DNA of 64,000 bases, taken from positions 1 to 64,000 of the forward strand of contig JBGPQP010000002.1 of assembly GCA_041489155.1 (NCBI GenBank), written 5' to 3'. The DNA comes from Candidatus Aenigmatarchaeota archaeon (GTDB lineage: Archaea; Aenigmatarchaeota; Aenigmatarchaeia; QMZP01; QMZT01). The translations under genes and the position numbers were made by a program. Below the pieces are notes generated by a model, which worked only from the letters and a program-made list of their open reading frames with translations, made no database searches and was not told where the DNA came from. Positions 1 through 64,000 of this stretch are shown here, piece after piece (positions within the stretch are counted from its first letter, which is position 1; the number at the start of each line of letters is the position of its first letter).

Positions 1-129
1 ATGTAAAAAATCAACAACGAATAGAACTAATCTATCTTTATCTAATGGTAAATAATCTCCTTCGTACTCATTTATACTCCTAATAAAATCTTCATCGCTT
101 TTCCAATTTTTTGATATTGTCATTTTCAT
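1..129 (-). CDS. Hypothetical protein, N-terminal part only (runs off window start); AT-rich
   Basis: ATG at 129 preceded by GAGGT; open frame MKMTISKNWKSDEDFIRSINEYEGDYLPLDKDRLVLFVVDFLH to the edge; 3 nt downstream of 133..366. Confidence 0.6.
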   Translation of the reverse strand, partial: MKMTISKNWKSDEDFIRSINEYEGDYLPLDKDRLVLFVVDFLH

Positions 130-132
130 ACC

Positions 133-366
133 TCACTCCAACGAAAATTCAACTTTTGGTTTGTCAAAAAGGGATTTTACTCTTTTTACTTCCTTTTCAA
201 TAGTTGAAAAAATTTTATTGATATCCTCCTTGTTATACTGGTATGTTCCTGTATTCGCACAATTTCCAAGTAATCTGAAATCTTCGAGTATTCTTTGTGT
301 TCTAGCGGAAGCGATTCGCTTGAATTTGTCTTGTTTTGTTTCACCATCAACTTTTGGTTTGACCAT
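133..366 (-). CDS. Small helical hypothetical protein (77 aa)
   Basis: ORF with AGGTGA RBS upstream; KFKRIA..RT..IL....LLGNC pattern that I associate with small genes heading restriction/defence loci (recollection, unverified). Confidence 0.7.
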   Translation of the reverse strand: MVKPKVDGETKQDKFKRIASARTQRILEDFRLLGNCANTGTYQYNKEDINKIFSTIEKEVKRVKSLFDKPKVEFSLE

Positions 367-583
367 TTTAGTTCACCTAATGATATATAATATACATTAG
401 ATATTTAAAGCTTTCGGTTTAATGTCAATTATATAGTATTAATATCTATCTTATAGTATATTTTGTATATAAAGTTTTTGAATAGTTCCAATGAGAAAGG
501 CGGCGGCTTCCACTACATTCTTATAAAAATTCGGTGGCTCGGCTGGCTACTCCGAATTGCTTTGCAAAAAACCGTCTTACAGA

Positions 584-654
584 CTACTCCTTCATGTAAA
601 TCTCGATATTATAAAACCTCTCGAGCTTCCTCGCCGTCGCCTCGTCGGGCTTGA
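584..654 (-). pseudogene. Displaced duplicate 3' end of the aMBF1 gene
   Basis: Translates KPDEATARKLERFYNIEIYMKE*; nt 613-654 match 1804-1845 at 38/42 positions. Confidence 0.75.
613..654. repeat. Direct repeat copy 1 (42 nt; copy 2 at 1804-1845)
   Basis: aaaacctctcgagcttcctcgccgtcgcctcgtcgggcttga vs aaaacctctcgatcttccttgctatcgcctcgtcgggcttga; 18-nt identical core. Confidence 0.9.
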
Positions 655-683
655 GACGAAGAAGAACGTCTTTTCTTCGGATG

Positions 684-1334
684 TCATCTGGAGAATTTCG
701 CATCAGGATTTCCGTGCAGCTTCTGGCATGACTTGTTCCAGTACAGACAGGGAAGAATTAGCTGAAGTTCCTCTGTCGTGTAGTGAGAACTGCTTATGGT
801 ATATTCGTTTATCCATTTTTCATACATTTCCTGCGACTTGGCGTACGCCTCGCCTGCAGTTTTTCCCTTCACTATCTGCAAAGGCACTTCTATGGCGCAT
901 TCCATTACCGGGCCTGCCAGCTTGTCTTCCAGCGGATGGTTAAGACTGAATTTGTCCATGAAGAAAATGAAATAATTGTCATATCCTATGAAGGCTTCGG
1001 CACCGCATTTTCTTCCAAGTTCCTTTGCCGAATTACAGGTGAAGGAATGGACAATTCTGGATTTCAGCAGCTTTTCATTTTTCCCCACTTTTATCAGCGT
1101 TTCATCGTTCTGCCCGAATATGGAATCGTCAGAACCATGTCCGTTGAAAACCAGAAATCTCGGATTTTTAGATTTTATGTCCTTTTCGACATGCGTTCTC
1201 GTCACGTTTTTATCTCTTATCGGAATGGGGTTGATGCCGTTCTTTTCCGCTGTCTTGATTATTTTCTCGCTCCATGTACTCGCGTACTTGATAGTTATAT
1301 CAGAATCAGGCAATGTTATCAGCATGGCGTTCAC
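684..1334 (-). CDS. Putative clan CD (caspase/gingipain/CHAT-like) cysteine peptidase, cytoplasmic
   Basis: Strand-His-Gly motif FLVFNGHG (H66) and strand-Cys motif VHSFTC (C100); no signal peptide. Confidence 0.6.
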   Translation of the reverse strand: MNAMLITLPDSDITIKYASTWSEKIIKTAEKNGINPIPIRDKNVTRTHVEKDIKSKNPRFLVFNGHGSDDSIFGQNDETLIKVGKNEKLLKSRIVHSFTCNSAKELGRKCGAEAFIGYDNYFIFFMDKFSLNHPLEDKLAGPVMECAIEVPLQIVKGKTAGEAYAKSQEMYEKWINEYTISSSHYTTEELQLILPCLYWNKSCQKLHGNPDAKFSR

Positions 1335-1537
1335 TGTTTTTTGAAAGACCTGAGATATGAAAGTTGCATCTCTATGATGCTTTCTCCTATGCTGTCTTCT
1401 TTTTTGACATGATCTATAAGTTCATTCCTATTCATCGGTTTGCCGGAAAATCCTATTGAAAGCAGTGCGTTATCCGGTATCGCTCTCAAACGGGCGATTA
1501 CAAGTTCTTTTTCTTCTTTCGTTGTCATAATTATCAT
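1331..1537 (-). CDS. Small hypothetical protein (68 aa), probable paralogue of 1534..1728
   Basis: 4-nt overlaps with both neighbours; shared pattern with the next ORF. Confidence 0.75.
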   Translation of the reverse strand: MIIMTTKEEKELVIARLRAIPDNALLSIGFSGKPMNRNELIDHVKKEDSIGESIIEMQLSYLRSFKKQ

Positions 1538-1728
1538 ATTATCTTTAGTTTTATAAGTATATCAAGTATTTTTTTGCCTTTTTCAGTGTCGTGGGCTATT
1601 TCCTGATGAGCCACGTTCCAAGTGATTGGTTCGTCGTCAATTACCGCGATTATTTCCCCTCTTAATTTTAGGGGCAGGTTAGAATAAACGCGCATGAATC
1701 TCGAGATGTCCATAAACTTCACTGACAC
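1534..1728 (-). CDS. Small hypothetical protein (64 aa)
   Basis: First gene of a coupled three-gene unit; AT-rich TATA-like region upstream. Confidence 0.75.
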   Translation of the reverse strand: MSVKFMDISRFMRVYSNLPLKLRGEIIAVIDDEPITWNVAHQEIAHDTEKGKKILDILIKLKII

Positions 1729-1771
1729 TTTCTATATTATATAATTGGGATATGTATGATAAAAATCTATT

Positions 1772-2152
1772 CTAGTGGGTTTGTTGGTAAAGGCTAACCC
1801 CAAAAAACCTCTCGATCTTCCTTGCTATCGCCTCGTCGGGCTTGAAGCCCGACTCGATGCGCTTGTAGACGAGATGCGAAATCCCGATTTTCATCGCTGC
1901 TTCGTCCTGGGTGAGATTGGCTTTTTCTCGCGCTTTTCTTATTCTGGCTGAGAAATCATTCGCTAGTTCTCGCTCGCTCTCGATGGACTCAGGCCTCGGC
2001 GCTCTCGCTGCTCTGGGAATGAAAACAGGCCTTGGCGGTGCGACTTCCTTGCCGAGCTTCGCGCATTTGTCGCAGACCTCGAGAATGACGCCGTCGATTT
2101 CCGCGCGCTTGGAAAACTCAACGCTTTTGCCGCAGACCTCGCATTCGGCCAT
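1772..2152 (-). CDS. mbf1: Archaeal multiprotein bridging factor aMBF1 (Zn ribbon + Cro-like HTH)
   Basis: CEVCG...CDKC Zn ribbon; IRKAREKANLTQDEAA HTH; start taken at MAECEVC. Confidence 0.9.
   Translation of the reverse strand: MAECEVCGKSVEFSKRAEIDGVILEVCDKCAKLGKEVAPPRPVFIPRAARAPRPESIESERELANDFSARIRKAREKANLTQDEAAMKIGISHLVYKRIESGFKPDEAIARKIERFFGVSLYQQTH
1804..1845. repeat. Direct repeat copy 2, inside the aMBF1 3' end
   Basis: 38/42 identity with 613-654. Confidence 0.9.
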
Positions 2153-2180
2153 AGAAATGCGCACTCGCTTCCGCTAAAGC

Positions 2181-3323
2181 TTAGTATGCGATACCCACCT
2201 TGACGTTCGAGATGTCCCAGCTGCCCGTGCCACTGAAAGCGATGGTGTTAGCGCCTTCGAAAACATCGCTGTTCGCGAAATCGACCGTGTTTTTCCCCTC
2301 TCTCACGGTCTGCAAGCTCAGCTGGTTGCTGTTTATCTTTATGTTAAGGACTCCTTGGCGATAAACGCTGTCGACATCAAATTCGATTCTTCCTTTGCCG
2401 TTCCCTGCCAGCAGGTTCTTGTCAGCCTTGGTCAGATTAAAATCTCTTTCTTTCGTTGCCGAGCCGCTGGCGAGGCGTATGATGAACTCGACATCGCTCA
2501 GTTCTAACGAACCCGTAGATTTGAACGAAAGCACGTTATCGCCGATGCGTATCGCATTCCCTATCTCAGAATACTGGTATTCCTTGGTAACCAAGGAATC
2601 AGGGCTGGTGGCGCTGTATATTGCCTGGCCGTTGAGCTTTATCGTGAGCTGCGCGCCCTCTGCCTTGTTGGTGTAGAAGCGCAGCACGCCCTTGTTCCAT
2701 CCCTCGATTTCAGTCGGGTAAATCTTGAAGCTGGCGAATTTCTCCGGCCCGTATTCGGCTGCGACAGCGAAATCCTGTAGGACATATGAAGTCGCGGCCC
2801 AGAAGTAAAGGCCAGGCGTCGCTGCTGTTAACTCGAGTGTGTTCGAATCCTTGACGTCTTCCGGCGGGATGACGACGTCGTAATGGTTGAGATTCGCCAG
2901 CTTGTCGAAGACGACTTTTTCGTTCCACTTGATTATGAGGTTGCCATAAAGATTGGTTTCGCCCATGCCAAACGAAATTTTCACGTCCTTTATGTTGTTC
3001 AGGACGTTCTGGTCGACGGCGATGTCGAATTTCTTCGGGTCGCTGCCGAAATAGCCCTGGCTGACAGCGAGGCTCGACATTTCTTTCAGCGCTTGCTCCT
3101 GGTCCTGGCCCAGGGTGAAGGAGCCGAATTTCAGCGTCCTCGAGACTTCTGTGTCGGACAAGCCGACTTTGCCCAAATCAAAAGAAGCAAGGGATTTGTA
3201 GTTGCCGGTCACGCCTCCGGTGGTCCAGTTGCCCTCCGCCCAGTTGGCGAGAGGCGTCCCTACGACCATCAGGCCGCCTATTATCACGACGGCAAGTATG
3301 AGCAAAACGACGAACTCGTCCAT
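2181..3323 (-). CDS. N-terminally anchored, beta-rich extracellular hypothetical protein
   Basis: 380-aa ORF with a hydrophobic N-terminus and beta-strand-rich body. Confidence 0.75.
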   Translation of the reverse strand: MDEFVVLLILAVVIIGGLMVVGTPLANWAEGNWTTGGVTGNYKSLASFDLGKVGLSDTEVSRTLKFGSFTLGQDQEQALKEMSSLAVSQGYFGSDPKKFDIAVDQNVLNNIKDVKISFGMGETNLYGNLIIKWNEKVVFDKLANLNHYDVVIPPEDVKDSNTLELTAATPGLYFWAATSYVLQDFAVAAEYGPEKFASFKIYPTEIEGWNKGVLRFYTNKAEGAQLTIKLNGQAIYSATSPDSLVTKEYQYSEIGNAIRIGDNVLSFKSTGSLELSDVEFIIRLASGSATKERDFNLTKADKNLLAGNGKGRIEFDVDSVYRQGVLNIKINSNQLSLQTVREGKNTVDFANSDVFEGANTIAFSGTGSWDISNVKVGIAY

Positions 3324-3426
3324 ATTAAATCTTATTGGGAGATTGCTTTAAATCTTTATTTTACCTCTAGCGGAATAGATAAGCAAACAGGCAAAGAAAC
3401 AGACGGACAAAGGCGTGCGATAGGGT

Positions 3427-4431
3427 ATGAAGATAATCACCAAGAACATCAGGGAGCAGATTGTAAAGGTGCAAGTCGAAACGCTCGAGGACCTCTGGCA
3501 TCTCGAGCACGTCCTGGAGCTGGGCGATTTGGTTACCGCCAGGACGCTCAGGAAAGCGTCCGTCAAGAGCGGAGGCGAATACGAATACGCGGACAAACGC
3601 CCTATGATTCTTACGATAAGGCTGGAGAAGATGGAATTCAAGCGCGATTCTGGCGTTCTCAGGCTGAACGGGCCGATTGTCGAAGGGCCTGACGACGTGC
3701 CGAAGCAGTCGCACCATTCGATGCAGATAGACGTGAACGATACGCTGACGATAAGAAAGGCTAGATGGAAGGCCTACCAGCTCGACAGGCTGGAGAAGGC
3801 AAGAGTGGCGAAAGCGAAACTTCTGGTTTGCGTACTGGACAGGGAGGAGGCGGACTTCGCCATGCTGAAGGAATCGGGCATAGAGATGAAGGCGAGCATA
3901 GAGAACTACAACAAGGAGAACATGGAAGAGTATTATGAAAAGATAATCTCGTATCTCAGAGGCCAGGAGGTCCAGACCATCGTCGTCGCCGGGCCGGGCT
4001 TCGAGCGCGAGAATCTGCTGAAGTATGTGAACTCCAAGGATAAGGACCTCGCTCGCAAAATCATTCTCGAGCATTCTAGTGCGACTGGCATAAACGGCGT
4101 GCATGAAATCCTGAAAAAATCCGCGAACAGGATTCTGAAGGAAACGAGGATCGCGAAGGAAAGCGAATACGTAAACGAAATCCTGAGGCGCATGAAAACC
4201 GAGGGCCTCGTCGTCTACGGGCCGAACGAGACCGCGAAGGCGATTGAAGCCGGTGCAATCGAGACGCTCTTCGTCTCGCAGGAGAAGCTCAGCGAATTCG
4301 AGAAGCTCATGGAGGCCGAGGAGAAGATGCGAGGACGGATTGTGATAATCGGCAGCGACCACGAACTGGGCGGGCAGTTCCTGCATCTGGGCGGCATCGC
4401 CGGTTTCCTGAGGTTCAAGGCCGAGTTCTGA
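3427..4431 (+). CDS. pelA: mRNA surveillance protein pelota
   Basis: EDLWHL N-terminal motif, eRF1-like domains, C-terminal LGGIAGFLRF. Confidence 0.95.
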   Translation: MKIITKNIREQIVKVQVETLEDLWHLEHVLELGDLVTARTLRKASVKSGGEYEYADKRPMILTIRLEKMEFKRDSGVLRLNGPIVEGPDDVPKQSHHSMQIDVNDTLTIRKARWKAYQLDRLEKARVAKAKLLVCVLDREEADFAMLKESGIEMKASIENYNKENMEEYYEKIISYLRGQEVQTIVVAGPGFERENLLKYVNSKDKDLARKIILEHSSATGINGVHEILKKSANRILKETRIAKESEYVNEILRRMKTEGLVVYGPNETAKAIEAGAIETLFVSQEKLSEFEKLMEAEEKMRGRIVIIGSDHELGGQFLHLGGIAGFLRFKAEF

Positions 4432-7400
4432 CGAACCCGAAATATATCAAACCTGCCAGCAAAACCAGCACCATCGCTGCTGCATCGCTGAGCTCGGAGA
4501 AGTTGGGCGGGAAGCCCACCATGACTCTTATCGTGTCCTGGTCCGTAAGCCAAAGGTCGCTCTGCGAGCTCCCTACCAGCATGAGGTCGAAGTCGCTGGC
4601 CTGGGAGATTATCCTCGCGTATATCGTCTTCTCTTCCATGGGATTGAGGACGATGCTCTGGGTAGGCGAGCTGGTTTCCACGAACTTGCCGAAGCTTGAC
4701 AAGAGTTGCAGCGTGATGTTGTCATAGGCGTTCTGAATGTTGCGTATCTCTATCGCCACCAGCTCTATCGAGCCGAGTACCATCCTGAACTCGTCGAAGG
4801 CGAGGAAGTTGCACAGCGGGTGATAATATACCAGATAATAGAAATACCCGGCCGGCGCGTTTGGCGGGAGGAACTCCTTCGTGCTCGCATTCTCCGCGAA
4901 GATGTAATAATCGACCTCCATTATGTTCTGCGCCTCGGTGACGTTTATGGTTATCGACGCGTTGCAACTCCTGGTGTTCATACATGAGATCGAAAGCCAA
5001 GATGAAGTCTTGCCGAGCGTGTGGTTGGAATAATATACGGTTATGTTGAGGTTCTCCGTTATGCCTTCCTTCGCGTTGACGCTTATTATCACTTTCCTGT
5101 TGTTCGCAACCTTGCCGCCGTTCCTCACCTGGGCCTTTGTCGAGTTCTCCGTGACGTAGAAGGTGACAAGCTTGGGTATGTATATGGTCACGTTGGTTTC
5201 CCAGTTTGACTTGACCTCGTAGTTGCCTGCGTTGTCGAGGGCGATGGCCTTGAAAAAGTACGTGTAGTTGTTCGGGTCGTTTACCCACCACGTCTGTACC
5301 GCAGTGTCAAAGCCGAAAGTGTTTAATTTTGTGCACTTGCCGTCCGGGAAGGTCACGTTATACTGGTCCTCGGCGCAGATGCCTGACGTCTTGTCGCAGT
5401 ACCAGAATGTCACGTAATAGCATCTGACACCGCTGTGCGCGTCGCTGCCCGTCCATGCTATGTTGAAGAGCTTGCTCATGACGAATGATCCTTTCGCCGG
5501 CTGGGTCATCTGAGAACTGGGACTTATGTGATCTATGCCCACCCTCAAGACAGTTTGCTGCGCGATGTTGCCCATGGTGTCGTTGGCCCATATCCTGAAG
5601 GTGTAGTTCCCCGATGAGACAGAAGTTACAATGAAGGTGGCGGTGTAGTTGCTATATGCGTCTAAAGTCATCGAAATCCATGTCCCGTTGTTGGTCGCGT
5701 TCTCCCAGTGGTAGCGAACCATGCTGAGGCCCTGGTTGTCAGTGACTCTTGCCTTCACCTCGAAATTGGTCCTGTACCAGCCGGGAACCGGGGTGAAAGT
5801 GGTTATGTTGGGAGGCTGCCTGTCTACCATGACGTTGGTGACCACGGCCTGACCCACGTTGCCGACGGCGTCGCTCGCGTTGACCCTTACCGAGTAAATG
5901 CCATCAGAGACCAAATCGACGTCGAAATTCGCCGTGTAATCGTTCCCGCTTTTAGCCATCTGGACCCATGCGCCCGTGCTGCTGGAATTTTCCCAGCGGT
6001 AATAGACATTGCCCACCGCCGAATACGTGTCGGTGACGGTCGCGCTGACAGGGAAATCGAGGTTGTAGATGTCACCTTGCTTCGGATGATTTATGGTGAT
6101 GGCAGGCCCTGATTTGTCGAGATAGAACTGCCTGTCCGTGTTGTCGAACTTCAGGTTCCAGCCGCTGCCCGGCGCGGGCACGAAATCCGACCACAGGCCG
6201 CAGTAGTCCACGCTCCATAGACCTTCGGGGTCGTTTGCCTTGAAAACATAAGAATACGTCACATCCATGCCCCAGTTGTTGAAGTATAAGGAATAGCCGT
6301 TCGGCTCGACAATCTTGCATTCGGAAAGGATAGTGAAACCCGAGGGGCTCCTGGTGACGCCGCTGAGGCTTATTGCCATTGTGTACCCCACGCCGTAAGA
6401 GCCTGCGGGATAAACGTAAGAAGACCAGTCGCCCGTGACCTGCGTGGAGGCTCCGCCTAGCGTGCATGACGTGAGACTTGCGCTGCATATCGAGCTGGCG
6501 GCGCATTTGTATGCTCCTGTCCTGCCGCAGTTGGAGTTGACCCAAACTCTTTCCGCATTCGCTCCCGGCGAAGGCGTTACGCATGTGAGAAGGCATCCTC
6601 CGCTTGGATAGCAGTTGCCATTGTTTGCGTCGCATATGCCAGTAACATACCAGCAGGCTTCTCCGCATTGTTTTCCCTGACAGGCATTTGTCTCAAGGTG
6701 GAAGGCGTTGCTCTGCTTTACCGATTCCACGTTGTTCGCGTTGTCATTCGAATAATAACAGACCTTCAGGTCGCATGTCTGCCCGAAGGGGCAGGTAACG
6801 CTGTCCTGAACGGAGCCTGCGTTCTTTACCGTGTAGCCGGTGGTGCCGCAGCTGTCCGTGGAACTGATAATCTTGTAATACGTCTTGTCGCAGCCCGAGC
6901 CTCCGGTGTCGGCGCACGTGAGAGTGAACTGGGTCGTGTTGTAGCCGGTGTAATCGCCGCCGTTGGGCGCTATGGACGTGACAGGCGCAGTCGTGTCCCT
7001 CCATGTGCCGCTGACGCAGGTCGCTCCCGACACGCCTGGCAATGCGTCCCCGCTGTTGTAGCATACGCTGCTGTACACGCAGTCCGTCGTCTGGTCGCAG
7101 CACGCGTCGTCGGCCGCAGAGGTCGTGCAGGCATAACCGTCGCATGCCCTGCTTCTAACGTATTCGCCGCTGTCGTCGCCGCAGCAGTTGGCTATGCCGC
7201 CGATACTCCATCTTCCCGCGCCCACAATAGCGTTGCAGGCGGTCTGCGAATCGTCTCCTCCCTCCCACGTGCCTGAGCTGCAGTAAGCCCTGTTCGGAAT
7301 GGCAGGCGAAGATGTCTGGCCAGAAGCTATACATTCATAGTTGTAACTGCACTTTCCAGAACCGCAGCATGCTGTAATTCCGTTTTTATAGTCCGCAGGC

Positions 7401-9184
7401 GCGTCTGTTGCGCCTTTTTCTATCGTGTAATACTCGCCGGCATCGTCGCCGCAGCAGGTTGTCGCATCTATTTCTCCTCCTAAATTATAACCTATTCCTC
7501 CGTCCCCTGGTGTAATGTCACAGCTTGCTTTACAACGACTCTGACTGATATCAGGATCGTACCATCCGCTTGCACTTGCAGTTACTGCACCACAATAGGA
7601 ATTACCAAAAACCCCACTTCCGTAACACTCCCCAATAGTCCTACAATCTCCATTCTGGTCAACACAGTCATCATACGCATCACAGCAAGCTGTTGTGTCT
7701 GAACCGCAGTCGCCTTGAGGCGACATATCAGAACATGTTTCTATGTACTCATTTGAATCGTCTTCGCAGCAAAGGTCGTTGGGCCACGACGAGGCATCTC
7801 CTTCGAGATACCAGTGGCCTGAGCCCTGGCATTGCGCGCATCTGACATCGCCGTTGTCCTGGTCCTGCCATGCGCCGTTAACGCATACCGCATCATTTCT
7901 GCAATATCCATCAGCATAACAACCACCGTCATCAACGCAGTCGCTTGAAGTATTGCAGCACACCTCAGTGTCGCCGGAACAGGAGAAAGATTCCGGGGTG
8001 TTGCCGCTCACCGAGCATGTACGTCTATACTCGCTGCTGTCGTCGCCGCAGCATGCGGTAGCAGCTACCTCTCCTCCGAGATTCCAGTTGTTGGCGCCGC
8101 CGGTTATCGCGCTGCAGGCAGCAGTAGAAGCATCACCGCCATACCAGTAAGTTGCGCTGCACCAGGCTCTGGACGGAATCGAGCCCCTCGCGCTGCCAGA
8201 TGCCGTGCATGTGTCATCATCCGCGCATTTATTGCCAGCATCGCAACAGGCGGTATCGCCGCTGTTATAACCGGCGGGAGCGTCGGTAGAGCTGTGCTCG
8301 GTTATCACATGCTCCCAATCCTCATCGCCGCAACATTCGTAGGGCGAGGCTTCTCCACCTAGACTCCACCTTCCCCCGCCTGCGCAGGTATCGCAGTAGT
8401 TGGAATTGTAGTCGGAATCGTACCATGTCCCTGCATTACAATAGGCGTCGTCCGAATAGCATGTTTGAGTGCTGTAACAGTTTGAATTATAAACACACTT
8501 GTTTTGGGCATTGCAGCATGCGTCATCCCCTGAATCACTGGAGCACCATGAGGCGCAGCTCCTTGTATTCCTGTACTGGCCACTTTCATCACCGCAGCAT
8601 GTGCTTCTGTCAACCTCGCCGCCTATGTTCCAATAGACAGGCTGGCCTCTCGCGTTGCAATCGTTGCAATAAGCGGACGAGGTATCCAAGTCTCTGTCAT
8701 CCACGCCGCAGTAGCCTCCCCACGAATTGGTTTTGCAGCTCCAGTCATCATAATTACAGTTGCTTGTTGGGCAGTCTGCATTGGGGTCACAGCGGTCAGT
8801 CCCTGCTTCGCCTCCATCGATTCCACAGTCATAGGCGGTTGACGAACAAGCATGTGCACCCTCGTAATACTCTGTCAAGGTGTCACCAGAACATTCATCT
8901 TGTCGTTGATTAGAACCTATCGGTGTGCCACCGCAGTATGAGGTATCCATTGTGATGATACAGTCGTAGTAGGTCTCAGTGCAAATTCCAGGGTCCTGCG
9001 GGTTGTCTCCTGTAAAATGAAAGCCGTCTGTGTCAGTGTCTGACACCATTGTACAATCCTCCCAAGAATTGGCACAGGGGTCTCCGGGATCCGCGATGAC
9101 AGAGTAAAAACCTGCAAACAAAACGAAAAGGCAAAAGGAAACTATCAAAAATGTTGTGTTTTTTTCTGGGATTTTTTTGTTCAT
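4415..9184 (-). CDS. Large secreted Cys-rich repeat surface protein with Ig-like domains and C-terminal TM anchor (1589 aa)
   Basis: Signal peptide; six W/Y-x-[LI]-GG...CC[GE]D[DE]..Y repeats; D-x-x-GN Ig-like repeats; C-terminal TM plus basic tail. Confidence 0.85.
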   Translation of the reverse strand: MNKKIPEKNTTFLIVSFCLFVLFAGFYSVIADPGDPCANSWEDCTMVSDTDTDGFHFTGDNPQDPGICTETYYDCIITMDTSYCGGTPIGSNQRQDECSGDTLTEYYEGAHACSSTAYDCGIDGGEAGTDRCDPNADCPTSNCNYDDWSCKTNSWGGYCGVDDRDLDTSSAYCNDCNARGQPVYWNIGGEVDRSTCCGDESGQYRNTRSCASWCSSDSGDDACCNAQNKCVYNSNCYSTQTCYSDDAYCNAGTWYDSDYNSNYCDTCAGGGRWSLGGEASPYECCGDEDWEHVITEHSSTDAPAGYNSGDTACCDAGNKCADDDTCTASGSARGSIPSRAWCSATYWYGGDASTAACSAITGGANNWNLGGEVAATACCGDDSSEYRRTCSVSGNTPESFSCSGDTEVCCNTSSDCVDDGGCYADGYCRNDAVCVNGAWQDQDNGDVRCAQCQGSGHWYLEGDASSWPNDLCCEDDSNEYIETCSDMSPQGDCGSDTTACCDAYDDCVDQNGDCRTIGECYGSGVFGNSYCGAVTASASGWYDPDISQSRCKASCDITPGDGGIGYNLGGEIDATTCCGDDAGEYYTIEKGATDAPADYKNGITACCGSGKCSYNYECIASGQTSSPAIPNRAYCSSGTWEGGDDSQTACNAIVGAGRWSIGGIANCCGDDSGEYVRSRACDGYACTTSAADDACCDQTTDCVYSSVCYNSGDALPGVSGATCVSGTWRDTTAPVTSIAPNGGDYTGYNTTQFTLTCADTGGSGCDKTYYKIISSTDSCGTTGYTVKNAGSVQDSVTCPFGQTCDLKVCYYSNDNANNVESVKQSNAFHLETNACQGKQCGEACWYVTGICDANNGNCYPSGGCLLTCVTPSPGANAERVWVNSNCGRTGAYKCAASSICSASLTSCTLGGASTQVTGDWSSYVYPAGSYGVGYTMAISLSGVTRSPSGFTILSECKIVEPNGYSLYFNNWGMDVTYSYVFKANDPEGLWSVDYCGLWSDFVPAPGSGWNLKFDNTDRQFYLDKSGPAITINHPKQGDIYNLDFPVSATVTDTYSAVGNVYYRWENSSSTGAWVQMAKSGNDYTANFDVDLVSDGIYSVRVNASDAVGNVGQAVVTNVMVDRQPPNITTFTPVPGWYRTNFEVKARVTDNQGLSMVRYHWENATNNGTWISMTLDAYSNYTATFIVTSVSSGNYTFRIWANDTMGNIAQQTVLRVGIDHISPSSQMTQPAKGSFVMSKLFNIAWTGSDAHSGVRCYYVTFWYCDKTSGICAEDQYNVTFPDGKCTKLNTFGFDTAVQTWWVNDPNNYTYFFKAIALDNAGNYEVKSNWETNVTIYIPKLVTFYVTENSTKAQVRNGGKVANNRKVIISVNAKEGITENLNITVYYSNHTLGKTSSWLSISCMNTRSCNASITINVTEAQNIMEVDYYIFAENASTKEFLPPNAPAGYFYYLVYYHPLCNFLAFDEFRMVLGSIELVAIEIRNIQNAYDNITLQLLSSFGKFVETSSPTQSIVLNPMEEKTIYARIISQASDFDLMLVGSSQSDLWLTDQDTIRVMVGFPPNFSELSDAAAMVLVLLAGLIYFGFVRTRP

Positions 9185-9831
9185 AATTTATTATTATTCA
9201 CATTCTTTATTAACCTCTTTTCAACCCTGTTATTGGTCGCGTGTTTTCCCCATTCCACTATCAGGGCGTGAAATTCCTTGTAGAGCGAAACTTCCCTAGG
9301 AAGATGTTTTTCGAAATAATGCCTGAGGCTTTCATAGTCCGTCTCTGTTTTCAGGCCAAGTGATTTGATGAATCTTTTTGTATACGCATCTACCACGAAG
9401 TACGGCCTGCCGCAGGCGTAGAGCAGGATTGAATCGCAGGTTTCGAAGCCGATACCTTTGACTTTCAGCAGTTCCTCCCTCCTAACCTTTTTCCTGAATT
9501 TGCCGAAGCTGCCGAAAGCGAGAACGAATCTCGCCAGCGTTTTCAGCCGCTCGGCTTTCTGTCTGTAAAAACCGGACGGCCGTATGATTTCCTCAAGCCT
9601 TTGTTTTTTTGTTTCCAGAACAGAAGTCGGGGTTACGATTTTGTTTTCGAGCAGATTTTGCAGCGCGCGTTCGACGTTCCTCCAGCTGGTGTTCTGCGTC
9701 AGAATCGCGCCCACGCAGACCTCCCATTCCCTGGGCCTGAAATTCCTGCTTGAGGGCCACCACTCCTGGCGGCCATGCGCTTTCAGCAGCTTCTCGTATT
9801 CGTTCAGTAGGTCAGTCGCTTCGATGGCCAT
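9181..9831 (-). CDS. Endonuclease III-related HhH-GPD DNA glycosylase
   Basis: GAILTQNTSW, LLKVKGIGFETCDSILLY (HhH), VVDAY. Confidence 0.9.
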   Translation of the reverse strand: MAIEATDLLNEYEKLLKAHGRQEWWPSSRNFRPREWEVCVGAILTQNTSWRNVERALQNLLENKIVTPTSVLETKKQRLEEIIRPSGFYRQKAERLKTLARFVLAFGSFGKFRKKVRREELLKVKGIGFETCDSILLYACGRPYFVVDAYTKRFIKSLGLKTETDYESLRHYFEKHLPREVSLYKEFHALIVEWGKHATNNRVEKRLIKNVNNNKL

Positions 9832-9866
9832 GGAGTTAATTTAAAAGCAGGAAATAAAACTTATGC

Positions 9867-10622
9867 GTGATTCCCGTGAAATTCGACGCGATCGGTTTCG
9901 ACTACGGCAACACGCTGGTAATCGACCCGTTCGACAGGGTCATGAAAATGAAAGGTGTCGACTTCGTGAGGATAATGGAGGCGAACGGCTACGAGGTCGA
10001 CAAGAAGAAGCTCGTTGACGCCTGGGCGGAGACCAACAGGAACCTTAACTATCCCCACTGCTCGCATTTCGCGCAGGAGGTCCCGCTCGTCCGCGCGATG
10101 CTGGAGGCGCTCGGCGTAAAGAAGACCGACCGCGTTAGGCTGAGTCAGCAACTGCTCGTAGCGTACAGGAGCGGCCTCAAATACACGCTGAGGAACGACA
10201 GGCAGCTCGCGCAAGTGAAGGAAACGCTCGCCTCGCTGAAAGGCAAGGGAAAGAAGCTCTTTATAATATCGAATGAAAAGGTCGATACGCTCGATGCGCA
10301 GCTTCACTGGACGGGCCTGAACAGGTTTTTTGACAAGATTATTGCTTCGAAAAGGTTTGGCGCGGAGAAGCCCGACCCTGCGATATTCAAGTACGCAATC
10401 AGGTTTTTCGACATGCCGAAGGAGCGCGTGCTTTTCGTCGGCGACGACCCGCAGAGGGACATAAAACCCGCGAAGGAAGTCGGCCTCAAGGCAGCGATTC
10501 TCGAAAGACCGAGGGATGAAAGCGTCGCCTCGTGGAGGGACTACAGCTTCGAGCTTAAGGAAAACGAGAAGCCGGACTTCGTGATAAAGCAGATAAACGA
10601 ACTGCTGCAGATAGTCGAATAA
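9867..10622 (+). CDS. HAD-superfamily hydrolase
   Basis: FDYGNTL motif I, ISN, KPDPAIF, FVGDD motif IV. Confidence 0.9.
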   Translation: MIPVKFDAIGFDYGNTLVIDPFDRVMKMKGVDFVRIMEANGYEVDKKKLVDAWAETNRNLNYPHCSHFAQEVPLVRAMLEALGVKKTDRVRLSQQLLVAYRSGLKYTLRNDRQLAQVKETLASLKGKGKKLFIISNEKVDTLDAQLHWTGLNRFFDKIIASKRFGAEKPDPAIFKYAIRFFDMPKERVLFVGDDPQRDIKPAKEVGLKAAILERPRDESVASWRDYSFELKENEKPDFVIKQINELLQIVE

Positions 10623-10796
10623 CGCTTGCACGGGCTCATAATTTATATATTCATACTACTTATGGGCATACCCTTCGAACCCACCCCCCTTCCTGGAACA
10701 TTAACCGTTTGTTAAATCGACCAAAAATTTAGTAGAAATTTTATATGAATATACTATTTAATCCCTATCATGTACGGTTCCGGGATTGTCTCCGAG

Positions 10797-12191
10797 TTAT
10801 CTCGTTTTTACCCTTGAATAAAGCGCGAAGAAAAGGACGAAAAACGGCAGGATTTCCAGTCTGCCCAGCAGCATGTCGATGATTAAAATGACCTTTCCGG
10901 CGGGATTCATGACAGCGATGTCCATCGTCGTCAGCCCGACCGTCCCTTCCGCAGACGCGGAAACGAAGAAAGAGTCCATGGGTGTGTAGCCCATGAAACT
11001 GAGCAGCATCGAGGAGATTATAAGTATGAAAATGTAGGCGAAGGAGAACAGCGAGATTATCGTCAGCTCCTCGTCGCCTATGGTGCGCCTGTTGAACTTG
11101 AACGGCACGACAGCGGAGCTGGGATAGAAAACCTTCTTGCTGACCCACGTCATGGCCTTGCCGAGCACGCCGACCCTCGCCAGCTTCAGGCCGCCTGCGA
11201 TGGAGCCTGCGAAGCCTCCGATTATCATCACGAGCACAAGCAGGAATTTCGAGAGCTCGGGATAAGCGTGAATCCCGAGGTTGAAGCCTGTCGTGGTCAG
11301 GGCGGAGAACGTATTGAATACGCCTGTCCTTATCGGCTCCGCTACGGGAAGGAAGGAAAGCGAAACCAGGACCGAGAATACTATTATCAGCGCCCAGAAC
11401 AGCTGCACCTCGCTGTTCCTGAAGTATTCGCGGTAGTCCCTGCTGAAGATTTTCTTGTGCAGGAAGAGCGACGTCGCTCCCAGGACCATGAGTACTATTG
11501 CGGCTATCTCTATGAGCGTGCTTGAGTAATAGCCGAGCGACGCGTTCTTGACCGAGAAGCCTCCCGTCGAGATCGCAGTCATCGCGTGGTTGAGCGAGTC
11601 GAAGGCAGGCATGCCAGCGAGGAGGAAGAGAAAAATGCCTGCGATGGTCAGGATGCCGTAAATCATGAGAATCCTTTTCATGGCAAGATAAACGTTGCCC
11701 TCAATCCGGTGCGTCTTTATCTCTGACCTGTACATGTAATACGCGGACATGCCCGGAGATGAAAGCAGCAGAATTATTATCACGAGCATTCCCAAACCAC
11801 CTAACCATTGGGTCATCGAACGCCAGAAAAGGATCGAATTCGGCATGCTCTCTGGCGTCGCTGTCGTAAGGCCTGTCGTGGTGAAGCCTGAAACCGATTC
11901 GAACAGCGCGTCAAGCGGCGGCAGGTGGTCGAGATAGACGATGGAGCCGAGCATCGAGACCGCGACGAAGGCGAAGCCAGCGAGCACCATCGCAGAGCCC
12001 AGCATCAGGTTTTCCCTCTTGAACTTCTTTATCAGCACCAAACCAGCGGCGAAGGATATGAACGAGCCGAGCATGAAAGGCACGTAAACGCCTTCCTGAT
12101 AATAAAGGCTGACGATGAGAGGGACGAGCATGAAGACCGCGAGTGCGATGAGGACGAAGCCGAGGTACGAGAAGACGGATTTCCAGTTCAT
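10797..12191 (-). CDS. trkH: TrkH-type K+ uptake membrane protein
   Basis: SGFTTTG, STGGFS, GSIAGGLK, LGRLEI motifs; many TM helices. Confidence 0.92.
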   Translation of the reverse strand: MNWKSVFSYLGFVLIALAVFMLVPLIVSLYYQEGVYVPFMLGSFISFAAGLVLIKKFKRENLMLGSAMVLAGFAFVAVSMLGSIVYLDHLPPLDALFESVSGFTTTGLTTATPESMPNSILFWRSMTQWLGGLGMLVIIILLLSSPGMSAYYMYRSEIKTHRIEGNVYLAMKRILMIYGILTIAGIFLFLLAGMPAFDSLNHAMTAISTGGFSVKNASLGYYSSTLIEIAAIVLMVLGATSLFLHKKIFSRDYREYFRNSEVQLFWALIIVFSVLVSLSFLPVAEPIRTGVFNTFSALTTTGFNLGIHAYPELSKFLLVLVMIIGGFAGSIAGGLKLARVGVLGKAMTWVSKKVFYPSSAVVPFKFNRRTIGDEELTIISLFSFAYIFILIISSMLLSFMGYTPMDSFFVSASAEGTVGLTTMDIAVMNPAGKVILIIDMLLGRLEILPFFVLFFALYSRVKTR

Positions 12192-12258
12192 AATTATTAA
12201 TGTAAACTAATGTAATATTAAATTGAGCTCATCTGGTTCGGTTTTGAGGCTGGGGCGT

Positions 12259-13797
12259 ATGAAAGGATTCATGCACATCGTCGAGATACTGATGGTGGTC
12301 GTGCTGCTTTTCCTCGTCTTCGCGCAGTTCGCGGCAATCCCCGACATTTCAGGCGACTGGCCGGAAACGAAGCTCAGCCTTATGGCGTATGACATCCTGA
12401 CGACTTTCGAAAAGAAGGACGTCTCCTGGTTCAACCAGTCCTCGCTGGCAAAGGAATTCAACAACACGCTTCCGGCGAACGTAATATATTCCGTGACGCT
12501 GCAGAACGTGCTGAAGCCGAAAATAAAGATAGGCTGCCTCTGCACGGGCAGCGAATACGCAATAGTCAAGAATATCCTGACCCCGGATTCCTTGGTGATA
12601 AACGGCCTGAACACGAGCTTCGAACTGGTTCAGATAGGCAGCGTGAACGAGCTATTCTCGCTGGATTTCGACGTCGCCCTTGTCTACGGGCACCACCAGG
12701 ATTACGAAGGCCTCGCCGGCAACCCCATGCCGCTGAGACGTTTCCTCGATTACGACAAGGGCGTGGTGGAGATAATAGACCAGCCAAAAATCGATGCCTT
12801 ACAGCAGAACTATTTCGGGCTTAGCACGAGCAGCACCATGTCCAACAGCTCGTGGATGGTGTTTTCCTCGCCGAGCGAAATAAACGGGAGAGACACGAAC
12901 AAGATTTACGATTATTTCAACCACATCCCGATGTTTTCCGATTCCTTCGAAAGCGCGGACCAGTGGTTCGGCGGGTCGATGTCAAGCCAGGGGAATCCTC
13001 CGCCGTCCATAAGCCTGACGGACAACAACTGCGTTTCGGATCATGAATCCGCTGTGACCAGATTCTATAATACTTTCAGGACCGGGGAGATAGACTTCGA
13101 CGTCCGCCTTTCCACCGGCGCTTCGCTGCTCTTGGGTTTCGGCAGAAGTTCTGATTACGAATATTTTGCCATGCTTTCCTCGAACCAGTCAGGAGGATAC
13201 GATGCGTTCCTCCGCAAAGCGCCATACCAGTCCATAGGTTCCAATGTCTCGCATCTTACAGCGCCCGGTATCTGGCATCATATAAAGATAGTCGTGAAAA
13301 TGAACGAGCTTGCGCTTTACAACGACGGCCAGAAAGTCGCCATCGGCCAGGCTGCCGGCCTGCTGTATTCCAGCATAATCCTGATAAACAAATGCGGCGA
13401 GGCGCTGGTCGACAACGTGCGCATAACGCAGACGCAGCCGAAAGAATTCGAAAACTTCCTGAACGGCGAAAACACGACCCAGTTCACCGGCAACCTTAAC
13501 AAAATCCTGCTGCTGCAGAAGGGGACGAGCCTTCCGGCATGCGTAATCAATTACAACATATACACGTCCGAGGAAAGGATAGGCAACGGCAGGACTGCGT
13601 GGCTTTCGGAAGCGGCTTCAGTATCGGATGACTACAGGACGCTGGTGAAGGCGCTTCTGGCATGGGCCGCGGGTGACGAATACCAGGTGATAAAGGCAGA
13701 TATCAAAAAACCGATTTCCGCTTACATCTACAAGCCGCTGAACAAGGACATGATGCAGAACATGAAAATCGTAATCCAACTCGGCTACCTTTACTAG
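12259..13797 (+). CDS. Class III signal peptide (pilin-like) protein with a concanavalin/LamG-like insert
   Basis: MKG/FMHIVE followed by a hydrophobic stretch; WHHIKI...LYNDG..V...VDNVRI LamG-like pattern. Confidence 0.65.
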   Translation: MKGFMHIVEILMVVVLLFLVFAQFAAIPDISGDWPETKLSLMAYDILTTFEKKDVSWFNQSSLAKEFNNTLPANVIYSVTLQNVLKPKIKIGCLCTGSEYAIVKNILTPDSLVINGLNTSFELVQIGSVNELFSLDFDVALVYGHHQDYEGLAGNPMPLRRFLDYDKGVVEIIDQPKIDALQQNYFGLSTSSTMSNSSWMVFSSPSEINGRDTNKIYDYFNHIPMFSDSFESADQWFGGSMSSQGNPPPSISLTDNNCVSDHESAVTRFYNTFRTGEIDFDVRLSTGASLLLGFGRSSDYEYFAMLSSNQSGGYDAFLRKAPYQSIGSNVSHLTAPGIWHHIKIVVKMNELALYNDGQKVAIGQAAGLLYSSIILINKCGEALVDNVRITQTQPKEFENFLNGENTTQFTGNLNKILLLQKGTSLPACVINYNIYTSEERIGNGRTAWLSEAASVSDDYRTLVKALLAWAAGDEYQVIKADIKKPISAYIYKPLNKDMMQNMKIVIQLGYLY

Positions 13798-13845
13798 CGC
13801 TTCAGTTCTGCCAAATCTTTTAATACGCATGCTCGAATAATTATT

Positions 13846-14166
13846 ATGGCCTATAATGATTACGGCGACGGACAGCAGGGCGCTGAGACGATCAGGGTAA
13901 GGACGCCGAGAGGCAATGAAGTCATAGGCCTCGTCGAGGAGATGCTCGGCGCAGGAAGGTTCAGGATAAGCTGCAACGACAAGAAAACAAGGATATGCAG
14001 GGTTTCCGGAAAATTCAAGAGAAAGCAGTGGATAAGGCCCGGAGACGTCGTCCTCGTGGAGCCGTGGGTGGTCGAGAGCGACGAGAAGGGCGACGTGATC
14101 TGGAAATACAGGCGCGCAGAAGTCGAATGGATGAGAAGAAGGGGCATGATGGGCAATATAGCGTGA
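13846..14166 (+). CDS. eif1a: Translation initiation factor aIF-1A
   Basis: VEEMLG...WIRPGDVVLVEPW...KGDVIWKY. Confidence 0.95.
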   Translation: MAYNDYGDGQQGAETIRVRTPRGNEVIGLVEEMLGAGRFRISCNDKKTRICRVSGKFKRKQWIRPGDVVLVEPWVVESDEKGDVIWKYRRAEVEWMRRRGMMGNIA

Positions 14167-14228
14167 ATTGCGTTGCCTGATTTTCGTCTGCTTTTGAAAC
14201 ATTTAAGTGCGCTTCGCTGTAATTAAAA

Positions 14229-14738
14229 TTGTTTATGATAGAACCCGTAAAAATCCCGGAACAGAGGAAAGGCGTCCTTATAGGAAAGGACGGCTCGACA
14301 AAGAAGGGGATAGAGGCAAGGACGCGCACGAAGATAACCGTGAACAACGGCATCGAGATAGACGGCGAGCCGCTTGACGTCCTGAAGGCGAAGGAGATAG
14401 TCAAGGCGATAGGCCGCGGCTTCGCGCCGGATAAGGCGATGAAGCTGATAAGCGATGATTACAGGCTTGTTGTCATCAGCCTCGGCGACGAAACCGAAAA
14501 GCGGATGAAAAGGATTTTCTCGAGAATAATAGGGAAGGCAGGCAAGTCAAGGAGAATTCTCGAGCATCTGACCAAAACGGATATATGCATCTACGGCAAA
14601 ACAATTTCTATTATAGGCAACTGGAGCAACGCCGAAAAAGCGAACGAAGCGATAGAGCTGCTCGTAAAGGGCAAGACGCACGCGTATGTTTACCGCTGCC
14701 TGGAAAGCGACATGAAGGCTTCGGAGGAAGGCGAATGA
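14229..14738 (+). CDS. KH-domain RNA-processing protein (Dim2/Pno1 family)
   Basis: GVLIGKDG, AIGRGF, RIIGKAGK KH motifs; typical position between aIF-1A and top6B. Confidence 0.9.
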   Translation: MFMIEPVKIPEQRKGVLIGKDGSTKKGIEARTRTKITVNNGIEIDGEPLDVLKAKEIVKAIGRGFAPDKAMKLISDDYRLVVISLGDETEKRMKRIFSRIIGKAGKSRRILEHLTKTDICIYGKTISIIGNWSNAEKANEAIELLVKGKTHAYVYRCLESDMKASEEGE

Positions 14739-16483
14739 AGGGCGCTGAGGAAATGGCCAGGGAGCAGAGGGAAATTTCGGTCTCGGAGTTCTTCGAGAAG
14801 AACAGGCATCTGCTCGGCTACGACAACAAGGCGAAAGCGCTGCTCATGATAGTTAAGGAAGGGGTTGACAACGCGCTTGACGCGACCGAAGAGGCGGGGA
14901 TTCTGCCGGAGCTTTATGTAAGCGTCAGGCAGCTGGCGGAAGAGAAATACGAGATAGTCATAAAGGACAACGGGCCCGGCATCGTTGAAAAACAGATACC
15001 GAGGATTTTCGGCAAGCTGCTTTACGGCTCGAAGTTCCACCGTTTAAAGCAGAACCGCGGGCAGCAGGGCATTGGCATTTCCGCTGCGACACTTTACACC
15101 CAGCTCACGACGGGCGAGCCGCTCGAAATAGTCAGCTCGATCGGCAACGGGAAATTGTATAAATATAAGATAAAGATCGACGTGCGCAAGAACGAGCCCA
15201 TAACAACCGACAGCATGACCGGGGAACGGGACAAGATAGCTGAATGGGTAGTCAGGAACGAAAGCGATAATAACGGGTCCTGGAGGGGGACACAGCTGAG
15301 GTTCGTGACCGAGGGCATTTACAGGGGTTACAAGCAGTCCATCCCCGAATACATAAGGCAGACCGCGATAGCAAATCCCCACGCAAGAATAATTTTCATG
15401 CCGCCCGACAACGAGGAGAACGTTTACGAGAGGGCAATAAATGTCATGCCGAAAGACCCGAAAGAGATAATGCCGCACCTGCACGGCGTCGAACTCGGCG
15501 TTTTCACCAGGATGCTCAGGGATACGAAGGCGAGGACTTTTTTCAGCTTCCTTACGTCCGAGTTCACAAAGGTCGGAAGGAAGACCGCAAAGGACATCTG
15601 CGCGAAGGCGGTGATAGAGGAGACGAAGAAGCCGAGGAAAATAACCGACGAGGAAATCAGGAAAATCATGGAGGCGATAAAGGCAGTCAAGCTGCTGAGG
15701 CCTCCGACCGACTGCCTCTCGCCGCTTGGCGAGCACGTGATAAAGGAAAGCCTGAGGAAGGAGCTCTCTCCCGAATGGATAGATGCCGTGGCCAGGCCGC
15801 CGGAAGTCTACAGGGGCTGGCCCTTCCAGGTCGAAGTGGGCATCGCCTACGCGGGCGGCGTCGGCGAGCCGAAGGTGATGAGATTCGCGAATCGCGTCCC
15901 GTTGCTTTACCAGCAGGGAGACTGCGCGATAACCAAGTCCATCGCCGGCGTGGAATGGAGAAGGTACGGCCTCGCGAACTTCATGAAAAGCGCTGCCGAG
16001 AATCCTGACCCGGTGGCGATATTCGTCCACGTGGTTTCCGTCTGGGTTCCCTTCACTTCCGAATCCAAGGAGGCGATTGCTTCCTATCCCGTCATAATCA
16101 AGGAGATAAAGCTCGCCCTGCAGGAATGCGGCCGCAAGCTGGGGCTTTACCTTTCCGGAAAACGCAGGAGCGAGTATCATCACCACCGCATGCTCACGCT
16201 CGAGAAATACGCGGGCGAGACCGCAAAAGCGCTCTCGGAACTGACGGACGAGGAGAAGGAAGAAATAAAGAAGCATCTTTTCGATCTCATAAATTCAAAA
16301 GGGTATAAATCAACGGAGGAAAAGGATGGAGGAAGAGAAGAAACTGAAGGAGCTGGGGAAAAGGGTAGTGAAGCAGATAGAAAAGAAGGAAAACCCAAAG
16401 CTGGAGCTGCCCGTCAGGTCACTATCGAACATATACTTCGACGAGAAAAACGGCCTGATCCAGCTCGGGGACAAGAAGAGTGA
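14735..16483 (+). CDS. top6B: DNA topoisomerase VI subunit B
   Basis: SEFFEKN, KEGVDNALD, DNGPGI, RGQQGIG GHKL motifs, RFANRVPL; ATGA overlap with upstream gene. Confidence 0.96.
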   Translation: MKGAEEMAREQREISVSEFFEKNRHLLGYDNKAKALLMIVKEGVDNALDATEEAGILPELYVSVRQLAEEKYEIVIKDNGPGIVEKQIPRIFGKLLYGSKFHRLKQNRGQQGIGISAATLYTQLTTGEPLEIVSSIGNGKLYKYKIKIDVRKNEPITTDSMTGERDKIAEWVVRNESDNNGSWRGTQLRFVTEGIYRGYKQSIPEYIRQTAIANPHARIIFMPPDNEENVYERAINVMPKDPKEIMPHLHGVELGVFTRMLRDTKARTFFSFLTSEFTKVGRKTAKDICAKAVIEETKKPRKITDEEIRKIMEAIKAVKLLRPPTDCLSPLGEHVIKESLRKELSPEWIDAVARPPEVYRGWPFQVEVGIAYAGGVGEPKVMRFANRVPLLYQQGDCAITKSIAGVEWRRYGLANFMKSAAENPDPVAIFVHVVSVWVPFTSESKEAIASYPVIIKEIKLALQECGRKLGLYLSGKRRSEYHHHRMLTLEKYAGETAKALSELTDEEKEEIKKHLFDLINSKGYKSTEEKDGGREETEGAGEKGSEADRKEGKPKAGAARQVTIEHILRREKRPDPARGQEE

Positions 16484-17405
16484 GCGCCTTTACCTTAACG
16501 TCGCGCACACGAAGAAATTCATGCAGACGCTGATGGTGGCGGCGGAATGCAAGAACATCAAGCAGCAGGGCGTAACGACATCGATTCGTGATCTTTACTA
16601 CGCGCTTAAGCGCACCATCCCCGGAACGCATGAAAACACCTTCGAGGAGCAGGACGAAAGCGACCCGGTAATAGAAGACCTGGAGGCGATGCTCGACACG
16701 CTCAGGGAAAGGCTGAACCTAAAGGCTGACCGCAAGGGGTACATGGCAGGCAACTTGACGCTCGTCGACATGGGCGACAGGATAAACTGCGCGAAGATGG
16801 GAAGCTCCGGGTGGGCGATTCCCAGCAACGTCGAAAGCGATATAATCCAGTTCGAGGACGTCAAAGCCGACTACATCTTGGTCGTAGAGAAAGACGCCGT
16901 CTGGCAGCGCCTCAACGAGGACAAATTCTGGAAGAATCACAAATGCCTCATAATCACCGGCAAGGGCCAGCCGGCAAGAGGAACTCGCCGTCTTGTGAAC
17001 CGCCTCCATCACGAATTCAAGCTTCCGGTTTACGTCCTGTGCGACGCGGACTGCTACGGGTATTACATACATTCGGTAATCAAGCAGGGTTCCATCAACC
17101 TCTCCTTCCTTTCCGACCGGCTTGGAACGCCGGACGCCAAATACATCGGCCTCACGACGCTCGATGTCGAGAAGTTCGCCATCCCTCACAACGTGACCAT
17201 CAGGATGAACAACCTCGACATCAAGAGGACGAAAGAACTGCTGGGATACGTGTGGTTCAAGCCGAAGGAATGGCAGAAAGAATTGAAGAATATGCTCAAG
17301 ATGGGCTACAAGCTAGAGCTTGAAGCCCTGTCGGCGAAGGGCATAAGGTTCATCTCGGAAAAATACCTACCCGAAAAGATAAAACAGGAAGACTTCCTTC
17401 CCTGA
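16326..17405 (+). CDS. top6A: DNA topoisomerase VI subunit A
   Basis: RDLYY (catalytic Tyr), EQDESD, VEKDA, GKGQP, DADCYG toprim. Confidence 0.96.
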   Translation: MEEEKKLKELGKRVVKQIEKKENPKLELPVRSLSNIYFDEKNGLIQLGDKKSERLYLNVAHTKKFMQTLMVAAECKNIKQQGVTTSIRDLYYALKRTIPGTHENTFEEQDESDPVIEDLEAMLDTLRERLNLKADRKGYMAGNLTLVDMGDRINCAKMGSSGWAIPSNVESDIIQFEDVKADYILVVEKDAVWQRLNEDKFWKNHKCLIITGKGQPARGTRRLVNRLHHEFKLPVYVLCDADCYGYYIHSVIKQGSINLSFLSDRLGTPDAKYIGLTTLDVEKFAIPHNVTIRMNNLDIKRTKELLGYVWFKPKEWQKELKNMLKMGYKLELEALSAKGIRFISEKYLPEKIKQEDFLP

Positions 17406-17508
17406 AACAGCCGCCAAGAATTTACACCTATAAGAAATGCTACAAACCGCCGGATATCTTTTAGGAACAAAACCTTTTTATTTCTGGCTGGATTTAAATG
17501 ATAGTATT

Positions 17509-17619
17509 GTCCCGGTAGCTCAGTCGGTAGAGCGTTCGGCTGTTAGGTGCCTGAAAGCGTCGGAGACGCTTTCCTTCGCCGAAACCGAAAGGTCGCCGGT
17601 TCGAACCCGGCCCGGGACG
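17509..17619 (+). tRNA. tRNA-Asn(GTT) with 38-nt intron at 37/38 (17546-17583)
   Basis: Acceptor GTCCCGG/CCGGGAC, anticodon stem TTCGG/CCGAA, CT-GTT-A, TTCGAAC T-loop; hairpin intron with relaxed BHB. Confidence 0.92.
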
Positions 17620-17694
17620 TATTCAGCGAAAGACGCAGACAGCACCTGCGTCACGCTGCCTTTCTGATTTAAATCTTGCCGCCATAACTTAAGC

Positions 17695-17967
17695 ATGGAG
17701 CTTTTTGACGTCGTAGACAAGCACTGCGACATCCGCCTTCTCAGGACGAACTGCAACTTCAGGAACTGCAGCAGGAAACCGGGGAAGGAAATGCTAATTC
17801 TGCAGCTGGACATGAACACCGCGAAAAGGAAGGGCATCGTTTCGCTCTACCTTTGCCCTGAACATTACGAGGAAATGGAAAGGGTGCTGGAAGGGATAGT
17901 GGGCAAGTTCAAGGACAGGAAAATATACAAAATAATACAGTCCGACCTTGGTTATCCCAAGCGTTGA
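17695..17967 (+). CDS. Small Cys/His-containing hypothetical protein (possible Zn finger)
   Basis: 90-aa ORF between two tRNAs; CNFRNC and CPEH motifs. Confidence 0.65.
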   Translation: MELFDVVDKHCDIRLLRTNCNFRNCSRKPGKEMLILQLDMNTAKRKGIVSLYLCPEHYEEMERVLEGIVGKFKDRKIYKIIQSDLGYPKR

Positions 17968-18003
17968 TTTTTAAATAACACATGGATTAAATATTGCTTA
18001 TAC

Positions 18004-18077
18004 GGGACAGTAGCTCAGCCCGGGAGAGCGCTCGGCTGAAGACCGATAGGTCGTGGGTTCAAATCCCACCTGTCCCA
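18004..18077 (+). tRNA. tRNA-Phe(GAA)
   Basis: Acceptor GGGACAG/CTGTCCC, CT-GAA-GA loop, GTGGG-TTCAAAT-CCCAC T arm. Confidence 0.95.
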
Positions 18078-18121
18078 TGCTTCTTTTTTATGTTTTTATT
18101 GTCTGCTTTCAAAAATTTCCT

Positions 18122-19192
18122 ATGAAAAAAATAACAGAAGGTAGGGCGGAAATTTTCGTGCCGGAAGAATCGCTGACGAAGGCGTCGGAAACGTTCTACA
18201 ATCCCGCGATGGAGCACCAGAGGAACGTGACGGTCGCATGCGTAAGGCTCGCCGGAGCGAAAAACGCCCTGGACCCGCTAGCGGCGACGGGCGTCCGCGG
18301 CATCCGTCTGCTGAAAGAGGCAAAAGCCGGCAGCGTCGTGTTCAACGACATCAATCCCAGCGCCATAAAGCTCATCAGAAAGAACCTTGCCCTCAACAAA
18401 ATCAGGGAAGGCTCATACGAAATCAGCAGAAAAGACGCCAACCAGCTTTTCCTCGAGAAAAACAGGTTCGACTACGTCGACATAGACCCCTTCGGCTCGC
18501 CCATAAAATATCTGAGAAGCGTCGCCTATTCGCTCAGGAATGGCTCGCTCCTCGGCGTGACCGCAACGGACTCGGGAGCGCTTGCCGGCAAATTCGCAGA
18601 AGCGTGCTTCAGGAGATACGGCATGTTCGTAAGCGAGACGGATTTTCCAAAAGAGCTGGGGGTGCGCGTGCTCATTACTTCGATCCTCAAAAACCTAGCA
18701 ACACACAACATGACCTTCGAGCCGCTTTATTCGCATGCGAACCATTACTTCCGCGTCATCGGACGCGTATCGTATGGCCCTGAAAAGAACATCTCTAAAA
18801 TAAGCATGGTCTCTTACTGCCCGAAATGCCACAACAGAAAAATCGGCATTGATAGCCGCTGCGATAACTGCAAAGGCAAAATGAAACACATCGGTCCCAT
18901 CTGGACCGGAAAAATTCAGGACCGCGAGTTCTGCAAACGCATGCTTGCATCGTTCGAATTCCAAGGGAAAAAGGAGATAGAGCTTTCAGCCGAAGAGATA
19001 GATCATCCATTCTACTACGATGTCCACATGCTGGCCCAGTCGCTGAAGGCGAGTCCGCCGAAAATGGAGACGCTAATCGAAAAACTGAGATCGAAAGGCT
19101 TCGAGGCGTCGAGGACTCACCTAGAGCCGATGGGCATAAAGACTGATGCCGATGTTAAAGAAATAAAGGAAATTTTATTTTCCTGCAAATGA
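18122..19192 (+). CDS. trm1: tRNA (guanine26-N2)-dimethyltransferase Trm1
   Basis: FYNPAM, ATGVRGIR, DIDPFGSP, VTATD, GPIWTG; start moved downstream of tRNA-Phe. Confidence 0.93.
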   Translation: MKKITEGRAEIFVPEESLTKASETFYNPAMEHQRNVTVACVRLAGAKNALDPLAATGVRGIRLLKEAKAGSVVFNDINPSAIKLIRKNLALNKIREGSYEISRKDANQLFLEKNRFDYVDIDPFGSPIKYLRSVAYSLRNGSLLGVTATDSGALAGKFAEACFRRYGMFVSETDFPKELGVRVLITSILKNLATHNMTFEPLYSHANHYFRVIGRVSYGPEKNISKISMVSYCPKCHNRKIGIDSRCDNCKGKMKHIGPIWTGKIQDREFCKRMLASFEFQGKKEIELSAEEIDHPFYYDVHMLAQSLKASPPKMETLIEKLRSKGFEASRTHLEPMGIKTDADVKEIKEILFSCK

Positions 19193-19597
19193 TCCTGCAA
19201 TTTTTTCCAAATCTTCATCTGTAAGAGGATGCTTCAAAGCCTCTTCTATTTTATCCGTATTCCATATTTCCAGATGATTAATCATTCCTATGACAGAAAC
19301 TTTACCTTTGAGCAGATTTGCGTATTTAACTGCCTCTTCTGGAATCCTGACTGTTCCTTCGTCAATGGATGAAAAAAATCCTTTCCCGCCCCGGGGAGAT
19401 GCAACAGGTGATGTCTCTATGTATCTGTAGCGCTTTGTGCGTTTACCATATGGCGGCATAAGCCTTCTGTGAAAATGCATGCCTGATACGCCCATTTCCT
19501 GAATAGTTCTCATCAGGTAGCCATTTCCAAGTCTCAGGTTGTTGTTCTGGAAAAATCTGCATTCGTCGCTGTAATTGCCGATAAAATATTTTACCAT
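19175..19597 (-). CDS. Hypothetical protein with MraZ/SpoVT-AbrB-like C-terminal domain
   Basis: IDEGTVRIPEEAVKYANL..V.VIGMINHLEIWN resembles the MraZ second repeat; AT-rich. Confidence 0.55.
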   Translation of the reverse strand: MVKYFIGNYSDECRFFQNNNLRLGNGYLMRTIQEMGVSGMHFHRRLMPPYGKRTKRYRYIETSPVASPRGGKGFFSSIDEGTVRIPEEAVKYANLLKGKVSVIGMINHLEIWNTDKIEEALKHPLTDEDLEKIAGSFAGK

Positions 19598-19630
19598 AAA
19601 AACAACTCGGAGAGATTAAAAGGAAAGCTT

Positions 19631-20590
19631 TTAATCCAGCAGTTCCTCGTCTTCCTTGACCTTTTCCTCGACCTCGTCCTTTATGCCGAGGCGCTCGACT
19701 ATCTCCTTGTAGCGGTTTCTTATCGTCACTTCAGTCACGCCGATTGCGTCAGCGACCTCTCGCTGCGTCTTTTTCTTTCCCTCGAGCACGGCTGCGATGT
19801 ACAACGCCGCGGCTGCGACGCCTATCGGTCCTTTGCCGCTGGTCACGTCGTGCCTCATCGCCTCGTCGAGAACTTTGACAGCCTTCACCTGTATTTTCTC
19901 GTCAAGGCCAAGAAGAGAACCGAATCTCGGGATGTAATCCTGAGGCTTCGCCGGAAGGATGCGGATGTCGAGTTTCCTGGAAATATAACGATACGTTTTG
20001 CCTATGTCCCTCTTAGGGATTCCGGACGCCTTCGAAATCTCGTCAAGCGTCCTTGGCGCGCCTTCCTCGCGGCAGGTCGTGTAAAGCAGGGCGGCGATTA
20101 TCGATTCAGTCGATCTTCCCCGAACCAGGCCCTTTTCGACCGCCCTCTCGTAAAGTTTCGCCACCTTCTCGTGGACTGCTTGCGACAAATTCAAGTATGA
20201 AATGAGCCTCTGGAGTTCGGAAAACGCGAAGGACAGGTTCCTGTCTTTCGATTTTATGAGGCGCTTGTGCCATTTGGAAAGCCTGTAATACTGCGCCCTC
20301 TTTTTCGCGGCGACCTTGAAGAGCTCGCCTCGGCCTTTGCCTATCTCAGTCGTGAGGCCCTGGTCGTGCTTCGTCACCGTCAGCGGAGCGCCCGTCCTGA
20401 CGCGCCTCGATCTCTGGCTGTCGTCGAACGCACGCCATTCCTGTGTGGTGTCTATCATCGAAGAATCAATAACCAGGCCGCAATCCGCGCACGTCATTTC
20501 CCCTCTGGAAGAATCATATTTCAGGTTAGTAGAATTACATTCAGGGCATTTTTGCTTCTTTCCATCAGTTTTATCAGTTTTTTGGCGCAT
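19631..20590 (-). CDS. tfb: Transcription initiation factor IIB (TFB)
   Basis: CPEC...CADCG Zn ribbon, EWRAF B-finger, two cyclin repeats, GVTEVTIRNRY. Confidence 0.97.
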   Translation of the reverse strand: MRQKTDKTDGKKQKCPECNSTNLKYDSSRGEMTCADCGLVIDSSMIDTTQEWRAFDDSQRSRRVRTGAPLTVTKHDQGLTTEIGKGRGELFKVAAKKRAQYYRLSKWHKRLIKSKDRNLSFAFSELQRLISYLNLSQAVHEKVAKLYERAVEKGLVRGRSTESIIAALLYTTCREEGAPRTLDEISKASGIPKRDIGKTYRYISRKLDIRILPAKPQDYIPRFGSLLGLDEKIQVKAVKVLDEAMRHDVTSGKGPIGVAAAALYIAAVLEGKKKTQREVADAIGVTEVTIRNRYKEIVERLGIKDEVEEKVKEDEELLD

Positions 20591-20800
20591 TTTACTCCCT
20601 TCAAGTGATTATAGATATCTAAACGTTAATATATTTTATAGTTTACTCATTTATAAAGATTTCGCTAGTTCAGTGTATATTTTTATACTTGGAAAGTGGT
20701 TACAGTGCCCTTCCGTGAAAAACGCTCCCCGGAAATCTCTACGGAAATTATTTATAATAAGGAATCCCAATATTACTATTAAAATTTTGAGGGTCGTTTT

Positions 20801-21199
20801 ATGGCAGAAAGAGCAGCAGAGATAAAGGAATTGAAACCCGGGTCCTACGTGATCATAGACGGCGAGCCATGCAGGGTCACGAAGATAGCAAAATCAAAAC
20901 CCGGAAAGCATGGCGCGACGAAGGCGAGAGTCGAGGCCGTCGGCGTATTTGACGACAAGAAGCGGACGCTCATGAAGCCGACGTCGGCGACCTGCAGCAT
21001 TCCCATAATCATGAAGAAAGGAGCTCAGGTCGTGTCAATAACGGGGAATGTCGCACAGCTGATGGACCTTACCGACTACTCGATGTTCGACTGCGAAATC
21101 CCGGAGGACCTGAAGGACAAAGTCCAGCAGGGCATCGAAGTAGAATACTGGGAAATCGGCAGCAGGAAGATGATAAAGCAGGTAAGGGCAAACCAGTAA
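20801..21199 (+). CDS. eif5a: Translation factor aIF-5A
   Basis: SKPGKHG hypusine motif. Confidence 0.96.
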   Translation: MAERAAEIKELKPGSYVIIDGEPCRVTKIAKSKPGKHGATKARVEAVGVFDDKKRTLMKPTSATCSIPIIMKKGAQVVSITGNVAQLMDLTDYSMFDCEIPEDLKDKVQQGIEVEYWEIGSRKMIKQVRANQ

Positions 21200-21266
21200 G
21201 ATAAAAACCCTTAAATACTCTTTGCTTTTTAAATAATAATTGAAGTTAAATTATCAGGTGATTTGT

Positions 21267-21341
21267 TTGCTGTTTGATGACGAAGGCGAAGATACGCCGG
21301 GCGAGTGGGAAGAAAACGAAGAAGAACAGGAGGAAGAATAA
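21267..21341 (+). CDS. Candidate 24-aa highly acidic microprotein
   Basis: AGGTGAT SD upstream of TTG; MLFDDEGEDTPGEWEENEEEQEEE*; TTTTTAAATA upstream. Confidence 0.45.
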   Translation: MLFDDEGEDTPGEWEENEEEQEEE

Positions 21342-21344
21342 GAA

Positions 21345-21764
21345 CTAGGCCTCCTTGTTCGCTTCCTTGTTTTTTATAATTCTGCTTGTTTTGTAACCTT
21401 CAAGCTTCTCTCTTATCCGCTTTATAACGCATGCGATTCCGTTTTCATCCAGGAGCCGCTTCAGTTCCCTTTCAGTCATTTCCTGGTCATAACCTAAAAC
21501 AATGATGTCAGGCTTCTCCTCCCGGACGACCTTCATGAAGTCGCGCTCGTCTCCTGTCACGACCTTGTCGGCTATGCCCAGCTTTTCGACGTTGCGCTTC
21601 CTTTCCTTCTGCCCGAGGATGGCGTAGCTCTTCGTCTTTTTTGCCGTTTTGTCATGCGCTATGACGACGATGAGATAATCGCCAAGCGCTTTCGCTTTCT
21701 TCAGAAAAAACTCGTGTCCGGGATGAACGATGTTGAACACCCCGCCGACGAGCACCTTTTTCAT
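21345..21764 (-). CDS. ribL: FAD synthase (RibL-like cytidylyltransferase family)
   Basis: GGVFNIVHPGH, PDIIVLGYDQ, KTSRI. Confidence 0.8.
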   Translation of the reverse strand: MKKVLVGGVFNIVHPGHEFFLKKAKALGDYLIVVIAHDKTAKKTKSYAILGQKERKRNVEKLGIADKVVTGDERDFMKVVREEKPDIIVLGYDQEMTERELKRLLDENGIACVIKRIREKLEGYKTSRIIKNKEANKEA

Positions 21765-21788
21765 AGCAATCCTAAAGCGCTTTATCTT

Positions 21789-21965
21789 TTACTTCATGAG
21801 GCTCATGGCCTCGACAGGGCAGAAATTGACGCATGCGGCGCAATTGATGCACTTCTTAGCATCGCAGAGTATGCCGTGCTCAGTCAGGTCGAGCGCGAGC
21901 TTCGAACACACCGCCACGCAGCCGCCGCAGCGCAGGCACTTGTTCTTGTCCGTTACCGCAACCAT
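21789..21965 (-). CDS. 2x[4Fe-4S] ferredoxin
   Basis: CLRCGGCVAVC and CINCAACVNFCP. Confidence 0.93.
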   Translation of the reverse strand: MVAVTDKNKCLRCGGCVAVCSKLALDLTEHGILCDAKKCINCAACVNFCPVEAMSLMK

Positions 21966-22050
21966 AAATATCACAATAGGTTATTTTTTAAACCGCGTGC
22001 TTAAATATTTGAAATAATGCAGGCAAGCGTGGCTTCAATGAGGTGACGTC

Positions 22051-22983
22051 ATGGCGGAAGGTTACGGTTTCGGCAAAATCATTCTGTTCGGCGAGCACTT
22101 TGTAGTGTATGGGCTGCCGGCGATAGCATCGGCGATAGGCGATAAGACCATCGCGAAAATCGAGAAGGCGAAGAAATTCGAGCTGGTTGACAAACGACCA
22201 GCGACCGATGGCTACAAAGTAACCAAGAAAGACGAGATGGATCGCTCAATGAAGCTGATTCTAGACTTCATGAAGATTGACACGCAGAAAACGCCCATAA
22301 AAATCACACTTTCGGGTAACCTTTTCTGCACGAGTGGCATAGGCGCGAGCGCGGCGATGGCGACATCTATCGCCCGCGCGTTTTCGCAATATTTCAACCT
22401 CAGCCTCAATGACGAGCAGGTGAACAGAATTTCCTACGAGGGCGAGAAAGGCTCAGCAGGAACGCCGTCGGGCATCGATAACACCTGCGCGACCTTCGGT
22501 GGTCTTCTCTGGTTTGAGAAGAACCTCAAAGGCGGCGAGAACAGGATGGAGCTGATAAAGGCAAAGCATCCCATCGAGATTGTTCTCGGCAACACGGGCA
22601 TCTCGCAGGAAACGAAGCTGGTCGTGGAGGACGTGAAAAAATCAAGGGAAGCCGACCTTAAGAGATATGAAAAGATATTCAGTGATTACCTGAAAATCGT
22701 GAACGAAGCCAAGAATGTCCTTGAAAGCGGCGATATCGGAAGACTCGGAAAACTGATGGACGATAACCATTGCCTGCTCAAGGAAATGAATCTTTCCTGC
22801 AGAGAGGCGGAGGAAATCATAAGCATTGCCAAGGCGAACGGCGCGGCAGGCGCGAAGATAACAGGCACAGGCCGCGGCGGCTATGTCATACTGCTCACGC
22901 CAGGCAAGGGCATCCAAGACAAGGTCGCAAAGGCAATCGAGAAGGTCGGCTACAAGACGATGAAGACGCAAATCGGCGTCTGA
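22051..22983 (+). CDS. mvk: Mevalonate kinase
   Basis: GKIILFGEHFVVYG, GIGASAA, PSGIDN, GAKITGTGRGG. Confidence 0.93.
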   Translation: MAEGYGFGKIILFGEHFVVYGLPAIASAIGDKTIAKIEKAKKFELVDKRPATDGYKVTKKDEMDRSMKLILDFMKIDTQKTPIKITLSGNLFCTSGIGASAAMATSIARAFSQYFNLSLNDEQVNRISYEGEKGSAGTPSGIDNTCATFGGLLWFEKNLKGGENRMELIKAKHPIEIVLGNTGISQETKLVVEDVKKSREADLKRYEKIFSDYLKIVNEAKNVLESGDIGRLGKLMDDNHCLLKEMNLSCREAEEIISIAKANGAAGAKITGTGRGGYVILLTPGKGIQDKVAKAIEKVGYKTMKTQIGV

Positions 22984-24088
22984 TTATTTCAAAAGAGGCA
23001 GCCTGTGGCCATATGTTCCCATTTATAACTGTGCTGTCCGGATAGAAGGGGTGAGGATTTTGCGTGTTTGTTTCCTGAAGAAGTTCTCCGAGATAACCCT
23101 CTAGTTTTGTTGAATAACCTCTCGTTCCTTCAGGAGAAACAACAGCTCTCTCCATTTTTTTGAGATATCTCCTGAAATCCTGATGCGATTCCAGAGGCCA
23201 AATGCTGTTTGAACCATAATCCCTTCCTTTTTCCAGCAACCCGTCCTGATAAGCTTTCCAGAATCTGAAAATGTCTTTGCATGCCTTCCTGTCTTTGGCA
23301 TCGCGCGGCAACGAGGATTTCTTAACGCCATAGGCTTTCATGAAATGTTTTATTGCCGCTTCGTGTTCTGGCCAGTTCGTTTCGAGCATTTTTAAAACAT
23401 AGGCAGGGTTTTGCCATGTCTGCGGGTGCCAGTCGCCTGATGCGAATATTCCATCTTCCTCAGTTACATTGAAAAAATTCTGGAATGGAATGTCACAATC
23501 GTGATGTATGGAGCCTACCTGCATGACCGCGGACATCTTTTTATCGCCAAGATATTGCGCCGCGAACAATTTAGGAATATGATCCTGTCTCCCTTGCAAA
23601 ACTGTGTATTTTATTCCGCGTCCGCCAACTCTGGTTGCAGCTTTTTCAAGCGGTATAGCTGCTGGATCTAGTAGCACAGCATGAATTTCTCCTTTGAAAT
23701 TTTTCGGAACTTTGTCTAAAAATGTTATGAAAGAATCTCCTGAGCCAGCGCCAACATCAAGAACATAAAATACCCTTCGTCCTCTTTGCGACTGCATTTC
23801 AAGATGTTTGGCTACGACCTCGCCTGTTTTTTCCCTTAGAATCTGATTGTTGTCATCACCGCCGAAAGCTCTCCTCGAGGCTTCTGCGACAATTTCAACC
23901 TGAGTCGGGTCTCCTTGCGCCCACTCTTTCATGTATTCGAGTCTTCCTAAATCAACCAAAAAATTTAACTCTGCAGGAGTATTCCACTTTATACCATATT
24001 TTGGCCAATCTTCGCACGGAGTTCTGAGTACATGACCTAATTTGATTGGCATAACGCTTTCGTCATGGGAAGGGAGTATTATCGTCAT
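22895..24088 (-). CDS. Class I SAM-dependent methyltransferase-like protein, AT-rich
   Basis: VLDVGAGSG motif I, LLDPA motif II; last ~30 aa read antisense into mvk. Confidence 0.7.
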   Translation of the reverse strand: MTIILPSHDESVMPIKLGHVLRTPCEDWPKYGIKWNTPAELNFLVDLGRLEYMKEWAQGDPTQVEIVAEASRRAFGGDDNNQILREKTGEVVAKHLEMQSQRGRRVFYVLDVGAGSGDSFITFLDKVPKNFKGEIHAVLLDPAAIPLEKAATRVGGRGIKYTVLQGRQDHIPKLFAAQYLGDKKMSAVMQVGSIHHDCDIPFQNFFNVTEEDGIFASGDWHPQTWQNPAYVLKMLETNWPEHEAAIKHFMKAYGVKKSSLPRDAKDRKACKDIFRFWKAYQDGLLEKGRDYGSNSIWPLESHQDFRRYLKKMERAVVSPEGTRGYSTKLEGYLGELLQETNTQNPHPFYPDSTVINGNIWPQAASFEIIRRRFASSSSCSRPSRLPLRPCLGCPCLA

Positions 24089-24236
24089 AATTATTACTAA
24101 TTAATGGTTAAAATAGATTTAAATACATTGGGATGTGCTTTGACCTTCGACGATTGGCGTCTGTTAACAATTTAAAATAAGAACCCAATTTCTCTATTAA
24201 GACCATTGAAAACCCAGAAGGATTAAGGTGATTTTG

Positions 24237-25514
24237 ATGAACATGCGTGAATTCGTGGATTTACTTGACAGTAAGGGGATGCTTGTAAAAATCAGGAAGC
24301 CGGTCGACGTGAAGTACGAGATATCAACCATAGTCAAGAAGCTAAACGGCAAGCCTGTGCTTTTCGAACATGTGAAGGGCCACACGATGCCCGTCGTCTC
24401 GAACGTGTGCTCTACGCGCGACCTCGTGTGCCTGGGGCTTGGCATCGAGAAGAAGGACCTCATACCGAAGCTGACGCATGCGATAGACCATCCGAAAGAA
24501 CCGAAAGTAAAGAAGGCGGAAGGCTATGAGGAACTGGAATGCGATCTTTCGAAGCTGCCGATTCTTACGTATTATCCGAAGGACGGCGGGCCCTACATCG
24601 CTTCGGGCATCGCGCTCGCGAAGGACGCGCAGTACGGCGTTAACGCCTCGTATCACAGGGCCATGATTTTAGGAAAGGATAAAATGGTTCTGAGGATTCT
24701 TGAAAGACACCTGAACGAGTACATGAAACGCGGCCTGAAGGAATTCGCCTTCTGCATAGGCAACCCCACGACCGTCCTAATTGGAGCGGCGATATCGGCC
24801 GAGCTCGGCAAGAACGAGCTGGCGATTGCGAACGCTTTGCAAGAAACAAGCGTCGTCGAGCTTGACGGGCACATCGTCCCAGAAAGCGAGATCGTAATGA
24901 TATGCGAGTTCACCGGCGAACTCGCCGACGAAGGGCCGTTCCTCGACCTGACGGAAACTTTCGACCTCGTCAGAAAGCAGTCGGTAGTGAAGGTCAAGAA
25001 GATATACGCGAGACAGGGCGCGCTTTTCCACGCGCTGCTTCCCGGCGACTTGGAGCACAAGATTCTCATGGGCATGCCGCGCGAGCCGACGATTTTCCGC
25101 GAGGTTGCCAAGGTCTGCGACTGCCGCGACGTTTATATCACGCCAGGCGGCTGCTCGTGGCTGCACGGTGCGGTGAAGATACACAAGAAGCACGACGATG
25201 ACGGGCGAAAAGCGATAGAAGCGGCGTTCAAAGGTCACCATTCGATGAAGCACGTATTCATCGTGGACAGCGACATAGACATCGAGAACCCTAGTGAAAT
25301 CGAGTGGGCTATGGCAACTCGCTTCCAGGGCGACAAGGACATGGTCGTGAAAACGAAGGAGAAAGGCTCGTCGCTCGACCCGTCGTCAGATATGGCGACG
25401 CGCGAGACGACGAAAGTTGGTTTCGACCTTACAAAGCCGCTAGTCCCGAAGGGCAAGGACTTCAGCAGGCCCGAGCTGCCTATGAATATTAATATTGAGG
25501 ATTATCTCAAGTGA
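24237..25514 (+). CDS. UbiD-family prFMN decarboxylase; by context anhydromevalonate phosphate decarboxylase
   Basis: DGGPYI, EGPF, VDSDID, WAMATRFQGDKD, GSSLDPS; cluster context. Confidence 0.9.
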   Translation: MNMREFVDLLDSKGMLVKIRKPVDVKYEISTIVKKLNGKPVLFEHVKGHTMPVVSNVCSTRDLVCLGLGIEKKDLIPKLTHAIDHPKEPKVKKAEGYEELECDLSKLPILTYYPKDGGPYIASGIALAKDAQYGVNASYHRAMILGKDKMVLRILERHLNEYMKRGLKEFAFCIGNPTTVLIGAAISAELGKNELAIANALQETSVVELDGHIVPESEIVMICEFTGELADEGPFLDLTETFDLVRKQSVVKVKKIYARQGALFHALLPGDLEHKILMGMPREPTIFREVAKVCDCRDVYITPGGCSWLHGAVKIHKKHDDDGRKAIEAAFKGHHSMKHVFIVDSDIDIENPSEIEWAMATRFQGDKDMVVKTKEKGSSLDPSSDMATRETTKVGFDLTKPLVPKGKDFSRPELPMNINIEDYLK

Positions 25515-25527
25515 AAGGAGGGATAGC

Positions 25528-26706
25528 ATGCTACTGACGAAAGAACAGGAGAAGATGCTTCACGGCGAGCATGGCGATGTGATCGAACGCCAGATGCGCC
25601 TGCTGGTGAGGCTTGGCGAAATATACAAGGCCGACAAGATGATAGAGATCGGCTCGGCGCAGGTCGCCGGCGTGTCGTACAAATCGATAGGCGACCCGGG
25701 ACTTGATTTCCTGGAAGACATCGCCAGGAAGGGAGCGAAAGTCCGCGTCATGACGACGCTCAACCCGGCTGGCATGGACATGGAGAGCTGGGAGGAAATC
25801 GGCTTCCCCAAGGACTTCGCGCACAACCAGATAAAAATCATGAAGGCCTTCGAGGCGATGGGCATCGTCACATCTGCAACATGCACGCCGTATCTCGCAG
25901 GCAATCTCCCTCGTTTCCGCGAGCACATCGCGTGGTCGGAGAGCTCTGCTGTCGCCTTCTCCAACTCCGTGATAGGCGCAAGAACGAACCGCGAAGGCGG
26001 GCCATCCGCGCTGGCGGCCGCGATATGCGGCTTCACGCCCAATTACGGCTTACATCTCGACGAGAACAGGAAACCGCACATGCTTGTAAAAGTCGACGCC
26101 AAGCTCGAGTTCAACGCGGATTTCGGCGCGCTGGGTTCTCACGTCGGCAAAATCGCGGGCAGCAAAATTCCTTATTTCACCGGCATAAAGGACGCGAACA
26201 CAGACAATCTGAAAGCGCTAGGCGCAGCGATGGCCGCGAGCGGCGCTGTCGCTCTCTATCATATAGAAGGCCTCACGCCCGAAGCGTACATGATGGATAC
26301 GAAAGGTCTCGAAACAATCGAAGTCGGTGAGAAGGAGATAAAGGAAGCGTACGCAAAGCTCAACACGGGTAGCGAGCCTGACCTCGTCGTAGTCGGCTGC
26401 CCGCACGCGTCGCTACGCGAAATAATCCACATCGCGGAGAAGGTGAAGGGAAAACATCTGAAAAAGCCCCTGTGGGTATGCACCTCGCGTGTCATGAAAG
26501 ACGCCGCGAAAAGAATGGGCCTGACGGAAACGATAGAAAAAGCCGGCGGCAGGCTTGTAGCTGACACCTGCATGGTCGTCGCGCCCATAGAACAGATGGG
26601 CTTCAAGACGACAGGCGTTGATTCAGGCAAGGCCGCGAATTATCTGCCTGGCTTCTGCAAGCAGAGCGTCGTGTTCAGGCGCATAGACGACCTGTTAAGG
26701 ACATGA
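25528..26706 (+). CDS. Aconitase X large subunit; by context phosphomevalonate dehydratase large subunit
   Basis: GVSYKSIG, TCTPY, WSESSA, GARTNREGG, GCPHAS, DTCMVV. Confidence 0.92.
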   Translation: MLLTKEQEKMLHGEHGDVIERQMRLLVRLGEIYKADKMIEIGSAQVAGVSYKSIGDPGLDFLEDIARKGAKVRVMTTLNPAGMDMESWEEIGFPKDFAHNQIKIMKAFEAMGIVTSATCTPYLAGNLPRFREHIAWSESSAVAFSNSVIGARTNREGGPSALAAAICGFTPNYGLHLDENRKPHMLVKVDAKLEFNADFGALGSHVGKIAGSKIPYFTGIKDANTDNLKALGAAMAASGAVALYHIEGLTPEAYMMDTKGLETIEVGEKEIKEAYAKLNTGSEPDLVVVGCPHASLREIIHIAEKVKGKHLKKPLWVCTSRVMKDAAKRMGLTETIEKAGGRLVADTCMVVAPIEQMGFKTTGVDSGKAANYLPGFCKQSVVFRRIDDLLRT

Positions 26707-26743
26707 TGCATACGGAGTATGCGTCTTTTGAAGGAGAGTGATT

Positions 26744-27139
26744 ATGATGGAGCACATGAAAGGAAGGAGCATTTCGCCGGGAAAGGCGCAGGGAGAAGCA
26801 ATCGTTTCGAGAACGCCGATTGGCTTTTACGGCGGCATCGATTCGAAGACTGGCGTTGTCATTGAGAAAGGCCACGAGCTCGAAGGACAGAATGTCAAGG
26901 ACAAGATTCTTGTCTTCCCCAACGGCAAGGGCTCGACCGTCGGCTCTTACGTGATTTACGGCCTGAAGAAGAACGGCGTCGCGCCGAAAGCGATAATCAA
27001 CAAGGAAACGGAAACGATAGTCGCGACCGGCGTGATTCTTGCAGACATTCCCTGCGTGGACGGGATAGACATCGACAAGATAAAGACCGGCGACCACCTG
27101 AAGATCGATGCAGACAAAGGGATAGTTGAACATGACTGA
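26744..27139 (+). CDS. Aconitase X small (swivel, DUF126) subunit; phosphomevalonate dehydratase small subunit
   Basis: FYGGID, FPNGKGSTVGSY, GVAPKAII. Confidence 0.92.
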   Translation: MMEHMKGRSISPGKAQGEAIVSRTPIGFYGGIDSKTGVVIEKGHELEGQNVKDKILVFPNGKGSTVGSYVIYGLKKNGVAPKAIINKETETIVATGVILADIPCVDGIDIDKIKTGDHLKIDADKGIVEHD

Positions 27140-27701
27140 AGCGAAGGAAAGGGTTATAGTAGGTATCTCGGGTAGCTCATGCATCATCCTCGGGGTACGC
27201 CTTCTTGAAGTTTTGAAAAAACTGAATTTCGAGGTTCATCTGATTATAAGCGACACTGCAAAAAAACTCATCGAGCACGAGACCAGCTACAGCGTGAAGG
27301 ACGTCGAGAAGCTCGCCACGAAGGTTTACGGCTACAGGGACTTTTTCGCGCCCGTCGCTTCCGGTTCCTTCCGGACGAAAGGCATGGTAATAATTCCCTG
27401 CAGCATGAAGACGCTCGCCGGCGTAGCATCCGGATATTCGGACAACCTGATGCTGCGCGCCGCTGACGCATGCCTGAAAGAGCGGAGGAAGCTCGTCCTT
27501 GTTGCGAGAGAAACGCCGCTCAGCCTGATTCACATAGAGAACATGCGCAAGGTCACCCTCGCCGGCGGAGTTGTGCTGCCGCCTGTGCTGACGCTTTACT
27601 CAAAACCGAAAAAAATAGAAGACGTTGTCGATCACATAATAGGCAAGACGCTCGATGCGCTGGGCATAGAAAACAAGATTTACAAAAGATGGGCGGACTA
27701 G
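27132..27701 (+). CDS. ubiX: Flavin prenyltransferase UbiX
   Basis: VGISGSS, ASGSF, PCSMKTLA, LKERRKLVLVARETP. Confidence 0.95.
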   Translation: MTEAKERVIVGISGSSCIILGVRLLEVLKKLNFEVHLIISDTAKKLIEHETSYSVKDVEKLATKVYGYRDFFAPVASGSFRTKGMVIIPCSMKTLAGVASGYSDNLMLRAADACLKERRKLVLVARETPLSLIHIENMRKVTLAGGVVLPPVLTLYSKPKKIEDVVDHIIGKTLDALGIENKIYKRWAD

Positions 27702-28042
27702 CGGGCTTTCTTTTCCTCTTCCTTGTAATACTTTTCGAATTTCTCAAGCATTTTCGGGTCGGCGTTTTTCCTGGCCTCGAGGAACTTTTGCGAAAACTGT
27801 TCGTCGTCGCTGACCATCAGCAGGCAGCAGACGCCCTCGACGTCCTGCTCTATCAGCTTTAGTATGACAAAATAGTCTTTCCTCTCCTTCGCGAGACACG
27901 CCAGCTTGCAGAAGCCGAGAAAAACGATTGTCTTTTTTGCATCCTTTACTTCCTTATCTTTCAGTTTTCTGCCGAAGAAGCTGCCGGGGTAAAGCCTGTT
28001 GTAAGCATTGAGAGAATAGACGCATGCTTTCTCGAGTTTCAT
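27698..28042 (-). CDS. Hypothetical protein (~114 aa)
   Basis: Start taken at MKLEK so it does not overlap ipk; shares an AT-rich divergent spacer. Confidence 0.6.
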   Translation of the reverse strand: MKLEKACVYSLNAYNRLYPGSFFGRKLKDKEVKDAKKTIVFLGFCKLACLAKERKDYFVILKLIEQDVEGVCCLLMVSDDEQFSQKFLEARKNADPKMLEKFEKYYKEEEKKAR

Positions 28043-28088
28043 GTTTCCTACTTGTTTTGAATTTAAATAAAGATGCGCAATTTTAACT

Positions 28089-28865
28089 ATGAAAAATCTG
28101 ATATTCGTCAAGCTGGGCGGCTCGCTGATAACCGACAAGGCGAAGCCATACACGGCGAGGTTCGATGTCATAAAACGCCTCTGCAAAGAGATACACGAGG
28201 CGAGGCAGGTCAAAGGCATGACGATACTAGTCGGCCATGGCGGCGGCAGCTTCCCTCACGTCTCGGCGAAGCAGTATGAAACCCACAAAGGCGTGATAAA
28301 CGAGAAGAGCTGGGAAGGCTTCTCCAGGGTCCACGACGACGCTGCAAGGCTTAACAGGATAGTCGTTGGTTCGCTCATAGAGACAGGGGAGAACGCCGTT
28401 TCGATACAGCCGTCAGCGTCGTGCCACGCCAAGAACGACAGGATAACCGAATGGTATACGAGACCCATAGAAAACTCTCTGGCGCATGGCCTGATACCCG
28501 TCCCGTACGGCGACGTGTGCCACGACGACGTCAAGGGATGCTGCATAATTTCAACCGAGGAGATACTAAGATTCCTTGCCAGAAAGCTCAGGCCGCAAAG
28601 GATAATAATGGCTGGCAAGACTGACGGCGTGCTCAACGAACTTGGGGCAACCATAAAGAAAATAGACAGGAAGAATTTTCATGATGTAAAGGAATCCCTT
28701 GCAGCCTCGGATGGCTTCGCTGACGTGACGGGGGGAATGATGCAAAAGGTCGCCGTGGCAATGGAGATGGGTGTCGAGGTCGAGATAATAAACGGCATGA
28801 AGCCTGGCCTGCTGAAGCGCTCGCTGCTCGGAGAGAAGGGTCTGGGTACGTTTATAAAAGGGTAG
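28089..28865 (+). CDS. ipk: Isopentenyl phosphate kinase
   Basis: KLGGSLITDK, HGGGSFPH, PVPYGDV, DVTGGM..K. Confidence 0.93.
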   Translation: MKNLIFVKLGGSLITDKAKPYTARFDVIKRLCKEIHEARQVKGMTILVGHGGGSFPHVSAKQYETHKGVINEKSWEGFSRVHDDAARLNRIVVGSLIETGENAVSIQPSASCHAKNDRITEWYTRPIENSLAHGLIPVPYGDVCHDDVKGCCIISTEEILRFLARKLRPQRIIMAGKTDGVLNELGATIKKIDRKNFHDVKESLAASDGFADVTGGMMQKVAVAMEMGVEVEIINGMKPGLLKRSLLGEKGLGTFIKG

Positions 28866-28881
28866 ACTGTGAATGATTATT

Positions 28882-29883
28882 ATGTCTTCTGTGACAAAAA
28901 CGAGGAAGGACGACCACATACGCATATGTCTCGAGAAAGACGTGGAATTTGAGAAATCGAACGGCTTCGAGCGCTACGAACTCGAGCACAGGGCGCTGCC
29001 GGAGATCGAAAGGGCTGACATCAACCTGAGCACGACATTCCTTGGCAAGAAATTGTCGGCGCCACTTTTCATAGAGGCCATGACAGGCGGAACTAAAAAC
29101 GGCGAGAGAATAAACAAAAACCTCGCGAAGGCGGCGGAGGCGCTGGGCATAGGCATGGGTGTCGGGTCGCAGAGGGCGATGCTCGAAGACGTGAAACTCG
29201 CCAGGACTTATTTCGTACGTGATGTCGCGCCGGGCATTTTCCTGCTCGGCAACATAGGCGCCGCGCAGCTCGGGCAACATGATGCCGAAAGGATTCTGTT
29301 GCTCGCAGACACGATAAAGGCCGATGGCCTCGCAGTGCATCTTAACGTCGCGCAGGAGCTCGCGCAGAAGGAAGGAGACAGGTCGTGGAAAGGCATCTAC
29401 GCTGACATAGAAAAACTGTGCAAAAAGGCGAGGGTTCCGATAATAGTCAAGGAAACGGGATGCGGCATTTCAGGCAGCGTTTCGAAGGACCTGGTACGTG
29501 CGGGAGTGAAGGCGATAGATATCGCTGGCGCAGGCGGGACTTCTTGGGTGAAGGTCGATTCATACAGGAGCGACGAGGATGTCTCGCATCTCAAGGAATG
29601 GGGCATTCCAACCGCCGAAGCGCTTAGAGATGTCGCAGCGAGCGTGAAAGTCCCGCTCATCGCTTCTGGCGGCATAAGGAACGGCGTCGAGGTGGCGAAG
29701 GCGATAGCTATGGGCGCCTCGCTGGTGGGCCTGGCGCTGCCGCTTCTGAAACCGGCAAACGAGTCGCCGGGAAAGGTGAAGCAGTATCTGGATAGAATGC
29801 TCTCGCAGCTCAGAGATGCGATGTTCCTTGCCGGAGCGAGGAACATAAGCGAGCTGAAAAAAACAAGGATTATCAGAATCTGA
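28882..29883 (+). CDS. fni: Type 2 isopentenyl-diphosphate delta-isomerase
   Basis: RKDDHI, AMTGG, GVGSQR, VKETGCG, GAGGTSW, ASGGIRNG. Confidence 0.96.
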   Translation: MSSVTKTRKDDHIRICLEKDVEFEKSNGFERYELEHRALPEIERADINLSTTFLGKKLSAPLFIEAMTGGTKNGERINKNLAKAAEALGIGMGVGSQRAMLEDVKLARTYFVRDVAPGIFLLGNIGAAQLGQHDAERILLLADTIKADGLAVHLNVAQELAQKEGDRSWKGIYADIEKLCKKARVPIIVKETGCGISGSVSKDLVRAGVKAIDIAGAGGTSWVKVDSYRSDEDVSHLKEWGIPTAEALRDVAASVKVPLIASGGIRNGVEVAKAIAMGASLVGLALPLLKPANESPGKVKQYLDRMLSQLRDAMFLAGARNISELKKTRIIRI

Positions 29884-29899
29884 TTTTTTAGAATTTATT

Positions 29900-30286
29900 T
29901 CAGGCCCTCATGAACCTGTACCTTCTGGGCGCGAACCTGCCATTCGCTCCTTCATAGCCGCAGCGCTGGCATAGCATCTTGTAAAGGATTTTCCTGCCCT
30001 TTAGGTTCTTTGTGTAGACTTTCCTGAGCTTCGACGAGCAGGAAGGGCACTTGCTGATGTTTTTGCCTTTTCTTGTTTCGGTCACGATTCTGGTCCCGGG
30101 CATCTTTATGAAAACGTTCCTCAGGCGTTTTTGCGAGACTGAAAGGCCGGAATCGACCATCTTCAGGCGCATGTTGACAAGCTCTGTGAAGGCGCGCAGG
30201 GATTCTATGTCCTTGTGCTTCTGCATGACCTCTTTTATCACGAAGAATATAACATCCTTTTTCGCGACTTTCGCTCCTGCCCTCAT
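29900..30286 (-). CDS. Basic Zn-ribbon hypothetical protein
   Basis: CPSC...CQRCGY; C-terminal PRRYRF. Confidence 0.75.
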   Translation of the reverse strand: MRAGAKVAKKDVIFFVIKEVMQKHKDIESLRAFTELVNMRLKMVDSGLSVSQKRLRNVFIKMPGTRIVTETRKGKNISKCPSCSSKLRKVYTKNLKGRKILYKMLCQRCGYEGANGRFAPRRYRFMRA

Positions 30287-30310
30287 AGTAAAAGATTGAA
30301 GCCGGGATTT

Positions 30311-30619
30311 TTAAGATTTCGGGAAGCGGTGAAGATGCTTCTTCAGGTCGATTCTGCCGTTTTTTACGGCTATGCCGTCTTTTTCGAGAAGCGCGGTTTT
30401 TTTCCCGATGCCCCCTGCGCCGGAGTAGCCGCCGAGCGAGCCGTCGGAGCGCACGACCTTATAGCAAGGTATGTTTTTTGGGTCTTTGTTGTGTTTCATG
30501 AACATTGCTACGGCCCGCGGATGCGTGCCCGCTGTTTTAGCGAGCTCTCCGTAAGTTGTTATTTTTCCTGATGGAACTTTTCTGAGAAATGCGTAGGCCT
30601 TTTCCTTTTTCGCGTCCAT
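30311..30619 (-). CDS. MGMT-family methylated-DNA-protein cysteine methyltransferase (single domain)
   Basis: VPSGKITTYGELA, PRAVA, IPCYKVV, LGGYSG, LLEKDG. Confidence 0.88.
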   Translation of the reverse strand: MDAKKEKAYAFLRKVPSGKITTYGELAKTAGTHPRAVAMFMKHNKDPKNIPCYKVVRSDGSLGGYSGAGGIGKKTALLEKDGIAVKNGRIDLKKHLHRFPKS

Positions 30620-30672
30620 GTTTAAACATTTTTTGTTAGATTTATATCCACGAAACCAATTTATTAAATTGG

Positions 30673-31251
30673 GTGGGGCCTATAATCAAGAATGCTGAAA
30701 CAAAGGATAGAATAGAGAAGGAAGACATGAAAAGGGCGATAAAGGAAAACGACATAATACTGGTCCTTGTGCCTAACGAGAAGTATTCGGAAAAAATAAA
30801 CGACGTCGCCGGAATAGCGGCGAATCTCAGCGAAAAGGTATGCTACGTTTCGGCAAACAAGCCCTACACGACTTTGGTCAAGAACTTCGAGAAAGCCAAA
30901 ATCGACACCAGCAAATTCTGCTTCATCGACTGCGTGACCAAAAGTCCATCGGGAACGAAAGCCGGCGGCAGGGTCGTCTGCGTCTCATCGCCGAAGGCCC
31001 TGACCGAAATGAACATAGCCATGAAAAAGCTCCTGGAGGCGAACAAGCCGGGCATAACGGTCTTCGATTCCCTGTCAACGCTGCTGATATACGAAGACTC
31101 TTCAGTGGTTACAAGATTCGTGCACTCGATAATATCCGTTTTCCGCTCCCTTGGTTCCAAGGGCGTTCTCATTTCGCTGAAGGATGAAGTGAAAAACGAG
31201 CTGGTCAAAGACCTTGGCATGTTCGTGGACAAGGTCGTGGAAATGGGGTAA
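30673..31251 (+). CDS. Inactivated KaiC/RecA-like ATPase domain protein
   Basis: CYVSANKPY, FIDC, VFDSLSTLLIY, DKVVE; no Walker A. Confidence 0.75.
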   Translation: MGPIIKNAETKDRIEKEDMKRAIKENDIILVLVPNEKYSEKINDVAGIAANLSEKVCYVSANKPYTTLVKNFEKAKIDTSKFCFIDCVTKSPSGTKAGGRVVCVSSPKALTEMNIAMKKLLEANKPGITVFDSLSTLLIYEDSSVVTRFVHSIISVFRSLGSKGVLISLKDEVKNELVKDLGMFVDKVVEMG

Positions 31252-31266
31252 GGTTTTGGTGATCAA

Positions 31267-32547
31267 ATGCCAAAGGATAGTCCGGAAAATTATAAAAGAA
31301 CGATAGAAAAAGGCATCGTAGAGACAGTGCGGGAGCCTTTGATAGTGCTGGATGCTGACCTAAAGGTAATCTCAGCCAACAAATCCTTCTACCGGAGCTT
31401 TAAAGTTAACCCTAAGGAAACCCAAGGCCGGTTAATTTACGATTTGGGCAACCGACAGTGGAACATCCCCAAACTGCGAAAGCTCCTGGAGGAGATACTT
31501 CCCAAGAGCACCACAATTGAGAACTACGAGGTTGAGCACGACTTTAAGACCATTGGACCGAAAAGAATGCTTTTAAATGCCCGCCGCATTGAGTCCACGC
31601 AGATGATCCTCCTTGCCATCGAGGACATCACCGAGCGCAAGAAGGTTGAACAAATAACAGCAGAAAAAATGAAACTGGAATCTTACATTGAAGGCATGAG
31701 CGACGGTGTTGTAATCCTCAACCTCAAAGGCGGAGTTATTGATGTAAATAAATCCTACAGCAGAATGTCTGGACGGGAAAAAGGCGAGGTAGTGGGCAAA
31801 TTAGCCTTTTCAGTAGGAGATTTGCCAAAGAAAGAGTTTCTAGGAGCTCTTTCAATGATAAAAGAAATAATCCAGAAAGGCTCTATAGAAAACAGGGAAC
31901 TCACCCTGTTAAATAAAGAGAAAAAGGAAGTTTCTATTCTATTTAGCGCTGCTTTAATAAAAGATAGCCGCGGTAAACCAGAAAGCATATTTGCTGTTTT
32001 TAAAGACATCACCGAGCGCAAGCGGACGGAGGAGGCGTTGAGGAGGAGCGAAGCTCATCTTAAGGAAGCGCAGTCGCTGGGGCGAATTGGAAGTTGGGAA
32101 TTTGATGTTGAAAAACAAACCATCGTCTGGTCCGAAGAGACCTATGGTTTGTACGAGCGTGACCCCAAGCTTGGTCCCCCTTCTCCAGAGGAAGAGGCAC
32201 GTTATTATTCAGCTGAACAGGCAAAAACATTAAGGGATTATGCCGCCAGAGCTATAGAAACCGGAAAGAAATTTTCTTACGACCTCACGGCAAAATTGCC
32301 CAGCGGGAGAACTGTTTACCTTGCTGCCACCATGCGGCCTGTAAAGGACGAGCGCGGACGGGTAGTTAAACTGTTTGGAACGGTGCAGGACATAACGAAC
32401 CGGAAAATTAAAGAGGAGGAGCTCAGGAAGAGAACGGAAGAGTCAGAGAGGTTCAGCAAGCTTTCTGTTGGCAGGGAGCTGAAGATGGTGGAGCTGAAGA
32501 AAAGGATAAGCGAACTGGAAAACCAAATAAAAGAGAAACCCAAATGA
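31267..32547 (+). CDS. Three-PAS/PAC sensor protein with C-terminal coiled coil and no kinase domain
   Basis: Three PAS domains ending DITERK/DITERK/DITNRK; GRELKMVELKK tail. Confidence 0.88.
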   Translation: MPKDSPENYKRTIEKGIVETVREPLIVLDADLKVISANKSFYRSFKVNPKETQGRLIYDLGNRQWNIPKLRKLLEEILPKSTTIENYEVEHDFKTIGPKRMLLNARRIESTQMILLAIEDITERKKVEQITAEKMKLESYIEGMSDGVVILNLKGGVIDVNKSYSRMSGREKGEVVGKLAFSVGDLPKKEFLGALSMIKEIIQKGSIENRELTLLNKEKKEVSILFSAALIKDSRGKPESIFAVFKDITERKRTEEALRRSEAHLKEAQSLGRIGSWEFDVEKQTIVWSEETYGLYERDPKLGPPSPEEEARYYSAEQAKTLRDYAARAIETGKKFSYDLTAKLPSGRTVYLAATMRPVKDERGRVVKLFGTVQDITNRKIKEEELRKRTEESERFSKLSVGRELKMVELKKRISELENQIKEKPK

Positions 32548-32620
32548 AGCCCAAGCAATGTTTAAACAAAGGCTATAATTTATATACAAACAAAACAATC
32601 CTATTAAGTAGGAGGCACTA

Positions 32621-33184
32621 ATGCCGGAGGGGAAAATGCCCAAAGAAAAAGCTGCAGAAAAGGATTCACCTTTTTCTATTAAGATTCTGATAGTTAGTTT
32701 TATTTTTGGTGTAATAGCATTGGGCGTGGTTTTGGGTGGATTACTCCTCCCAATCCCGGGTACAAATGTGAAAACAGACCCGCGCGAGCTATTCACAACC
32801 TACGGGGCTGCATTCTCTGGCCCGATTGGAGGGATAATCGTAGGCATTCTTGCTGGAATTGCAGAACCTAACGGAATTCCACTGGCAAGTCTGTTAGGCC
32901 ACATAGCTGGATGTTTGTGGATGGGTTTTGCCTACAAAAAAATCATTTACAAAAGATTTGCATCGAGTTATCTTATCTTTCCTGCATGGTTTGCCGCCAT
33001 TTTAATTTATTACTACGTGTTTGTTATACCGGGGTTTATCATAGGCCTGGCATGGTTTTATAATCAGCCCCTCCTCATTATGGAAATGCTTTTGGGCGGA
33101 CTGCCAGAAGCTTTATTGACCAGCATAGTTACAACACTGGCTTTGTTTGCAATACCAAAGGCCTATCGAAAACCTTTATGGTAA
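32621..33184 (+). CDS. Integral membrane protein (ECF S-component/5TM sensor-like)
   Basis: ~5 TM segments, DPRE motif, GPIGG. Confidence 0.7.
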   Translation: MPEGKMPKEKAAEKDSPFSIKILIVSFIFGVIALGVVLGGLLLPIPGTNVKTDPRELFTTYGAAFSGPIGGIIVGILAGIAEPNGIPLASLLGHIAGCLWMGFAYKKIIYKRFASSYLIFPAWFAAILIYYYVFVIPGFIIGLAWFYNQPLLIMEMLLGGLPEALLTSIVTTLALFAIPKAYRKPLW

Positions 33185-33212
33185 GTAGTATACTTTCGCT
33201 ATATGATACTAA

Positions 33213-34988
33213 ATGTCGCAAGTAAAAGGTAATGCAAAAAAATTTGTCTTTTTCCAGAGATTTAAAAACACAATAGCCACCAAATTAACCATATGGTTCC
33301 TTCTACTTTCGTTAGCCCCTCTTTTTATTTTGTTTGTTTTTGTCTGGAACAACGTTGATCAGCAATTTATTGAGATGACAACGCAAAATATGTATGAACA
33401 AACAAAATTATTGGGAACGGAAATTTCATTGCTGGACAATACGGATTCGATCAAAACTTTATTCATCCAAAACCACAGCAAAAAATTCGAGTCTTTCGTA
33501 GTAGGCACAAATGAAACTAATGTTGTTTATTTCGGCGAAAGGGGGAAATTTGATGAAATCTATAATAAAATTTCAACAGAAATTATACGTCAAATCTCAA
33601 TAAAAAGTGATGGGGTATTTGTCGATGCCGACAAAAAATGGGCCGCCGCTTTTTACAAAGTCCCCGGAAAGGAATTCATTGTAATATCATTCGTGGATAT
33701 ATCAGACGCCCTTTTGCCAGTTACTCAAATAGAGAACACCGGGCTTAGTCAAATTGGCGCGGCTCTTTTTGTTGCAGCAGTGGTTAGTGGTTTATTCATA
33801 TTTTTGACGCTGAAACCGATACAAGAGTTAGTCAAGTCAACTGAAAAGGTTAGGGCTGGAAATCTTGATATTCGCATTGATCCCTCAAGGTTTGAAGGTG
33901 AGATGGAAACCCTTGCAATTGGTTTCGAACAAATGATAAAGGATTTGAAAATATACCAGAACCAGATAAAAAAACACGGGGAGGAACTGGAACAGAAAGT
34001 TACAAAAAGGACGAAGGAATTGGACACGAAGATCAATGAGCTGACGGCCACGAAAACCGCGGTCCTTAACATGATGGAAGACACGGACGAAACCAACAAA
34101 AAGCTTGTAGAGACGCAGGAAGAACTTAAGAACAGCCTCGAGGAACTGAAGAGTCTGGACGTGAAAAAGGACGAGTTCATATCGATTGCGGCTCACGAAC
34201 TGAAAACGCCGTTAACCTCTATTCACGGATTTTCCCAGTTGTTGCAGAACAGGGATGTCGCGAAGAATCCTGAAAAAAGGGAGAAATACCTTAAAATCAT
34301 GGACAGCGAAACCAAAAGGCTCGCGAAACTCGTGACCGACATACTCGACCTCTCTAGGATAGATTTGGGGACCCTTAAGCTGAATTTCGAGGAAGTTGAG
34401 ATAAGCAGGTTAATGGAAGACGTGAGAAGGGAGATGAACGTTCAGATGAAGAAGAGGGGTTTGAAATCGGAGTACGACCTAGAGAAGGGATTGCCGGACA
34501 TCGTGACTGACAAGGAAAGACTTACGGAAATCCTTCTGAATCTCATAAACAACGCGATTAAATACACGCCAAAAGGAAAGATAACGGTTAAAGTTTCTAG
34601 GGAAAACGATTTCGTACATTTCACAGTGAAGGACACGGGGATAGGGATAGAGAAGGAGTATTATGACAAGCTTTTCCAGAGATTCTACCAGATCGATTCT
34701 TCTTATACGAGGAAAGCCGGTGGCACAGGTCTCGGTCTCGCCCTTTGCAGGGAATTCGTGACGCTTCTCGGCGGGAAAATATGGTTTGAGAGCGAGGAAG
34801 GGAAAGGGAGCGAGTTCCATTTCATCCTCCCCTTAAAAGGCGTCAAAAAAGAAGTGATGAGCGAGGAAGAAAGGAAAGCCAGAGAGGCATTAAATAAATC
34901 AGAAAGAGTAAGTAAAAAATTGGAAAAACCGGGATTAGGCCTTAGCTTTTTCTTTAAAGTTTTTCCTGATTCCTTTATCTTTGGTTAA
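33213..34988 (+). CDS. Membrane sensor histidine kinase (2 TM, HAMP, HisKA, HATPase)
   Basis: AAHELKTPL H-box, NLINNAIKY, DTGIGI, FQRFYQ, GGTGLGL. Confidence 0.95.
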   Translation: MSQVKGNAKKFVFFQRFKNTIATKLTIWFLLLSLAPLFILFVFVWNNVDQQFIEMTTQNMYEQTKLLGTEISLLDNTDSIKTLFIQNHSKKFESFVVGTNETNVVYFGERGKFDEIYNKISTEIIRQISIKSDGVFVDADKKWAAAFYKVPGKEFIVISFVDISDALLPVTQIENTGLSQIGAALFVAAVVSGLFIFLTLKPIQELVKSTEKVRAGNLDIRIDPSRFEGEMETLAIGFEQMIKDLKIYQNQIKKHGEELEQKVTKRTKELDTKINELTATKTAVLNMMEDTDETNKKLVETQEELKNSLEELKSLDVKKDEFISIAAHELKTPLTSIHGFSQLLQNRDVAKNPEKREKYLKIMDSETKRLAKLVTDILDLSRIDLGTLKLNFEEVEISRLMEDVRREMNVQMKKRGLKSEYDLEKGLPDIVTDKERLTEILLNLINNAIKYTPKGKITVKVSRENDFVHFTVKDTGIGIEKEYYDKLFQRFYQIDSSYTRKAGGTGLGLALCREFVTLLGGKIWFESEEGKGSEFHFILPLKGVKKEVMSEEERKAREALNKSERVSKKLEKPGLGLSFFFKVFPDSFIFG

Positions 34989-35110
34989 ACATAAATAGGT
35001 AACCTTATGTGTTACAATTCATCTCCAGCTGAAGGCAGGGAGATTCTTGCTCCAAGTTATTTAAAATTCTTAAAAATCTATAAATTCTCGATGGTATTCT
35101 TTTAGGTTTG

Positions 35111-35482
35111 TTACCCAACAATTTTCTTTACCCTTCTTACGAGGTCTTCGTTGTCGAAAGGTTTGGTTATGTAATCAAGCACTTTCATTTTCTCAAGCAC
35201 ACCCTTGCCGGCTTCCGAGAATTTGGCGACCGTGAGAAACGCCACCTTCAGGTCCTTGGTCTTCGGGTCCTTCCTTATCCTTTCGCACACTTCCCTTCCG
35301 CTCATGTCAGGCATCATCATGTCGAGAAGTATGAGGTCAGGTTTAACGGTTTTCAGTTTTTCCAGACATTCCTTTCCGTCGGAAGCTGTTATCACTTCGT
35401 AGCCTTCGTTAGCGAGAATCGCCTCCACGAGCTGCAAAAGGCTATCTTCGTCGTCCACGACCATTATCCTTTTCTTGGTCAT
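35111..35482 (-). CDS. Stand-alone receiver (REC) response regulator
   Basis: VVDDE, LLDMMMP, FLTV, YITKPF. Confidence 0.95.
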   Translation of the reverse strand: MTKKRIMVVDDEDSLLQLVEAILANEGYEVITASDGKECLEKLKTVKPDLILLDMMMPDMSGREVCERIRKDPKTKDLKVAFLTVAKFSEAGKGVLEKMKVLDYITKPFDNEDLVRRVKKIVG

Positions 35483-35540
35483 AATTATCTTATTCGCTTT
35501 CCTTATTATATATTTTTCATGCTGTTCCTATTCTAGCCTT

Positions 35541-36092
35541 TCATCCCAAATCAAGCGTTTTGTCAGCAAACATTTCCAAGTCTTTCACCAGCTTCTGGTT
35601 CTCTTCCACGGGAATGGTATCGTGTTTTAGCACTATAAACAATTTCTTTATGTTCTCTTCTTTCTCGTCCGCCAGCAAATGATGCGTGAATTTGACCACA
35701 GAAGAAGTTTGCTGATAAATTAACATGGTCGAAATCGTATCGAAGAGTATCACGCTGCATTGCTTCTCCTCGATCGCTTTTCTTATCGCAACCCTTATCG
35801 CAGCTAAATTGTTGGGGGAGGTTATGAAGATACAGTTCTTGACAGGCTCCGGTTCCTTGTAATAAGACGTGAGAACATCAACGAAAAAGAAGTTTGATAT
35901 GTCAATTCCTTTATTCCCCAGCTCTTCCACGACATCGGTGTAAGGCTTGCTCAGGCAGACGTAGCATATTTTTGTCCTGGTTTTCTCTATGGATTTTATT
36001 ATCTCCTCAAGTTTCGAGAGACACTCCCTCTCCTCCATCAGAATTAGCAGGAATTTGTTGTTTTCAATCTCCTGAAGCAAGTTCACTGTCAT
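35541..36092 (-). CDS. Second inactivated KaiC/RecA-like domain protein
   Basis: CYVCLSKPY, FVDV, LFDTISTMLIY, FADKTL; paralogue of 30673..31251. Confidence 0.75.
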   Translation of the reverse strand: MTVNLLQEIENNKFLLILMEERECLSKLEEIIKSIEKTRTKICYVCLSKPYTDVVEELGNKGIDISNFFFVDVLTSYYKEPEPVKNCIFITSPNNLAAIRVAIRKAIEEKQCSVILFDTISTMLIYQQTSSVVKFTHHLLADEKEENIKKLFIVLKHDTIPVEENQKLVKDLEMFADKTLDLG

Positions 36093-36193
36093 AATAAGAG
36101 TAATTGGTGCCAGCGATTTATAAATTTTAAGCATAAATGTTTAAACATTAATAGAAAATTTAAATACTATTTAACTATATATATAATAAAGGT

Positions 36194-37015
36194 ATGTACA
36201 AATTTAAACATAAAAATATCTTATTCTTTCTTTCAGAACTTAGGAGATTCGTCAGAGTCGAAACTGATATGGTGGTAGTATGCATGGCCCTTTCAGGTTA
36301 TCTGATCTTCAATGCCCCGGCCTCCGACATGCTTTTCCTTGCTTCGGCTTTGTTCTTCGCAAGCGGCGCAGGCTACGCATATAACCATTACACGGATAAA
36401 GAGGAGGACATAATAAACAACAGATACCTGAACTTTTTTGCGACCAGCAAAAAGGGCTATTATATAGTGCTGGCTTGCGTGATCATTGGCATCGCGTCGG
36501 CAGCGCAGCTATCTCCGCTATCCTTCGGGATATACCTTATTTCCATGGCTGCCGGCATCGCCTACTCCGCCTTCAGGGTCAAGAAATTTTTCCCTATGAA
36601 AAACGTGTACTCAGGATTTTTCATGTCCACGTCATTCCTTATAGGGGCAACCGCAGGCAACCAGATTCTTTACGGAGTGATTCCATATTTCCTCCTGGTG
36701 TTTCTGATAGGTCTGACAGGGAATCTTCTCGGGGACGTGAGGGGACATGAGGGCGATAAAATCGCTGGAGTCAATACCATCCCCGTAAAACTGGGAACAA
36801 AAACAGCGAAAAGGATAATACACTTTAATTTTGGACTTTTTTCGCTCACGAGCATAATGTCCGGCTATGTGCTGCTGACGCCGATAATACCATCCCTCGC
36901 AGCGACATCGTTCTTCCTGAACAGGAATGATCACAGGAGAGCGAGGTCAAGCATGATATCAACGTTTTTGGTGCTGGTTGTTTTTTTGGCCGCCGTCAAA
37001 ATTACTGGTATTTGA
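36194..37015 (+). CDS. UbiA-family prenyltransferase
   Basis: NHYTDKEEDIIN and DVRGHEGDKIAGVNTIPV Asp-rich motifs; multi-TM. Confidence 0.85.
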   Translation: MYKFKHKNILFFLSELRRFVRVETDMVVVCMALSGYLIFNAPASDMLFLASALFFASGAGYAYNHYTDKEEDIINNRYLNFFATSKKGYYIVLACVIIGIASAAQLSPLSFGIYLISMAAGIAYSAFRVKKFFPMKNVYSGFFMSTSFLIGATAGNQILYGVIPYFLLVFLIGLTGNLLGDVRGHEGDKIAGVNTIPVKLGTKTAKRIIHFNFGLFSLTSIMSGYVLLTPIIPSLAATSFFLNRNDHRRARSSMISTFLVLVVFLAAVKITGI

Positions 37016-37016
37016 A

Positions 37017-38069
37017 ATGTGTGTTGTGACATTCGACTGGGAGCATAATGATGCCATGGAGAAGGTCAGGAATTATGCTATCAACAAGTCAATGGTATGG
37101 GCCGTTGTCGAGGTGACCGATAGCTGCAACCTTAACTGCATCTGGTGCTATGCAAACTCCGGCTGCAAGAGCGCGCCAAGGCACATGAGCCTCGGGAATC
37201 TGAAAAGCTTAATCAAAATTCTTGCGGATTCCGGCATAAAGCAGATAACCTATTCTGGCGGCGAGCCGACACTTTACCCGCATATCAAGGAAGGGGTAAG
37301 GATAGCGAAGGATTGTGGCATGGTCGTGCATATGAACACAAACGGGTTTGTGCTGGTTAAAAGCTTTGCAAAGGAGCTCAAAAGGGCAGGCCTCTCACAG
37401 ATACAGACAAACATAGACAGCCTTGACCGGGAAAAACACGACTATATAAGGGGCAGAAAGGGCTCCTTCGACAGGGCCGTCAGGGCCCTGAAGAACGGAA
37501 GGGAAGCTGGCCTGACCTGCACCTCCCAGACTGTTCTGACAAAAAAGAATGAAAATGAAATAATCGACATATTCAGGTTTGCGAGAAGCCTGAGCCTGCA
37601 GAGGTGCAGGGTATGGGACATGATGCCGGCAGAAGGCTGCGGGCTGAAAAACTCTGACATGAGGCCGACAAACTACTTAAAAACCTTGTATGAGCTCACC
37701 CAATTCGCAGAGAGCACGGGAGGGAAACATATAGAATCAGGCGAGCCGTTTTTCCCGCTGAACCACAAAACAGGCATAAAGGTTTCGAATATTTCATGCG
37801 TGGCCATGCACGGCCTTTTGATCAACATTTCATACACCGGTGACGTTTATTACTGCGTCACGCAGAGAAAATCCATGCTTAATGTTTTCACGGAATCAGA
37901 AGGGGATCTGAAGGAGTCTTACAGGACGAAGCTGAAGGCCTTCCTGAATTCTATCAGGCTTCCGGAAAAATGCCTAAATTGCCAGCTGGTCGAGAAGTGT
38001 CGCGGAGGATGCTATACCAGGTGCATGCATACGGAAAACAAAGCGGATTACTGGTGCCCCGTGGCCTGA
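37017..38069 (+). CDS. Radical SAM protein with SPASM domain
   Basis: CNLNCIWC, SGGEP, C...GDVYYC, CLNCQLVEKCRGGC, DYWC. Confidence 0.92.
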   Translation: MCVVTFDWEHNDAMEKVRNYAINKSMVWAVVEVTDSCNLNCIWCYANSGCKSAPRHMSLGNLKSLIKILADSGIKQITYSGGEPTLYPHIKEGVRIAKDCGMVVHMNTNGFVLVKSFAKELKRAGLSQIQTNIDSLDREKHDYIRGRKGSFDRAVRALKNGREAGLTCTSQTVLTKKNENEIIDIFRFARSLSLQRCRVWDMMPAEGCGLKNSDMRPTNYLKTLYELTQFAESTGGKHIESGEPFFPLNHKTGIKVSNISCVAMHGLLINISYTGDVYYCVTQRKSMLNVFTESEGDLKESYRTKLKAFLNSIRLPEKCLNCQLVEKCRGGCYTRCMHTENKADYWCPVA

Positions 38070-39074
38070 TCATCTCCCGTATGTTACTCTGACGCACTTT
38101 CTCGATGCGGAAATTTTTCTGATTTTGAAATTCTTGTCTATCAGCCATAGATAGCCAAGGATTGAGTTTATCAGGAAATTCCAGTTGTCTTTCTCTTTCT
38201 GGATTCCGTACGGCGGATTCCTTATCTCGAAGAGTATGTTTTTCCTGACCATGATTTTTACGGATCCCCATCCCATCGCCTGTAGAAGCCCTTTCAGCAG
38301 GTTAAGTTTTCCTTTCGGCGAGGAATTTCTCTCAACGGTTTTTTTGAAGAAATTGTATGATATTTCCGGCACCTTGTCCATCAGGATGCCCGTGTTTCCC
38401 AGAAGATGAAACAGGGTGTTTTCAACTGGATATAGGGGTCTGTCCCTGAAATAAATCCTGTTTTTCCTAAGCTTGAATAAATTATGCCTTAGGGCGCTTA
38501 CGATGCTTGACCCTTCAAGCGAAGGGAGGGTGTTCAGCTGGTCATACACGTGTTTGGCTTTGTGTTCGATGCGGAAGGGTTTCGTTCCTCTGGTCCTGAA
38601 AACATACGTGTTTGAACTTCCGGACTGTAAGACGCTAATCACGTCTGCCTCCGAATTAAACAGAATGTTGCAAATCCCCGTGAAAAGCCCTACGGAAAAT
38701 TCGTTTTTCCCGACAACTTTTGTTATGGCCTCATTCCTGGTTTTAATCTCTATAAGGCCGTTTTTTTCTGATATGCTGAAGTCGTCCATCAGGCCGCCGT
38801 CGGCCCAGACATTCCTCATGACCCTGCCCAGGACAAAGAGGGGCAATTTTTTGATTGAGGCCGGGACGATTTCCATGAAGTAAAGCATCATCCATTTGCT
38901 GCCTGTCTCCTTCATCTCTTTGCCGTAGCCGGCATTCTCGCATGTCTTTATGTAGTCTGTGAATATGTCATTGAAAAACAGAGTATCTCTCCTTTTTCCT
39001 ATTCTGAGTTTGTTCAGCAAGCCTCCGTGGGATGATTCCAGAATCTTCCTCCTCAAGAGCTCGGACATTCTCAT
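38070..39074 (-). CDS. Hypothetical protein with probable tandem V4R-like small-ligand-binding domains
   Basis: Two similar halves; AMGWG motif and FSVGLFTGI helix typical of V4R folds (by eye). Confidence 0.55.
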   Translation of the reverse strand: MRMSELLRRKILESSHGGLLNKLRIGKRRDTLFFNDIFTDYIKTCENAGYGKEMKETGSKWMMLYFMEIVPASIKKLPLFVLGRVMRNVWADGGLMDDFSISEKNGLIEIKTRNEAITKVVGKNEFSVGLFTGICNILFNSEADVISVLQSGSSNTYVFRTRGTKPFRIEHKAKHVYDQLNTLPSLEGSSIVSALRHNLFKLRKNRIYFRDRPLYPVENTLFHLLGNTGILMDKVPEISYNFFKKTVERNSSPKGKLNLLKGLLQAMGWGSVKIMVRKNILFEIRNPPYGIQKEKDNWNFLINSILGYLWLIDKNFKIRKISASRKCVRVTYGR

Positions 39075-39119
39075 AGATATTTTTTGAATCCTGTATAAAA
39101 ATTGATGCGAAGCCGGGGA

Positions 39120-39785
39120 TCAGATGATCTTCGTCTCTGCCAGTTTCAAATCTTTCTCATCTATGACAAATTCGTACGGTATCTTGGGTTCGAAATTCGC
39201 ATAACGCATCTTGTGCACTGTCATCGTTCTCATCGGCTTTTCCTCCAGCTCGAGGAATGAAAGCGAAAGCACGCCGTCGCATTCGAACGACTCGCCGTTG
39301 CCCGTGTCCGTGTTCTCGCCCCTGGTCTCGCAGATAAGAAGCGTGCATCCCATGGATTTCAGGCTCCTGACGAGCTCGGAGAGATAGACCCTGTACGATC
39401 TGTCGTTCTCCGCGAATATGAGCAGCTTGTTGACGTTGTCTATCACGAGCCTGTCGATTTTCGGGTAAGAGGCGATTATGTCTATGAATTTCTTCATGGT
39501 TATGTTCTCGCCCAAGGGTATGTGCTCTATGGCAAAGTTCTTGCCCACGTATTTTTCGGCCTCGCTGAGTGCTTCTATACCCTTGCATGCGCGCAGGAGC
39601 TCTTCCTTGGTCTCATTCAAAGAGACGTAGCAGCACTTCTCCTTTTTCATAACGCCATCCATCAGGAACTTGAGCGCGAAAAGTGTCTTGCCTGAACCAG
39701 GACCGCCTGAAACGAGTACGGTCGTCCTTGCGGGGAAACCGCCTCCCAGAAGCTTGTCGAGTTTTTTGATGCCTGTGGTTATCAT
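39120..39785 (-). CDS. KaiC/RAD55-like ATPase
   Basis: TGIKKLDKLLGGG, GGPGSGKT, LVIDN, KMR. Confidence 0.9.
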   Translation of the reverse strand: MITTGIKKLDKLLGGGFPARTTVLVSGGPGSGKTLFALKFLMDGVMKKEKCCYVSLNETKEELLRACKGIEALSEAEKYVGKNFAIEHIPLGENITMKKFIDIIASYPKIDRLVIDNVNKLLIFAENDRSYRVYLSELVRSLKSMGCTLLICETRGENTDTGNGESFECDGVLSLSFLELEEKPMRTMTVHKMRYANFEPKIPYEFVIDEKDLKLAETKII

Positions 39786-39786
39786 A

Positions 39787-40128
39787 TCATCTCACCTCAT
39801 CCTCATCCTTGAATACGGGTATGCCGAACGTGGATTTTTTGAGCCTTATGATAAGGAAAACGTCATCGTGCAGTTTGAACGCCTTGGCCGGGACCTTTTT
39901 GTCCATGTTTTTTATTTCGAACTTTTCCAGTATCTTCTTGGGCATCATTATCCTGTTGCTGTTGCCAAGCTTCCCTGTCGTCAGGGAATTGACCATGAAG
40001 TTTGGCGCTGTCGGGATAAGAACGAGGTTTGTGGTCTGGTTGGTTATAAGGTCGTACTCGGCCTTCGAAACCTTCAGGTTTACTATTATTTCGTCTTTCT
40101 GGATGTCGACTGACTGCACATCGGCCAT
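39787..40128 (-). CDS. Small hypothetical protein, possibly AbrB-like swapped hairpin
   Basis: GKLGNSNRIMMPKKIL; immediately upstream of the KaiC-like gene. Confidence 0.6.
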   Translation of the reverse strand: MADVQSVDIQKDEIIVNLKVSKAEYDLITNQTTNLVLIPTAPNFMVNSLTTGKLGNSNRIMMPKKILEKFEIKNMDKKVPAKAFKLHDDVFLIIRLKKSTFGIPVFKDEDEVR

Positions 40129-40222
40129 AAGTTATATATTTTGTTCAAATATTTAAACTTTTGGACCGGTTTCTTATCGCAAACCGAGGAAAATTTATTA
40201 GCGCCCGATTCAATACTTCTAC

Positions 40223-41080
40223 ATGGCTTCTGGAAAGGGGAAAAAGACGGGCAAGAAGGAAGACAAAAAGACAGAGGAAATGGCAGAAAAAACAGAGGAA
40301 AGGGGGTTAAACAAAGAAAAGGCGAGGCCGGTGGAAAAGGAGGATTCCCGTTTCATAAAAACGGGGATCTCCGGTTTTGACAAGCTGCTTGAAAAAGGGA
40401 TACCAAAGGGGTCAGCGGTTCTGATAGCAGGCGGCGCAGGATCGGGCAAGACGATAATGTGCCTGCAGATCCTAGCTAATGCCGCGAAAAGCGGAAAGAA
40501 GTGCATGTACATGTCCTTCGAGGAATCCGAATCCCGCCTCCGCAAGCACATGGACGACTTCGGATGGAACCCCGCCAAACTCGAAAAAAACGGTAATCTT
40601 ATGATAAAGAGGATGAATTCTTATGAGATCGCAAGGTCGGTGGAGGCGATGCTGACGAAGGAGCGCGGCGAGCTGATGATAGACATAGAGCCCGTCCTCT
40701 TGCCCGAAGGTTTCAGGCCGGACATTATAGTCGTCGATTCCCTAAGTTCGATAGCTTCCTACTTCACCGGGAGAACCGAGCATTACAGGGGCTACATAGA
40801 GCAGATTTTCAGGCACTTCGAAAAGATGGGCATTACATCCTTCATGATAACCGAGACGAAGCAGATTCCCGAGACGTTCAGTCCGACGGGCGTCGAGGAG
40901 TTCCTGGCGGACGGCGTAGTCGTCCTGTACAACATACGCAAGGGCGACGTGCGCGAGAACGCCATCGAAATCCTCAAGCTCCGCGGGGCGAAACATCTGA
41001 AAAAGATAGTGGCCATGCAGATTGTCGACGGCGAAGGCATCGCAATCTATCCGGAGCAGGAAGTCTTCGGCGGCCTGTGA
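40223..41080 (+). CDS. KaiC/RAD55-like ATPase with charged N-terminal extension
   Basis: TGISGFD, GGAGSGKT, SFEE, VVDSL, EEFLADGV, KLRG. Confidence 0.92.
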   Translation: MASGKGKKTGKKEDKKTEEMAEKTEERGLNKEKARPVEKEDSRFIKTGISGFDKLLEKGIPKGSAVLIAGGAGSGKTIMCLQILANAAKSGKKCMYMSFEESESRLRKHMDDFGWNPAKLEKNGNLMIKRMNSYEIARSVEAMLTKERGELMIDIEPVLLPEGFRPDIIVVDSLSSIASYFTGRTEHYRGYIEQIFRHFEKMGITSFMITETKQIPETFSPTGVEEFLADGVVVLYNIRKGDVRENAIEILKLRGAKHLKKIVAMQIVDGEGIAIYPEQEVFGGL

Positions 41081-41114
41081 TTGCGGCGATTGCAGTCTTC
41101 TTATAATTCATGCC

Positions 41115-41273
41115 CTATGTCCAGAGCTCGTCCATTTCTTCCTGAGGCTCGAAGACCACGCCGAATTTCGAGAAAACGGTCGAACATTTGGGACAAATGA
41201 AAGCCTCAGGCTGCTTGTTCCACAGCTTCCCGTAAGTGCCGCAGGTGGGACAATTGTAATCGAACAGAAACAT
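41115..41273 (-). CDS. Small Zn-ribbon protein
   Basis: CPTCG...CPKC; acidic C-terminus. Confidence 0.65.
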   Translation of the reverse strand: MFLFDYNCPTCGTYGKLWNKQPEAFICPKCSTVFSKFGVVFEPQEEMDELWT

Positions 41274-41324
41274 GCTTGTACCTTTCCCTCCCATCAACCG
41301 AACAAAAAGATTGCAAAAAAGCAA

Positions 41325-41720
41325 TCACTTTAATTTATTTTTGTTGCCAACTTTTATATTGTTTTTCTGTGCGTAATCAAGAATTGCGAGCCTTTTCTTC
41401 CTTCCGACAGTCGAGGCGATGATTGCGATTTCGTCTTTTTTGTTTATTTTTTCAATTTCCATGACATTCCTCACAACGATTTCCATGTAGCCTTCCCTGT
41501 TGAGGCCGCGGACTCCGACGGGAGAGCCGTAACCCGGTCTTGGAAGCGCGCCTCTCGCTTTCCTGTGCTCGCGGAGTTTCGAGTGGATGCCCCTGGGCTT
41601 TCTCCACTTGTCGCCGACGCGCTTCATCCTGAACCATTCCTGGCGCCTGAAAGAGGGTTTCTTCTTCTTTATCCTTTTTCTGATTTCAAGCAGCTCTTCT
41701 TTGCTTTTATTGTTTTTCAT
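41325..41720 (-). CDS. rpl32e: 50S ribosomal protein L32e
   Basis: KPSFRRQE, WRKPRGIHSK, PGYGSP. Confidence 0.96.
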   Translation of the reverse strand: MKNNKSKEELLEIRKRIKKKKPSFRRQEWFRMKRVGDKWRKPRGIHSKLREHRKARGALPRPGYGSPVGVRGLNREGYMEIVVRNVMEIEKINKKDEIAIIASTVGRKKRLAILDYAQKNNIKVGNKNKLK

Positions 41721-42255
41721 CCTCTCCCTCCACGTAAGGCGACCTGGTTATGTAAATGCCGTCCTGAAAAACACGCTTGTCGTAGCCCCTGATCTTGGTG
41801 GTCTGCTCTATTCTGCCGCAGACCTGCCCGACCCTTTCCTTATCCATGCCTGAAACATAAACCGCGTTCTTGTCTATTTCGACTTTCATGTCCGCCGGGA
41901 CCGGAACGGTTCTAGGGCTCTTCTCACCAAGGAAGTTGTCTATGTAAAGCTTGCCGCCCTCGATTTTCAGCTTCACCGGGAAATGGGTGTAAACCAGCTT
42001 GAGTTCGCCCTTCCATCCCTTGGTGACGCCGATGAACATGTTCCTTATCAGAACCTGCCAAGTTCCTATTATGGCCTTTACCTTTTTCCTGTCAATGCCG
42101 GAAACGAGGGTGATTTTCCTTCCCTCCAGCTTCAGGCTGACCTGCGGGTTCTGGAGCATCTTGCTGACGCTGCCTTTACTGCCCTTAACGTTAAGGGTGT
42201 TATTTTCCAGCGTCGCCTCGATTCCTTCCGGAATTTCTATTTCAGTTTTCAGCAT
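41707..42255 (-). CDS. rpl6: 50S ribosomal protein L6
   Basis: VYTHFP, NFLGEK, DKRVFQDGIY. Confidence 0.96.
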   Translation of the reverse strand: MLKTEIEIPEGIEATLENNTLNVKGSKGSVSKMLQNPQVSLKLEGRKITLVSGIDRKKVKAIIGTWQVLIRNMFIGVTKGWKGELKLVYTHFPVKLKIEGGKLYIDNFLGEKSPRTVPVPADMKVEIDKNAVYVSGMDKERVGQVCGRIEQTTKIRGYDKRVFQDGIYITRSPYVEGEDEKQ

Positions 42256-42306
42256 ACCATGACCTCTTGAAATATGAATATCTTTAGAAGGTAATATATT
42301 TAAGCC

Positions 42307-43563
42307 TTATTTCTTTTTCCTGGAGGCTTTCTTCTCCTTGGTTTTCTTGGCTGCGGGAGGCCTTTCTCTTTTCTTCTCTTCCTTTGCCTTCTTTGCTGTT
42401 TCTTCCTTGGCCGCCTCTTTTTCTTGTTCGGGTTCCGCCTCTTCCTTCTTTATCTCAGGCATGCGGCCGATCAGCGTGAAGGCGCCCGTTCCCATGGGTA
42501 TCACCTGGTTCATTATTATGTTTTCCACGTGGCCCTTCAGAGGGTCCTTCAAGCCTTCTATTGCGGCGGCTATAATATGTTTCTTGGTTTCCTCAAAGGC
42601 CATCCTGGCGAGGACCGAGTCCTTGTTGCCGGCTATGCCATAACGCCCTATGCCCATTATCCTTCCGTTCGACGTCATAAGGTCGGCAAGTATCGAGACA
42701 TAGCGGATGTCGACGCCGAGGCCCTGCTCGCTTATGGTCTCGACCGCTTCCTTTATGATCGCGTTCCTCGCGGCCTCGACGCCAAGCACGTCGTATACCT
42801 CAAAGGGGTTGTTGCATGTCGTTCTCGTAGCATCGACGCCTTCGATTGAAAGCACCTTGCGCAGGTTCGAACCGAGCGTTGAAATCACCCATTCGCCGCT
42901 GTCCTCCTTGCTCACGATCACGTGGGAGATGTTCTTGACCCCCTTTATGTGGGTTTCCAGGAGCTTGTACTTGAGCTTGTGGAGGTTGATGCTCTCGGCC
43001 TTTTTGGAAGTGACTATGAGTTCCCTGCCCTTTGAATCGACATCGACGTTCTTCAGCTTTACGTGCTTCGTCAGCTCCTTCGGGTCAAGGTCGAATTTCT
43101 TCAGCTTTTCTATGTCCAGATGGCACGAAACGGTCAGGTTTATCAGGTCTATGACATCGCTGAGCACGAAGTCCTTGAGCTTGACTTCCTTTATCTTCTT
43201 GGCGATTTCTATCGCCTTGTCTTCCGTGTTGTGCTCATGCATGAGGTATATGGTCATGCTCGGCGTCTCGGGCTCCTTCTTGGCGTCGAATATCTCGGCG
43301 AGCCTCGGAAGGCCCAGCGTGACCTGGATGCCCGCAGTACCTGCGAAATGGTACGTACGCATGGTCATCTGCGTCGCAGGCTCTGAAAGCGACTGCGCTG
43401 TGACGACGCCGATCGCTTCTTCAGGGTCGTACATTGACATCTTGTAGAAGTGCCTGACCTTTTCCAGTATCTCCTTTCTTTTATCCTCGTCCAGCCCCTT
43501 CCTCTTGCAGTAATCCTCGACTTCATCTCTTATCTTTAAAGGCAGTCTGTCCATGTTAACCAT
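42307..43563 (-). CDS. rpoA2: RNA polymerase subunit A'' (Rpo1C)
   Basis: AQSLSEPATQMTMRTYH, TLGLPRL, ARMAFEET. Confidence 0.96.
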   Translation of the reverse strand: MVNMDRLPLKIRDEVEDYCKRKGLDEDKRKEILEKVRHFYKMSMYDPEEAIGVVTAQSLSEPATQMTMRTYHFAGTAGIQVTLGLPRLAEIFDAKKEPETPSMTIYLMHEHNTEDKAIEIAKKIKEVKLKDFVLSDVIDLINLTVSCHLDIEKLKKFDLDPKELTKHVKLKNVDVDSKGRELIVTSKKAESINLHKLKYKLLETHIKGVKNISHVIVSKEDSGEWVISTLGSNLRKVLSIEGVDATRTTCNNPFEVYDVLGVEAARNAIIKEAVETISEQGLGVDIRYVSILADLMTSNGRIMGIGRYGIAGNKDSVLARMAFEETKKHIIAAAIEGLKDPLKGHVENIIMNQVIPMGTGAFTLIGRMPEIKKEEAEPEQEKEAAKEETAKKAKEEKKRERPPAAKKTKEKKASRKKK

Positions 43564-46090
43564 GCTCCACGTAATCCACCCAGTTTAGCTTGCCCCAGTC
43601 GGATTTGGTCGGGTCAATGCCGTCGTCTCCGGCATAGAACTGGATAACGTTGCCATTCGAATCTCGTACGCTCATGTCGTCCCAGACCTTCAGATCCTGC
43701 AGGGAGTTCATGAGGCGGCGCTGCATGTAGCCCGATTTCCTCGTGCGCAGCGACTTGTCCATGAGGCCCTCGCGGCCGTTCATCACGTTCCAGAAAAATT
43801 CGAAGGGCGTCAGCCCCTGTTTGAAGCCGCGCGCTACGAAGCCCCTTGTCTCGGCAGAAAGGTCGCCGACTCTGAAATGCGTCGTGGTCCTTCCCATGTA
43901 GCCTCTCTGTATCCTCTTTCCGAGAATGGTTTCCGAACCTACGCAGGCAGACATCTGGGTCGTGTTTATGTTCGAACCCTTCGCGCCTGAGCCGGACATC
44001 ACGAGGATGTCGCTCGGCTTGATATTCTTTATCATGATATCGCTTACCTTGTTCAGGCCTTCGGCAAGGGTGGAAAGTATCTGGGTTTCAAGCGATTCCT
44101 CCGGCGTCATGCCGGGGAGGATTTTGAGCTTCCCCTCGCCGAACTTGTCGACCAGCTTGTCCGAATCTTTCATGGCCTTCTTTATCTCGTCCTCAATCAC
44201 ATGCTCGACCCTTGCCGGCACGTCGAGATCAGAAATGCCGATGGAAAACCCTCTCATCATGAGGTATGACGCACCGACCCTTCCGAGGCGGTCTATGAAG
44301 TTCTTTAGCTCGTCGTCGCTGACGAGGCGCCTTACCTTGTTGAGCATTTTCCCCTTGAAAGCGCCGACCGCCCTCGTGTCTATCACTCCACTTTTCAGCT
44401 CGCCGTTCTTTATGCAGACCCAGCAGTCGTGCTTGCATTCCTCCTTGGAGCACCTGTCGCACTCCTTGCAGGCATTCGCCTTGAAATTCATGTTGAGCTT
44501 CTTGGGCAACAGAAGGCTTACTATTTCCTTGCCGGTGAACTCCTTCTTGTCGGGAAGCTCAAGGTCTATCGCCGCGCGCGATAAAAGCTCTGCCGCCGCC
44601 TTCCTCGAAAGGACAGTCTCACTCTTGGTAAGGAGGTACATGCCCGATACTTGATCGAGGTCCAGGCCCACCAGCGGGCCGCCGAACCTCGGGGAAATTA
44701 TGTTATTCTTGACCTCCATGAGCATGGATGCTTCGACCTGCGCTTCCTCGGACTGGAGGGCATGGATGTTCATCTCGTCGCCGTCGAAGTCTGCGTTGTA
44801 AGGCGCGCAAACGCTCGGGTTCATCCTGAACGTGCGGTAAGGCATTACCTTTACCCTGTGAACCATTATGGAAACCCTGTGAAGCGAAGGCTGCCTGTTG
44901 AACAGGACGACGTCGCCGTCCTTAAGCTGCCTGTCAACGCTCCAGCCCGCTGCAAGGTTTGTAGTTATGTCCTTCCTGTTCTCTTCCGTGACCTTTATCT
45001 TCCTGCCGTCAGGCCTCGTTATGTAGTTCACCTTGCCGTCCTTTATCATGTCCTTTATGTTCTTGATGTTGAGCTGTGTGATGGTCTCCGGGATTGTCAG
45101 CTCTTTCGCGACCTCCTCAGCGGGAATGCCGACCTCGTTTATGGAAAGCGTCGGGTCGGGCGAGATGACCGTGCGTGACGAATAGTTAACCCTCTTGCCG
45201 AGCAGGTTCCCTCGTATGCGCCCTTCCTTTGCCTTCAATCTCTGGATTATGCCCTTTAACGGGCGTCCGGATCTGTGCCTCGCCTGGGGGATGCCGGTCA
45301 GCTCGTTGTCGAAATAAGTCGCGACATGATATTGCAGCAGCTCCCACAGATCGTTGAGTATGAATTCGGGCGCGCCGATGTCTATGTTCTCCTTGAGCGA
45401 CTGGTTTATCCTGACTATGTCGACTAGCTTGTGGGTGAGGTCGTCCTCCGAGCGCTCGCCCGTCTCCAGCGTAATCGACGGCCTCATGGTGACCGGCGGT
45501 ATGGGGAAAAGCGTCAGTGCCAGCCATTCGGGCCGTCCGCCGCGGAAGCCGATCTTCTGAAGATCCTCGTCAGGCACGCGCTCGCACCATTCCCTTATCT
45601 GCATCGGGTTCAGCTCTTCCTTGCCGTAATAATAAGTATAAGGCTTGACGAATGTGACCTTGCTTCCCTGCTTTTCGCAGTGAGGGCATTTCCTTAGCGG
45701 CGCCTTGGAAACCTGATCCAGCGAGCGGGGCGCCTTGTGCAGGAGCCTGCCACATTTGGAGCACGTCGCTTTCAGCAGCTGGTATACCTGCTTGGTGTAG
45801 AGAACATGAACAACCGGCCTTGCCAGCTCGACGTAGCCGAAATGGCCCGGGCAGTCTCCTATCGCGCCGCCGCATGTCCTGCAACGAAGGCCTGGATCAA
45901 CGACTCCCATTCTCGGATCCATCGCCCCTCCGTCGACCGGGTAGCCGTCGGCGTCGTAAAGGTCGGACGTGACAATCCTTACCGTCGCCAGGGATTTCAT
46001 TATGACCGGCGAAAGCAAGCCGAAATCAATTGAACTTATCTTCGATGAACTTATCTTCGAGAGATCCATACATCCACCATCAGATTTCAA
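43556..46090 (-). CDS. rpoA1: RNA polymerase subunit A' (Rpo1N)
   Basis: CPGHFG, NRQPSLH, catalytic NADFDGD, SGYMQRRL; start may be MDLSK at 46069. Confidence 0.97.
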   Translation of the reverse strand: MKSDGGCMDLSKISSSKISSIDFGLLSPVIMKSLATVRIVTSDLYDADGYPVDGGAMDPRMGVVDPGLRCRTCGGAIGDCPGHFGYVELARPVVHVLYTKQVYQLLKATCSKCGRLLHKAPRSLDQVSKAPLRKCPHCEKQGSKVTFVKPYTYYYGKEELNPMQIREWCERVPDEDLQKIGFRGGRPEWLALTLFPIPPVTMRPSITLETGERSEDDLTHKLVDIVRINQSLKENIDIGAPEFILNDLWELLQYHVATYFDNELTGIPQARHRSGRPLKGIIQRLKAKEGRIRGNLLGKRVNYSSRTVISPDPTLSINEVGIPAEEVAKELTIPETITQLNIKNIKDMIKDGKVNYITRPDGRKIKVTEENRKDITTNLAAGWSVDRQLKDGDVVLFNRQPSLHRVSIMVHRVKVMPYRTFRMNPSVCAPYNADFDGDEMNIHALQSEEAQVEASMLMEVKNNIISPRFGGPLVGLDLDQVSGMYLLTKSETVLSRKAAAELLSRAAIDLELPDKKEFTGKEIVSLLLPKKLNMNFKANACKECDRCSKEECKHDCWVCIKNGELKSGVIDTRAVGAFKGKMLNKVRRLVSDDELKNFIDRLGRVGASYLMMRGFSIGISDLDVPARVEHVIEDEIKKAMKDSDKLVDKFGEGKLKILPGMTPEESLETQILSTLAEGLNKVSDIMIKNIKPSDILVMSGSGAKGSNINTTQMSACVGSETILGKRIQRGYMGRTTTHFRVGDLSAETRGFVARGFKQGLTPFEFFWNVMNGREGLMDKSLRTRKSGYMQRRLMNSLQDLKVWDDMSVRDSNGNVIQFYAGDDGIDPTKSDWGKLNWVDYVEHG

Positions 46091-47882
46091 TCACGTTGAG
46101 TTTCGGGTATACGCCAAGCGATTTAAGCTCATCCATGGTCAGCTTGAAAGCGTACGACGTCGAAACCCAGAGTATCTTTGAGTCCTTGCATATCGGGCAG
46201 TACGTCTTGTTCTTCGTCTTGTCGTGTATCGCGATGAGGCCGCATGACTGGCATATGGGCAGCGACGTTTCGTCGGAACTGAACCTTTCCTTAAGTGTCA
46301 GCGCCGCGCCATGTCCTACAAGGCATTGCTGCTCCATCTCGCCGAGGCGAAGGCCGCCGCGCTTTGAGCGCCCTTCTGTCGGCTGCCTCGTGAGCAGGGT
46401 GACCGGTCCTTTCGACCTGGCATGAATCTTGTCAGCTACCATGTGGTCCAGTTTCATGTAATACACGACCCCCGTGAAAATCATGACCTCGAATTTCCTT
46501 CCAGTCCTTCCATCGTAAAGCGTTTCCTTGCCGTCGTCCCTGAAGCCAAGTCTCTTCATTTCCTTGCGGATGAAGTCCTCCTTCATGCCGGAGAAGGCTG
46601 ACGCATCGATCCTGCTGCCTGCTATGGAGCCGTACTTTCCGGCAAGAAGCTCAAGCAGCTGGCTCACCGTCATCCTAGAAGGGATGCCGTGCGGATTGAA
46701 GACGATGTCAGGAACGATGCCTTCTTTTGTGAAGGGCATGTCTTCCTGCGAGACCAGCAGCGCAGTCACGCCTTTTTGGCCGTGCCTGGTTGCGAACTTG
46801 TCTCCTAGCTCAGGAATGCGCTCGTCCCTTGTCCTCACCTTGAACAGCTGCTCGCCGCTCGAGGTCTCGCTTATCAGTATCCTGTCGACTATGCCCCTCT
46901 CGCCGTATCTTATCGTGACAGATGATTCGCGCTTGTTCTCGATGTCAGTCGTGAAGTCGCCTCCTGTCAGGAAGCGGAGCGGCGAGGTCTTGCCTATGAG
47001 GACGGAATCGGATTCCACCGGCGTTTCCGGGTTTATGATGCCGTCTTCAGGGATTTCCTTGTAGGCTTCCTCTCCCCTGTAGCCCTTTATGCCCGGCTCG
47101 GGGATGCTTATTATGTCCTCCTGGCCACCCCAGTAACGCTTGCGGATGGTTTCATACGTCCTGAAGTAGAATGACCTGAACATGCCCCTGTCGACGGACG
47201 CCTTGTTAAGCACGACGGCGTCGTTCATGTTGAAGCCGTCCCAGCACATGACTGCGACGACGATGTTCTGGCCGTAGGGATGCTGGCACAAAATCTTGTC
47301 CGTCGCGGTGTCGACAAGCGGCATCTGCGCATACGTGAGTATGTTGAACTTGGTGTCGGTCCTCACATGGAAATTGTCGATCGGTGCGCCTATCGCCTGG
47401 CCCACCATTTTCGCGCCGTAGTTGACGCGGTCGCCGCGGTTGTATTCCGGGTAAGGCGTAAGGCTTGCGGAAATGCCAAGGATTATGATGGGGTTGAGCT
47501 CGACATGCGTGTGCTCTTTCGTTATCTTGCTCTCGTCTATCGCTATAAGCGTGTTCTCCTCTTCCTCGGCATCGATGTATTCCACGATGCCGTGCTTCAC
47601 CAGGAAGCTCCACGTTATCTTGCTCTTGCCGAGCTTGTCTACGTGGTCCTTCGTCAGCTTGGATTTCCCGTCCTCGACCACGACAAGCGGCCGCCTCGCG
47701 CGGCCGGAATCAGTGTTTATCCTTATCTCGTTGAACATGGGATGGAAGGAAACGTTCAGCTGGTCCGGGAGCAGGCCGTGCCTTCTCTTCTTTCTTAGTT
47801 CCACTGTCAGCTCCTCGGGCTTGTTGGTTGTGCCTATGAAGTTGCCATTGAAGTAAATATCGCTCTCGTTCTTTCCCTTCAT
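46080..47882 (-). CDS. rpoB1: RNA polymerase subunit B' (Rpo2C)
   Basis: GDKFATRHGQKG, PSRMT, KLDHMV, GLRLGEME. Confidence 0.97.
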   Translation of the reverse strand: MKGKNESDIYFNGNFIGTTNKPEELTVELRKKRRHGLLPDQLNVSFHPMFNEIRINTDSGRARRPLVVVEDGKSKLTKDHVDKLGKSKITWSFLVKHGIVEYIDAEEEENTLIAIDESKITKEHTHVELNPIIILGISASLTPYPEYNRGDRVNYGAKMVGQAIGAPIDNFHVRTDTKFNILTYAQMPLVDTATDKILCQHPYGQNIVVAVMCWDGFNMNDAVVLNKASVDRGMFRSFYFRTYETIRKRYWGGQEDIISIPEPGIKGYRGEEAYKEIPEDGIINPETPVESDSVLIGKTSPLRFLTGGDFTTDIENKRESSVTIRYGERGIVDRILISETSSGEQLFKVRTRDERIPELGDKFATRHGQKGVTALLVSQEDMPFTKEGIVPDIVFNPHGIPSRMTVSQLLELLAGKYGSIAGSRIDASAFSGMKEDFIRKEMKRLGFRDDGKETLYDGRTGRKFEVMIFTGVVYYMKLDHMVADKIHARSKGPVTLLTRQPTEGRSKRGGLRLGEMEQQCLVGHGAALTLKERFSSDETSLPICQSCGLIAIHDKTKNKTYCPICKDSKILWVSTSYAFKLTMDELKSLGVYPKLNVIEI

Positions 47883-49342
47883 TTTGCTTCACCCTTCAAA
47901 AGGCTGATTATAGCGTCTTCTTCCTCTTTCGAAATGCCCGGCGTTATTTCAGTGAGCAGCGCCAAGTGCTTCCTTAAACCGATGGAGCTTCCTTCTGGCG
48001 TTTCAGCCGGGCATAGCCTTCCCCACTCGGTCGGATGTATCTGCCTTGCCTTGAAATGCTCCTGCGTCGGCGTAAGCGGCGAGAGGACCGAGCGCAGGTG
48101 CGAAACCGTCTTTATGTAGGAGCTCCTGTCCAGCCGCTGTGACACGCCCGTTCGCCCGCCAATCCAGGTCCCTGTCGCCAGCGACGAAAGAATCTGTTTC
48201 GTCACCGTGTTCGCCTCGATTATCGATTGCACGGACGGGAACTTGCCGCGCTTTACGAGTTTCTGGTAGTTGTACGTCATCTTCGCTATCAGGCCCCATC
48301 TTCCAAGGAGAATCGATCTGAAAAGCTGCTCGAAAAGCTCGCCTGACATGAGCAGGCGCTTGTTCGAATAATGGTCTATGTCGTCTTCCGGCGAGATGTC
48401 GAGTTTTACGGAAATGCATTTCCTTATGATCCTCGCCAGGTACTTGCTCTTCCTCAGCCTGTCGCCGACCTCTTGGCCCAGATGCGGCAGGAGGTAGCGG
48501 TCAAGTATCTGGTTAACCCGCTCTTCTATGTAATCCTTTGTGACCTTCAGCTTCTTGCCTATGAAATCGACCGCTTCCTCGGTCGTGATGACGTCGGTTT
48601 CGTAAAGGTTCGTATAAAATTCATTCAGTATCCTGTCGTCTCTCGAGACCAGGTCGCACAGCTCCTTGTCGTTCTCAAGGCTCAGCGCTTTCAGCAGAAC
48701 AACAATGGGGAGTTTCTTGATATTGGCAAAAGAAATCGTTATTTCACCGTCGGGTTTCATCTCGACGAGGTGCCTCTGCTTGAAGCCCGAGCGCTCGGAG
48801 TTTATCCTCACCGAGACGCCGTCTTCCTCAGTCTTTTCGAAAATCGGCTTGTTTGATGAGATTTCCTCTATAAGAACAAGTACTCTTTCGGTCCCGTTGA
48901 CAACAAAGTATCCGCCCGGATCAGTTGGGTCCTCGCCGGCCGCGATGAGCTCCTCGTCGCTTATGCCGTTGAGGTTGCATATCTTTGATTTTACCATGAC
49001 AGGCAAATCGCCGACGTGGACATTCTCCGATTTCTCCTGCACGCCGTTGAATATGGGTGTTATCTTGACGAATATGGGAGCCATGTAGTTGAGGTTGCGT
49101 ACTCTCGCCTCGTTGGGGAAAATCGCGCGGCTCGAGCCGTCGGCTTCGTGCACGACCGGCTTGCCGAGCGTGACCTCGCCGAACTTGATTTTGAGGTCTT
49201 CCTTGTCCTGCGCGACTCGTATCGTCCCGACCTCGTTGATTATCTTCTGCAGGCCGAAGTCGATGAAGTTGTTGAAGGACTCTATCTGATACTTGACCCA
49301 CTCCCTCTCCTTCCCGAAACCGCCAACGATAGCTACAATCAT
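47879..49342 (-). CDS. rpoB2: RNA polymerase subunit B'' (Rpo2N)
   Basis: PNEARVRNLNY, DPGGYFVVNGTE, DHYSNKRL, CPAETPEG. Confidence 0.96.
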   Translation of the reverse strand: MIVAIVGGFGKEREWVKYQIESFNNFIDFGLQKIINEVGTIRVAQDKEDLKIKFGEVTLGKPVVHEADGSSRAIFPNEARVRNLNYMAPIFVKITPIFNGVQEKSENVHVGDLPVMVKSKICNLNGISDEELIAAGEDPTDPGGYFVVNGTERVLVLIEEISSNKPIFEKTEEDGVSVRINSERSGFKQRHLVEMKPDGEITISFANIKKLPIVVLLKALSLENDKELCDLVSRDDRILNEFYTNLYETDVITTEEAVDFIGKKLKVTKDYIEERVNQILDRYLLPHLGQEVGDRLRKSKYLARIIRKCISVKLDISPEDDIDHYSNKRLLMSGELFEQLFRSILLGRWGLIAKMTYNYQKLVKRGKFPSVQSIIEANTVTKQILSSLATGTWIGGRTGVSQRLDRSSYIKTVSHLRSVLSPLTPTQEHFKARQIHPTEWGRLCPAETPEGSSIGLRKHLALLTEITPGISKEEEDAIISLLKGEAK

Positions 49343-49358
49343 GTTTCAACGCATCCGT

Positions 49359-49592
49359 TTAAACAACGATTCTGTAATACACGTATTCTCCGGCAACTTC
49401 CGACATCCGCTTTATCTCGAGAAGATCGCCCTTCTTCGCGCCTATTTTCTCAATAATCGGGTCCAGACCAAGAATCTTAGGCAGCTTGTCGGGTGTGGTC
49501 CTGAATTTCTCAAGGATTGTCTTTTTTTCCTCTTCAGAAAGAACTCTGAATTTTGGCACTAGCACATGATCCAAAATGTTAAATGTGACCAC
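49359..49592 (-). CDS. rpoH: RNA polymerase subunit H (Rpo5)
   Basis: HVLVPK, LPKI..DP, YYRIVV. Confidence 0.96.
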   Translation of the reverse strand: MVTFNILDHVLVPKFRVLSEEEKKTILEKFRTTPDKLPKILGLDPIIEKIGAKKGDLLEIKRMSEVAGEYVYYRIVV

Positions 49593-49751
49593 CCTTTAAC
49601 TCTCGAGGCTCAGCAGCCGGGACCGGAGTTAACAGATATACTGTACAGTACGTTGGTTATTAAGTTAATTAAATGGCACAAGCATTTAAATACTTTTCGG
49701 ATTTATGATTTCTGGGCTTTGCACACGCTTTCAATGACAAAAAAGATGAAA

Positions 49752-49921
49752 TGGGCCCGGCGGGAATCGAACCCGCGACCCCCAGATATCTTTCCGCACC
49801 GTATTCTGTCATCAACAAAAACGCAGACCTACACAGGTGAAACCTGTGTCATGCGCTTGTTTCAGCATACTTTTATCCAACAGATAAAAGTCTGGTGCTC
49901 TACCGATTGAGCTACGAGCCC
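49752..49921 (-). tRNA. tRNA-Lys(TTT) with 97-nt intron at 37/38 (49788-49884)
   Basis: Acceptor GGGCTCG/CGGGCCC, anticodon stem CCAGA/TCTGG, BHB helix CTTT/AAAG. Confidence 0.92.
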
Positions 49922-49962
49922 ACGAAGCGAAAGGCACAGGCTTCGCCTATATGCCAATCACA

Positions 49963-50035
49963 CGCCCTGGCCGGGATTTGAACCCGGGTCCTCGGAGTGA
50001 CAGTCCGAGATGATAGACCACTACACTACCAGGGC
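49963..50035 (-). tRNA. tRNA-Asp(GTC)
   Basis: GCCCTGG/CCAGGGC acceptor, CT-GTC-AC loop, TTCAAAT T-loop. Confidence 0.95.
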
Positions 50036-50153
50036 ACCGTATTTAGCTTGTGCTTGTTTGCCAGTGTTATATGTATTATTTCTAATCGAGTCCGATATTT
50101 ATAAGTTTAACAAACACAGAAAGCCAAAAAGCAAAAAGGATAAAATTAACAGT

Positions 50154-50268
50154 AGTGAGCAGCTATCTGGATTTCCCCCTTTTCAGGAGTACTTTCCAGA
50201 CCGCCGGGGAGTTTAACTTCCGTGTTCGAAATGGGAACGGGTGAACCTCCCCACTTTGGCCGCTCGTA
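50154..50268 (-). rRNA. rrf: 5S rRNA (stand-alone; ends approximate)
   Basis: GAGCGGCCAAAG...CCCGTTCCCATTTCGAACACGGAAGTTAA...AGTA...GCTGCTC; terminal helix GAGCGGC/GCTGCTC. Confidence 0.9.
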
Positions 50269-50377
50269 ATTTTATTGCTTGTCACTCTTTATAAGCTTTG
50301 CGCCTTTCGCTGGATATTCCCAGTATATTCTCCTGTGTGTCGTTGCTTTCTAGACCGGAGAAAAAGTTTGGTCCGGC

Positions 50378-50467
50378 CTAGACCTTGAGCATGATTATGA
50401 GGACAATGGCCAAGGCTATGCCAGCCATGTACAGCCTTCTCTCAAGCCTTGCCATGTTTATGCTCAT
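50378..50467 (-). CDS. Candidate 29-aa single-TM microprotein
   Basis: MSINMARLERRLYMAGIALAIVLIIMLKV* in otherwise empty spacer; host-like codons. Confidence 0.4.
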   Translation of the reverse strand: MSINMARLERRLYMAGIALAIVLIIMLKV

Positions 50468-50572
50468 GAAATCACGAAGTTGAAGTATATTATGAAGGTT
50501 AACCTTTTTATACATGACCCCTTTGTCTCGTTCGCTTTTTAGGTTTTGTATTATGAGAGGAAGAAAAAGAAA

Positions 50573-50776
50573 TCCCCCGGGTGAGATTTGTTCCGCAGCT
50601 TATCTTTTGCTCCACAGCTTTTGCGCAAGCGGGAGCTGCCGGAAAAGCTGAGCTTGAACTCACAGCCTATCGGTTTCTGAGCGACTGCGAACGACCAACG
50701 CACTCGTTAAACCGAGTTTTCAGTCACCGCGCGAAAGTCTACAGCCGATCGCTCTACCAGGTTGAGCTACCGAGGG
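50573..50776 (-). tRNA. tRNA-Tyr(GTA) with two introns (37/38: 50675-50738; T-loop about 58/59: 50588-50653)
   Basis: Acceptor CCCTCGG/CCGGGGG, ATCGG-CT-GTA-G/A-CCGAT; T arm GTGAG..CTCAC split by an insert with GTTC/GAAC BHB helix. Confidence 0.88.
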
Positions 50777-50854
50777 ATTCGATAACTACGCGGATTGCGC
50801 GTAATACTATATAAACTGAAGCAGAATTTAAATTTAACAATTGCTCTTTTGCCG

Positions 50855-52198
50855 CTACTCAAGAACTACTTCCCTGGAGAAAACCCTGATTTTCGTTTCC
50901 TCGTCCGTCCTGTAGCTCAGGGTCGCCCTAGGCATTTTGAGCTGCGCCTCAATAAGGGGTTGTATCCTGTAGGAAAGGTATATCTCGCTCCTTGGCCTTA
51001 AATCGCCCAAGCTCCATATCAGTTCTGTCCCGGTCTCGCTCTCTCTCACGACAGGCTTCGGGCCGCCGAATTCAGGTATAACTCTGCCCAGCGGGGAAAC
51101 CCAGTCCTTGACTATGACGCCTTTTATGCCGCTTGCCACAGGGCCCTTTATCTGCAGGACGATGGTGTGCTCGTTCCTCTTCCTGACGTGCCTTTTCTTT
51201 ATGTTCGGCGTCCTGACCTTGACAACTCCCATGCCCAGCAGCGCGACCAGGCAGAAAACCATGATGAAAGCGCCTACAAGCATCGGAAGCCTGTTTATGT
51301 TGTATCTTACCGTTACGCTCTTGCCGACCGCGAGGCCTTCAAGCTTCCAGTTGTAATTAACGTTACTGCCCTCAACATACGCGTTGGTGGGGTTGTTGCC
51401 AAAATCGACATACTGATTCGTCTGCACGGTGTCCTTTACATTGTAGTCCTCGATTGTGTTGCCCTCATTCGTTACGGTTATGACGACCTCTTGGCCGAAG
51501 GGCGTTGAGACTGTCTCCCTCTTCGTCAAGACGTTGTGTACGGGTTGTATGTAAAAGCTCGTCTCGCTTTTGACATCGAACTGGGGTATGACCGTTCTGA
51601 CATAATAATTGCCGGCAAGCAGATCGCCGACTGGAACAGTTTTCTTTATTTCTTTTGTTCCCTCTATCACTTCCGTCATCTCCGAGTACTGTACCCTGTT
51701 TTCATTGCTGTCCAAGATCTCAAGCGGTATGGTTATTGTCCTTTTCTCCTTGGCCGTGATTTTCATGCTTATCTGGAGATCGCTGCCCACCTTCTGGCTG
51801 GTAAACTCGACAATTTTCAGCTCTTTCTCAGGAGCGACTTTAAGCGTTATGATTTTCGAAGCCCTTTCATTTTCGTTGTTTCTCGAATAAACGAGGACCT
51901 CGAAGTCGTAGGAGTTTTCAAGGCTGGGGTAAAAGTAAACCTTGACGTTGCGTGTTTCGGAGGGCTGTACCGTCACGTAATAACTCTCGAGATTCAGCCA
52001 CTCCAGATGCGGACCCAGAACGGTGATGACATATCCGTCAGTGTAGTAATTGTCGTTGCTTACATGTATCGTGTACCAAGCCTGCTCGTTGACCGAAGTT
52101 TCGCCAACGGAAGGCGATACGTCAAGCGTCACTGCTTGGGCGGAATTCAAGAAAAACAAGAGTGATATAAAGGAGGCTAAAAATAATATTTTCTTCAT
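50855..52198 (-). CDS. Secreted Ig-like membrane-anchored hypothetical protein with cytoplasmic beta domain
   Basis: Signal peptide, beta-sandwich repeats, internal TM helix. Confidence 0.75.
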   Translation of the reverse strand: MKKILFLASFISLLFFLNSAQAVTLDVSPSVGETSVNEQAWYTIHVSNDNYYTDGYVITVLGPHLEWLNLESYYVTVQPSETRNVKVYFYPSLENSYDFEVLVYSRNNENERASKIITLKVAPEKELKIVEFTSQKVGSDLQISMKITAKEKRTITIPLEILDSNENRVQYSEMTEVIEGTKEIKKTVPVGDLLAGNYYVRTVIPQFDVKSETSFYIQPVHNVLTKRETVSTPFGQEVVITVTNEGNTIEDYNVKDTVQTNQYVDFGNNPTNAYVEGSNVNYNWKLEGLAVGKSVTVRYNINRLPMLVGAFIMVFCLVALLGMGVVKVRTPNIKKRHVRKRNEHTIVLQIKGPVASGIKGVIVKDWVSPLGRVIPEFGGPKPVVRESETGTELIWSLGDLRPRSEIYLSYRIQPLIEAQLKMPRATLSYRTDEETKIRVFSREVVLE

Positions 52199-52346
52199 GT
52201 GTATTTTATCGCGCGCAGCTTTAAATTATTTTACTGTATACTGTTTTACCTATAACTATCTATAATTTTGCACCAGCCGCAAAAAAGCTCACCCGGGAAG
52301 ACAAAATACAGGGAAAATTTTTAAAAGCAGGCTTACAATTAAGATT

Positions 52347-53030
52347 ATGAAACCTGCGAAACCCGTATTGCTGATTAACCTTAAGACCTACGAAGAAGGT
52401 ACAGGCAAGAACGCGCTGTCACTCGCGCGAACAGCCGCCTCGCTGGCCAACGAAGATGTGGAAATAATACTGGCAGCGCAGCCGATGGACATACGCGCTG
52501 TCACGGAAAGCGTGAGCATCCCCGTCTTCGCGCAGCACATCGACCCCGTGACCTACGGCTCGCGCACGGGCTGGATATTGCCCGAAGCGGTCAAGGCGGC
52601 AGGGGCGAAGGGCACGCTGCTCAACCATTCTGAAAGGCGCATCGACATTGAGACTATAAAAAAATCCCTCGCGCGTTGCAGGGAGGCCGGGCTAACGACG
52701 GTGGTGTGCGCCGAAACGCCGGAGAAGGCAAAGGAAATCGCTGCACTGCATCCTGATTATATTGCGATAGAGCCTCCGGAACTCATCGGAGGCGACATCT
52801 CGGTCTCAAAGGCGAGGCCGGAAGTAATAACAGAATCCGTCGAGAAAGTCAATTCCGTCGCCCGCATTCCCGTGCTGTGCGGAGCCGGCGTAAAAGACGC
52901 GGAAGACGTGAGGAAAGCGATCGAGCTTGGCGCAAAAGGCATACTGGTCGCTTCCGGTGTGATAAAAACGAAAAACCAGAAGGAAGCGATAATCGATCTT
53001 CTGAAGGGCTTCGGAAGGAGCAGGGAGTGA
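52347..53030 (+). CDS. tpiA: Triosephosphate isomerase (archaeal type)
   Basis: INLKTY, LLNHSE, IEPPELIG, LCGAGV, LVASG. Confidence 0.96.
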   Translation: MKPAKPVLLINLKTYEEGTGKNALSLARTAASLANEDVEIILAAQPMDIRAVTESVSIPVFAQHIDPVTYGSRTGWILPEAVKAAGAKGTLLNHSERRIDIETIKKSLARCREAGLTTVVCAETPEKAKEIAALHPDYIAIEPPELIGGDISVSKARPEVITESVEKVNSVARIPVLCGAGVKDAEDVRKAIELGAKGILVASGVIKTKNQKEAIIDLLKGFGRSRE

Positions 53031-53034
53031 AAAA

Positions 53035-53538
53035 ATGTACGAGCACTACATCTTCTCTCCGTGCAGGATGAACTGGATAAAAGGCAGCAAGAAAAAAAAC
53101 AAAAACGCTGGCTGCGTCTTCTGCAAAATCGCGAAAGGCAACAAACAAATACCGCAGAAGGTCCTGTACAAATCGCGGACTTTGATGGTACTCATGAACG
53201 TCTTTCCTTACAACACCGGCCACCTGCAGGTGATGCCTGCAAGGCACGCAGAGAAGCTTGAAGACCTGAGCGACGATGAAATCTCTTCGCTTTTTATAAT
53301 GGTCAAGAAATGTGTCAGGCTCCTGAAAAAGATCGTCAAGCCCGACGGCTTCAACATCGGCATCAACTTGGGAGGCGATGCCGGCGGCGCGAGCGTACAT
53401 CATCTGCACATTCACATTGTCCCGCGCTTCCGCAGGGATCTGGGCTTCATGGAATCAATTGCCGACACGAAGGTTCTCCCATCTACGCTTGACCAGACCT
53501 ACAAAGAACTGAAAAAAGCAGTAAAGATGCTGGAATGA
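53035..53538 (+). CDS. HIT-family hydrolase
   Basis: CVFC, FPYNTGH, HLHIHIVPR. Confidence 0.93.
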   Translation: MYEHYIFSPCRMNWIKGSKKKNKNAGCVFCKIAKGNKQIPQKVLYKSRTLMVLMNVFPYNTGHLQVMPARHAEKLEDLSDDEISSLFIMVKKCVRLLKKIVKPDGFNIGINLGGDAGGASVHHLHIHIVPRFRRDLGFMESIADTKVLPSTLDQTYKELKKAVKMLE

Positions 53539-53560
53539 GCAGGCTATTTCTTTTTGCTTC

Positions 53561-54670
53561 TTACTTGTTTTCCCCGCGGACTATGAATTTATTGTCAAGT
53601 TCCTTCATGATCTCGACTATGCCGCCGTATTCCAGCTCGCTGTAGGGCAGCATCGCCGGGCCGGAGAAGCCCTGGCGCCTAATCTCGTGCGCCTTCCTGG
53701 CGACTCTTCTCCTGACATAGTCCCAGTATGGGTGGTCAAAAGCGTCAGCCGCTTCCGTCAGCTTGCCGTCGTGTATGCAGAAGGCAGCGCAGCTCACGAT
53801 AGGCGGGCCGTCGAAGAAGGATATCGACGAGTTGAGCTTCACGGGCATCAGAGGTCCGATATGCGAGCCTCGCATGAAGCCAGCTACATAATGGCCTATA
53901 GTGAATGGCGAAAGCACCTCGCCTGTCGCCGGGAAATCTTTCTGCACGCGCACCAGCATTATCGGATCGTCCTTGCCTGTGTATTTGCCCGCGATGTTGT
54001 GCAGCCTCGTTGTGCTGACTGATACTGCAATGTCTTTGGTGTTTCTGGATTGTATCGATTCGACCACGAACCTGTTGTTGTCGCGCAAAAGCGCGGCGAT
54101 CTTGTACGCGTCTTCCGGCGTGTTGAGCTCTATTACCCTGTCGCCTTTCGTGTGCTCGACGTCCATGATGGTGAAGCGGAAGCCTTTTCCCATGCCGCTG
54201 CTGAGCAGCAGGCCCGCGCAGTGCATAGGGTCGGAGAAGGCGAGATACAACGGAAGATTGTACGCGCCGGGCTCGGTCTTGTCGGCAGCGAAGAAAAGGA
54301 ACGGTTCGTTGGGGCGCTCCTCAAACTCCATTTCAGCGACGGCCGGACCCATGCCCTTCACGTTGCCTGAAAACGAGTCCTTCAGCAGGTCCTGACCGGC
54401 GCCGTAAAGACCCTGGTTCTTCGCAACCAGCGTGCCTGCCTTGAACGCTTCCCACGCCAGCTTGTGTATCTTCTCGTTGCCCTTCCCGAGCGTGTGCGTC
54501 ATCAGAATCGCGATGTCGTCGCCCGTGTAGCTGATGTAATAATCCTTGAGCAGGCCCTTGCCGTATTCCCTTATATAATCGAGAACCGTCTCCATGAGCA
54601 GCCTGCTCGGCTTTATGTGGCCGCCTATGCTGCCCACATCGGCTTTTATGGCAGAAACAGTGATCTTCAT
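53561..54670 (-). CDS. fbp: Bifunctional fructose-1,6-bisphosphate aldolase/phosphatase
   Basis: IKADVGSIGGH, GLYGAGQDLL, DKTEPGA, GKDDP, MRGSH.GPLMPV, ELEY. Confidence 0.96.
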   Translation of the reverse strand: MKITVSAIKADVGSIGGHIKPSRLLMETVLDYIREYGKGLLKDYYISYTGDDIAILMTHTLGKGNEKIHKLAWEAFKAGTLVAKNQGLYGAGQDLLKDSFSGNVKGMGPAVAEMEFEERPNEPFLFFAADKTEPGAYNLPLYLAFSDPMHCAGLLLSSGMGKGFRFTIMDVEHTKGDRVIELNTPEDAYKIAALLRDNNRFVVESIQSRNTKDIAVSVSTTRLHNIAGKYTGKDDPIMLVRVQKDFPATGEVLSPFTIGHYVAGFMRGSHIGPLMPVKLNSSISFFDGPPIVSCAAFCIHDGKLTEAADAFDHPYWDYVRRRVARKAHEIRRQGFSGPAMLPYSELEYGGIVEIMKELDNKFIVRGENK

Positions 54671-54791
54671 AACCAACACCTCCGCTCGCTTCTGAACGCA
54701 TGCGTCAGAGCCTGTTAGTTAAATCTGCGCAGTACGCAATAAAAAGTTTTCGGGAAGCTGGAAAACAGTCTTCCGCTGCTTTTAGAAGCCG

Positions 54792-55028
54792 CTAGTCCTC
54801 TGTGTCGGTTTTCGAGGCAGTGAAGCTGGCGTAGCCGCATTTGCCGCAATACAAGCGATTTTTCTGCTTGGAAAGCCATACGCCACCTCCGCATCTGGGG
54901 CAGAAGTTGTTCTTTCTCGCGACGGTTTCGCCCTTGATTTCGTATTTCTTCCATATCTTCACTGATTCGTGCTTTCTTCCCTTTCTTACGCGCTTGCCTT
55001 TTTTCCTTGTTTTCTTTTCCTTCGCCAT
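54792..55028 (-). CDS. rps27ae: 30S ribosomal protein S27ae
   Basis: CPRCG...RLYCGKCGY. Confidence 0.93.
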   Translation of the reverse strand: MAKEKKTRKKGKRVRKGRKHESVKIWKKYEIKGETVARKNNFCPRCGGGVWLSKQKNRLYCGKCGYASFTASKTDTED

Positions 55029-55067
55029 TTGTTCACCTTATAATCATCTTAATTAATTGAGCCGGCT

Positions 55068-55352
55068 TCATGTGAGCTCGAATTTCTTGACCCTGAAGCC
55101 TTTCTTCGTATGCATCTTGCCGCACTGTTTGCATATCAGGCGCAGGTCAACCTTCTTGGTCGGCTTGCCCTCGCCGCTCGGCTTTGGCCTGGGGAAAGAT
55201 CCGTAGCCCTCCATCTTCCGCTTGAACCTTCTCTGCGACTGGGACAAGGGATGAGCTGACGAACGGCCTTTTCTCTTCGCCACCTTCACCGTATGCTCCG
55301 TGTGCTTCCTGCACGTCGGGCAGTAGGTGTTGATCATCTTCGGGAATTTCAT
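55068..55352 (-). CDS. rpl44e: 50S ribosomal protein L44e
   Basis: [28 protein letters not shown]. Confidence 0.95.
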
Positions 55353-55492
55353 GTCCGCACCTGTTTCGTTTTTCGCTTAAGCCTTTTCCTAAAGGCTTAT
55401 AACAAGTTTATTACGTCAAACAATTTATAAGCTTTTTAAGCAAACGCAACAGCACAATATGGGTTTAAATTTTTTATAATTAACTACTAACT

Positions 55493-55921
55493 ATGCTTTC
55501 ATTGCACTGGTTCAGGCACTGGGACAAGATATTCTGGACATTTTTCGCACTCATTGGTTTGACTGTTGCGATAGGCGGTTTCGCAGGCCTGATGCCGGCC
55601 GAGTTCCTGATGCTTCTAGGGGCTTTCATAATCATAATAGGCGCCGGCAAGCTCGCCGAAGAGATAACGAAGCGCAAGCTCATGGGCTACCAGGACGACA
55701 TCTACAGGAAGATGCACCAGATCTCACAGCATCTCGAAAAAACGTTCGACATCGCCAGCATGAACAAGGACAAGACAGAGTTCCGAATTCAAAAGCTCGA
55801 CCAGAAAAGGGGCGAGATGGAGAAGCAGATGAACAAGAACTACCGCGAGCTTGCCAGGAAGATAATAGAGCTTGAGAACAGGATGAACAAGCTGACCAAA
55901 GCGATGGAGAAGAGAAAATAA
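55493..55921 (+). CDS. Two-TM coiled-coil hypothetical protein
   Basis: Two hydrophobic helices then heptad-rich tail. Confidence 0.75.
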   Translation: MLSLHWFRHWDKIFWTFFALIGLTVAIGGFAGLMPAEFLMLLGAFIIIIGAGKLAEEITKRKLMGYQDDIYRKMHQISQHLEKTFDIASMNKDKTEFRIQKLDQKRGEMEKQMNKNYRELARKIIELENRMNKLTKAMEKRK

Positions 55922-55941
55922 TCTTATTATTCAATTTTAAT

Positions 55942-57243
55942 TCATTTCTCCCCGCCGATGAGCGATTTTTCCTTTATTATTATCGGCGAGCCGCCTGCGT
56001 GCCACGAGAAGCGCGGCCTGACCTGGATCTGGTAGATGCGCTCGGAGTTGTCGTCCAGCAGGATGGCAGAGCCTTTTGTTTTGGGAAGGTCGTTGAGGTA
56101 GTCTTGTATATCCTCAAGCATGTAGGTCTGCATTATCGAGCGCAGCGCCTCGATGTCCGCTTTCGAGGTCAGGCGGTGGGAGATTATGATGTCAGCCTGG
56201 GACAGCGCGTCTTCGTGGAGCTTGTTGGGCCGCTGCGTTATCAGCAGGACCGAGATGCCCGGCTCCCTGCCCTCCTTGATGAGCGTGAGCAGCGGGCCTG
56301 TCGCCGCTGTCGTCTCGCCGTTGGGGACGAACTGGTGCGCCTCGTCCATCATCACCCAGACCATGGGCAGCGTCTTTTTGATCTGCCCCGTTATCTGGCC
56401 GTACTCTTCGGCCTTTCTGGACATCAGGCGCTGTTCGAAAATTTTCCTGGAGATAAGGCCGACTACCATGGATCTTATCGACCACGACTCGGAAACGCGC
56501 ATGTAATGGGAGACGTCGAGGATCGATATGACTCCGGGCTTCAGGAAGTCGTCTATCCTCGTGCCCTGCTCCTCGAAAAGGCCCCAGCTCTCGGCTGCGA
56601 TGAACCTGTTCGCCAGGGCGTCTTTCACCTTCTTCTCAGTCGTCTTGTCCTTGTCTATCGCATCGATGATGTCCTGCAGCGAGAATTTGTCTCCAAACTT
56701 TTCGACGAGGTCCTCCATGATCTTTTCCAGCAGTATGCCGTGCTCGTCTATCATCGAGAAGCCGAACGTGACGGCCCAGTCCTCCGCTGTCAGCTCGCTG
56801 ACCGAGATGGTGAAAGGCGCGTCCACCGCTATGCCTGTCTCCTTGTACTCGGCCATGTAGCCCTTCGGCACGAAGAGCTTCACATTCATGCCTTCAGGCT
56901 TTATGTTCCATTCCTTCAGCATATCAATTTCCTTCTCGTTGGGCAGCTTCATGGACCAGTAGATGCCCATCGTGTCTATGAGGATGACAGCGAGATTCCT
57001 GCGCAGCTCGTCGGGCAGCTTGTATATCTCCTCGGCGATGACGCCTGCGGAATAGCTCTTACCCGTGCCGCGCTTGCCGCAGATCAGCACGATGTGCGGC
57101 CTTGTGATGTCCATGAGAATGGGATTCGTGAGATGAGACTCATCGCCCTTGCCGACTATGTGCCTGCCGATAAACGCCGTCCCCTTCTCGCCGAACTTTT
57201 TCAGGTCCTTCCAGTCCTTCCCTATGATTATCTTTTCGACCAT
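55942..57243 (-). CDS. HerA/FtsK-like ATPase (DUF87)
   Basis: GKRGTGKS, IDTMG, MMDEAHQF, EGREPG, TQRP. Confidence 0.9.
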   Translation of the reverse strand: MVEKIIIGKDWKDLKKFGEKGTAFIGRHIVGKGDESHLTNPILMDITRPHIVLICGKRGTGKSYSAGVIAEEIYKLPDELRRNLAVILIDTMGIYWSMKLPNEKEIDMLKEWNIKPEGMNVKLFVPKGYMAEYKETGIAVDAPFTISVSELTAEDWAVTFGFSMIDEHGILLEKIMEDLVEKFGDKFSLQDIIDAIDKDKTTEKKVKDALANRFIAAESWGLFEEQGTRIDDFLKPGVISILDVSHYMRVSESWSIRSMVVGLISRKIFEQRLMSRKAEEYGQITGQIKKTLPMVWVMMDEAHQFVPNGETTAATGPLLTLIKEGREPGISVLLITQRPNKLHEDALSQADIIISHRLTSKADIEALRSIMQTYMLEDIQDYLNDLPKTKGSAILLDDNSERIYQIQVRPRFSWHAGGSPIIIKEKSLIGGEK

Positions 57244-57360
57244 ATTATAGATTTGGCCAGCCTGTATAAAAAAGATGAAACAAAAAACAGAAAAACATAT
57301 TGATGCGAAGCAGAGCTAAAAATAAAAAAAGCAAAAAAGAGATGAAAAAAGAAAGTCTCT

Positions 57361-57819
57361 TTAGCTAACAACGCCAGTCACAGTCCCCGTGTCCGTGTGG
57401 TTGAGTCCGCCCGCGTTGTAAACTATTGCCAATTTGACAGAATAGCTCGAGCCTGTTGTTAGTAGTGGAAGTGTTGGGAATGTTATGCTTCCGGATGCTC
57501 CCGGGCCAAGTACCAAACTAGTCGGGTTGTAAGTACTAGCCGTTCCACTTATCGTAGCGGTTATATTGAGTATAGTCACTGCTGTTGCCATTTTGTTGTT
57601 GGCAAGGTTCAGTGTAAGGTTACCTGCGGTCGTTAAATCCCAGTCTGTCGGCGCTCCCAACACCTGGAATCCCGTCGCTGTCCTTCCTGTAAATGTCGCT
57701 GGGTTGAATACGCCTAACGCGTATAACGCCGCTGCCACTATTATGACGATCAGTATAGCCCAACCGTACGTCATCAGGTACTCCATCGCGGACTGTCCCT
57801 TTTTATTCGCAAATTTCAT
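57361..57819 (-). CDS. Archaeal type IV pilin (class III signal peptide)
   Basis: KKG/QSAMEYLMTYGWAILIVII; Thr/Gly-rich body. Confidence 0.9.
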   Translation of the reverse strand: MKFANKKGQSAMEYLMTYGWAILIVIIVAAALYALGVFNPATFTGRTATGFQVLGAPTDWDLTTAGNLTLNLANNKMATAVTILNITATISGTASTYNPTSLVLGPGASGSITFPTLPLLTTGSSYSVKLAIVYNAGGLNHTDTGTVTGVVS

Positions 57820-57897
57820 AAATGATCAATTTATAATTGGTTTAAACTGGTATATATAAGTTCTTCCATGCTTCGTTTTGTTTCCCGTCTGTTTGTT

Positions 57898-58851
57898 CTA
57901 ATGCGGCATGAAACTGGAGAACATGCTGTTTATGACGAAATTCGCCCCGAAGAACACAATAAGGGCGATTATCATGAAGATGGGCACGTATTTTATCCCG
58001 CCCTTCTCCTTGCCCGTTTCTATCAGGCCGATTATCAGGCCGGAGAAGAAAGTGGTTATGATGATCGAGACGACCGAGAAGGCCATCAGGAAATCGGGCG
58101 AAATTGATATGCCGCCCTTGAACATCGGGACGCCCTTCGACATGACCTCGCTGCTCACCACGCTGGAGCCGGTGAGGGAGGTAAGCGTGGTTATGAGATA
58201 AAGCGACAGCGCATAGAGGACGGGCGCGCCCATCACGCCGGAGAAGACAATGAATATCCCGTACATTATGATGTTGGCCTTTATCTCCTTCTTTATCGCC
58301 TGCTTCCTGCGGATGTCGACTGCGTTCTCATCCAGCAGAGAAACGAGCTGGCCGCCGAACTTCGAGCCCTCGTTTATCAGGTTTATCGCGCGCTGGAGGA
58401 TGTCCGATTTTATGTAGCGCGGGATTTCGTTCAGGCCCTCGGCAAGCGATTTGCCTGTCAGGATTTCCTTGCCCGACTTCTTTATCGCCTCCGCGAGCGG
58501 GCCGAACTCGCTGCGTGCGCTCAGTAACAAAGCCTTGCTGGGTATGTAGCCTGCGCGCATGTTGGCTGCCATAAGCTCTAGCGCATCCGGCAGGACATTC
58601 TCGACGAAAGTCTTTCTCTTCTCGACGGCAAGCGTGAGGTAGGCGTTGAACATCAGGAAAGCGCCCATGAAAACGCCTATGAAGATGTAAATGGCGTATG
58701 TTCTTACAACCACCGCCAGAACCGCTGCGAGTATGAGGCTTATAATGAACGATTTGTTTATGTAGGACTCGCTGGTGGTGGTCATGCCGGCGAGCAGCAA
58801 TTTCTCTCTTATGTGCTCCCGGTAATTCTGGGGGAAAAACCTGTATATCAT
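57898..58851 (-). CDS. Type IV pilus membrane platform protein (TadC/T2SS-F)
   Basis: LPDALELMAANMRAG, EFGPL, multi-TM. Confidence 0.9.
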   Translation of the reverse strand: MIYRFFPQNYREHIREKLLLAGMTTTSESYINKSFIISLILAAVLAVVVRTYAIYIFIGVFMGAFLMFNAYLTLAVEKRKTFVENVLPDALELMAANMRAGYIPSKALLLSARSEFGPLAEAIKKSGKEILTGKSLAEGLNEIPRYIKSDILQRAINLINEGSKFGGQLVSLLDENAVDIRRKQAIKKEIKANIIMYGIFIVFSGVMGAPVLYALSLYLITTLTSLTGSSVVSSEVMSKGVPMFKGGISISPDFLMAFSVVSIIITTFFSGLIIGLIETGKEKGGIKYVPIFMIIALIVFFGANFVINSMFSSFMPH

Positions 58852-58861
58852 ATCAATCCCT

Positions 58862-59755
58862 TTAATCGATGCCTACCGGCCTCCTTGATTTTATAAGGCC
58901 TATGAACATGAACTGGAAAAGGACGAGGACGCCTAGTAGCCCGGCCAGCACGATTTGAAGGTTGAACTTCAGGCCGGTGAAGGATGCGAGGACGAGGAGG
59001 AAGGTGATGCCCAGCGTCGGGAATATCACGGCGAAAAGCATGTACATGAGGGCGAGAGGGTTCAGCTGCGCGCCGTATTTTTTGATAGCGACTCTCTGCT
59101 CGACCGCCAGGTTTTCTACTATCTCTTTCATCGTGTGTCCGATGTCGGCGCCGGATTTGAGCGCGTTTATGATCTGCCACATGACGCGGCGGAAGAAGAA
59201 CGAAGGCGTCTCTCTCGTTATTTTTTCCAGCGCTTCCGCCTCGGACTTGCCCGTGTTTATCTCGTTTACCACGCGCCTCATCTCCTTTGAAAGCGTCCCG
59301 TAGTCGCCCCTCGCTATCGAGACGAGCGTGTCGTAAAGCGGCACGCCTGACCTTACCTGGACGAGGATGTGATGCAGAACGTACGGGAGATTCTTCTCTA
59401 TGTCGCCTACCTTCTTCTGCGCGGAAAGCTTCGGGTAGAAGGAAAGGAACATGAACGTCCCCGTCCCTATCGCCAGGCCGGCGAACGTCGCCACCGTCAG
59501 CGCCCTCTGCATCTCTATCCTGGCAACGAGCGTTATCAGGAACACGAGGCCGAACAGCAGCAGGAAGTAGAACATGAACGCGAACAGGGCGATGGACATC
59601 CAGCGGCGCGGCGAGATTTCGAAGCCTGACTGCTCGAGGTCAAATTCAAGGGAAGGGAACATTTTTGACAGGTTCTCCCCCAAGCCCAGAAAGTGCTCTG
59701 TTATCCCCCTTACTTTTTCATATGGCAGGGGCAAGAATGGAATTTTGTTTTTCAC
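58862..59755 (-). CDS. Type IV pilus membrane platform protein (TadB/T2SS-F)
   Basis: LPYVLHHILVQVRSGVPL, YGTLSKE, SGADI. Confidence 0.9.
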   Translation of the reverse strand: MKNKIPFLPLPYEKVRGITEHFLGLGENLSKMFPSLEFDLEQSGFEISPRRWMSIALFAFMFYFLLLFGLVFLITLVARIEMQRALTVATFAGLAIGTGTFMFLSFYPKLSAQKKVGDIEKNLPYVLHHILVQVRSGVPLYDTLVSIARGDYGTLSKEMRRVVNEINTGKSEAEALEKITRETPSFFFRRVMWQIINALKSGADIGHTMKEIVENLAVEQRVAIKKYGAQLNPLALMYMLFAVIFPTLGITFLLVLASFTGLKFNLQIVLAGLLGVLVLFQFMFIGLIKSRRPVGID

Positions 59756-59785
59756 ATAAAATTATTGGAGAACTGAGTATATATT

Positions 59786-60445
59786 TCATGCGAGTTCTAT
59801 TGTCAGCACGCCGTTCTTGAATGTCTGGTTGAAGATGCTGGTTTCAGGAGGCTTTGTGAGAATCTTGAAATACGCCTTTTCGCCTGCTATGGCTTTGACT
59901 TCGATGGAGTTCTCAAGCTTCTTCACCTCAATGTCATTCGCGTTCCTGACGCCGGGCAGTTTTATCTCAACAAGTGTTTTGCTGCCTACCTTCTTCATGC
60001 AGGTCACAGGCTCTTCGGTGTGCTTTGCACTGTCAAAGCATATGCCCTGCGCTCCACTGCTTTCAGTTTTTTCAGGCCTTATTGCCTTGGATATGCGGTC
60101 TCCGAAGCCCATCTTGTCCGCTTCCTTCTCTATCGCCTTCTTCGGGACGTCGCCGAAGGTCTGTATCGAAACCTTTGGCTTGTGGCCGGTGCCCTGCGTT
60201 ATCTTTATGGAGAAGCCGCTGCCCCTCATGGGCTTGGTGTTTTTGGGGAACATTGGTATAAGGTCTGCGAACTCGAAATTCTTTTCCAGGGCCTTGTTCA
60301 TCTCGCTCATTTCGCGTTCCATGCGCTCGAACACATCGCCGAATAAAGCGCGTTCTTTAATCTCCAGCTCCGCGCCGCAGCTGGGGCAGAACTTCCATCT
60401 CGCGTCCGTTTCTCTGCCGCAGTTGGCGCATCTCATATGTATCAT
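59786..60445 (-). CDS. Hsp20/alpha-crystallin-like protein with N-terminal Zn ribbon
   Basis: CANC...FCPSCG; EIKLPGV, FKNGVLTIEL. Confidence 0.8.
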   Translation of the reverse strand: MIHMRCANCGRETDARWKFCPSCGAELEIKERALFGDVFERMEREMSEMNKALEKNFEFADLIPMFPKNTKPMRGSGFSIKITQGTGHKPKVSIQTFGDVPKKAIEKEADKMGFGDRISKAIRPEKTESSGAQGICFDSAKHTEEPVTCMKKVGSKTLVEIKLPGVRNANDIEVKKLENSIEVKAIAGEKAYFKILTKPPETSIFNQTFKNGVLTIELA

Positions 60446-60458
60446 GTTTTATTTGAAA

Positions 60459-62801
60459 TTATAAAAGTTTTCTGGCCATAGTCACGAGCCTCGGCTTTTT
60501 CATCAGGATCAGGGCGAGCCTCTTGAAGCCAGACGCTCTCGCGAAGCCGACGAGTTCGTCGCCATTAAGGTATTCGGCCAGCCAGTTGAGTTCGTCATCC
60601 TTCAGGTTTTCGACGACGTGCCTCAGCTTCAGGATTCTCTTCAACCTTTCCCCGCGTTCCTTCCACCATCTTCTCTCGTATTCGGCGAGCTTCGCCTTTG
60701 AATAATCATTCGCTTTTATCGCCTTTGCAATCGTTTCGCTTGCCATGCGACCTGCGACATACGCTTCAGCTATGCCGCCTCCGTGAATCGGGTTGACCTG
60801 ATGCGCTGCATCGCCGACGACGACGAAATTGTCAGCCACCATGCTTCTGAGGAAGCCGCCGACAGGCACGCCGCCCGAGTTGGCTTCTATGGTCGATCCC
60901 TTGCGCAGGGCTTCGCGCTCCCTTATGAAATCCCTGAGGTATGATATCGCCGACCTTTTTGAGAAGGGCTTTCTCACGCCTATGCCGACATTCGCGCTGT
61001 CCTTCCCTTTCGGGAATATCCAACAATTATGCACAATAAAACCAGGGCAGAATGAACCGTTAGATTGGATATCATATACCTTTCCTGTATATTTTTCACG
61101 TCTTAGGCTTCTTACACCCATAAACAAAAATCCTTCTTTTACAAACGACCTGCTGTTTTTCAATTCTCCATATTTGCATTCACCGAATATTGTATCTAGC
61201 TTTTTCAATTGTTTGCCATAAATTCGTAAACGATATGCATTTTTCTTTTTTATTCTTCCAACTGAACCAGCTATATTTATTGTTGATAAAAACATCCACA
61301 AGTCGTATAACATTCGTTTTGACGTTGTGGTAAGGTTTAAATGTTCATCTTCACGTTTTGATTTTTTCTCTTTGTTCCCGTCACCTCTGAAAAGACCTTT
61401 TAAAAACGCTATCTTTAGCTCATCATCCAGACCAAAGAAAAAATGCGGTATATGTTTATTATGGCAACCTCTTCCGAATAAAGACTCGAATAATTGTTTT
61501 AAAATTTTGGAAGCAAAATGCACTTGCACGCATGTTTTTTCTCCTGATGTTTTTTTATTTTTCCATAGGCTGGCCTCAAATCCGAATGTCTCCTCTCCTA
61601 TTTCTTCCACTCTATTTATTATGTTTTTATCTGTATTGCTTATAATAATGCCATTGGAGTTTGTGTTACCCTCTGACACATAATAACCAAAAAACTCCAT
61701 CAATTTTTCTGTTATTTCTAGATTATTTTTTATGCCATGTTTATATGCAAATTCAGCCCCAAATTGATTTCTGCCTATAGGATATGTTTTACCATCTTTT
61801 ACTATACCTTTCACGTAATCCTGAATTTTAATGTGTGTAATTCGTTTCTCTTTTGGGATGGGTAATATTAGGTAATCGCCATCTCTGTGATTACCCCTCC
61901 TTCCCTTTATTATTTCCTTTGCCTTTTTCCATGCAAATCCATCTTTTTTGTTCCATATATAGACTAGATGGCCCGGGGTTAGTCTAACTTCATTATTGAA
62001 CATAAAGGGAGTTATGGTGATGATTTCTCCATCGTATTCCCTTATAGAGATAGCGGAAGCAGGGACCCATCCTTTCATCGTGAATACTTCTTCACCGATT
62101 TTAACATCAGAAATTGGTTTGAGCGTATTTTTAGTGATAATTTCTGTATCAGGTGTCAGACAATATCCGCCAGGCGCGATAGCGTTGCCGAAGTAGAGCT
62201 CGATCCTGTCGGGATCTATGCTCACGTTCGTCATCTCGAACTGCGCGCAGGACGCAATCTCGGAAAGCGGGAGCGTGGTGTCTATGCCCATCATTCTCGG
62301 GAGCCTTGACTCGATGCCGTCGCAAGCGACAAGAATCTTGCACCCGATTTCAAGGGTTTCGTTGCCAGACCTCAGTTTTACAGCGAGCCTGTTCCCGTTC
62401 CTTCTCGCTCCTATGACCTCGGTTTTGGTCAGGACCCTGGCGCCCGCCTGAACGGCGAGTTTCGCCAGGTACTTGTCAAGCATCTTCCTCTCGATTATCC
62501 ATCCCTCAGGCCCGTCGAAATCGGCGGTTATCTTCTTGCCGTTGGGCGCGTAAATGCTCGCACCCTTTACGACTTTAGAAATCCACGAATTATCGACCTT
62601 TATTTCCATCCTTTCCGCGGCGGACCTCGAAAGGCCCTCGCCGCAGCGCTTCGGGCTGCCTATCTCCTGCCGCTTCTCGACTGCTAGGGTTTTCAGGCCT
62701 TTTTCAGCGCAGTGTCTCGCGACTGAAGAGCCAGCGGGCCCGACGCCGACAACCAGCACATCATACTCCCTGTCAATATACTCGAACATAATATCACCCA
62801 A
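60459..62801 (-). CDS. Geranylgeranyl reductase (DGGGPL reductase family) containing an intein
   Basis: YDVLVVGVGPAG, KRCGEG, ACDG, PGGY|CWIFPK, GDAAHQVNPIHGGGI; ~401 aa after intein removal. Confidence 0.92.
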   Translation of the reverse strand: MGDIMFEYIDREYDVLVVGVGPAGSSVARHCAEKGLKTLAVEKRQEIGSPKRCGEGLSRSAAERMEIKVDNSWISKVVKGASIYAPNGKKITADFDGPEGWIIERKMLDKYLAKLAVQAGARVLTKTEVIGARRNGNRLAVKLRSGNETLEIGCKILVACDGIESRLPRMMGIDTTLPLSEIASCAQFEMTNVSIDPDRIELYFGNAIAPGGYCLTPDTEIITKNTLKPISDVKIGEEVFTMKGWVPASAISIREYDGEIITITPFMFNNEVRLTPGHLVYIWNKKDGFAWKKAKEIIKGRRGNHRDGDYLILPIPKEKRITHIKIQDYVKGIVKDGKTYPIGRNQFGAEFAYKHGIKNNLEITEKLMEFFGYYVSEGNTNSNGIIISNTDKNIINRVEEIGEETFGFEASLWKNKKTSGEKTCVQVHFASKILKQLFESLFGRGCHNKHIPHFFFGLDDELKIAFLKGLFRGDGNKEKKSKREDEHLNLTTTSKRMLYDLWMFLSTINIAGSVGRIKKKNAYRLRIYGKQLKKLDTIFGECKYGELKNSRSFVKEGFLFMGVRSLRREKYTGKVYDIQSNGSFCPGFIVHNCWIFPKGKDSANVGIGVRKPFSKRSAISYLRDFIREREALRKGSTIEANSGGVPVGGFLRSMVADNFVVVGDAAHQVNPIHGGGIAEAYVAGRMASETIAKAIKANDYSKAKLAEYERRWWKERGERLKRILKLRHVVENLKDDELNWLAEYLNGDELVGFARASGFKRLALILMKKPRLVTMARKLL
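61026..62162 (-). mobile_element. Intein (379 aa) with LAGLIDADG homing endonuclease
   Basis: N-terminal CLTPDT, block B LTPGH, FGYYVSEG and FLKGLFRGDG, C-terminal VYDI...IVHN followed by Cys; sharply AT-rich. Confidence 0.95.
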
Positions 62802-62859
62802 TAAATCTTTTTAATAGCCTATTTATTTATAAAATAAGATATAAAAAGTTCGTTAAGAG

Positions 62860-63336
62860 TTGGTGGTGTTTGTGTCGTTTTTCGGTAAGAAGAGGGAAGG
62901 CATCAAGAGGAATGTTGCTCTGTTTGTGGACGGACCGAATATAATAAGAAGGGAATTCAGCATTGATCTGGACGAGCTTAGGAAGAACATAGAGAAGTAC
63001 GGCAGAATCGTGACCGGAAAAGTCTTCCTTAACCAGCATGCCCCCGACAAGCTGATCGAAGCCGTCGCCAATCAGGGCTTTGAGCCTAAAGTCGTGCTGG
63101 CCGGCGAGGCCGAAGCGGACGTTGACGTCAGCGTCGCGGTCGAAATAGTCAAGGCCGCTTACAACGATAAAATCGACGTGATCGCCCTCGCTTCTAGAGA
63201 CGCTGATTATCTGCCTGCGATACAGCTTGCCAAGGAGAAGGACAAAATCATCGTGATAATCGGCATAAACCCCGGCTTTTCCAGGGCCCTGCAGAACGTC
63301 GCGGACAGCGTTGAAATTCTGACCAAAAGGGTTTGA
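62860..63336 (+). CDS. NYN-domain protein (TIGR00288-like)
   Basis: FVDGPN, DVDV, SRDADY, GFSRALQNVAD. Confidence 0.88.
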   Translation: MVVFVSFFGKKREGIKRNVALFVDGPNIIRREFSIDLDELRKNIEKYGRIVTGKVFLNQHAPDKLIEAVANQGFEPKVVLAGEAEADVDVSVAVEIVKAAYNDKIDVIALASRDADYLPAIQLAKEKDKIIVIIGINPGFSRALQNVADSVEILTKRV

Positions 63337-64000
63337 ATGAGAGTGAAAGAAAACCTATCGGCGGTTAGAAAGCAGATCGAACAGGCAGCGAAAAAATCGG
63401 GGAGATGTGCCGAAGACATAGTTCTCGTCGGCATTTCCAAGACCGCCAGCGTCGAGCTAGTGAAAGAAGCCGTAGGCTGCGGTCTTGCCGACATCGGGGA
63501 GAACCGCGTGCAGGAAGCCGAAAAGAAATTCCCCCTGCTTTCCGGCGTCAGGAAGCATTTCGTCGGTCACCTGCAGTCCAACAAGGTAAAAAAAGCGGTT
63601 GAAATATTTGATGTCATCCAGTCTGTCGATTCAATCGAGATCGCCAGGAAAATCGATGAGCAAGCGCTTCGGATGGGCAAGACCATGCCTGTCCTCATCC
63701 AGGTGCGCACGGATGAAATGAAGGAGTTCGGGATAAGGCCTGTCGAAACCGAAAAATTTCTCAGGAAAGCGGCAAAGCTTGAAGGCACACGTATTCTGGG
63801 TTTAATGACAATCGGGCCGGCATTTGAAAATCCCGAAGATTCGCGTCACGTATTCAGGGAAACGAAAAAGCTTTTCGACTCGCTAGCGCGAATACCGCAC
63901 GTGGAAATGCGCTATCTCTCTATGGGCATGAGTTTCGATTTCAGAATAGCGATAGAAGAAGGCGCAAACATGGTGAGAGTGGGAAGGGCAATTTTTGACT
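63337..64000 (+). CDS. yggS: YggS/PLPBP pyridoxal-phosphate homeostasis protein (stop beyond window end)
   Basis: ISKT, GENRVQE, HFVGHLQSNKV, GLMTI, LSMGMS, VRVGRAIF. Confidence 0.92.
   Translation, partial: MRVKENLSAVRKQIEQAAKKSGRCAEDIVLVGISKTASVELVKEAVGCGLADIGENRVQEAEKKFPLLSGVRKHFVGHLQSNKVKKAVEIFDVIQSVDSIEIARKIDEQALRMGKTMPVLIQVRTDEMKEFGIRPVETEKFLRKAAKLEGTRILGLMTIGPAFENPEDSRHVFRETKKLFDSLARIPHVEMRYLSMGMSFDFRIAIEEGANMVRVGRAIFD

Follow-up and report, generated by a model that had tools for sequence, protein, structure and literature searches.

A hypervariable cassette of a UbiA-family prenyltransferase, a radical SAM enzyme and a tandem V4R-fold protein in Aenigmatarchaeota and other archaea, and its possible role in signalling

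What might a membrane prenyltransferase and a radical SAM enzyme make together, and is their product recognised by the soluble protein whose gene lies directly against theirs? This question is raised by three genes of an Aenigmatarchaeota genome, analysed here within a stretch of 64,000 nucleotides (the window), which the first-pass annotation had read as candidate synthase and receptor of a prenylated signal. Knowledge of how archaea signal, whether to themselves or to one another, is very scarce, and there is almost none of what is sensed by V4R proteins and by the abundant archaeal KaiC-like ATPases. We found no published description of this gene system.

The UbiA-family gene (36194..37015, plus strand, 273 aa) comes first in the cassette and is followed after a single nucleotide by the radical SAM gene (37017..38069, plus strand, 350 aa), the TGA of the former ending at 37015 and the ATG of the latter being at 37017. 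The third gene, for the V4R-like protein (38070..39074, minus strand, 334 aa), converges on the radical SAM gene with abutting stop codons: the TGA is at 38067-38069 and the minus-strand TCA (= TGA) at 38070-38072. This spacing agrees with the first-pass annotation, and so does the lack of an evident precursor peptide: with spacers of 1 nt and 0 nt between the three genes, and of 59 nt and 45 nt between the unit and its neighbours, a precursor gene does not fit into it. The window allele is the minimal UbiA plus radical SAM type, and its V4R-like gene is the last gene of a minus-strand operon. This KaiC/AbrB operon, the hypervariability of the cassette and the optional status of the radical SAM gene were absent from the earlier annotation.

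UbiA enzymes are recognised by multiple membrane helices and by a pair of Asp-rich motifs, NxxxDxxxD first and then D...GD. The window protein was rightly placed in this family (PF01040, E 2e-26, 93.3 bits with a cut-off of 34.2); it carries both motifs and shows hydrophobic segments, and N64, D68, D72, N75, D181, G187 and D188 are invariant in 29 aligned sequences, including the DGGGP synthase candidate of the same genome. It is a divergent member. The best NCBIfam match is PRK12884 with 70.6 bits (cut-off 269), and DGGGP synthase 6m31 (E 1.9e-6) is the only PDB entry matched by sequence. This nearest solved relative, together with mevalonate genes 6 kb upstream, would suit the simple explanation that ordinary housekeeping lipid genes became neighbours by chance. 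However, a better DGGGP synthase candidate and the true tetraether synthase (Tes) of the genome are on other contigs. The identity of the window protein with the housekeeping DGGGP synthase was rejected (NF009521, 56.9 bits with a cut-off of 296; NF009523, 70.6 bits with a cut-off of 269); the best candidate is a gene on contig 9 (249.6 and 214.5 bits, respectively), which is 22% identical to the window protein. The first-pass annotation would have given up its reading for a housekeeping DGGGP synthase unlinked elsewhere to the other two genes, and the contig 9 gene removes the first half of this objection.

The second protein is a radical SAM enzyme as annotated (PF04055, E 6.7e-33, 114.6 bits). 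Its start is likely the ATG at 37017, because the MCVVTFDWE N-terminus begins there in nine of 13 aligned orthologues, the window sequence being one of the 13. All 13 sequences have the CX3CX2C motif (C37/C41/C44) and seven C-terminal cysteines. SPASM domains have seven C-terminal cysteines, including CX2CX5CX3C, for two auxiliary clusters, and the window protein has the same pattern (C261, C280, C319-x2-C322-x5-C328-x3-C332, C347). The Pfam SPASM model gave no report for this protein; NCBIfam radical SAM/SPASM models align with it end to end (NirJ2: residues 45-358), and the JGI names of its homologues include SPASM. No equivalog was reached among the NCBIfam models scored: NirJ2 and AhbD (128.6 and 112.6 bits, cut-offs 500), MftC (106.3, cut-off 265), PqqE (80.3, cut-off 381) and Tes (76.3, cut-off 450) were all rejected, and the true Tes is on contig 14 with 722.7 bits. 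The orthologues are 45-90% identical and the next proteins at most 35%, with one outlier at 41% that is without a V4R-like gene. All ten cluster cysteines, and the catalytic Asp and Asn residues of the UbiA protein, are invariant across alleles, which predicts that the cassette alleles remain functional.

The third protein had been called V4R-like and tandem, which is right for both halves at the level of fold and not at the level of sequence. Pfam V4R gives no match with the 334-aa protein at E<=10, and PF02830 is absent from the 25 families listed, out of 26, for 57 family members at E<=1; one look-alike cluster of the Atlas carries V4R on 12% of its members. The AlphaFold model has a mean pLDDT of 90.3. 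Its N-terminal half (residues 18-165) matches the V4R protein MJ1460 (2oso; Z 9.1, rmsd 4.3, 129 aligned), BcsD (Z about 10), MopR/PoxR (8.6-8.8) and Bet3/TPC6 (8.1-8.7). The C-terminal half, modelled alone (pLDDT 78.2) and searched without Foldseek, matches best PoxR (5fru; Z 9.6, rmsd 3.5, 142 aligned) and DmpR (9.4), followed by 2oso (9.1), TRAPP subunits (8.0-8.2), YslB (7.9), more TRAPPC3/Bet3 chains (7.5) and H-NOX (6.8-5.9), while folds unrelated to V4R/Bet3 reach Z 6 at most. The V4R assignment is one of fold only, at Z values of 9-10, which are only moderately above the usual background of 7-8; BcsD, which is not a sensor, equals the V4R scores. The V4R fold consists of helices on a four-stranded antiparallel sheet (PMC2253512), and by the models this alpha/beta fold appears to be present in each half. 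Sequence similarity between the halves was not detectable (hhalign probability 0.5%).

Glycine pairs (GxxxG) are also conserved at two places in V4R domains, helices 2 and 5 (PMC2253512). In the window protein the last helix of the N-terminal half carries the nearly invariant G129xxxG133, the corresponding C-terminal helix has a single invariant G307, and no GxxxG pair was seen in the second helix of either half. The first helix has a near-invariant C45. No transmembrane segment was found, so the protein is taken as soluble. Its family is small: a search of 1.84 billion proteins gave 253 representatives at E<=0.001. Among the best matches of the protein by structure are effector-binding domains, those of PoxR, DmpR and MopR. 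In the sections of Galperin 2018 covered here, V4R is mentioned solely for its kinship with the MetOD1 output domain (PMC5847659).

The three families together might be taken for a trio that tailors a tetrapyrrole. Known tetrapyrrole enzymes offer the parallel: BchG is of the UbiA family, BchE, AhbD and NirJ are radical SAM enzymes, and BchJ is a V4R protein. The best NCBIfam matches of the radical SAM protein are indeed NirJ2, AhbD and AhbC, the weak matches of the UbiA protein include chlorophyll synthase models, and haem-binding H-NOX domains have the same fold as the third protein. Nevertheless, all those NCBIfam scores are far under their cut-offs, and ALAD (PF00490) was not found in this 89.65%-complete genome, a search whose control was positive in 11 of 14 reference genomes. 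The enzymes of the alternative alleles are of isoprenoid and not of tetrapyrrole type. We therefore consider a tetrapyrrole role very improbable.

Linkage was surveyed in 44 non-redundant loci related to the window cassette. A UbiA-family gene is beside the V4R-like gene in all 42 assessable loci, and the window-type radical SAM gene is present in 26 of the 44. Counted from the radical SAM orthologues, the V4R-like gene follows in 25 of 26 assessable cases and a UbiA gene precedes in 29 of 29. Thus the second half of the objection, that the genes are unlinked elsewhere, falls as well, as the UbiA gene adjoins the other two nearly everywhere. By their labels, the carriers are metagenome-assembled genomes (MAGs) of Aenigmatarchaeota, Hydrothermarchaeota, Altiarchaeales, "Nanohaloarchaea" and "Nanoarchaeota"; a distant UbiA-radical SAM pair with no V4R-like gene occurs in a single Hydrothermarchaeota genome (locus L081). 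Because the arrangement recurs in dozens of genomes it is far beyond chance, and it is kept after rearrangement (locus L064). This recurrence across phyla and after rearrangement, together with the better candidates on other contigs and the swapping of the cassette described below, refutes the housekeeping explanation, to which we give hardly any credence; identities of only 30-40% between genomes whose RNA polymerases are 88-99% identical are not expected of housekeeping genes either.

Of 43 assessable cassettes, 17 have no radical SAM gene. An orthologue elsewhere in the genome was not found in five genomes with such cassettes (best match 140 bits, partial), so this enzyme is not essential to the system. 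In other alleles its place is taken by a second or third UbiA, a polyprenyl-synthase-like protein (four alleles), a geranylgeranyl-reductase-like flavoprotein or a methyltransferase. The variable enzymes of the cassette are all paralogues of isoprenoid-lipid enzymes.

The main result is that the UbiA gene, the second enzyme gene and the V4R-like gene form a hypervariable cassette that is inherited and swapped together. In genomes whose KaiC and RNA polymerase are 93-99% identical the V4R-like proteins are only 38-45% identical; for the pairs L059/L145 and L057/L143 the values are 93-98% for KaiC, 97-99% for RpoA1 and only 38-39% for the V4R-like protein. At the DNA level the flanks of L143 and L057 are 88.6% and 90.8% identical, whereas across 6873-9635, which is exactly the stretch of the UbiA, radical SAM and V4R-like genes, there is only a 614-nt match of 64.8%. 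The window behaves in the same way when compared with the same-genus loci L148 and L143. DNA identity is 69-77% up to 36149-36153 and again from 39120-39160, and between these breakpoints only part of the radical SAM gene matches (67-68%). The window UbiA, radical SAM and V4R-like proteins are 37, 54 and 41% identical to same-genus copies and 33, 55 and 44% to those of Hydrothermarchaeum, while the window KaiC is 87% identical to same-genus copies and 55% to those of Hydrothermarchaeum.

The cassette genes also vary together. The Spearman correlation of pairwise identities is 0.72 between radical SAM and V4R-like proteins and 0.15 between V4R-like and KaiC proteins, and it should be read with the fact that co-variation of adjacent genes is also expected from simple co-transfer. 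The V4R-like tree tracks enzyme type and not taxonomy: enzyme type needs 8 changes (reached by 0 of 300 shuffles) and taxonomic family 13, on a tree that is poorly resolved (18 of 31 inner branches open) and whose related genomes are not independent. For the KaiC tree it is reversed, with 8 changes for family (0 of 300 shuffles) and 13 for enzyme type.

Such tight co-variation, like the missing precursor peptide, would also be accounted for if the V4R-like protein itself were the substrate, cross-linked or lipidated by the SPASM enzyme and/or the UbiA enzyme, as SPASM maturases modify peptides. The cassette has no room for a precursor gene, the correlation of 0.72 is in line with an enzyme-substrate pair, and the near-invariant C45 brings to mind Bet3, which is acylated covalently on a cysteine (title of 6aq3). 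But the V4R-like gene is always present although its supposed modifier is lacking from those 17 cassettes, and besides C45 we saw no conserved Cys/Ser-rich target stretch. We know of no UbiA enzyme that prenylates proteins. This explanation is therefore unlikely.

Next to the cassette is a conserved partner set. A single-domain KaiC-like ATPase of the RecA superfamily (39120..39785, minus strand, 221 aa; PF06745, 138.4 bits with a cut-off of 26.6) shows the Walker motifs A (GGPGSGKT) and B (RLVIDNV), which are invariant in 25 sequences as are G30, G32, K33, T34 and D116; it reached no NCBIfam equivalog. The first gene of the operon (39787..40128, minus strand) encodes a 113-aa protein that carries an invariant LTTGKLGNSNRIMLPKK-type motif in the alignment. 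PF04014 matches 7 of 23 family members weakly (E<=1, best 0.0029) and not the window copy, and the profile matches MraZ weakly (E 0.67); on these weak matches it is a putative DNA binder of the AbrB/MazE swapped-hairpin type. In every one of the 38 loci that could be assessed, the V4R-like gene is accompanied by the genes for the KaiC-like ATPase and the AbrB/MazE-like protein of about 110 aa, and the three share one operon in all of these but one.

Signalling genes are also found on both sides. On the left, where the two genes nearest to the cassette form a conserved flank, are a degenerate KaiC-like protein of DUF835/DUF7504 type (35541..36134, minus strand, 197 aa; weak PF05763 and PF06745 matches), whose family flanks the cassette in many loci, a receiver-domain response regulator (35111..35482, minus strand, 123 aa), 81% identical to L041:5143-5511, itself PF00072 at 95 bits, and a HAMP/HisKA/HATPase histidine kinase (33213..34988, plus strand, 591 aa), with homologues near the cassette in many loci. 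The conserved right flank is a second KaiC-like ATPase (40223..41080, plus strand, 285 aa; PF06745, 183.1 bits), divergent from the operon and 72-76% identical in same-genus genomes. Makarova, Galperin and Koonin reportedly described KaiC-like ATPase signalling neighbourhoods of archaea in 2017, in which, as here, single-domain KaiC-like ATPases and degenerate KaiC/DUF835 proteins adjoin two-component genes. With PADLOC, viperin models were matched only through the generic radical SAM core (84 bits, residues 33-207), some weak P-loop matches appeared, and the UbiA, V4R-like and 113-aa proteins matched nothing.

We propose, with a probability of roughly 50%, that a strain-variable maker and its matching binder are plugged as a cassette into a conserved signalling module; that the three genes are a single functional and evolutionary unit is part of this reading and is held with the same even confidence. 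Judging by its family and catalytic residues, the membrane UbiA enzyme would attach a prenyl chain from the isoprenoid pathway of the cell to an acceptor. The radical SAM/SPASM enzyme, predicted to hold three clusters, might then tailor the prenylated product by radical chemistry, and strains would make different molecules because other alleles swap the tailoring enzyme. Its fold, solubility and co-variation with the enzymes suggest that the cytoplasmic tandem V4R/Bet3-fold protein binds this hydrophobic product. It may then inform the KaiC-like ATPase and the AbrB/MazE-like protein, encoded upstream in the same operon, and the output would be altered transcription by an ATPase and small regulator that stay conserved while the cassette swaps. 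Local sensing of a prenylated product, as first suggested, gains real support from the operon shared with KaiC and AbrB and from the co-variation with the enzyme set.

The same genes may instead encode a lipid-handling machine and not a sensor. It would make a strain-specific membrane or envelope lipid, the V4R/Bet3-fold protein being a carrier that moves a hydrophobic intermediate and the KaiC-like ATPase its power source, with diversity driven by viruses or, in symbionts, by host recognition. Bet3 holds a buried acyl chain, and palmitate-bound TRAPPC3 (6aq3) is among the structure matches; BcsD, a polymer-handling protein outside signalling, scores level with V4R sensors; and every variable enzyme is a paralogue of membrane-lipid enzymes. 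Hypervariable islands between conserved genes are typical of surface-structure loci, which the cassette with its conserved flanks resembles. On the other hand, the small conserved protein resembles an AbrB/MazE-type DNA binder, and signalling genes crowd the neighbourhood: those of a histidine kinase and a response regulator, of a degenerate KaiC and of a second KaiC. Neither the ATPase nor the small protein varies in step with the cassette, which fits a generic transmitter better than a product-specific machine, and in the 44-locus survey no transporter or flippase gene is conserved at the locus. We regard the lipid machine as possible but doubtful.

For the maker-plus-binder reading, several known systems offer partial models. 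DmpR, MopR, PoxR and XylR likewise couple a V4R-fold effector-binding domain to a P-loop ATPase and a DNA-binding output. In the archaeal locus, however, these functions are in three separate proteins, the putative sensor is a tandem of two V4R-like domains with no Pfam V4R match, the ATPase is of KaiC/RecA and not of AAA+/sigma-54 type, the output is AbrB/MazE-like instead of HTH, and the ligand would come from adjacent genes and not from outside. The cassette enzymes are each a distant paralogue of one ether-lipid enzyme (DGGGP synthase 6m31, geranylgeranyl reductase, GGPP synthase or Tes 7tol), but they are hypervariable and far below the family cut-offs, and the genome has separate, better candidates.

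The ComQXPA pherotypes of Bacillus and the agr groups of Staphylococcus are polymorphic loci of signal synthase and receptor, and ComQ is an isoprenyl-transferring enzyme. As in these loci, the modifying enzymes and the receptor-like protein of the cassette are hypervariable and co-vary, while transmitter, regulator and flanks are conserved; the four alleles with a polyprenyl-synthase-like gene in place of the radical SAM gene add to the likeness with ComQ. The archaeal locus differs in its host, in having no peptide precursor and in its putative receptor, a cytoplasmic V4R fold and not a membrane histidine kinase, any secreted signal being hypothetical. We suggest only tentatively that this could be a polymorphic locus of the pherotype kind for communication or kin recognition, the first in archaea, in which each strain would make its own prenylated, membrane-permeant molecule with swappable enzymes, a co-inherited tandem V4R receptor would switch a KaiC-type ATPase and an AbrB-type regulator, and alleles would pass between phyla (Aenigmatarchaeota, Hydrothermarchaeota, Altiarchaeales).

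The locus provides a testable pairing of an enzyme set that would make one hydrophobic molecule with a soluble putative binder and with an ATPase and regulator as putative responder, for which dozens of natural alleles can be used as specificity controls. Should the product be a signal, the archaea would have their own equivalent of the bacterial pherotype systems, built on isoprenoid chemistry; should it be a strain-specific lipid, a hidden layer of membrane diversity would come to light in tiny, often symbiotic archaea. Radical SAM and UbiA enzymes with new chemistry on archaeal lipids would be indicated as well.

The first-pass annotation also supposed that the neighbouring mevalonate cluster feeds the cassette. 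A mevalonate cluster of archaeal type is indeed found at 22051-29883, about 6 kb upstream, and the idea is plausible, but it is weak, as the adjacency is seen only in part of one family. By a hand tally, isopentenyl phosphate kinase (IPK) above the model cut-off is missing in 15 of 45 cassette-bearing genomes, one of which has a split gene (117.6 bits). The housekeeping GGR of the genome is outside the cassette at 60459-62801, and a polyprenyl synthase is present in all five IPK-less genomes examined.

The UbiA-family gene at 36194-37015 (plus strand) encoded a protein of 273 aa, which matched PF01040 with 93.3 bits. The start ATG of the radical SAM/SPASM (rSAM) gene was at 37017, 1 nt past the UbiA stop, as read from the sequence, and its product had 350 aa. 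The V4R-like gene (38070-39074, minus strand, 334 aa) converged on this pair, with its stop codon abutting the rSAM stop codon. The first-pass annotation had stated three genes, a 1-nt gap and abutting convergent stops for 36194..39074, and all of this was correct. It had overlooked a minus-strand operon of three genes, in which the V4R-like gene comes last. The gene directly upstream (39120-39785) encoded a single-domain KaiC-like ATPase of 221 aa, which scored 138.4 bits to PF06745 and had intact Walker A and B motifs. Next upstream came the gene (39787-40128) for a protein of 113 aa, marked by an invariant motif of the LTTGKLGNSNRIMLPKK type. Beyond the operon, 40223-41080 encoded another KaiC-like ATPase. 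The cassette side opposite the operon held a degenerate KaiC/DUF835 protein (35541-36134), a response regulator with receiver domain (35111-35482, minus strand), a histidine kinase (33213-34988) and a PAS protein.

The rSAM and V4R-like genes converge without any spacer at 38067-38072, which leaves no space for a terminator between them. Judging from this layout, the transcripts from the two sides would necessarily overlap, and the site is a possible antisense control point. The response regulator shared 81% identity with its counterpart in a genome from a different taxonomic family and was far better kept than its neighbours; a 142-aa ORF on its opposite strand (35108-35536) is probably spurious. 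GC content was 0.35-0.49 over 30000-40200 and about 0.53-0.55 on either side, with a minimum of 0.345 at 33000-33599, the beginning of the histidine kinase gene. This GC drop was judged too modest for classing the 30-40 kb region as foreign DNA.

The 334-aa protein had no Pfam or NCBIfam match, and Pfam V4R was absent among the families listed for 57 members of its family. Its AlphaFold model reached pLDDT 90.3 and pTM 0.89. The N-terminal half matched the V4R protein MJ1460 (Z 9.1), the sensor domains of MopR/PoxR (8.6-8.8), Bet3/TPC6 (8.1-8.7) and BcsD (about 10). The C-terminal half was folded separately (pLDDT 78.2) and compared with 48,161 chains without Foldseek; it matched PoxR (Z 9.6), DmpR (9.4), BcsD (9.3), MJ1460 (9.1) and TRAPP subunits (8.0-8.2). 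The next scores were YslB (7.9), further TRAPPC3/Bet3 chains (7.5) and H-NOX (6.8-5.9), all of the same fold, and unrelated folds scored at most 6. A sequence repeat between the halves was not detectable (hhalign probability 0.5%), so it is the fold that carries the tandem nature. Thus the earlier description as a tandem V4R-like protein held for the fold of both halves and did not hold for the sequence. Just one of the glycine pairs expected of the V4R fold was clear, and no membrane segment was found in the protein. The family is small and tight: 1.84 billion proteins yielded 253 representatives at E≤0.001. Among near-identical genomes, the N-terminus was kept only slightly better than the rest of the protein, and no segment stood out clearly as a conserved docking site.

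Regarding the 113-aa protein, the MazE/AbrB model gave weak matches in seven of 23 family members (best E 0.0029) and none in the copy of the window, and a search with the family profile returned MraZ alone, at E 0.67. An Atlas search with the protein returned archaeal clusters without names and nothing else. Because these matches are weak, its DNA binding is assigned with caution, and the protein is a tentative candidate for a DNA binder of AbrB/MazE type.

Related loci were gathered by alignment of the rSAM protein, and the V4R-like profile was searched across genomes. Within the phylum, 301 genomes were sampled and 46 had a profile match (one of them weak and partial), mostly in three families of one order (17/22, 7/11 and 13/35 genomes); in the phylum containing Candidatus Hydrothermarchaeum profundi, the profile matched in 4 of 38 genomes. 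Altogether 64 loci were collected, 34 from the genome sample and 30 from named records. Fourteen were dropped as the same contigs reached twice. Six more, also dropped, had no V4R-like gene above 150 bits: in four the contig edge fell within the rSAM gene or right at it, in one the V4R-like gene was truncated by a contig edge, and the sixth was locus L081. Every ORF of at least 60 aa was scanned in the remaining loci, which left 44 non-redundant loci with a V4R-like gene.

At least one UbiA-family gene was present in the convergent cassette in all 42 assessable loci of the 44, the other two stopping at a contig edge. The KaiC-like and 110-aa genes (the latter of the same family as the 113-aa protein) were present in 38/38 assessable loci, directly upstream in all except L064, where they had moved to the opposite cassette flank. 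Between the UbiA and the V4R-like gene stood the window-type rSAM in 26 loci, only two UbiAs in seven, a divergent polyprenyl-synthase-like gene in four, a further UbiA in two, a UbiE-like methyltransferase in two, a geranylgeranyl-reductase-like flavoprotein in one and nothing in one; one locus was not assessable. The outer cassette edges often held a homocitrate/isopropylmalate-synthase-like gene and an aminotransferase; one protein query found no homocitrate-synthase-like gene in the host genome.

Among the 30 loci with an rSAM orthologue, the V4R-like gene followed in 25/26 assessable cases and UbiA preceded in 29/29. In five genomes with an rSAM-less cassette, no rSAM orthologue was found elsewhere (best match 140 bits, partial). 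The exception to the linkage was L081, a distant UbiA and rSAM pair in one Hydrothermarchaeota genome, with an rSAM 41% identical and the V4R-like gene absent from both locus and genome. Judging from this, the pair may be older than its capture by the sensor module. In same-genus locus L148 (G159:C2:853299-854304) the reading frame of the V4R-like gene was broken, with residues 1-113 in one frame and 111-335 in another; the cause is a frameshift in this copy or else an indel from the assembly of the 1.1-Mb contig. The V4R-like gene of L084 was similarly split, and its rSAM gene as well.

The cassette was hypervariable. Compared with same-genus genomes, RNA polymerase A' of the window was 88-91% and the KaiC-like ATPase 83-87% identical; the values were 37-38% for UbiA, 54-57% for rSAM and 41-49% for the V4R-like protein. 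The same-genus cassette copies were no closer than those of Hydrothermarchaeum (UbiA 33%, rSAM 55%, V4R-like 44%, KaiC 55%). Loci L059 and L145 shared KaiC at 98%, the 110-aa protein at 95% and RpoA1 at 99%, but the V4R-like protein at just 39%, and their enzyme sets differed. Likewise L057 and L143 had KaiC at 93%, RpoA1 at 97% and the V4R-like protein at 38%. At the DNA level L143 and L057 were 88.6% and 90.8% identical on either side of 6873-9635, within which the sole match was 614 nt at 64.8%; this interval is exactly UbiA, rSAM and the V4R-like gene. Between L145 and L037 the divergent interval spanned 3.6 kb, from about 140 nt inside the V4R-like gene to inside the homocitrate-synthase-like gene, and the DNA on its two sides was 84.5% and 82.2% identical. 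Aligned with L148 and L143, the DNA of the window was 69-77% identical until 36149-36153; similarity at this level resumed at 39120-39160, and the match between was limited to part of the rSAM gene. It means that the variable interval coincides almost to the base with the first-pass 36194-39074. The allele of the window occurred in one other record, L055, at 87% DNA identity. Contigs from four sediment runs that aligned to 31000-45000 were short, low-depth pieces (the same allele in three runs, a ~93%-identical allele in one), and they speak neither for nor against polymorphism of the cassette in these sediments.

Pairwise identities of rSAM and the V4R-like protein were correlated (Spearman 0.72, 231 pairs), those of the V4R-like protein and KaiC barely so (0.15, 630 pairs), and those of KaiC and the 110-aa protein at 0.50. 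The maximum-likelihood tree of the V4R-like proteins (34 sequences) was poorly resolved, with 18/31 inner branches open; on it, cassette type needed 8 changes (shuffle mean 15.9; reached in 0/300 shuffles) and taxonomic family 13 (mean 17.8; 1/300). The KaiC-like tree (35 proteins) was reversed, with family at 8 changes (0/300) and cassette type at 13 (3/300). Both trees were limited to loci with a known family code, L137 was excluded from the cassette count, and the related genomes in these tests are not independent.

The V4R-like protein, a putative binder, was swapped along with the enzymes, whereas the ATPase and small protein of the same operon were not. The annotation had proposed a prenylated-signal synthase with a local receptor. 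In the simplest model, to which we give a probability of about one half, the cassette enzymes would make a prenylated molecule specific to the strain; the tandem V4R-like protein would recognise it in the cytoplasm or on the inner side of the membrane, and would report via the KaiC-like ATPase to an AbrB/MazE-type regulator. In DmpR, MopR and PoxR a V4R sensor is combined with an ATPase and DNA binding; the logic is alike, but here three separate proteins would be involved. The polymorphism of the cassette resembles ComQXPA or agr loci. Each part falls in a known superfamily, and bacteria already provide examples of a maker paired with its cognate sensor. We did not find the UbiA/rSAM/V4R-like combination with its hypervariability in the searchable literature, one key survey being outside its reach. 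The main rival, clearly less probable than this signalling model though a serious one, is that the binder and ATPase take part in non-signalling lipid handling, and that viruses or host contact drive the diversity. Protein modification of the V4R-like binder is an improbable explanation, well behind lipid handling.

The enzymes themselves seemed intact. In 29 aligned UbiA sequences N64, D68, D72, N75 and D181, G187, D188 were invariant, and hydrophobic segments were found in the UbiA of the window. The rSAM carried the CX3CX2C motif, and seven cysteines in its C-terminal part, arranged in a SPASM pattern, were invariant. Since catalytic residues were invariant across alleles, the cassette genes are working and not decaying. 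The UbiA scored below every curated subfamily cut-off (PRK12884, 70.6 bits of 269; DGGGP synthase, 56.9 of 296). Four UbiA genes were found in the host genome, and the best DGGGP-synthase candidate was that on contig 9 (249.6 bits), only 22% identical to the UbiA of the window. The rSAM was well under all equivalog cut-offs (NirJ2 128.6/500, AhbD 112.6/500, tetraether synthase (Tes) 76.3/450), and a true Tes was encoded on contig 14 (722.7 bits). The cassette enzymes are distant paralogues of isoprenoid-lipid enzymes whose housekeeping versions are encoded at other places, and the null of ordinary housekeeping lipid genes adjacent by chance was refuted. Tetrapyrrole tailoring by the cassette is very unlikely, far more so than lipid handling: no ALAD was found in the small archaeal genome of the host, which comprises 39 contigs totalling 1.13 Mb and is 89.65% complete.

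The window carried genes for mevalonate kinase (22051-22983), UbiD-family decarboxylase (24228-25514), aconitase-X-like dehydratase (25495-26706), UbiX (27126-27701), isopentenyl phosphate kinase (IPK, 28089-28865) and type-2 IPP isomerase (28873-29883). This set at 22051-29883 looks complete, and we take it to be the archaeal-type mevalonate pathway. By hand tally, IPK was above cut-off in 30/45 cassette-bearing genomes, plus one with a split gene, versus 119/301 overall, and a polyprenyl synthase was present in 5/5 tested carriers without IPK, so isoprenoid supply is plausible everywhere. The idea that the neighbouring mevalonate cluster feeds the cassette is plausible as regards supply, but the adjacency of the two is not conserved. 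In the phylum sample, genomes of family f4 (for example G099, G189, G061, G107 and G035) had a polyprenyl synthase without IPK above cut-off.

The nearest protein relatives of the window were labelled Candidatus Aenigmarchaeota/Aenigmatarchaeota. A 1589-aa ORF at 4415-9184 (minus strand) had no NCBIfam match at E≤1e-15, and neighbouring ORFs of 339 and 380 aa were likewise unmatched. The host appears to make its own tetraether lipids, with the mevalonate set, the DGGGP synthase candidate on contig 9, Tes on contig 14 and a geranylgeranyl reductase. The last, of 780 aa at 60459-62801 (minus strand), had its family matches split between residues 12-215 and 594-741, and its middle part matched the intein portion of an intein-containing Tes model.

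Follow-up and report, generated by a model that had tools for sequence, protein, structure and literature searches.

Analysis of the window, the 64,000-nt stretch of an Aenigmatarchaeota contig (JBGPQP010000002.1, positions 1 to 64,000), confirmed that the intron of its tRNA-Lys(UUU) gene carries a real and conserved module of an antisense element and a K-turn hairpin. The intron is very probably a methylation guide directed against its own tRNA, and by its layout it is a putative one-K-turn form of the known tRNA-Trp intron guide. The explanation that we consider probable combines an ordinary, protein-spliced archaeal bulge-helix-bulge (BHB) intron with a half-size box C/D-type guide aimed at its own precursor, for which U34 would be the more likely target.

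The tRNA-Lys(UUU) gene (49752..49921, (-)) was recovered with the Rfam model RF00005 (59.4 bits), whose alignment contains an insertion of about 98 nt after tRNA position 37, and ARAGORN in intron mode called a tRNA-Lys(ttt) with a 97-nt intron. Exon 1 (49885-49921, (-)) comprises tRNA positions 1-37, the intron occupies the 37/38 position (49788-49884, (-)) and exon 2 extends over 49752-49787 (-). We number the intron from i1 to i97 (49884..49788). A permissive Rfam search of the tRNA-Lys locus detected the tRNA model alone and revealed no snoRNA or sRNA family. A 5S rRNA gene (50154-50267, (-)) and a tRNA-Asp gene (49963-50035, (-)), followed by tRNA-Lys 41 nt further on, lie head-to-tail within 516 nt (49752-50267, (-)); the three genes are probably a single transcription unit. 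The window contains another intron-bearing tRNA (17509-17619, (+), 61.1 bits, intron of about 38 nt), which ARAGORN labelled Tyr(gta) and whose loop, CUGUUA in our reading, suggests GUU; no K-turn was seen in its intron. The host genome has a size of 1.13 Mb and is 89.65% complete.

From 5' to 3' the intron consists of UCUGUUG, GAUAAAAGUAUG (i8-19), CUGA (i20-23), a hairpin (i24-71), UGAUGA (i71-76) and CAGAAUACGGUGCGGAAAGAU, and this order of motifs agrees letter by letter with the original prediction. Recalculation also reproduced the pairing proposed there, in which a 12-nt segment adjoining CUGA on its 5' side pairs with C28..A37, i1 and i2 except for one mismatch (i17 A opposite G30), as well as the count that places G15, the fifth nucleotide upstream of CUGA, opposite C32. 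By our own arithmetic, which is not a tool output, the chance of 11/12 matches over about 70 possible registers is near 1.5e-4. Canonical C/D guides have an antisense element of 10-12 nt directly 5' of box D or D', with the target at the fifth pair. The duplex that co-varies in the Lys intron comprises 9 bp, and its start lies at a distance of 4 nt when measured from the 4-nt 'box' and of 2 nt when measured from a paired UG. Its guide strand, GAUAAAAGU, corresponds to i8-i16 (49869..49877, (-)), and its target strand (49883..49891, (-)) to A31, C32 (49890), U33, U34 (49888), U35, U36, A37, i1 and i2, with A13 (49872) opposite U34 and G15 (49870) opposite C32. The adjoining nucleotides (49866..49868, (-)) are i17, a purine mismatched with G30, followed by U18-G19, which form a 2-bp helix with C77-A78 and provide its 5' strand.

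BLAST searches against 41 relatives revealed homologous introns, from which 13 tRNA-Lys(UUU) genes of 13 genomes were extracted, aligned with MAFFT (alignment A1) and used to build a covariance model (R1). In A1 pairing reaches 98.2% over the guide helix and the first four pairs of the hairpin. Both partners change at 31:i16 (A-U in 7, G-C in 6), at i1:i9 and at each of the four stem pairs; the score was not matched in any of 500 shuffles, and slid controls were 35-47% paired. The co-variation expected among the tRNA-Lys introns of relatives is present in both the guide helix and the hairpin stem. Searches with R1 detected the module in 71 of the 91 genomes of the host's order, usually as one copy each; these include 20 of the 23 high-quality genomes and represent 39 of the 45 genera. 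Out of 74 matches 70 were retrieved, namely 69 rows from 68 genomes, all of which open with R-CUUUUA, and a match in G081 that is a tRNA-Leu(UAA); three of the remaining four are Leu(UAA) or partial. A larger alignment of 71 rows (A2), which was fitted to the model and so favours helices 1 and 3 but not the UG:CA helix, showed 98.8% pairing of the guide helix, P1 and C-stem, changes on both sides in 11 of 15 pairs, no shuffle of 500 that reached the score and 37-51% pairing in slid controls. Across the 71 rows, 99.0% of the guide-helix pairs are standard, and 31:i16, i1:i9 and i2:i8 co-vary. The antisense element was expected to be conserved, and its AAAAG core is invariant in 69/69 rows.

The module was also traced outside these matches. 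G011, which has no R1 match, contains a degenerate copy, and a degenerate-pattern search of a contig collection revealed one true relative with the same module (L095) among the matches listed, the others being chance matches in AT-rich bacteria. Among the sequencing runs searched, no RNA run with the locus was listed. In contig fragments from four DNA runs, relatives keep exon 1, the guide and CUGA, and divergence begins in the hairpin; one of these contigs has a 70-letter intron in place of 94 skipped letters. Many relatives (L030, L016, L007, L010, L015) have a tRNA-Lys gene interrupted by additional introns, which lie in the D-arm, at 30/31 and in the T-loop, and the number of introns differs between genera.

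A K-turn consists of a C-stem, a 3-nt bulge, tandem sheared G.A/A.G pairs and an NC stem; a hairpin with a 3-nt bulge and GA has this geometry, which is of the L7Ae binding-site type. In the Lys intron the hairpin (49814..49861, (-)) is formed by the C-stem A24-A28/U67-U71, whose four outer pairs all co-vary, and an inner stem, and the bulged strand (49807..49813, (-)) by the bulge G72 A73 U74, G75 and A76 for the G.A pairs, and C77 A78. Among the 69 distinct Lys rows C32-A37, the AAAAG guide core, U18, A23, U74, G75 and A78 are invariant, and A76 (A in 66/69), C77 and G79 nearly so. The intron contains an internal C'/D'-type K-turn or K-loop: its stem co-varies, its 3-nt bulge ends in U, and a GA stands opposite an invariant A. 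Invariance holds for the C-stem, the bulge and the 1b.1n G.A pair; at 2b.2n, A.G is seen in 34/69 rows and 2n is G in 36/69, so that the second G.A pair is not conserved. The NC stem has 2 bp and lies beyond two unpaired nucleotides on the non-bulged strand. The conserved hairpin bears out the K-turn geometry that had been read from CTGA and TGATGA, with the correction that the first U (U71) is part of the stem and not of a box, since comparison with relatives set the register of the C-stem. The reading of CUGA (49862..49865, (-)) as a D' box did not hold: A23, its last letter and K-turn position 1n, is the only invariant one; i20 is a pyrimidine throughout, i21 mostly U, and the third letter, i22, is G in 36 rows, U in 21, A in 9 and C in 3.

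The hairpin that separates A23 from the bulge differs freely in sequence and length (about 10 to 70 nt) and retains its outer pairs. Hairpins of relatives measure 13-24 nt, and introns of same-genus relatives 70-73 nt; the 97-nt length found here is due to an extra hairpin (i32-i54; 49831-49853, (-)) absent from these relatives. This 23-nt insertion, CAUGACACAGGUUUCACCUGUGU, lies in the apical part of the K-turn hairpin and by eye nearly matches a hairpin that G021 (L009) has in its Lys(CUU) intron. A loose motif of GA, hairpin, NNN and GA has 7345 candidates in the genome and 5378 in the reversed sequence; being this common by chance, boxes alone prove nothing, and the weight of the argument rests on conservation. 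No second conserved K-turn was found in the intron in the 69 Lys rows. One built from G8-A9 and G75-A76 was rejected, as many relatives have no GA at i8-9, and so was a box 'CUG' pairing with 'CAG' after the GA, as the box varies while CAG is constant.

Canonical archaeal C/D sRNAs have a terminal C box (RUGAUGA) and a D box (CUGA), with a K-turn closed by the RNA ends. The intron ends, which had been taken for degenerate outer C/D boxes, are instead strands of the outer splice helix and are not conserved as boxes: the candidates 'UGUUGG' and 'CGGA' vary among relatives (CAGA, CAGG, or absent), the helix is CUGU/GCGG here and CUG/CAG in minimal relatives, and among the relatives compared no GA pairs are conserved at the intron ends. 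An archaeal BHB intron has a 4-bp helix between two 3-nt bulges that hold the splice sites. In our hand-drawn model of the Lys intron, C32-U35 pair with A92-G95, and the bulges are U36 A37|U1 and A96 U97|A38. The 3' half of this motif (49787..49796, (-)) consists of GCGG, the outer helix partner of i2-i5, of AAAG (i92-95), the central helix partner of C32-U35, and of the bulge A96 U97 | A38; the central helix is 95.2% paired in A1. The 'second spacer' CAGAAUACGGUG (i77-88; 49797..49808, (-)) has CAGAA as its only conserved part. Within it, a GGUG(C) element between the K-turn and the 3' splice helix (49797-49801, (-)) is conserved only in family f1 (A1 genera g1 and g6), where it is complementary to tRNA 24-28 (GCACC) and could pair with tRNA 25-28.

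As had been proposed, the antisense pairing excludes the splice helix, so that a guide located in an anticodon-loop intron pairs with its own anticodon arm at the expense of the BHB. The guide helix forms in the predicted minimum-energy fold (-64.1 kcal/mol), and a fold with the BHB enforced is feasible at -58.1 kcal/mol. The guide also co-varies with i1 and i2, which are contiguous with A37, and its substrate would therefore be the unspliced precursor; for the same reason a circularised intron, suggested before as the active form, is unlikely. In the mechanism that we propose, L7Ae would bind the K-turn, the non-canonical stem of which would be closed by the 2-bp helix U18-G19/C77-A78, and would recruit Nop5-fibrillarin. 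Fibrillarin might then 2'-O-methylate one anticodon-loop nucleotide while the loop is held in the guide helix. Opening of this helix would allow the competing splice motif to form and the intron to be cut out.

Five other tRNA introns of the host genome (G000) have the same layout. By the linear count the fifth nucleotide falls on C34 in tRNA-Trp (C13:17026-17172, (+)), on U34 in tRNA-Glu(UUC) (C10:27289-27425, (-)) and tRNA-Gln(UUG) (C4:39060-39272, (+)) and on U39 in tRNA-Thr(UGU) (C20:4956-5105, (-)); for tRNA-Leu(UAA) (C3:95075-95214, (+)) U34 was read by hand, because the script chose a palindromic alternative. Including Lys, the fifth guide nucleotide thus falls on 34, 39 or 32 in six tRNA species, and these positions are classical ribose-methylation sites. 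The Trp, Glu, Gln and (by hand) Leu(UAA) guides address the 5' strand of the anticodon arm, with nucleotide 2 pairing with position 31; the Lys guide does so in the structural register only (see below). The Lys(CUU) introns of the relatives L009 (G021) and L022 (G011) also bear a K-turn hairpin. The element upstream of this hairpin pairs, as read by eye, with the 3' splice site and positions 38-45, with U39 at the fifth position.

The host genome encodes the methylation machinery on whose presence the original prediction depended, fibrillarin and Nop5, and L7Ae in addition. Its fibrillarin gene is split over two contig ends (C11:5-430, (+), and C7:3-221, (-)), which is an assembly break and, as far as visible, not a broken gene. 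Fibrillarin scored above the cut-off in 83/91 genomes of the order and in 23/23 high-quality ones. The SpoU family, which includes TrmJ and TrmL, had no match in the host genome (89.65% complete) and was above the cut-off in 1/41 relatives; the stand-alone TrmJ that could have accounted for methylation at C32 was accordingly not found in this genome. The sole FtsJ match was rejected as FtsJ and is a generic class-I methyltransferase. Elp3 was not above the family cut-off in the same 89.65% complete genome, two PP-loop ATPases are present, and the wobble-uridine modification set of the host may be reduced. A strict four-box C/D search of the whole genome gave no match; a loose C...D search gave 43, which on inspection were mostly coding ATGATGA starts and do not show canonical sRNAs.

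The nucleotide addressed by the Lys guide depends on where its duplex begins. In the 69 rows i19:i77 is G:C in 62, A:U in 5 and G:U in one, with one gap, and i18:i78 is U:A in 69/69. Since the UG:CA helix is absent from R1, the fit to the model cannot have generated this co-variation. The five rows with A:U represent at least four genera, and tRNA position 28 is still C in every one of them, so i19 does not track the tRNA; U18-G19 pair with C77-A78 within the intron and not with C28-A29, and pairing with the tRNA begins at position 31. In addition, the purine mismatch of i17 with G30 is kept in all relatives compared, and another intron splits nucleotides 30/31 in 5/13 of the relatives' tRNA-Lys genes, where nucleotides 28-30 are therefore not contiguous with the target. 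The pairing of guide nucleotides 1-3 with tRNA 28-30, as drawn originally, is not supported on these grounds. We infer that the paired UG is the equivalent of the D'-box positions 4n/3n, with i20-i21 as a 2-nt loop-out of the non-bulged strand; no precedent for a looped-out dinucleotide was found among described C/D features. Counted from this helix, the predicted layout becomes canonical, with guide nucleotide 1 unpaired, nucleotides 2-10 pairing with 31-37, i1 and i2, and nucleotide 5 (A13) opposite U34.

The distance between the nucleotide pairing with 31 and the stem supports this register. Among Lys introns, 68 rows have 7 nt, and G072, where the two extra nucleotides are missing, has 5 nt; in Leu(UAA) introns the distance is 5 nt in the host genome and 7 nt in G068, G072, G081 and G084. 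Twelve tRNA-Trp genes were recovered after two chance regex rows had been dropped, nine with 5 nt and three with 7 nt, and the 7-nt type reads GUA-UAGA followed downstream by GA-UAG, which gives A19:U77. As Trp and Leu(UAA) occur with both spacings and position 34 is their known or predicted target, the economical reading is that both spacings address 34. This favours U34 over C32, and we estimate U34 to be about twice as likely a target as C32.

The alternative, closest to what was first proposed for this intron, takes CUGA as a D' box and the full 12-nt pairing with tRNA 28-37 and two intron nucleotides as the guide, so that C32 would be selected and the intron would replace the missing TrmJ for Cm32. 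Its linear arithmetic is correct, the distance between the G pairing with C32 and the invariant A is identical in 68/69 distinct rows, and Cm32 is a known archaeal modification, ascribed in the available text of PMC2584109 to a predicted SpoU-type enzyme in Haloferax, a family with the sparse record given above. With the linear count on a known Haloferax site and TrmJ missing, C32 keeps some plausibility; we nevertheless judge it unlikely. The CUGA that defines its count is not conserved, guide nucleotides 1-2 pair within the intron while C28 stays where i19 is A, and nucleotide 3 is always mismatched, so that the duplex would begin just one pair before C32, next to the intron inserted between 30 and 31 in 5/13 relatives. 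The long spacing, moreover, also occurs in Trp and Leu(UAA) introns whose short-spacing homologues point to 34. The earlier assignment of C32 is thus right as a linear count and doubtful as a target.

Two further explanations dispense with a guide acting on its own precursor or with methylation altogether. The K-turn with L7Ae and the antisense element might do no more than cover the 5' splice site and the anticodon loop, acting as a folding chaperone or as a timing switch by which splicing, or other modifications of the anticodon loop, would be held back until maturation of the precursor is otherwise complete. Such a role would fit the exclusion of the BHB by a guide helix that is the predicted energy minimum, the coverage of the 5' splice site with co-varying i1 and i2, and the lack of site specificity of single-K-turn complexes in vitro (PMC1635284, in its available part). 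It leaves unexplained why the spacing between antisense element and K-turn is fixed over 68 genomes and why the fifth nucleotide falls on 34, 39 or 32 in six tRNA species, and the homologous tRNA-Trp intron is an experimentally shown guide in other archaea according to the excerpted text of PMC7994747 and PMC4090602; we regard masking without methylation as improbable. A role in trans of the excised, possibly circular intron as a stable small RNA that acts through the second spacer CAGAAUACGGUG is, in our estimate, very improbable. Circularisation is known for archaeal introns, and there are circular C/D RNAs (PMC7994747 and PMC3491384, as far as their text was available), CAGAA is conserved, and so is GGUG within f1. 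The spacer is, however, missing in minimal relatives such as L030 and L016 and in most f5/f6 rows, no D-type box follows it, the joined intron ends form no new box, and a genome-wide search for its complements with at most two mismatches revealed 64 sites against about 85 expected, with no target above chance. The cis-acting guide in a BHB intron therefore remains our preferred explanation.

An extension of this guide reading to the whole order is more tentative. It supposes, as one joint proposal that is possible but far from assured, that tRNA introns are retained because they are modification guides; that Lys-UUU, Glu-UUC, Gln-UUG and Leu-UAA, the split-box U34 tRNAs, together with Trp would each guide wobble-ribose methylation on their own precursors; that these guides would replace lacking protein-only enzymes (TrmJ/TrmL-type SPOUT, true Trm7/FtsJ and Elp3, not found in G000); and that, with the substrate tethered in cis, one K-turn would be enough. 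If true, it would describe a minimal, self-contained system of decoding fidelity and a selective reason for intron retention. Intron-borne guides are documented for tRNA-Trp and suspected for one tRNA-Met; Lys, with Glu, Gln, Leu, Thr and Trp in the same genome, would widen this range considerably and, if true, give many long tRNA introns of DPANN archaea a concrete function. The natural pair of spacings (five versus seven nt, with the UG:CA bridge) also offers a ready test of how the enzyme measures distance.

Among known systems, the euryarchaeal pre-tRNA-Trp guide of Haloferax volcanii and its Pyrococcus counterpart sR50 (Clouet d'Orval 2001 and Singh 2004, as described in the available text of PMC7994747 and PMC4090602) is closest. 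Its intron guides Cm34 and Um39, and C34 of tRNA-Trp is an experimentally established intron-guided site in other archaea (PMC7994747, excerpted text). Both modules lie in a 37/38 intron of the targeted tRNA, and in both the D'-type K-turn strand is preceded on its 5' side by a guide that base-pairs to the anticodon loop. Both also have a pairing that excludes the splice motif, would act on the unspliced precursor, and depend on L7Ae, Nop5 and fibrillarin, known here as encoded genes. The Lys module differs in its host tRNA, Lys(UUU), and in having one K-turn and one guide where the Trp intron has a C/D plus C'/D' pair of K-turns and two guides, for 34 and 39. Its D'-like box is degenerate and offset by two extra nucleotides bridged by the co-varying UG:CA helix, and its guide helix is a tight intramolecular hairpin with a loop of 3-8 nt in most relatives. 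C32 is likewise a real tRNA methylation site in Haloferax (PMC2584109, available part). The accessible text of a 2014 review calls tRNA-Trp a unique example (PMC4090602), and no tRNA-Lys intron guide was found in the searchable full-text literature, a scope that mostly excludes subscription journals. What the present analysis adds is the Lys(UUU) case, the conservation over the order and the reading of the register.

The 66-nt intron carried by the elongator tRNA-Met of Nanoarchaeum equitans (PMC3491384, in the text available) shares with the Lys module a DPANN host and an intron location of its C/D-like element, in which the boxes are imperfect and the hairpin is stable; it resides in a different tRNA, and a stable C/D-like RNA was seen there by RNA-seq. 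The Pyrococcus C/D sRNAs, which in the excerpted text of PMC7994747 are directed at position 34 of Leu(UAA), Leu(CAA), Met and Trp (the Leu(UAA) site being predicted), use the same enzyme on the same kind of site, a wobble ribose, as predicted here. Unlike the Lys module, they come from independent genes, contain four boxes and work in trans on other molecules.

With one K-turn and one guide, the Lys module resembles the synthetic 'hemi' complexes of Hardin and Batey 2006 (PMC1635284, available part), which were active but not site-specific, two K-turns being needed for specificity. This speaks against reading the single K-turn of the Lys intron as sufficient for site-specific methylation, and the guide reading, if true, would challenge the in vitro rule. 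The hemi particle is artificial, and in the available description it is active only at high salt and without site specificity; the Lys module is natural and order-wide. A natural one-K-turn design conserved over an order implies that specificity either comes from elsewhere, such as the tRNA body, the hairpin loop or dimerisation, or is relaxed.
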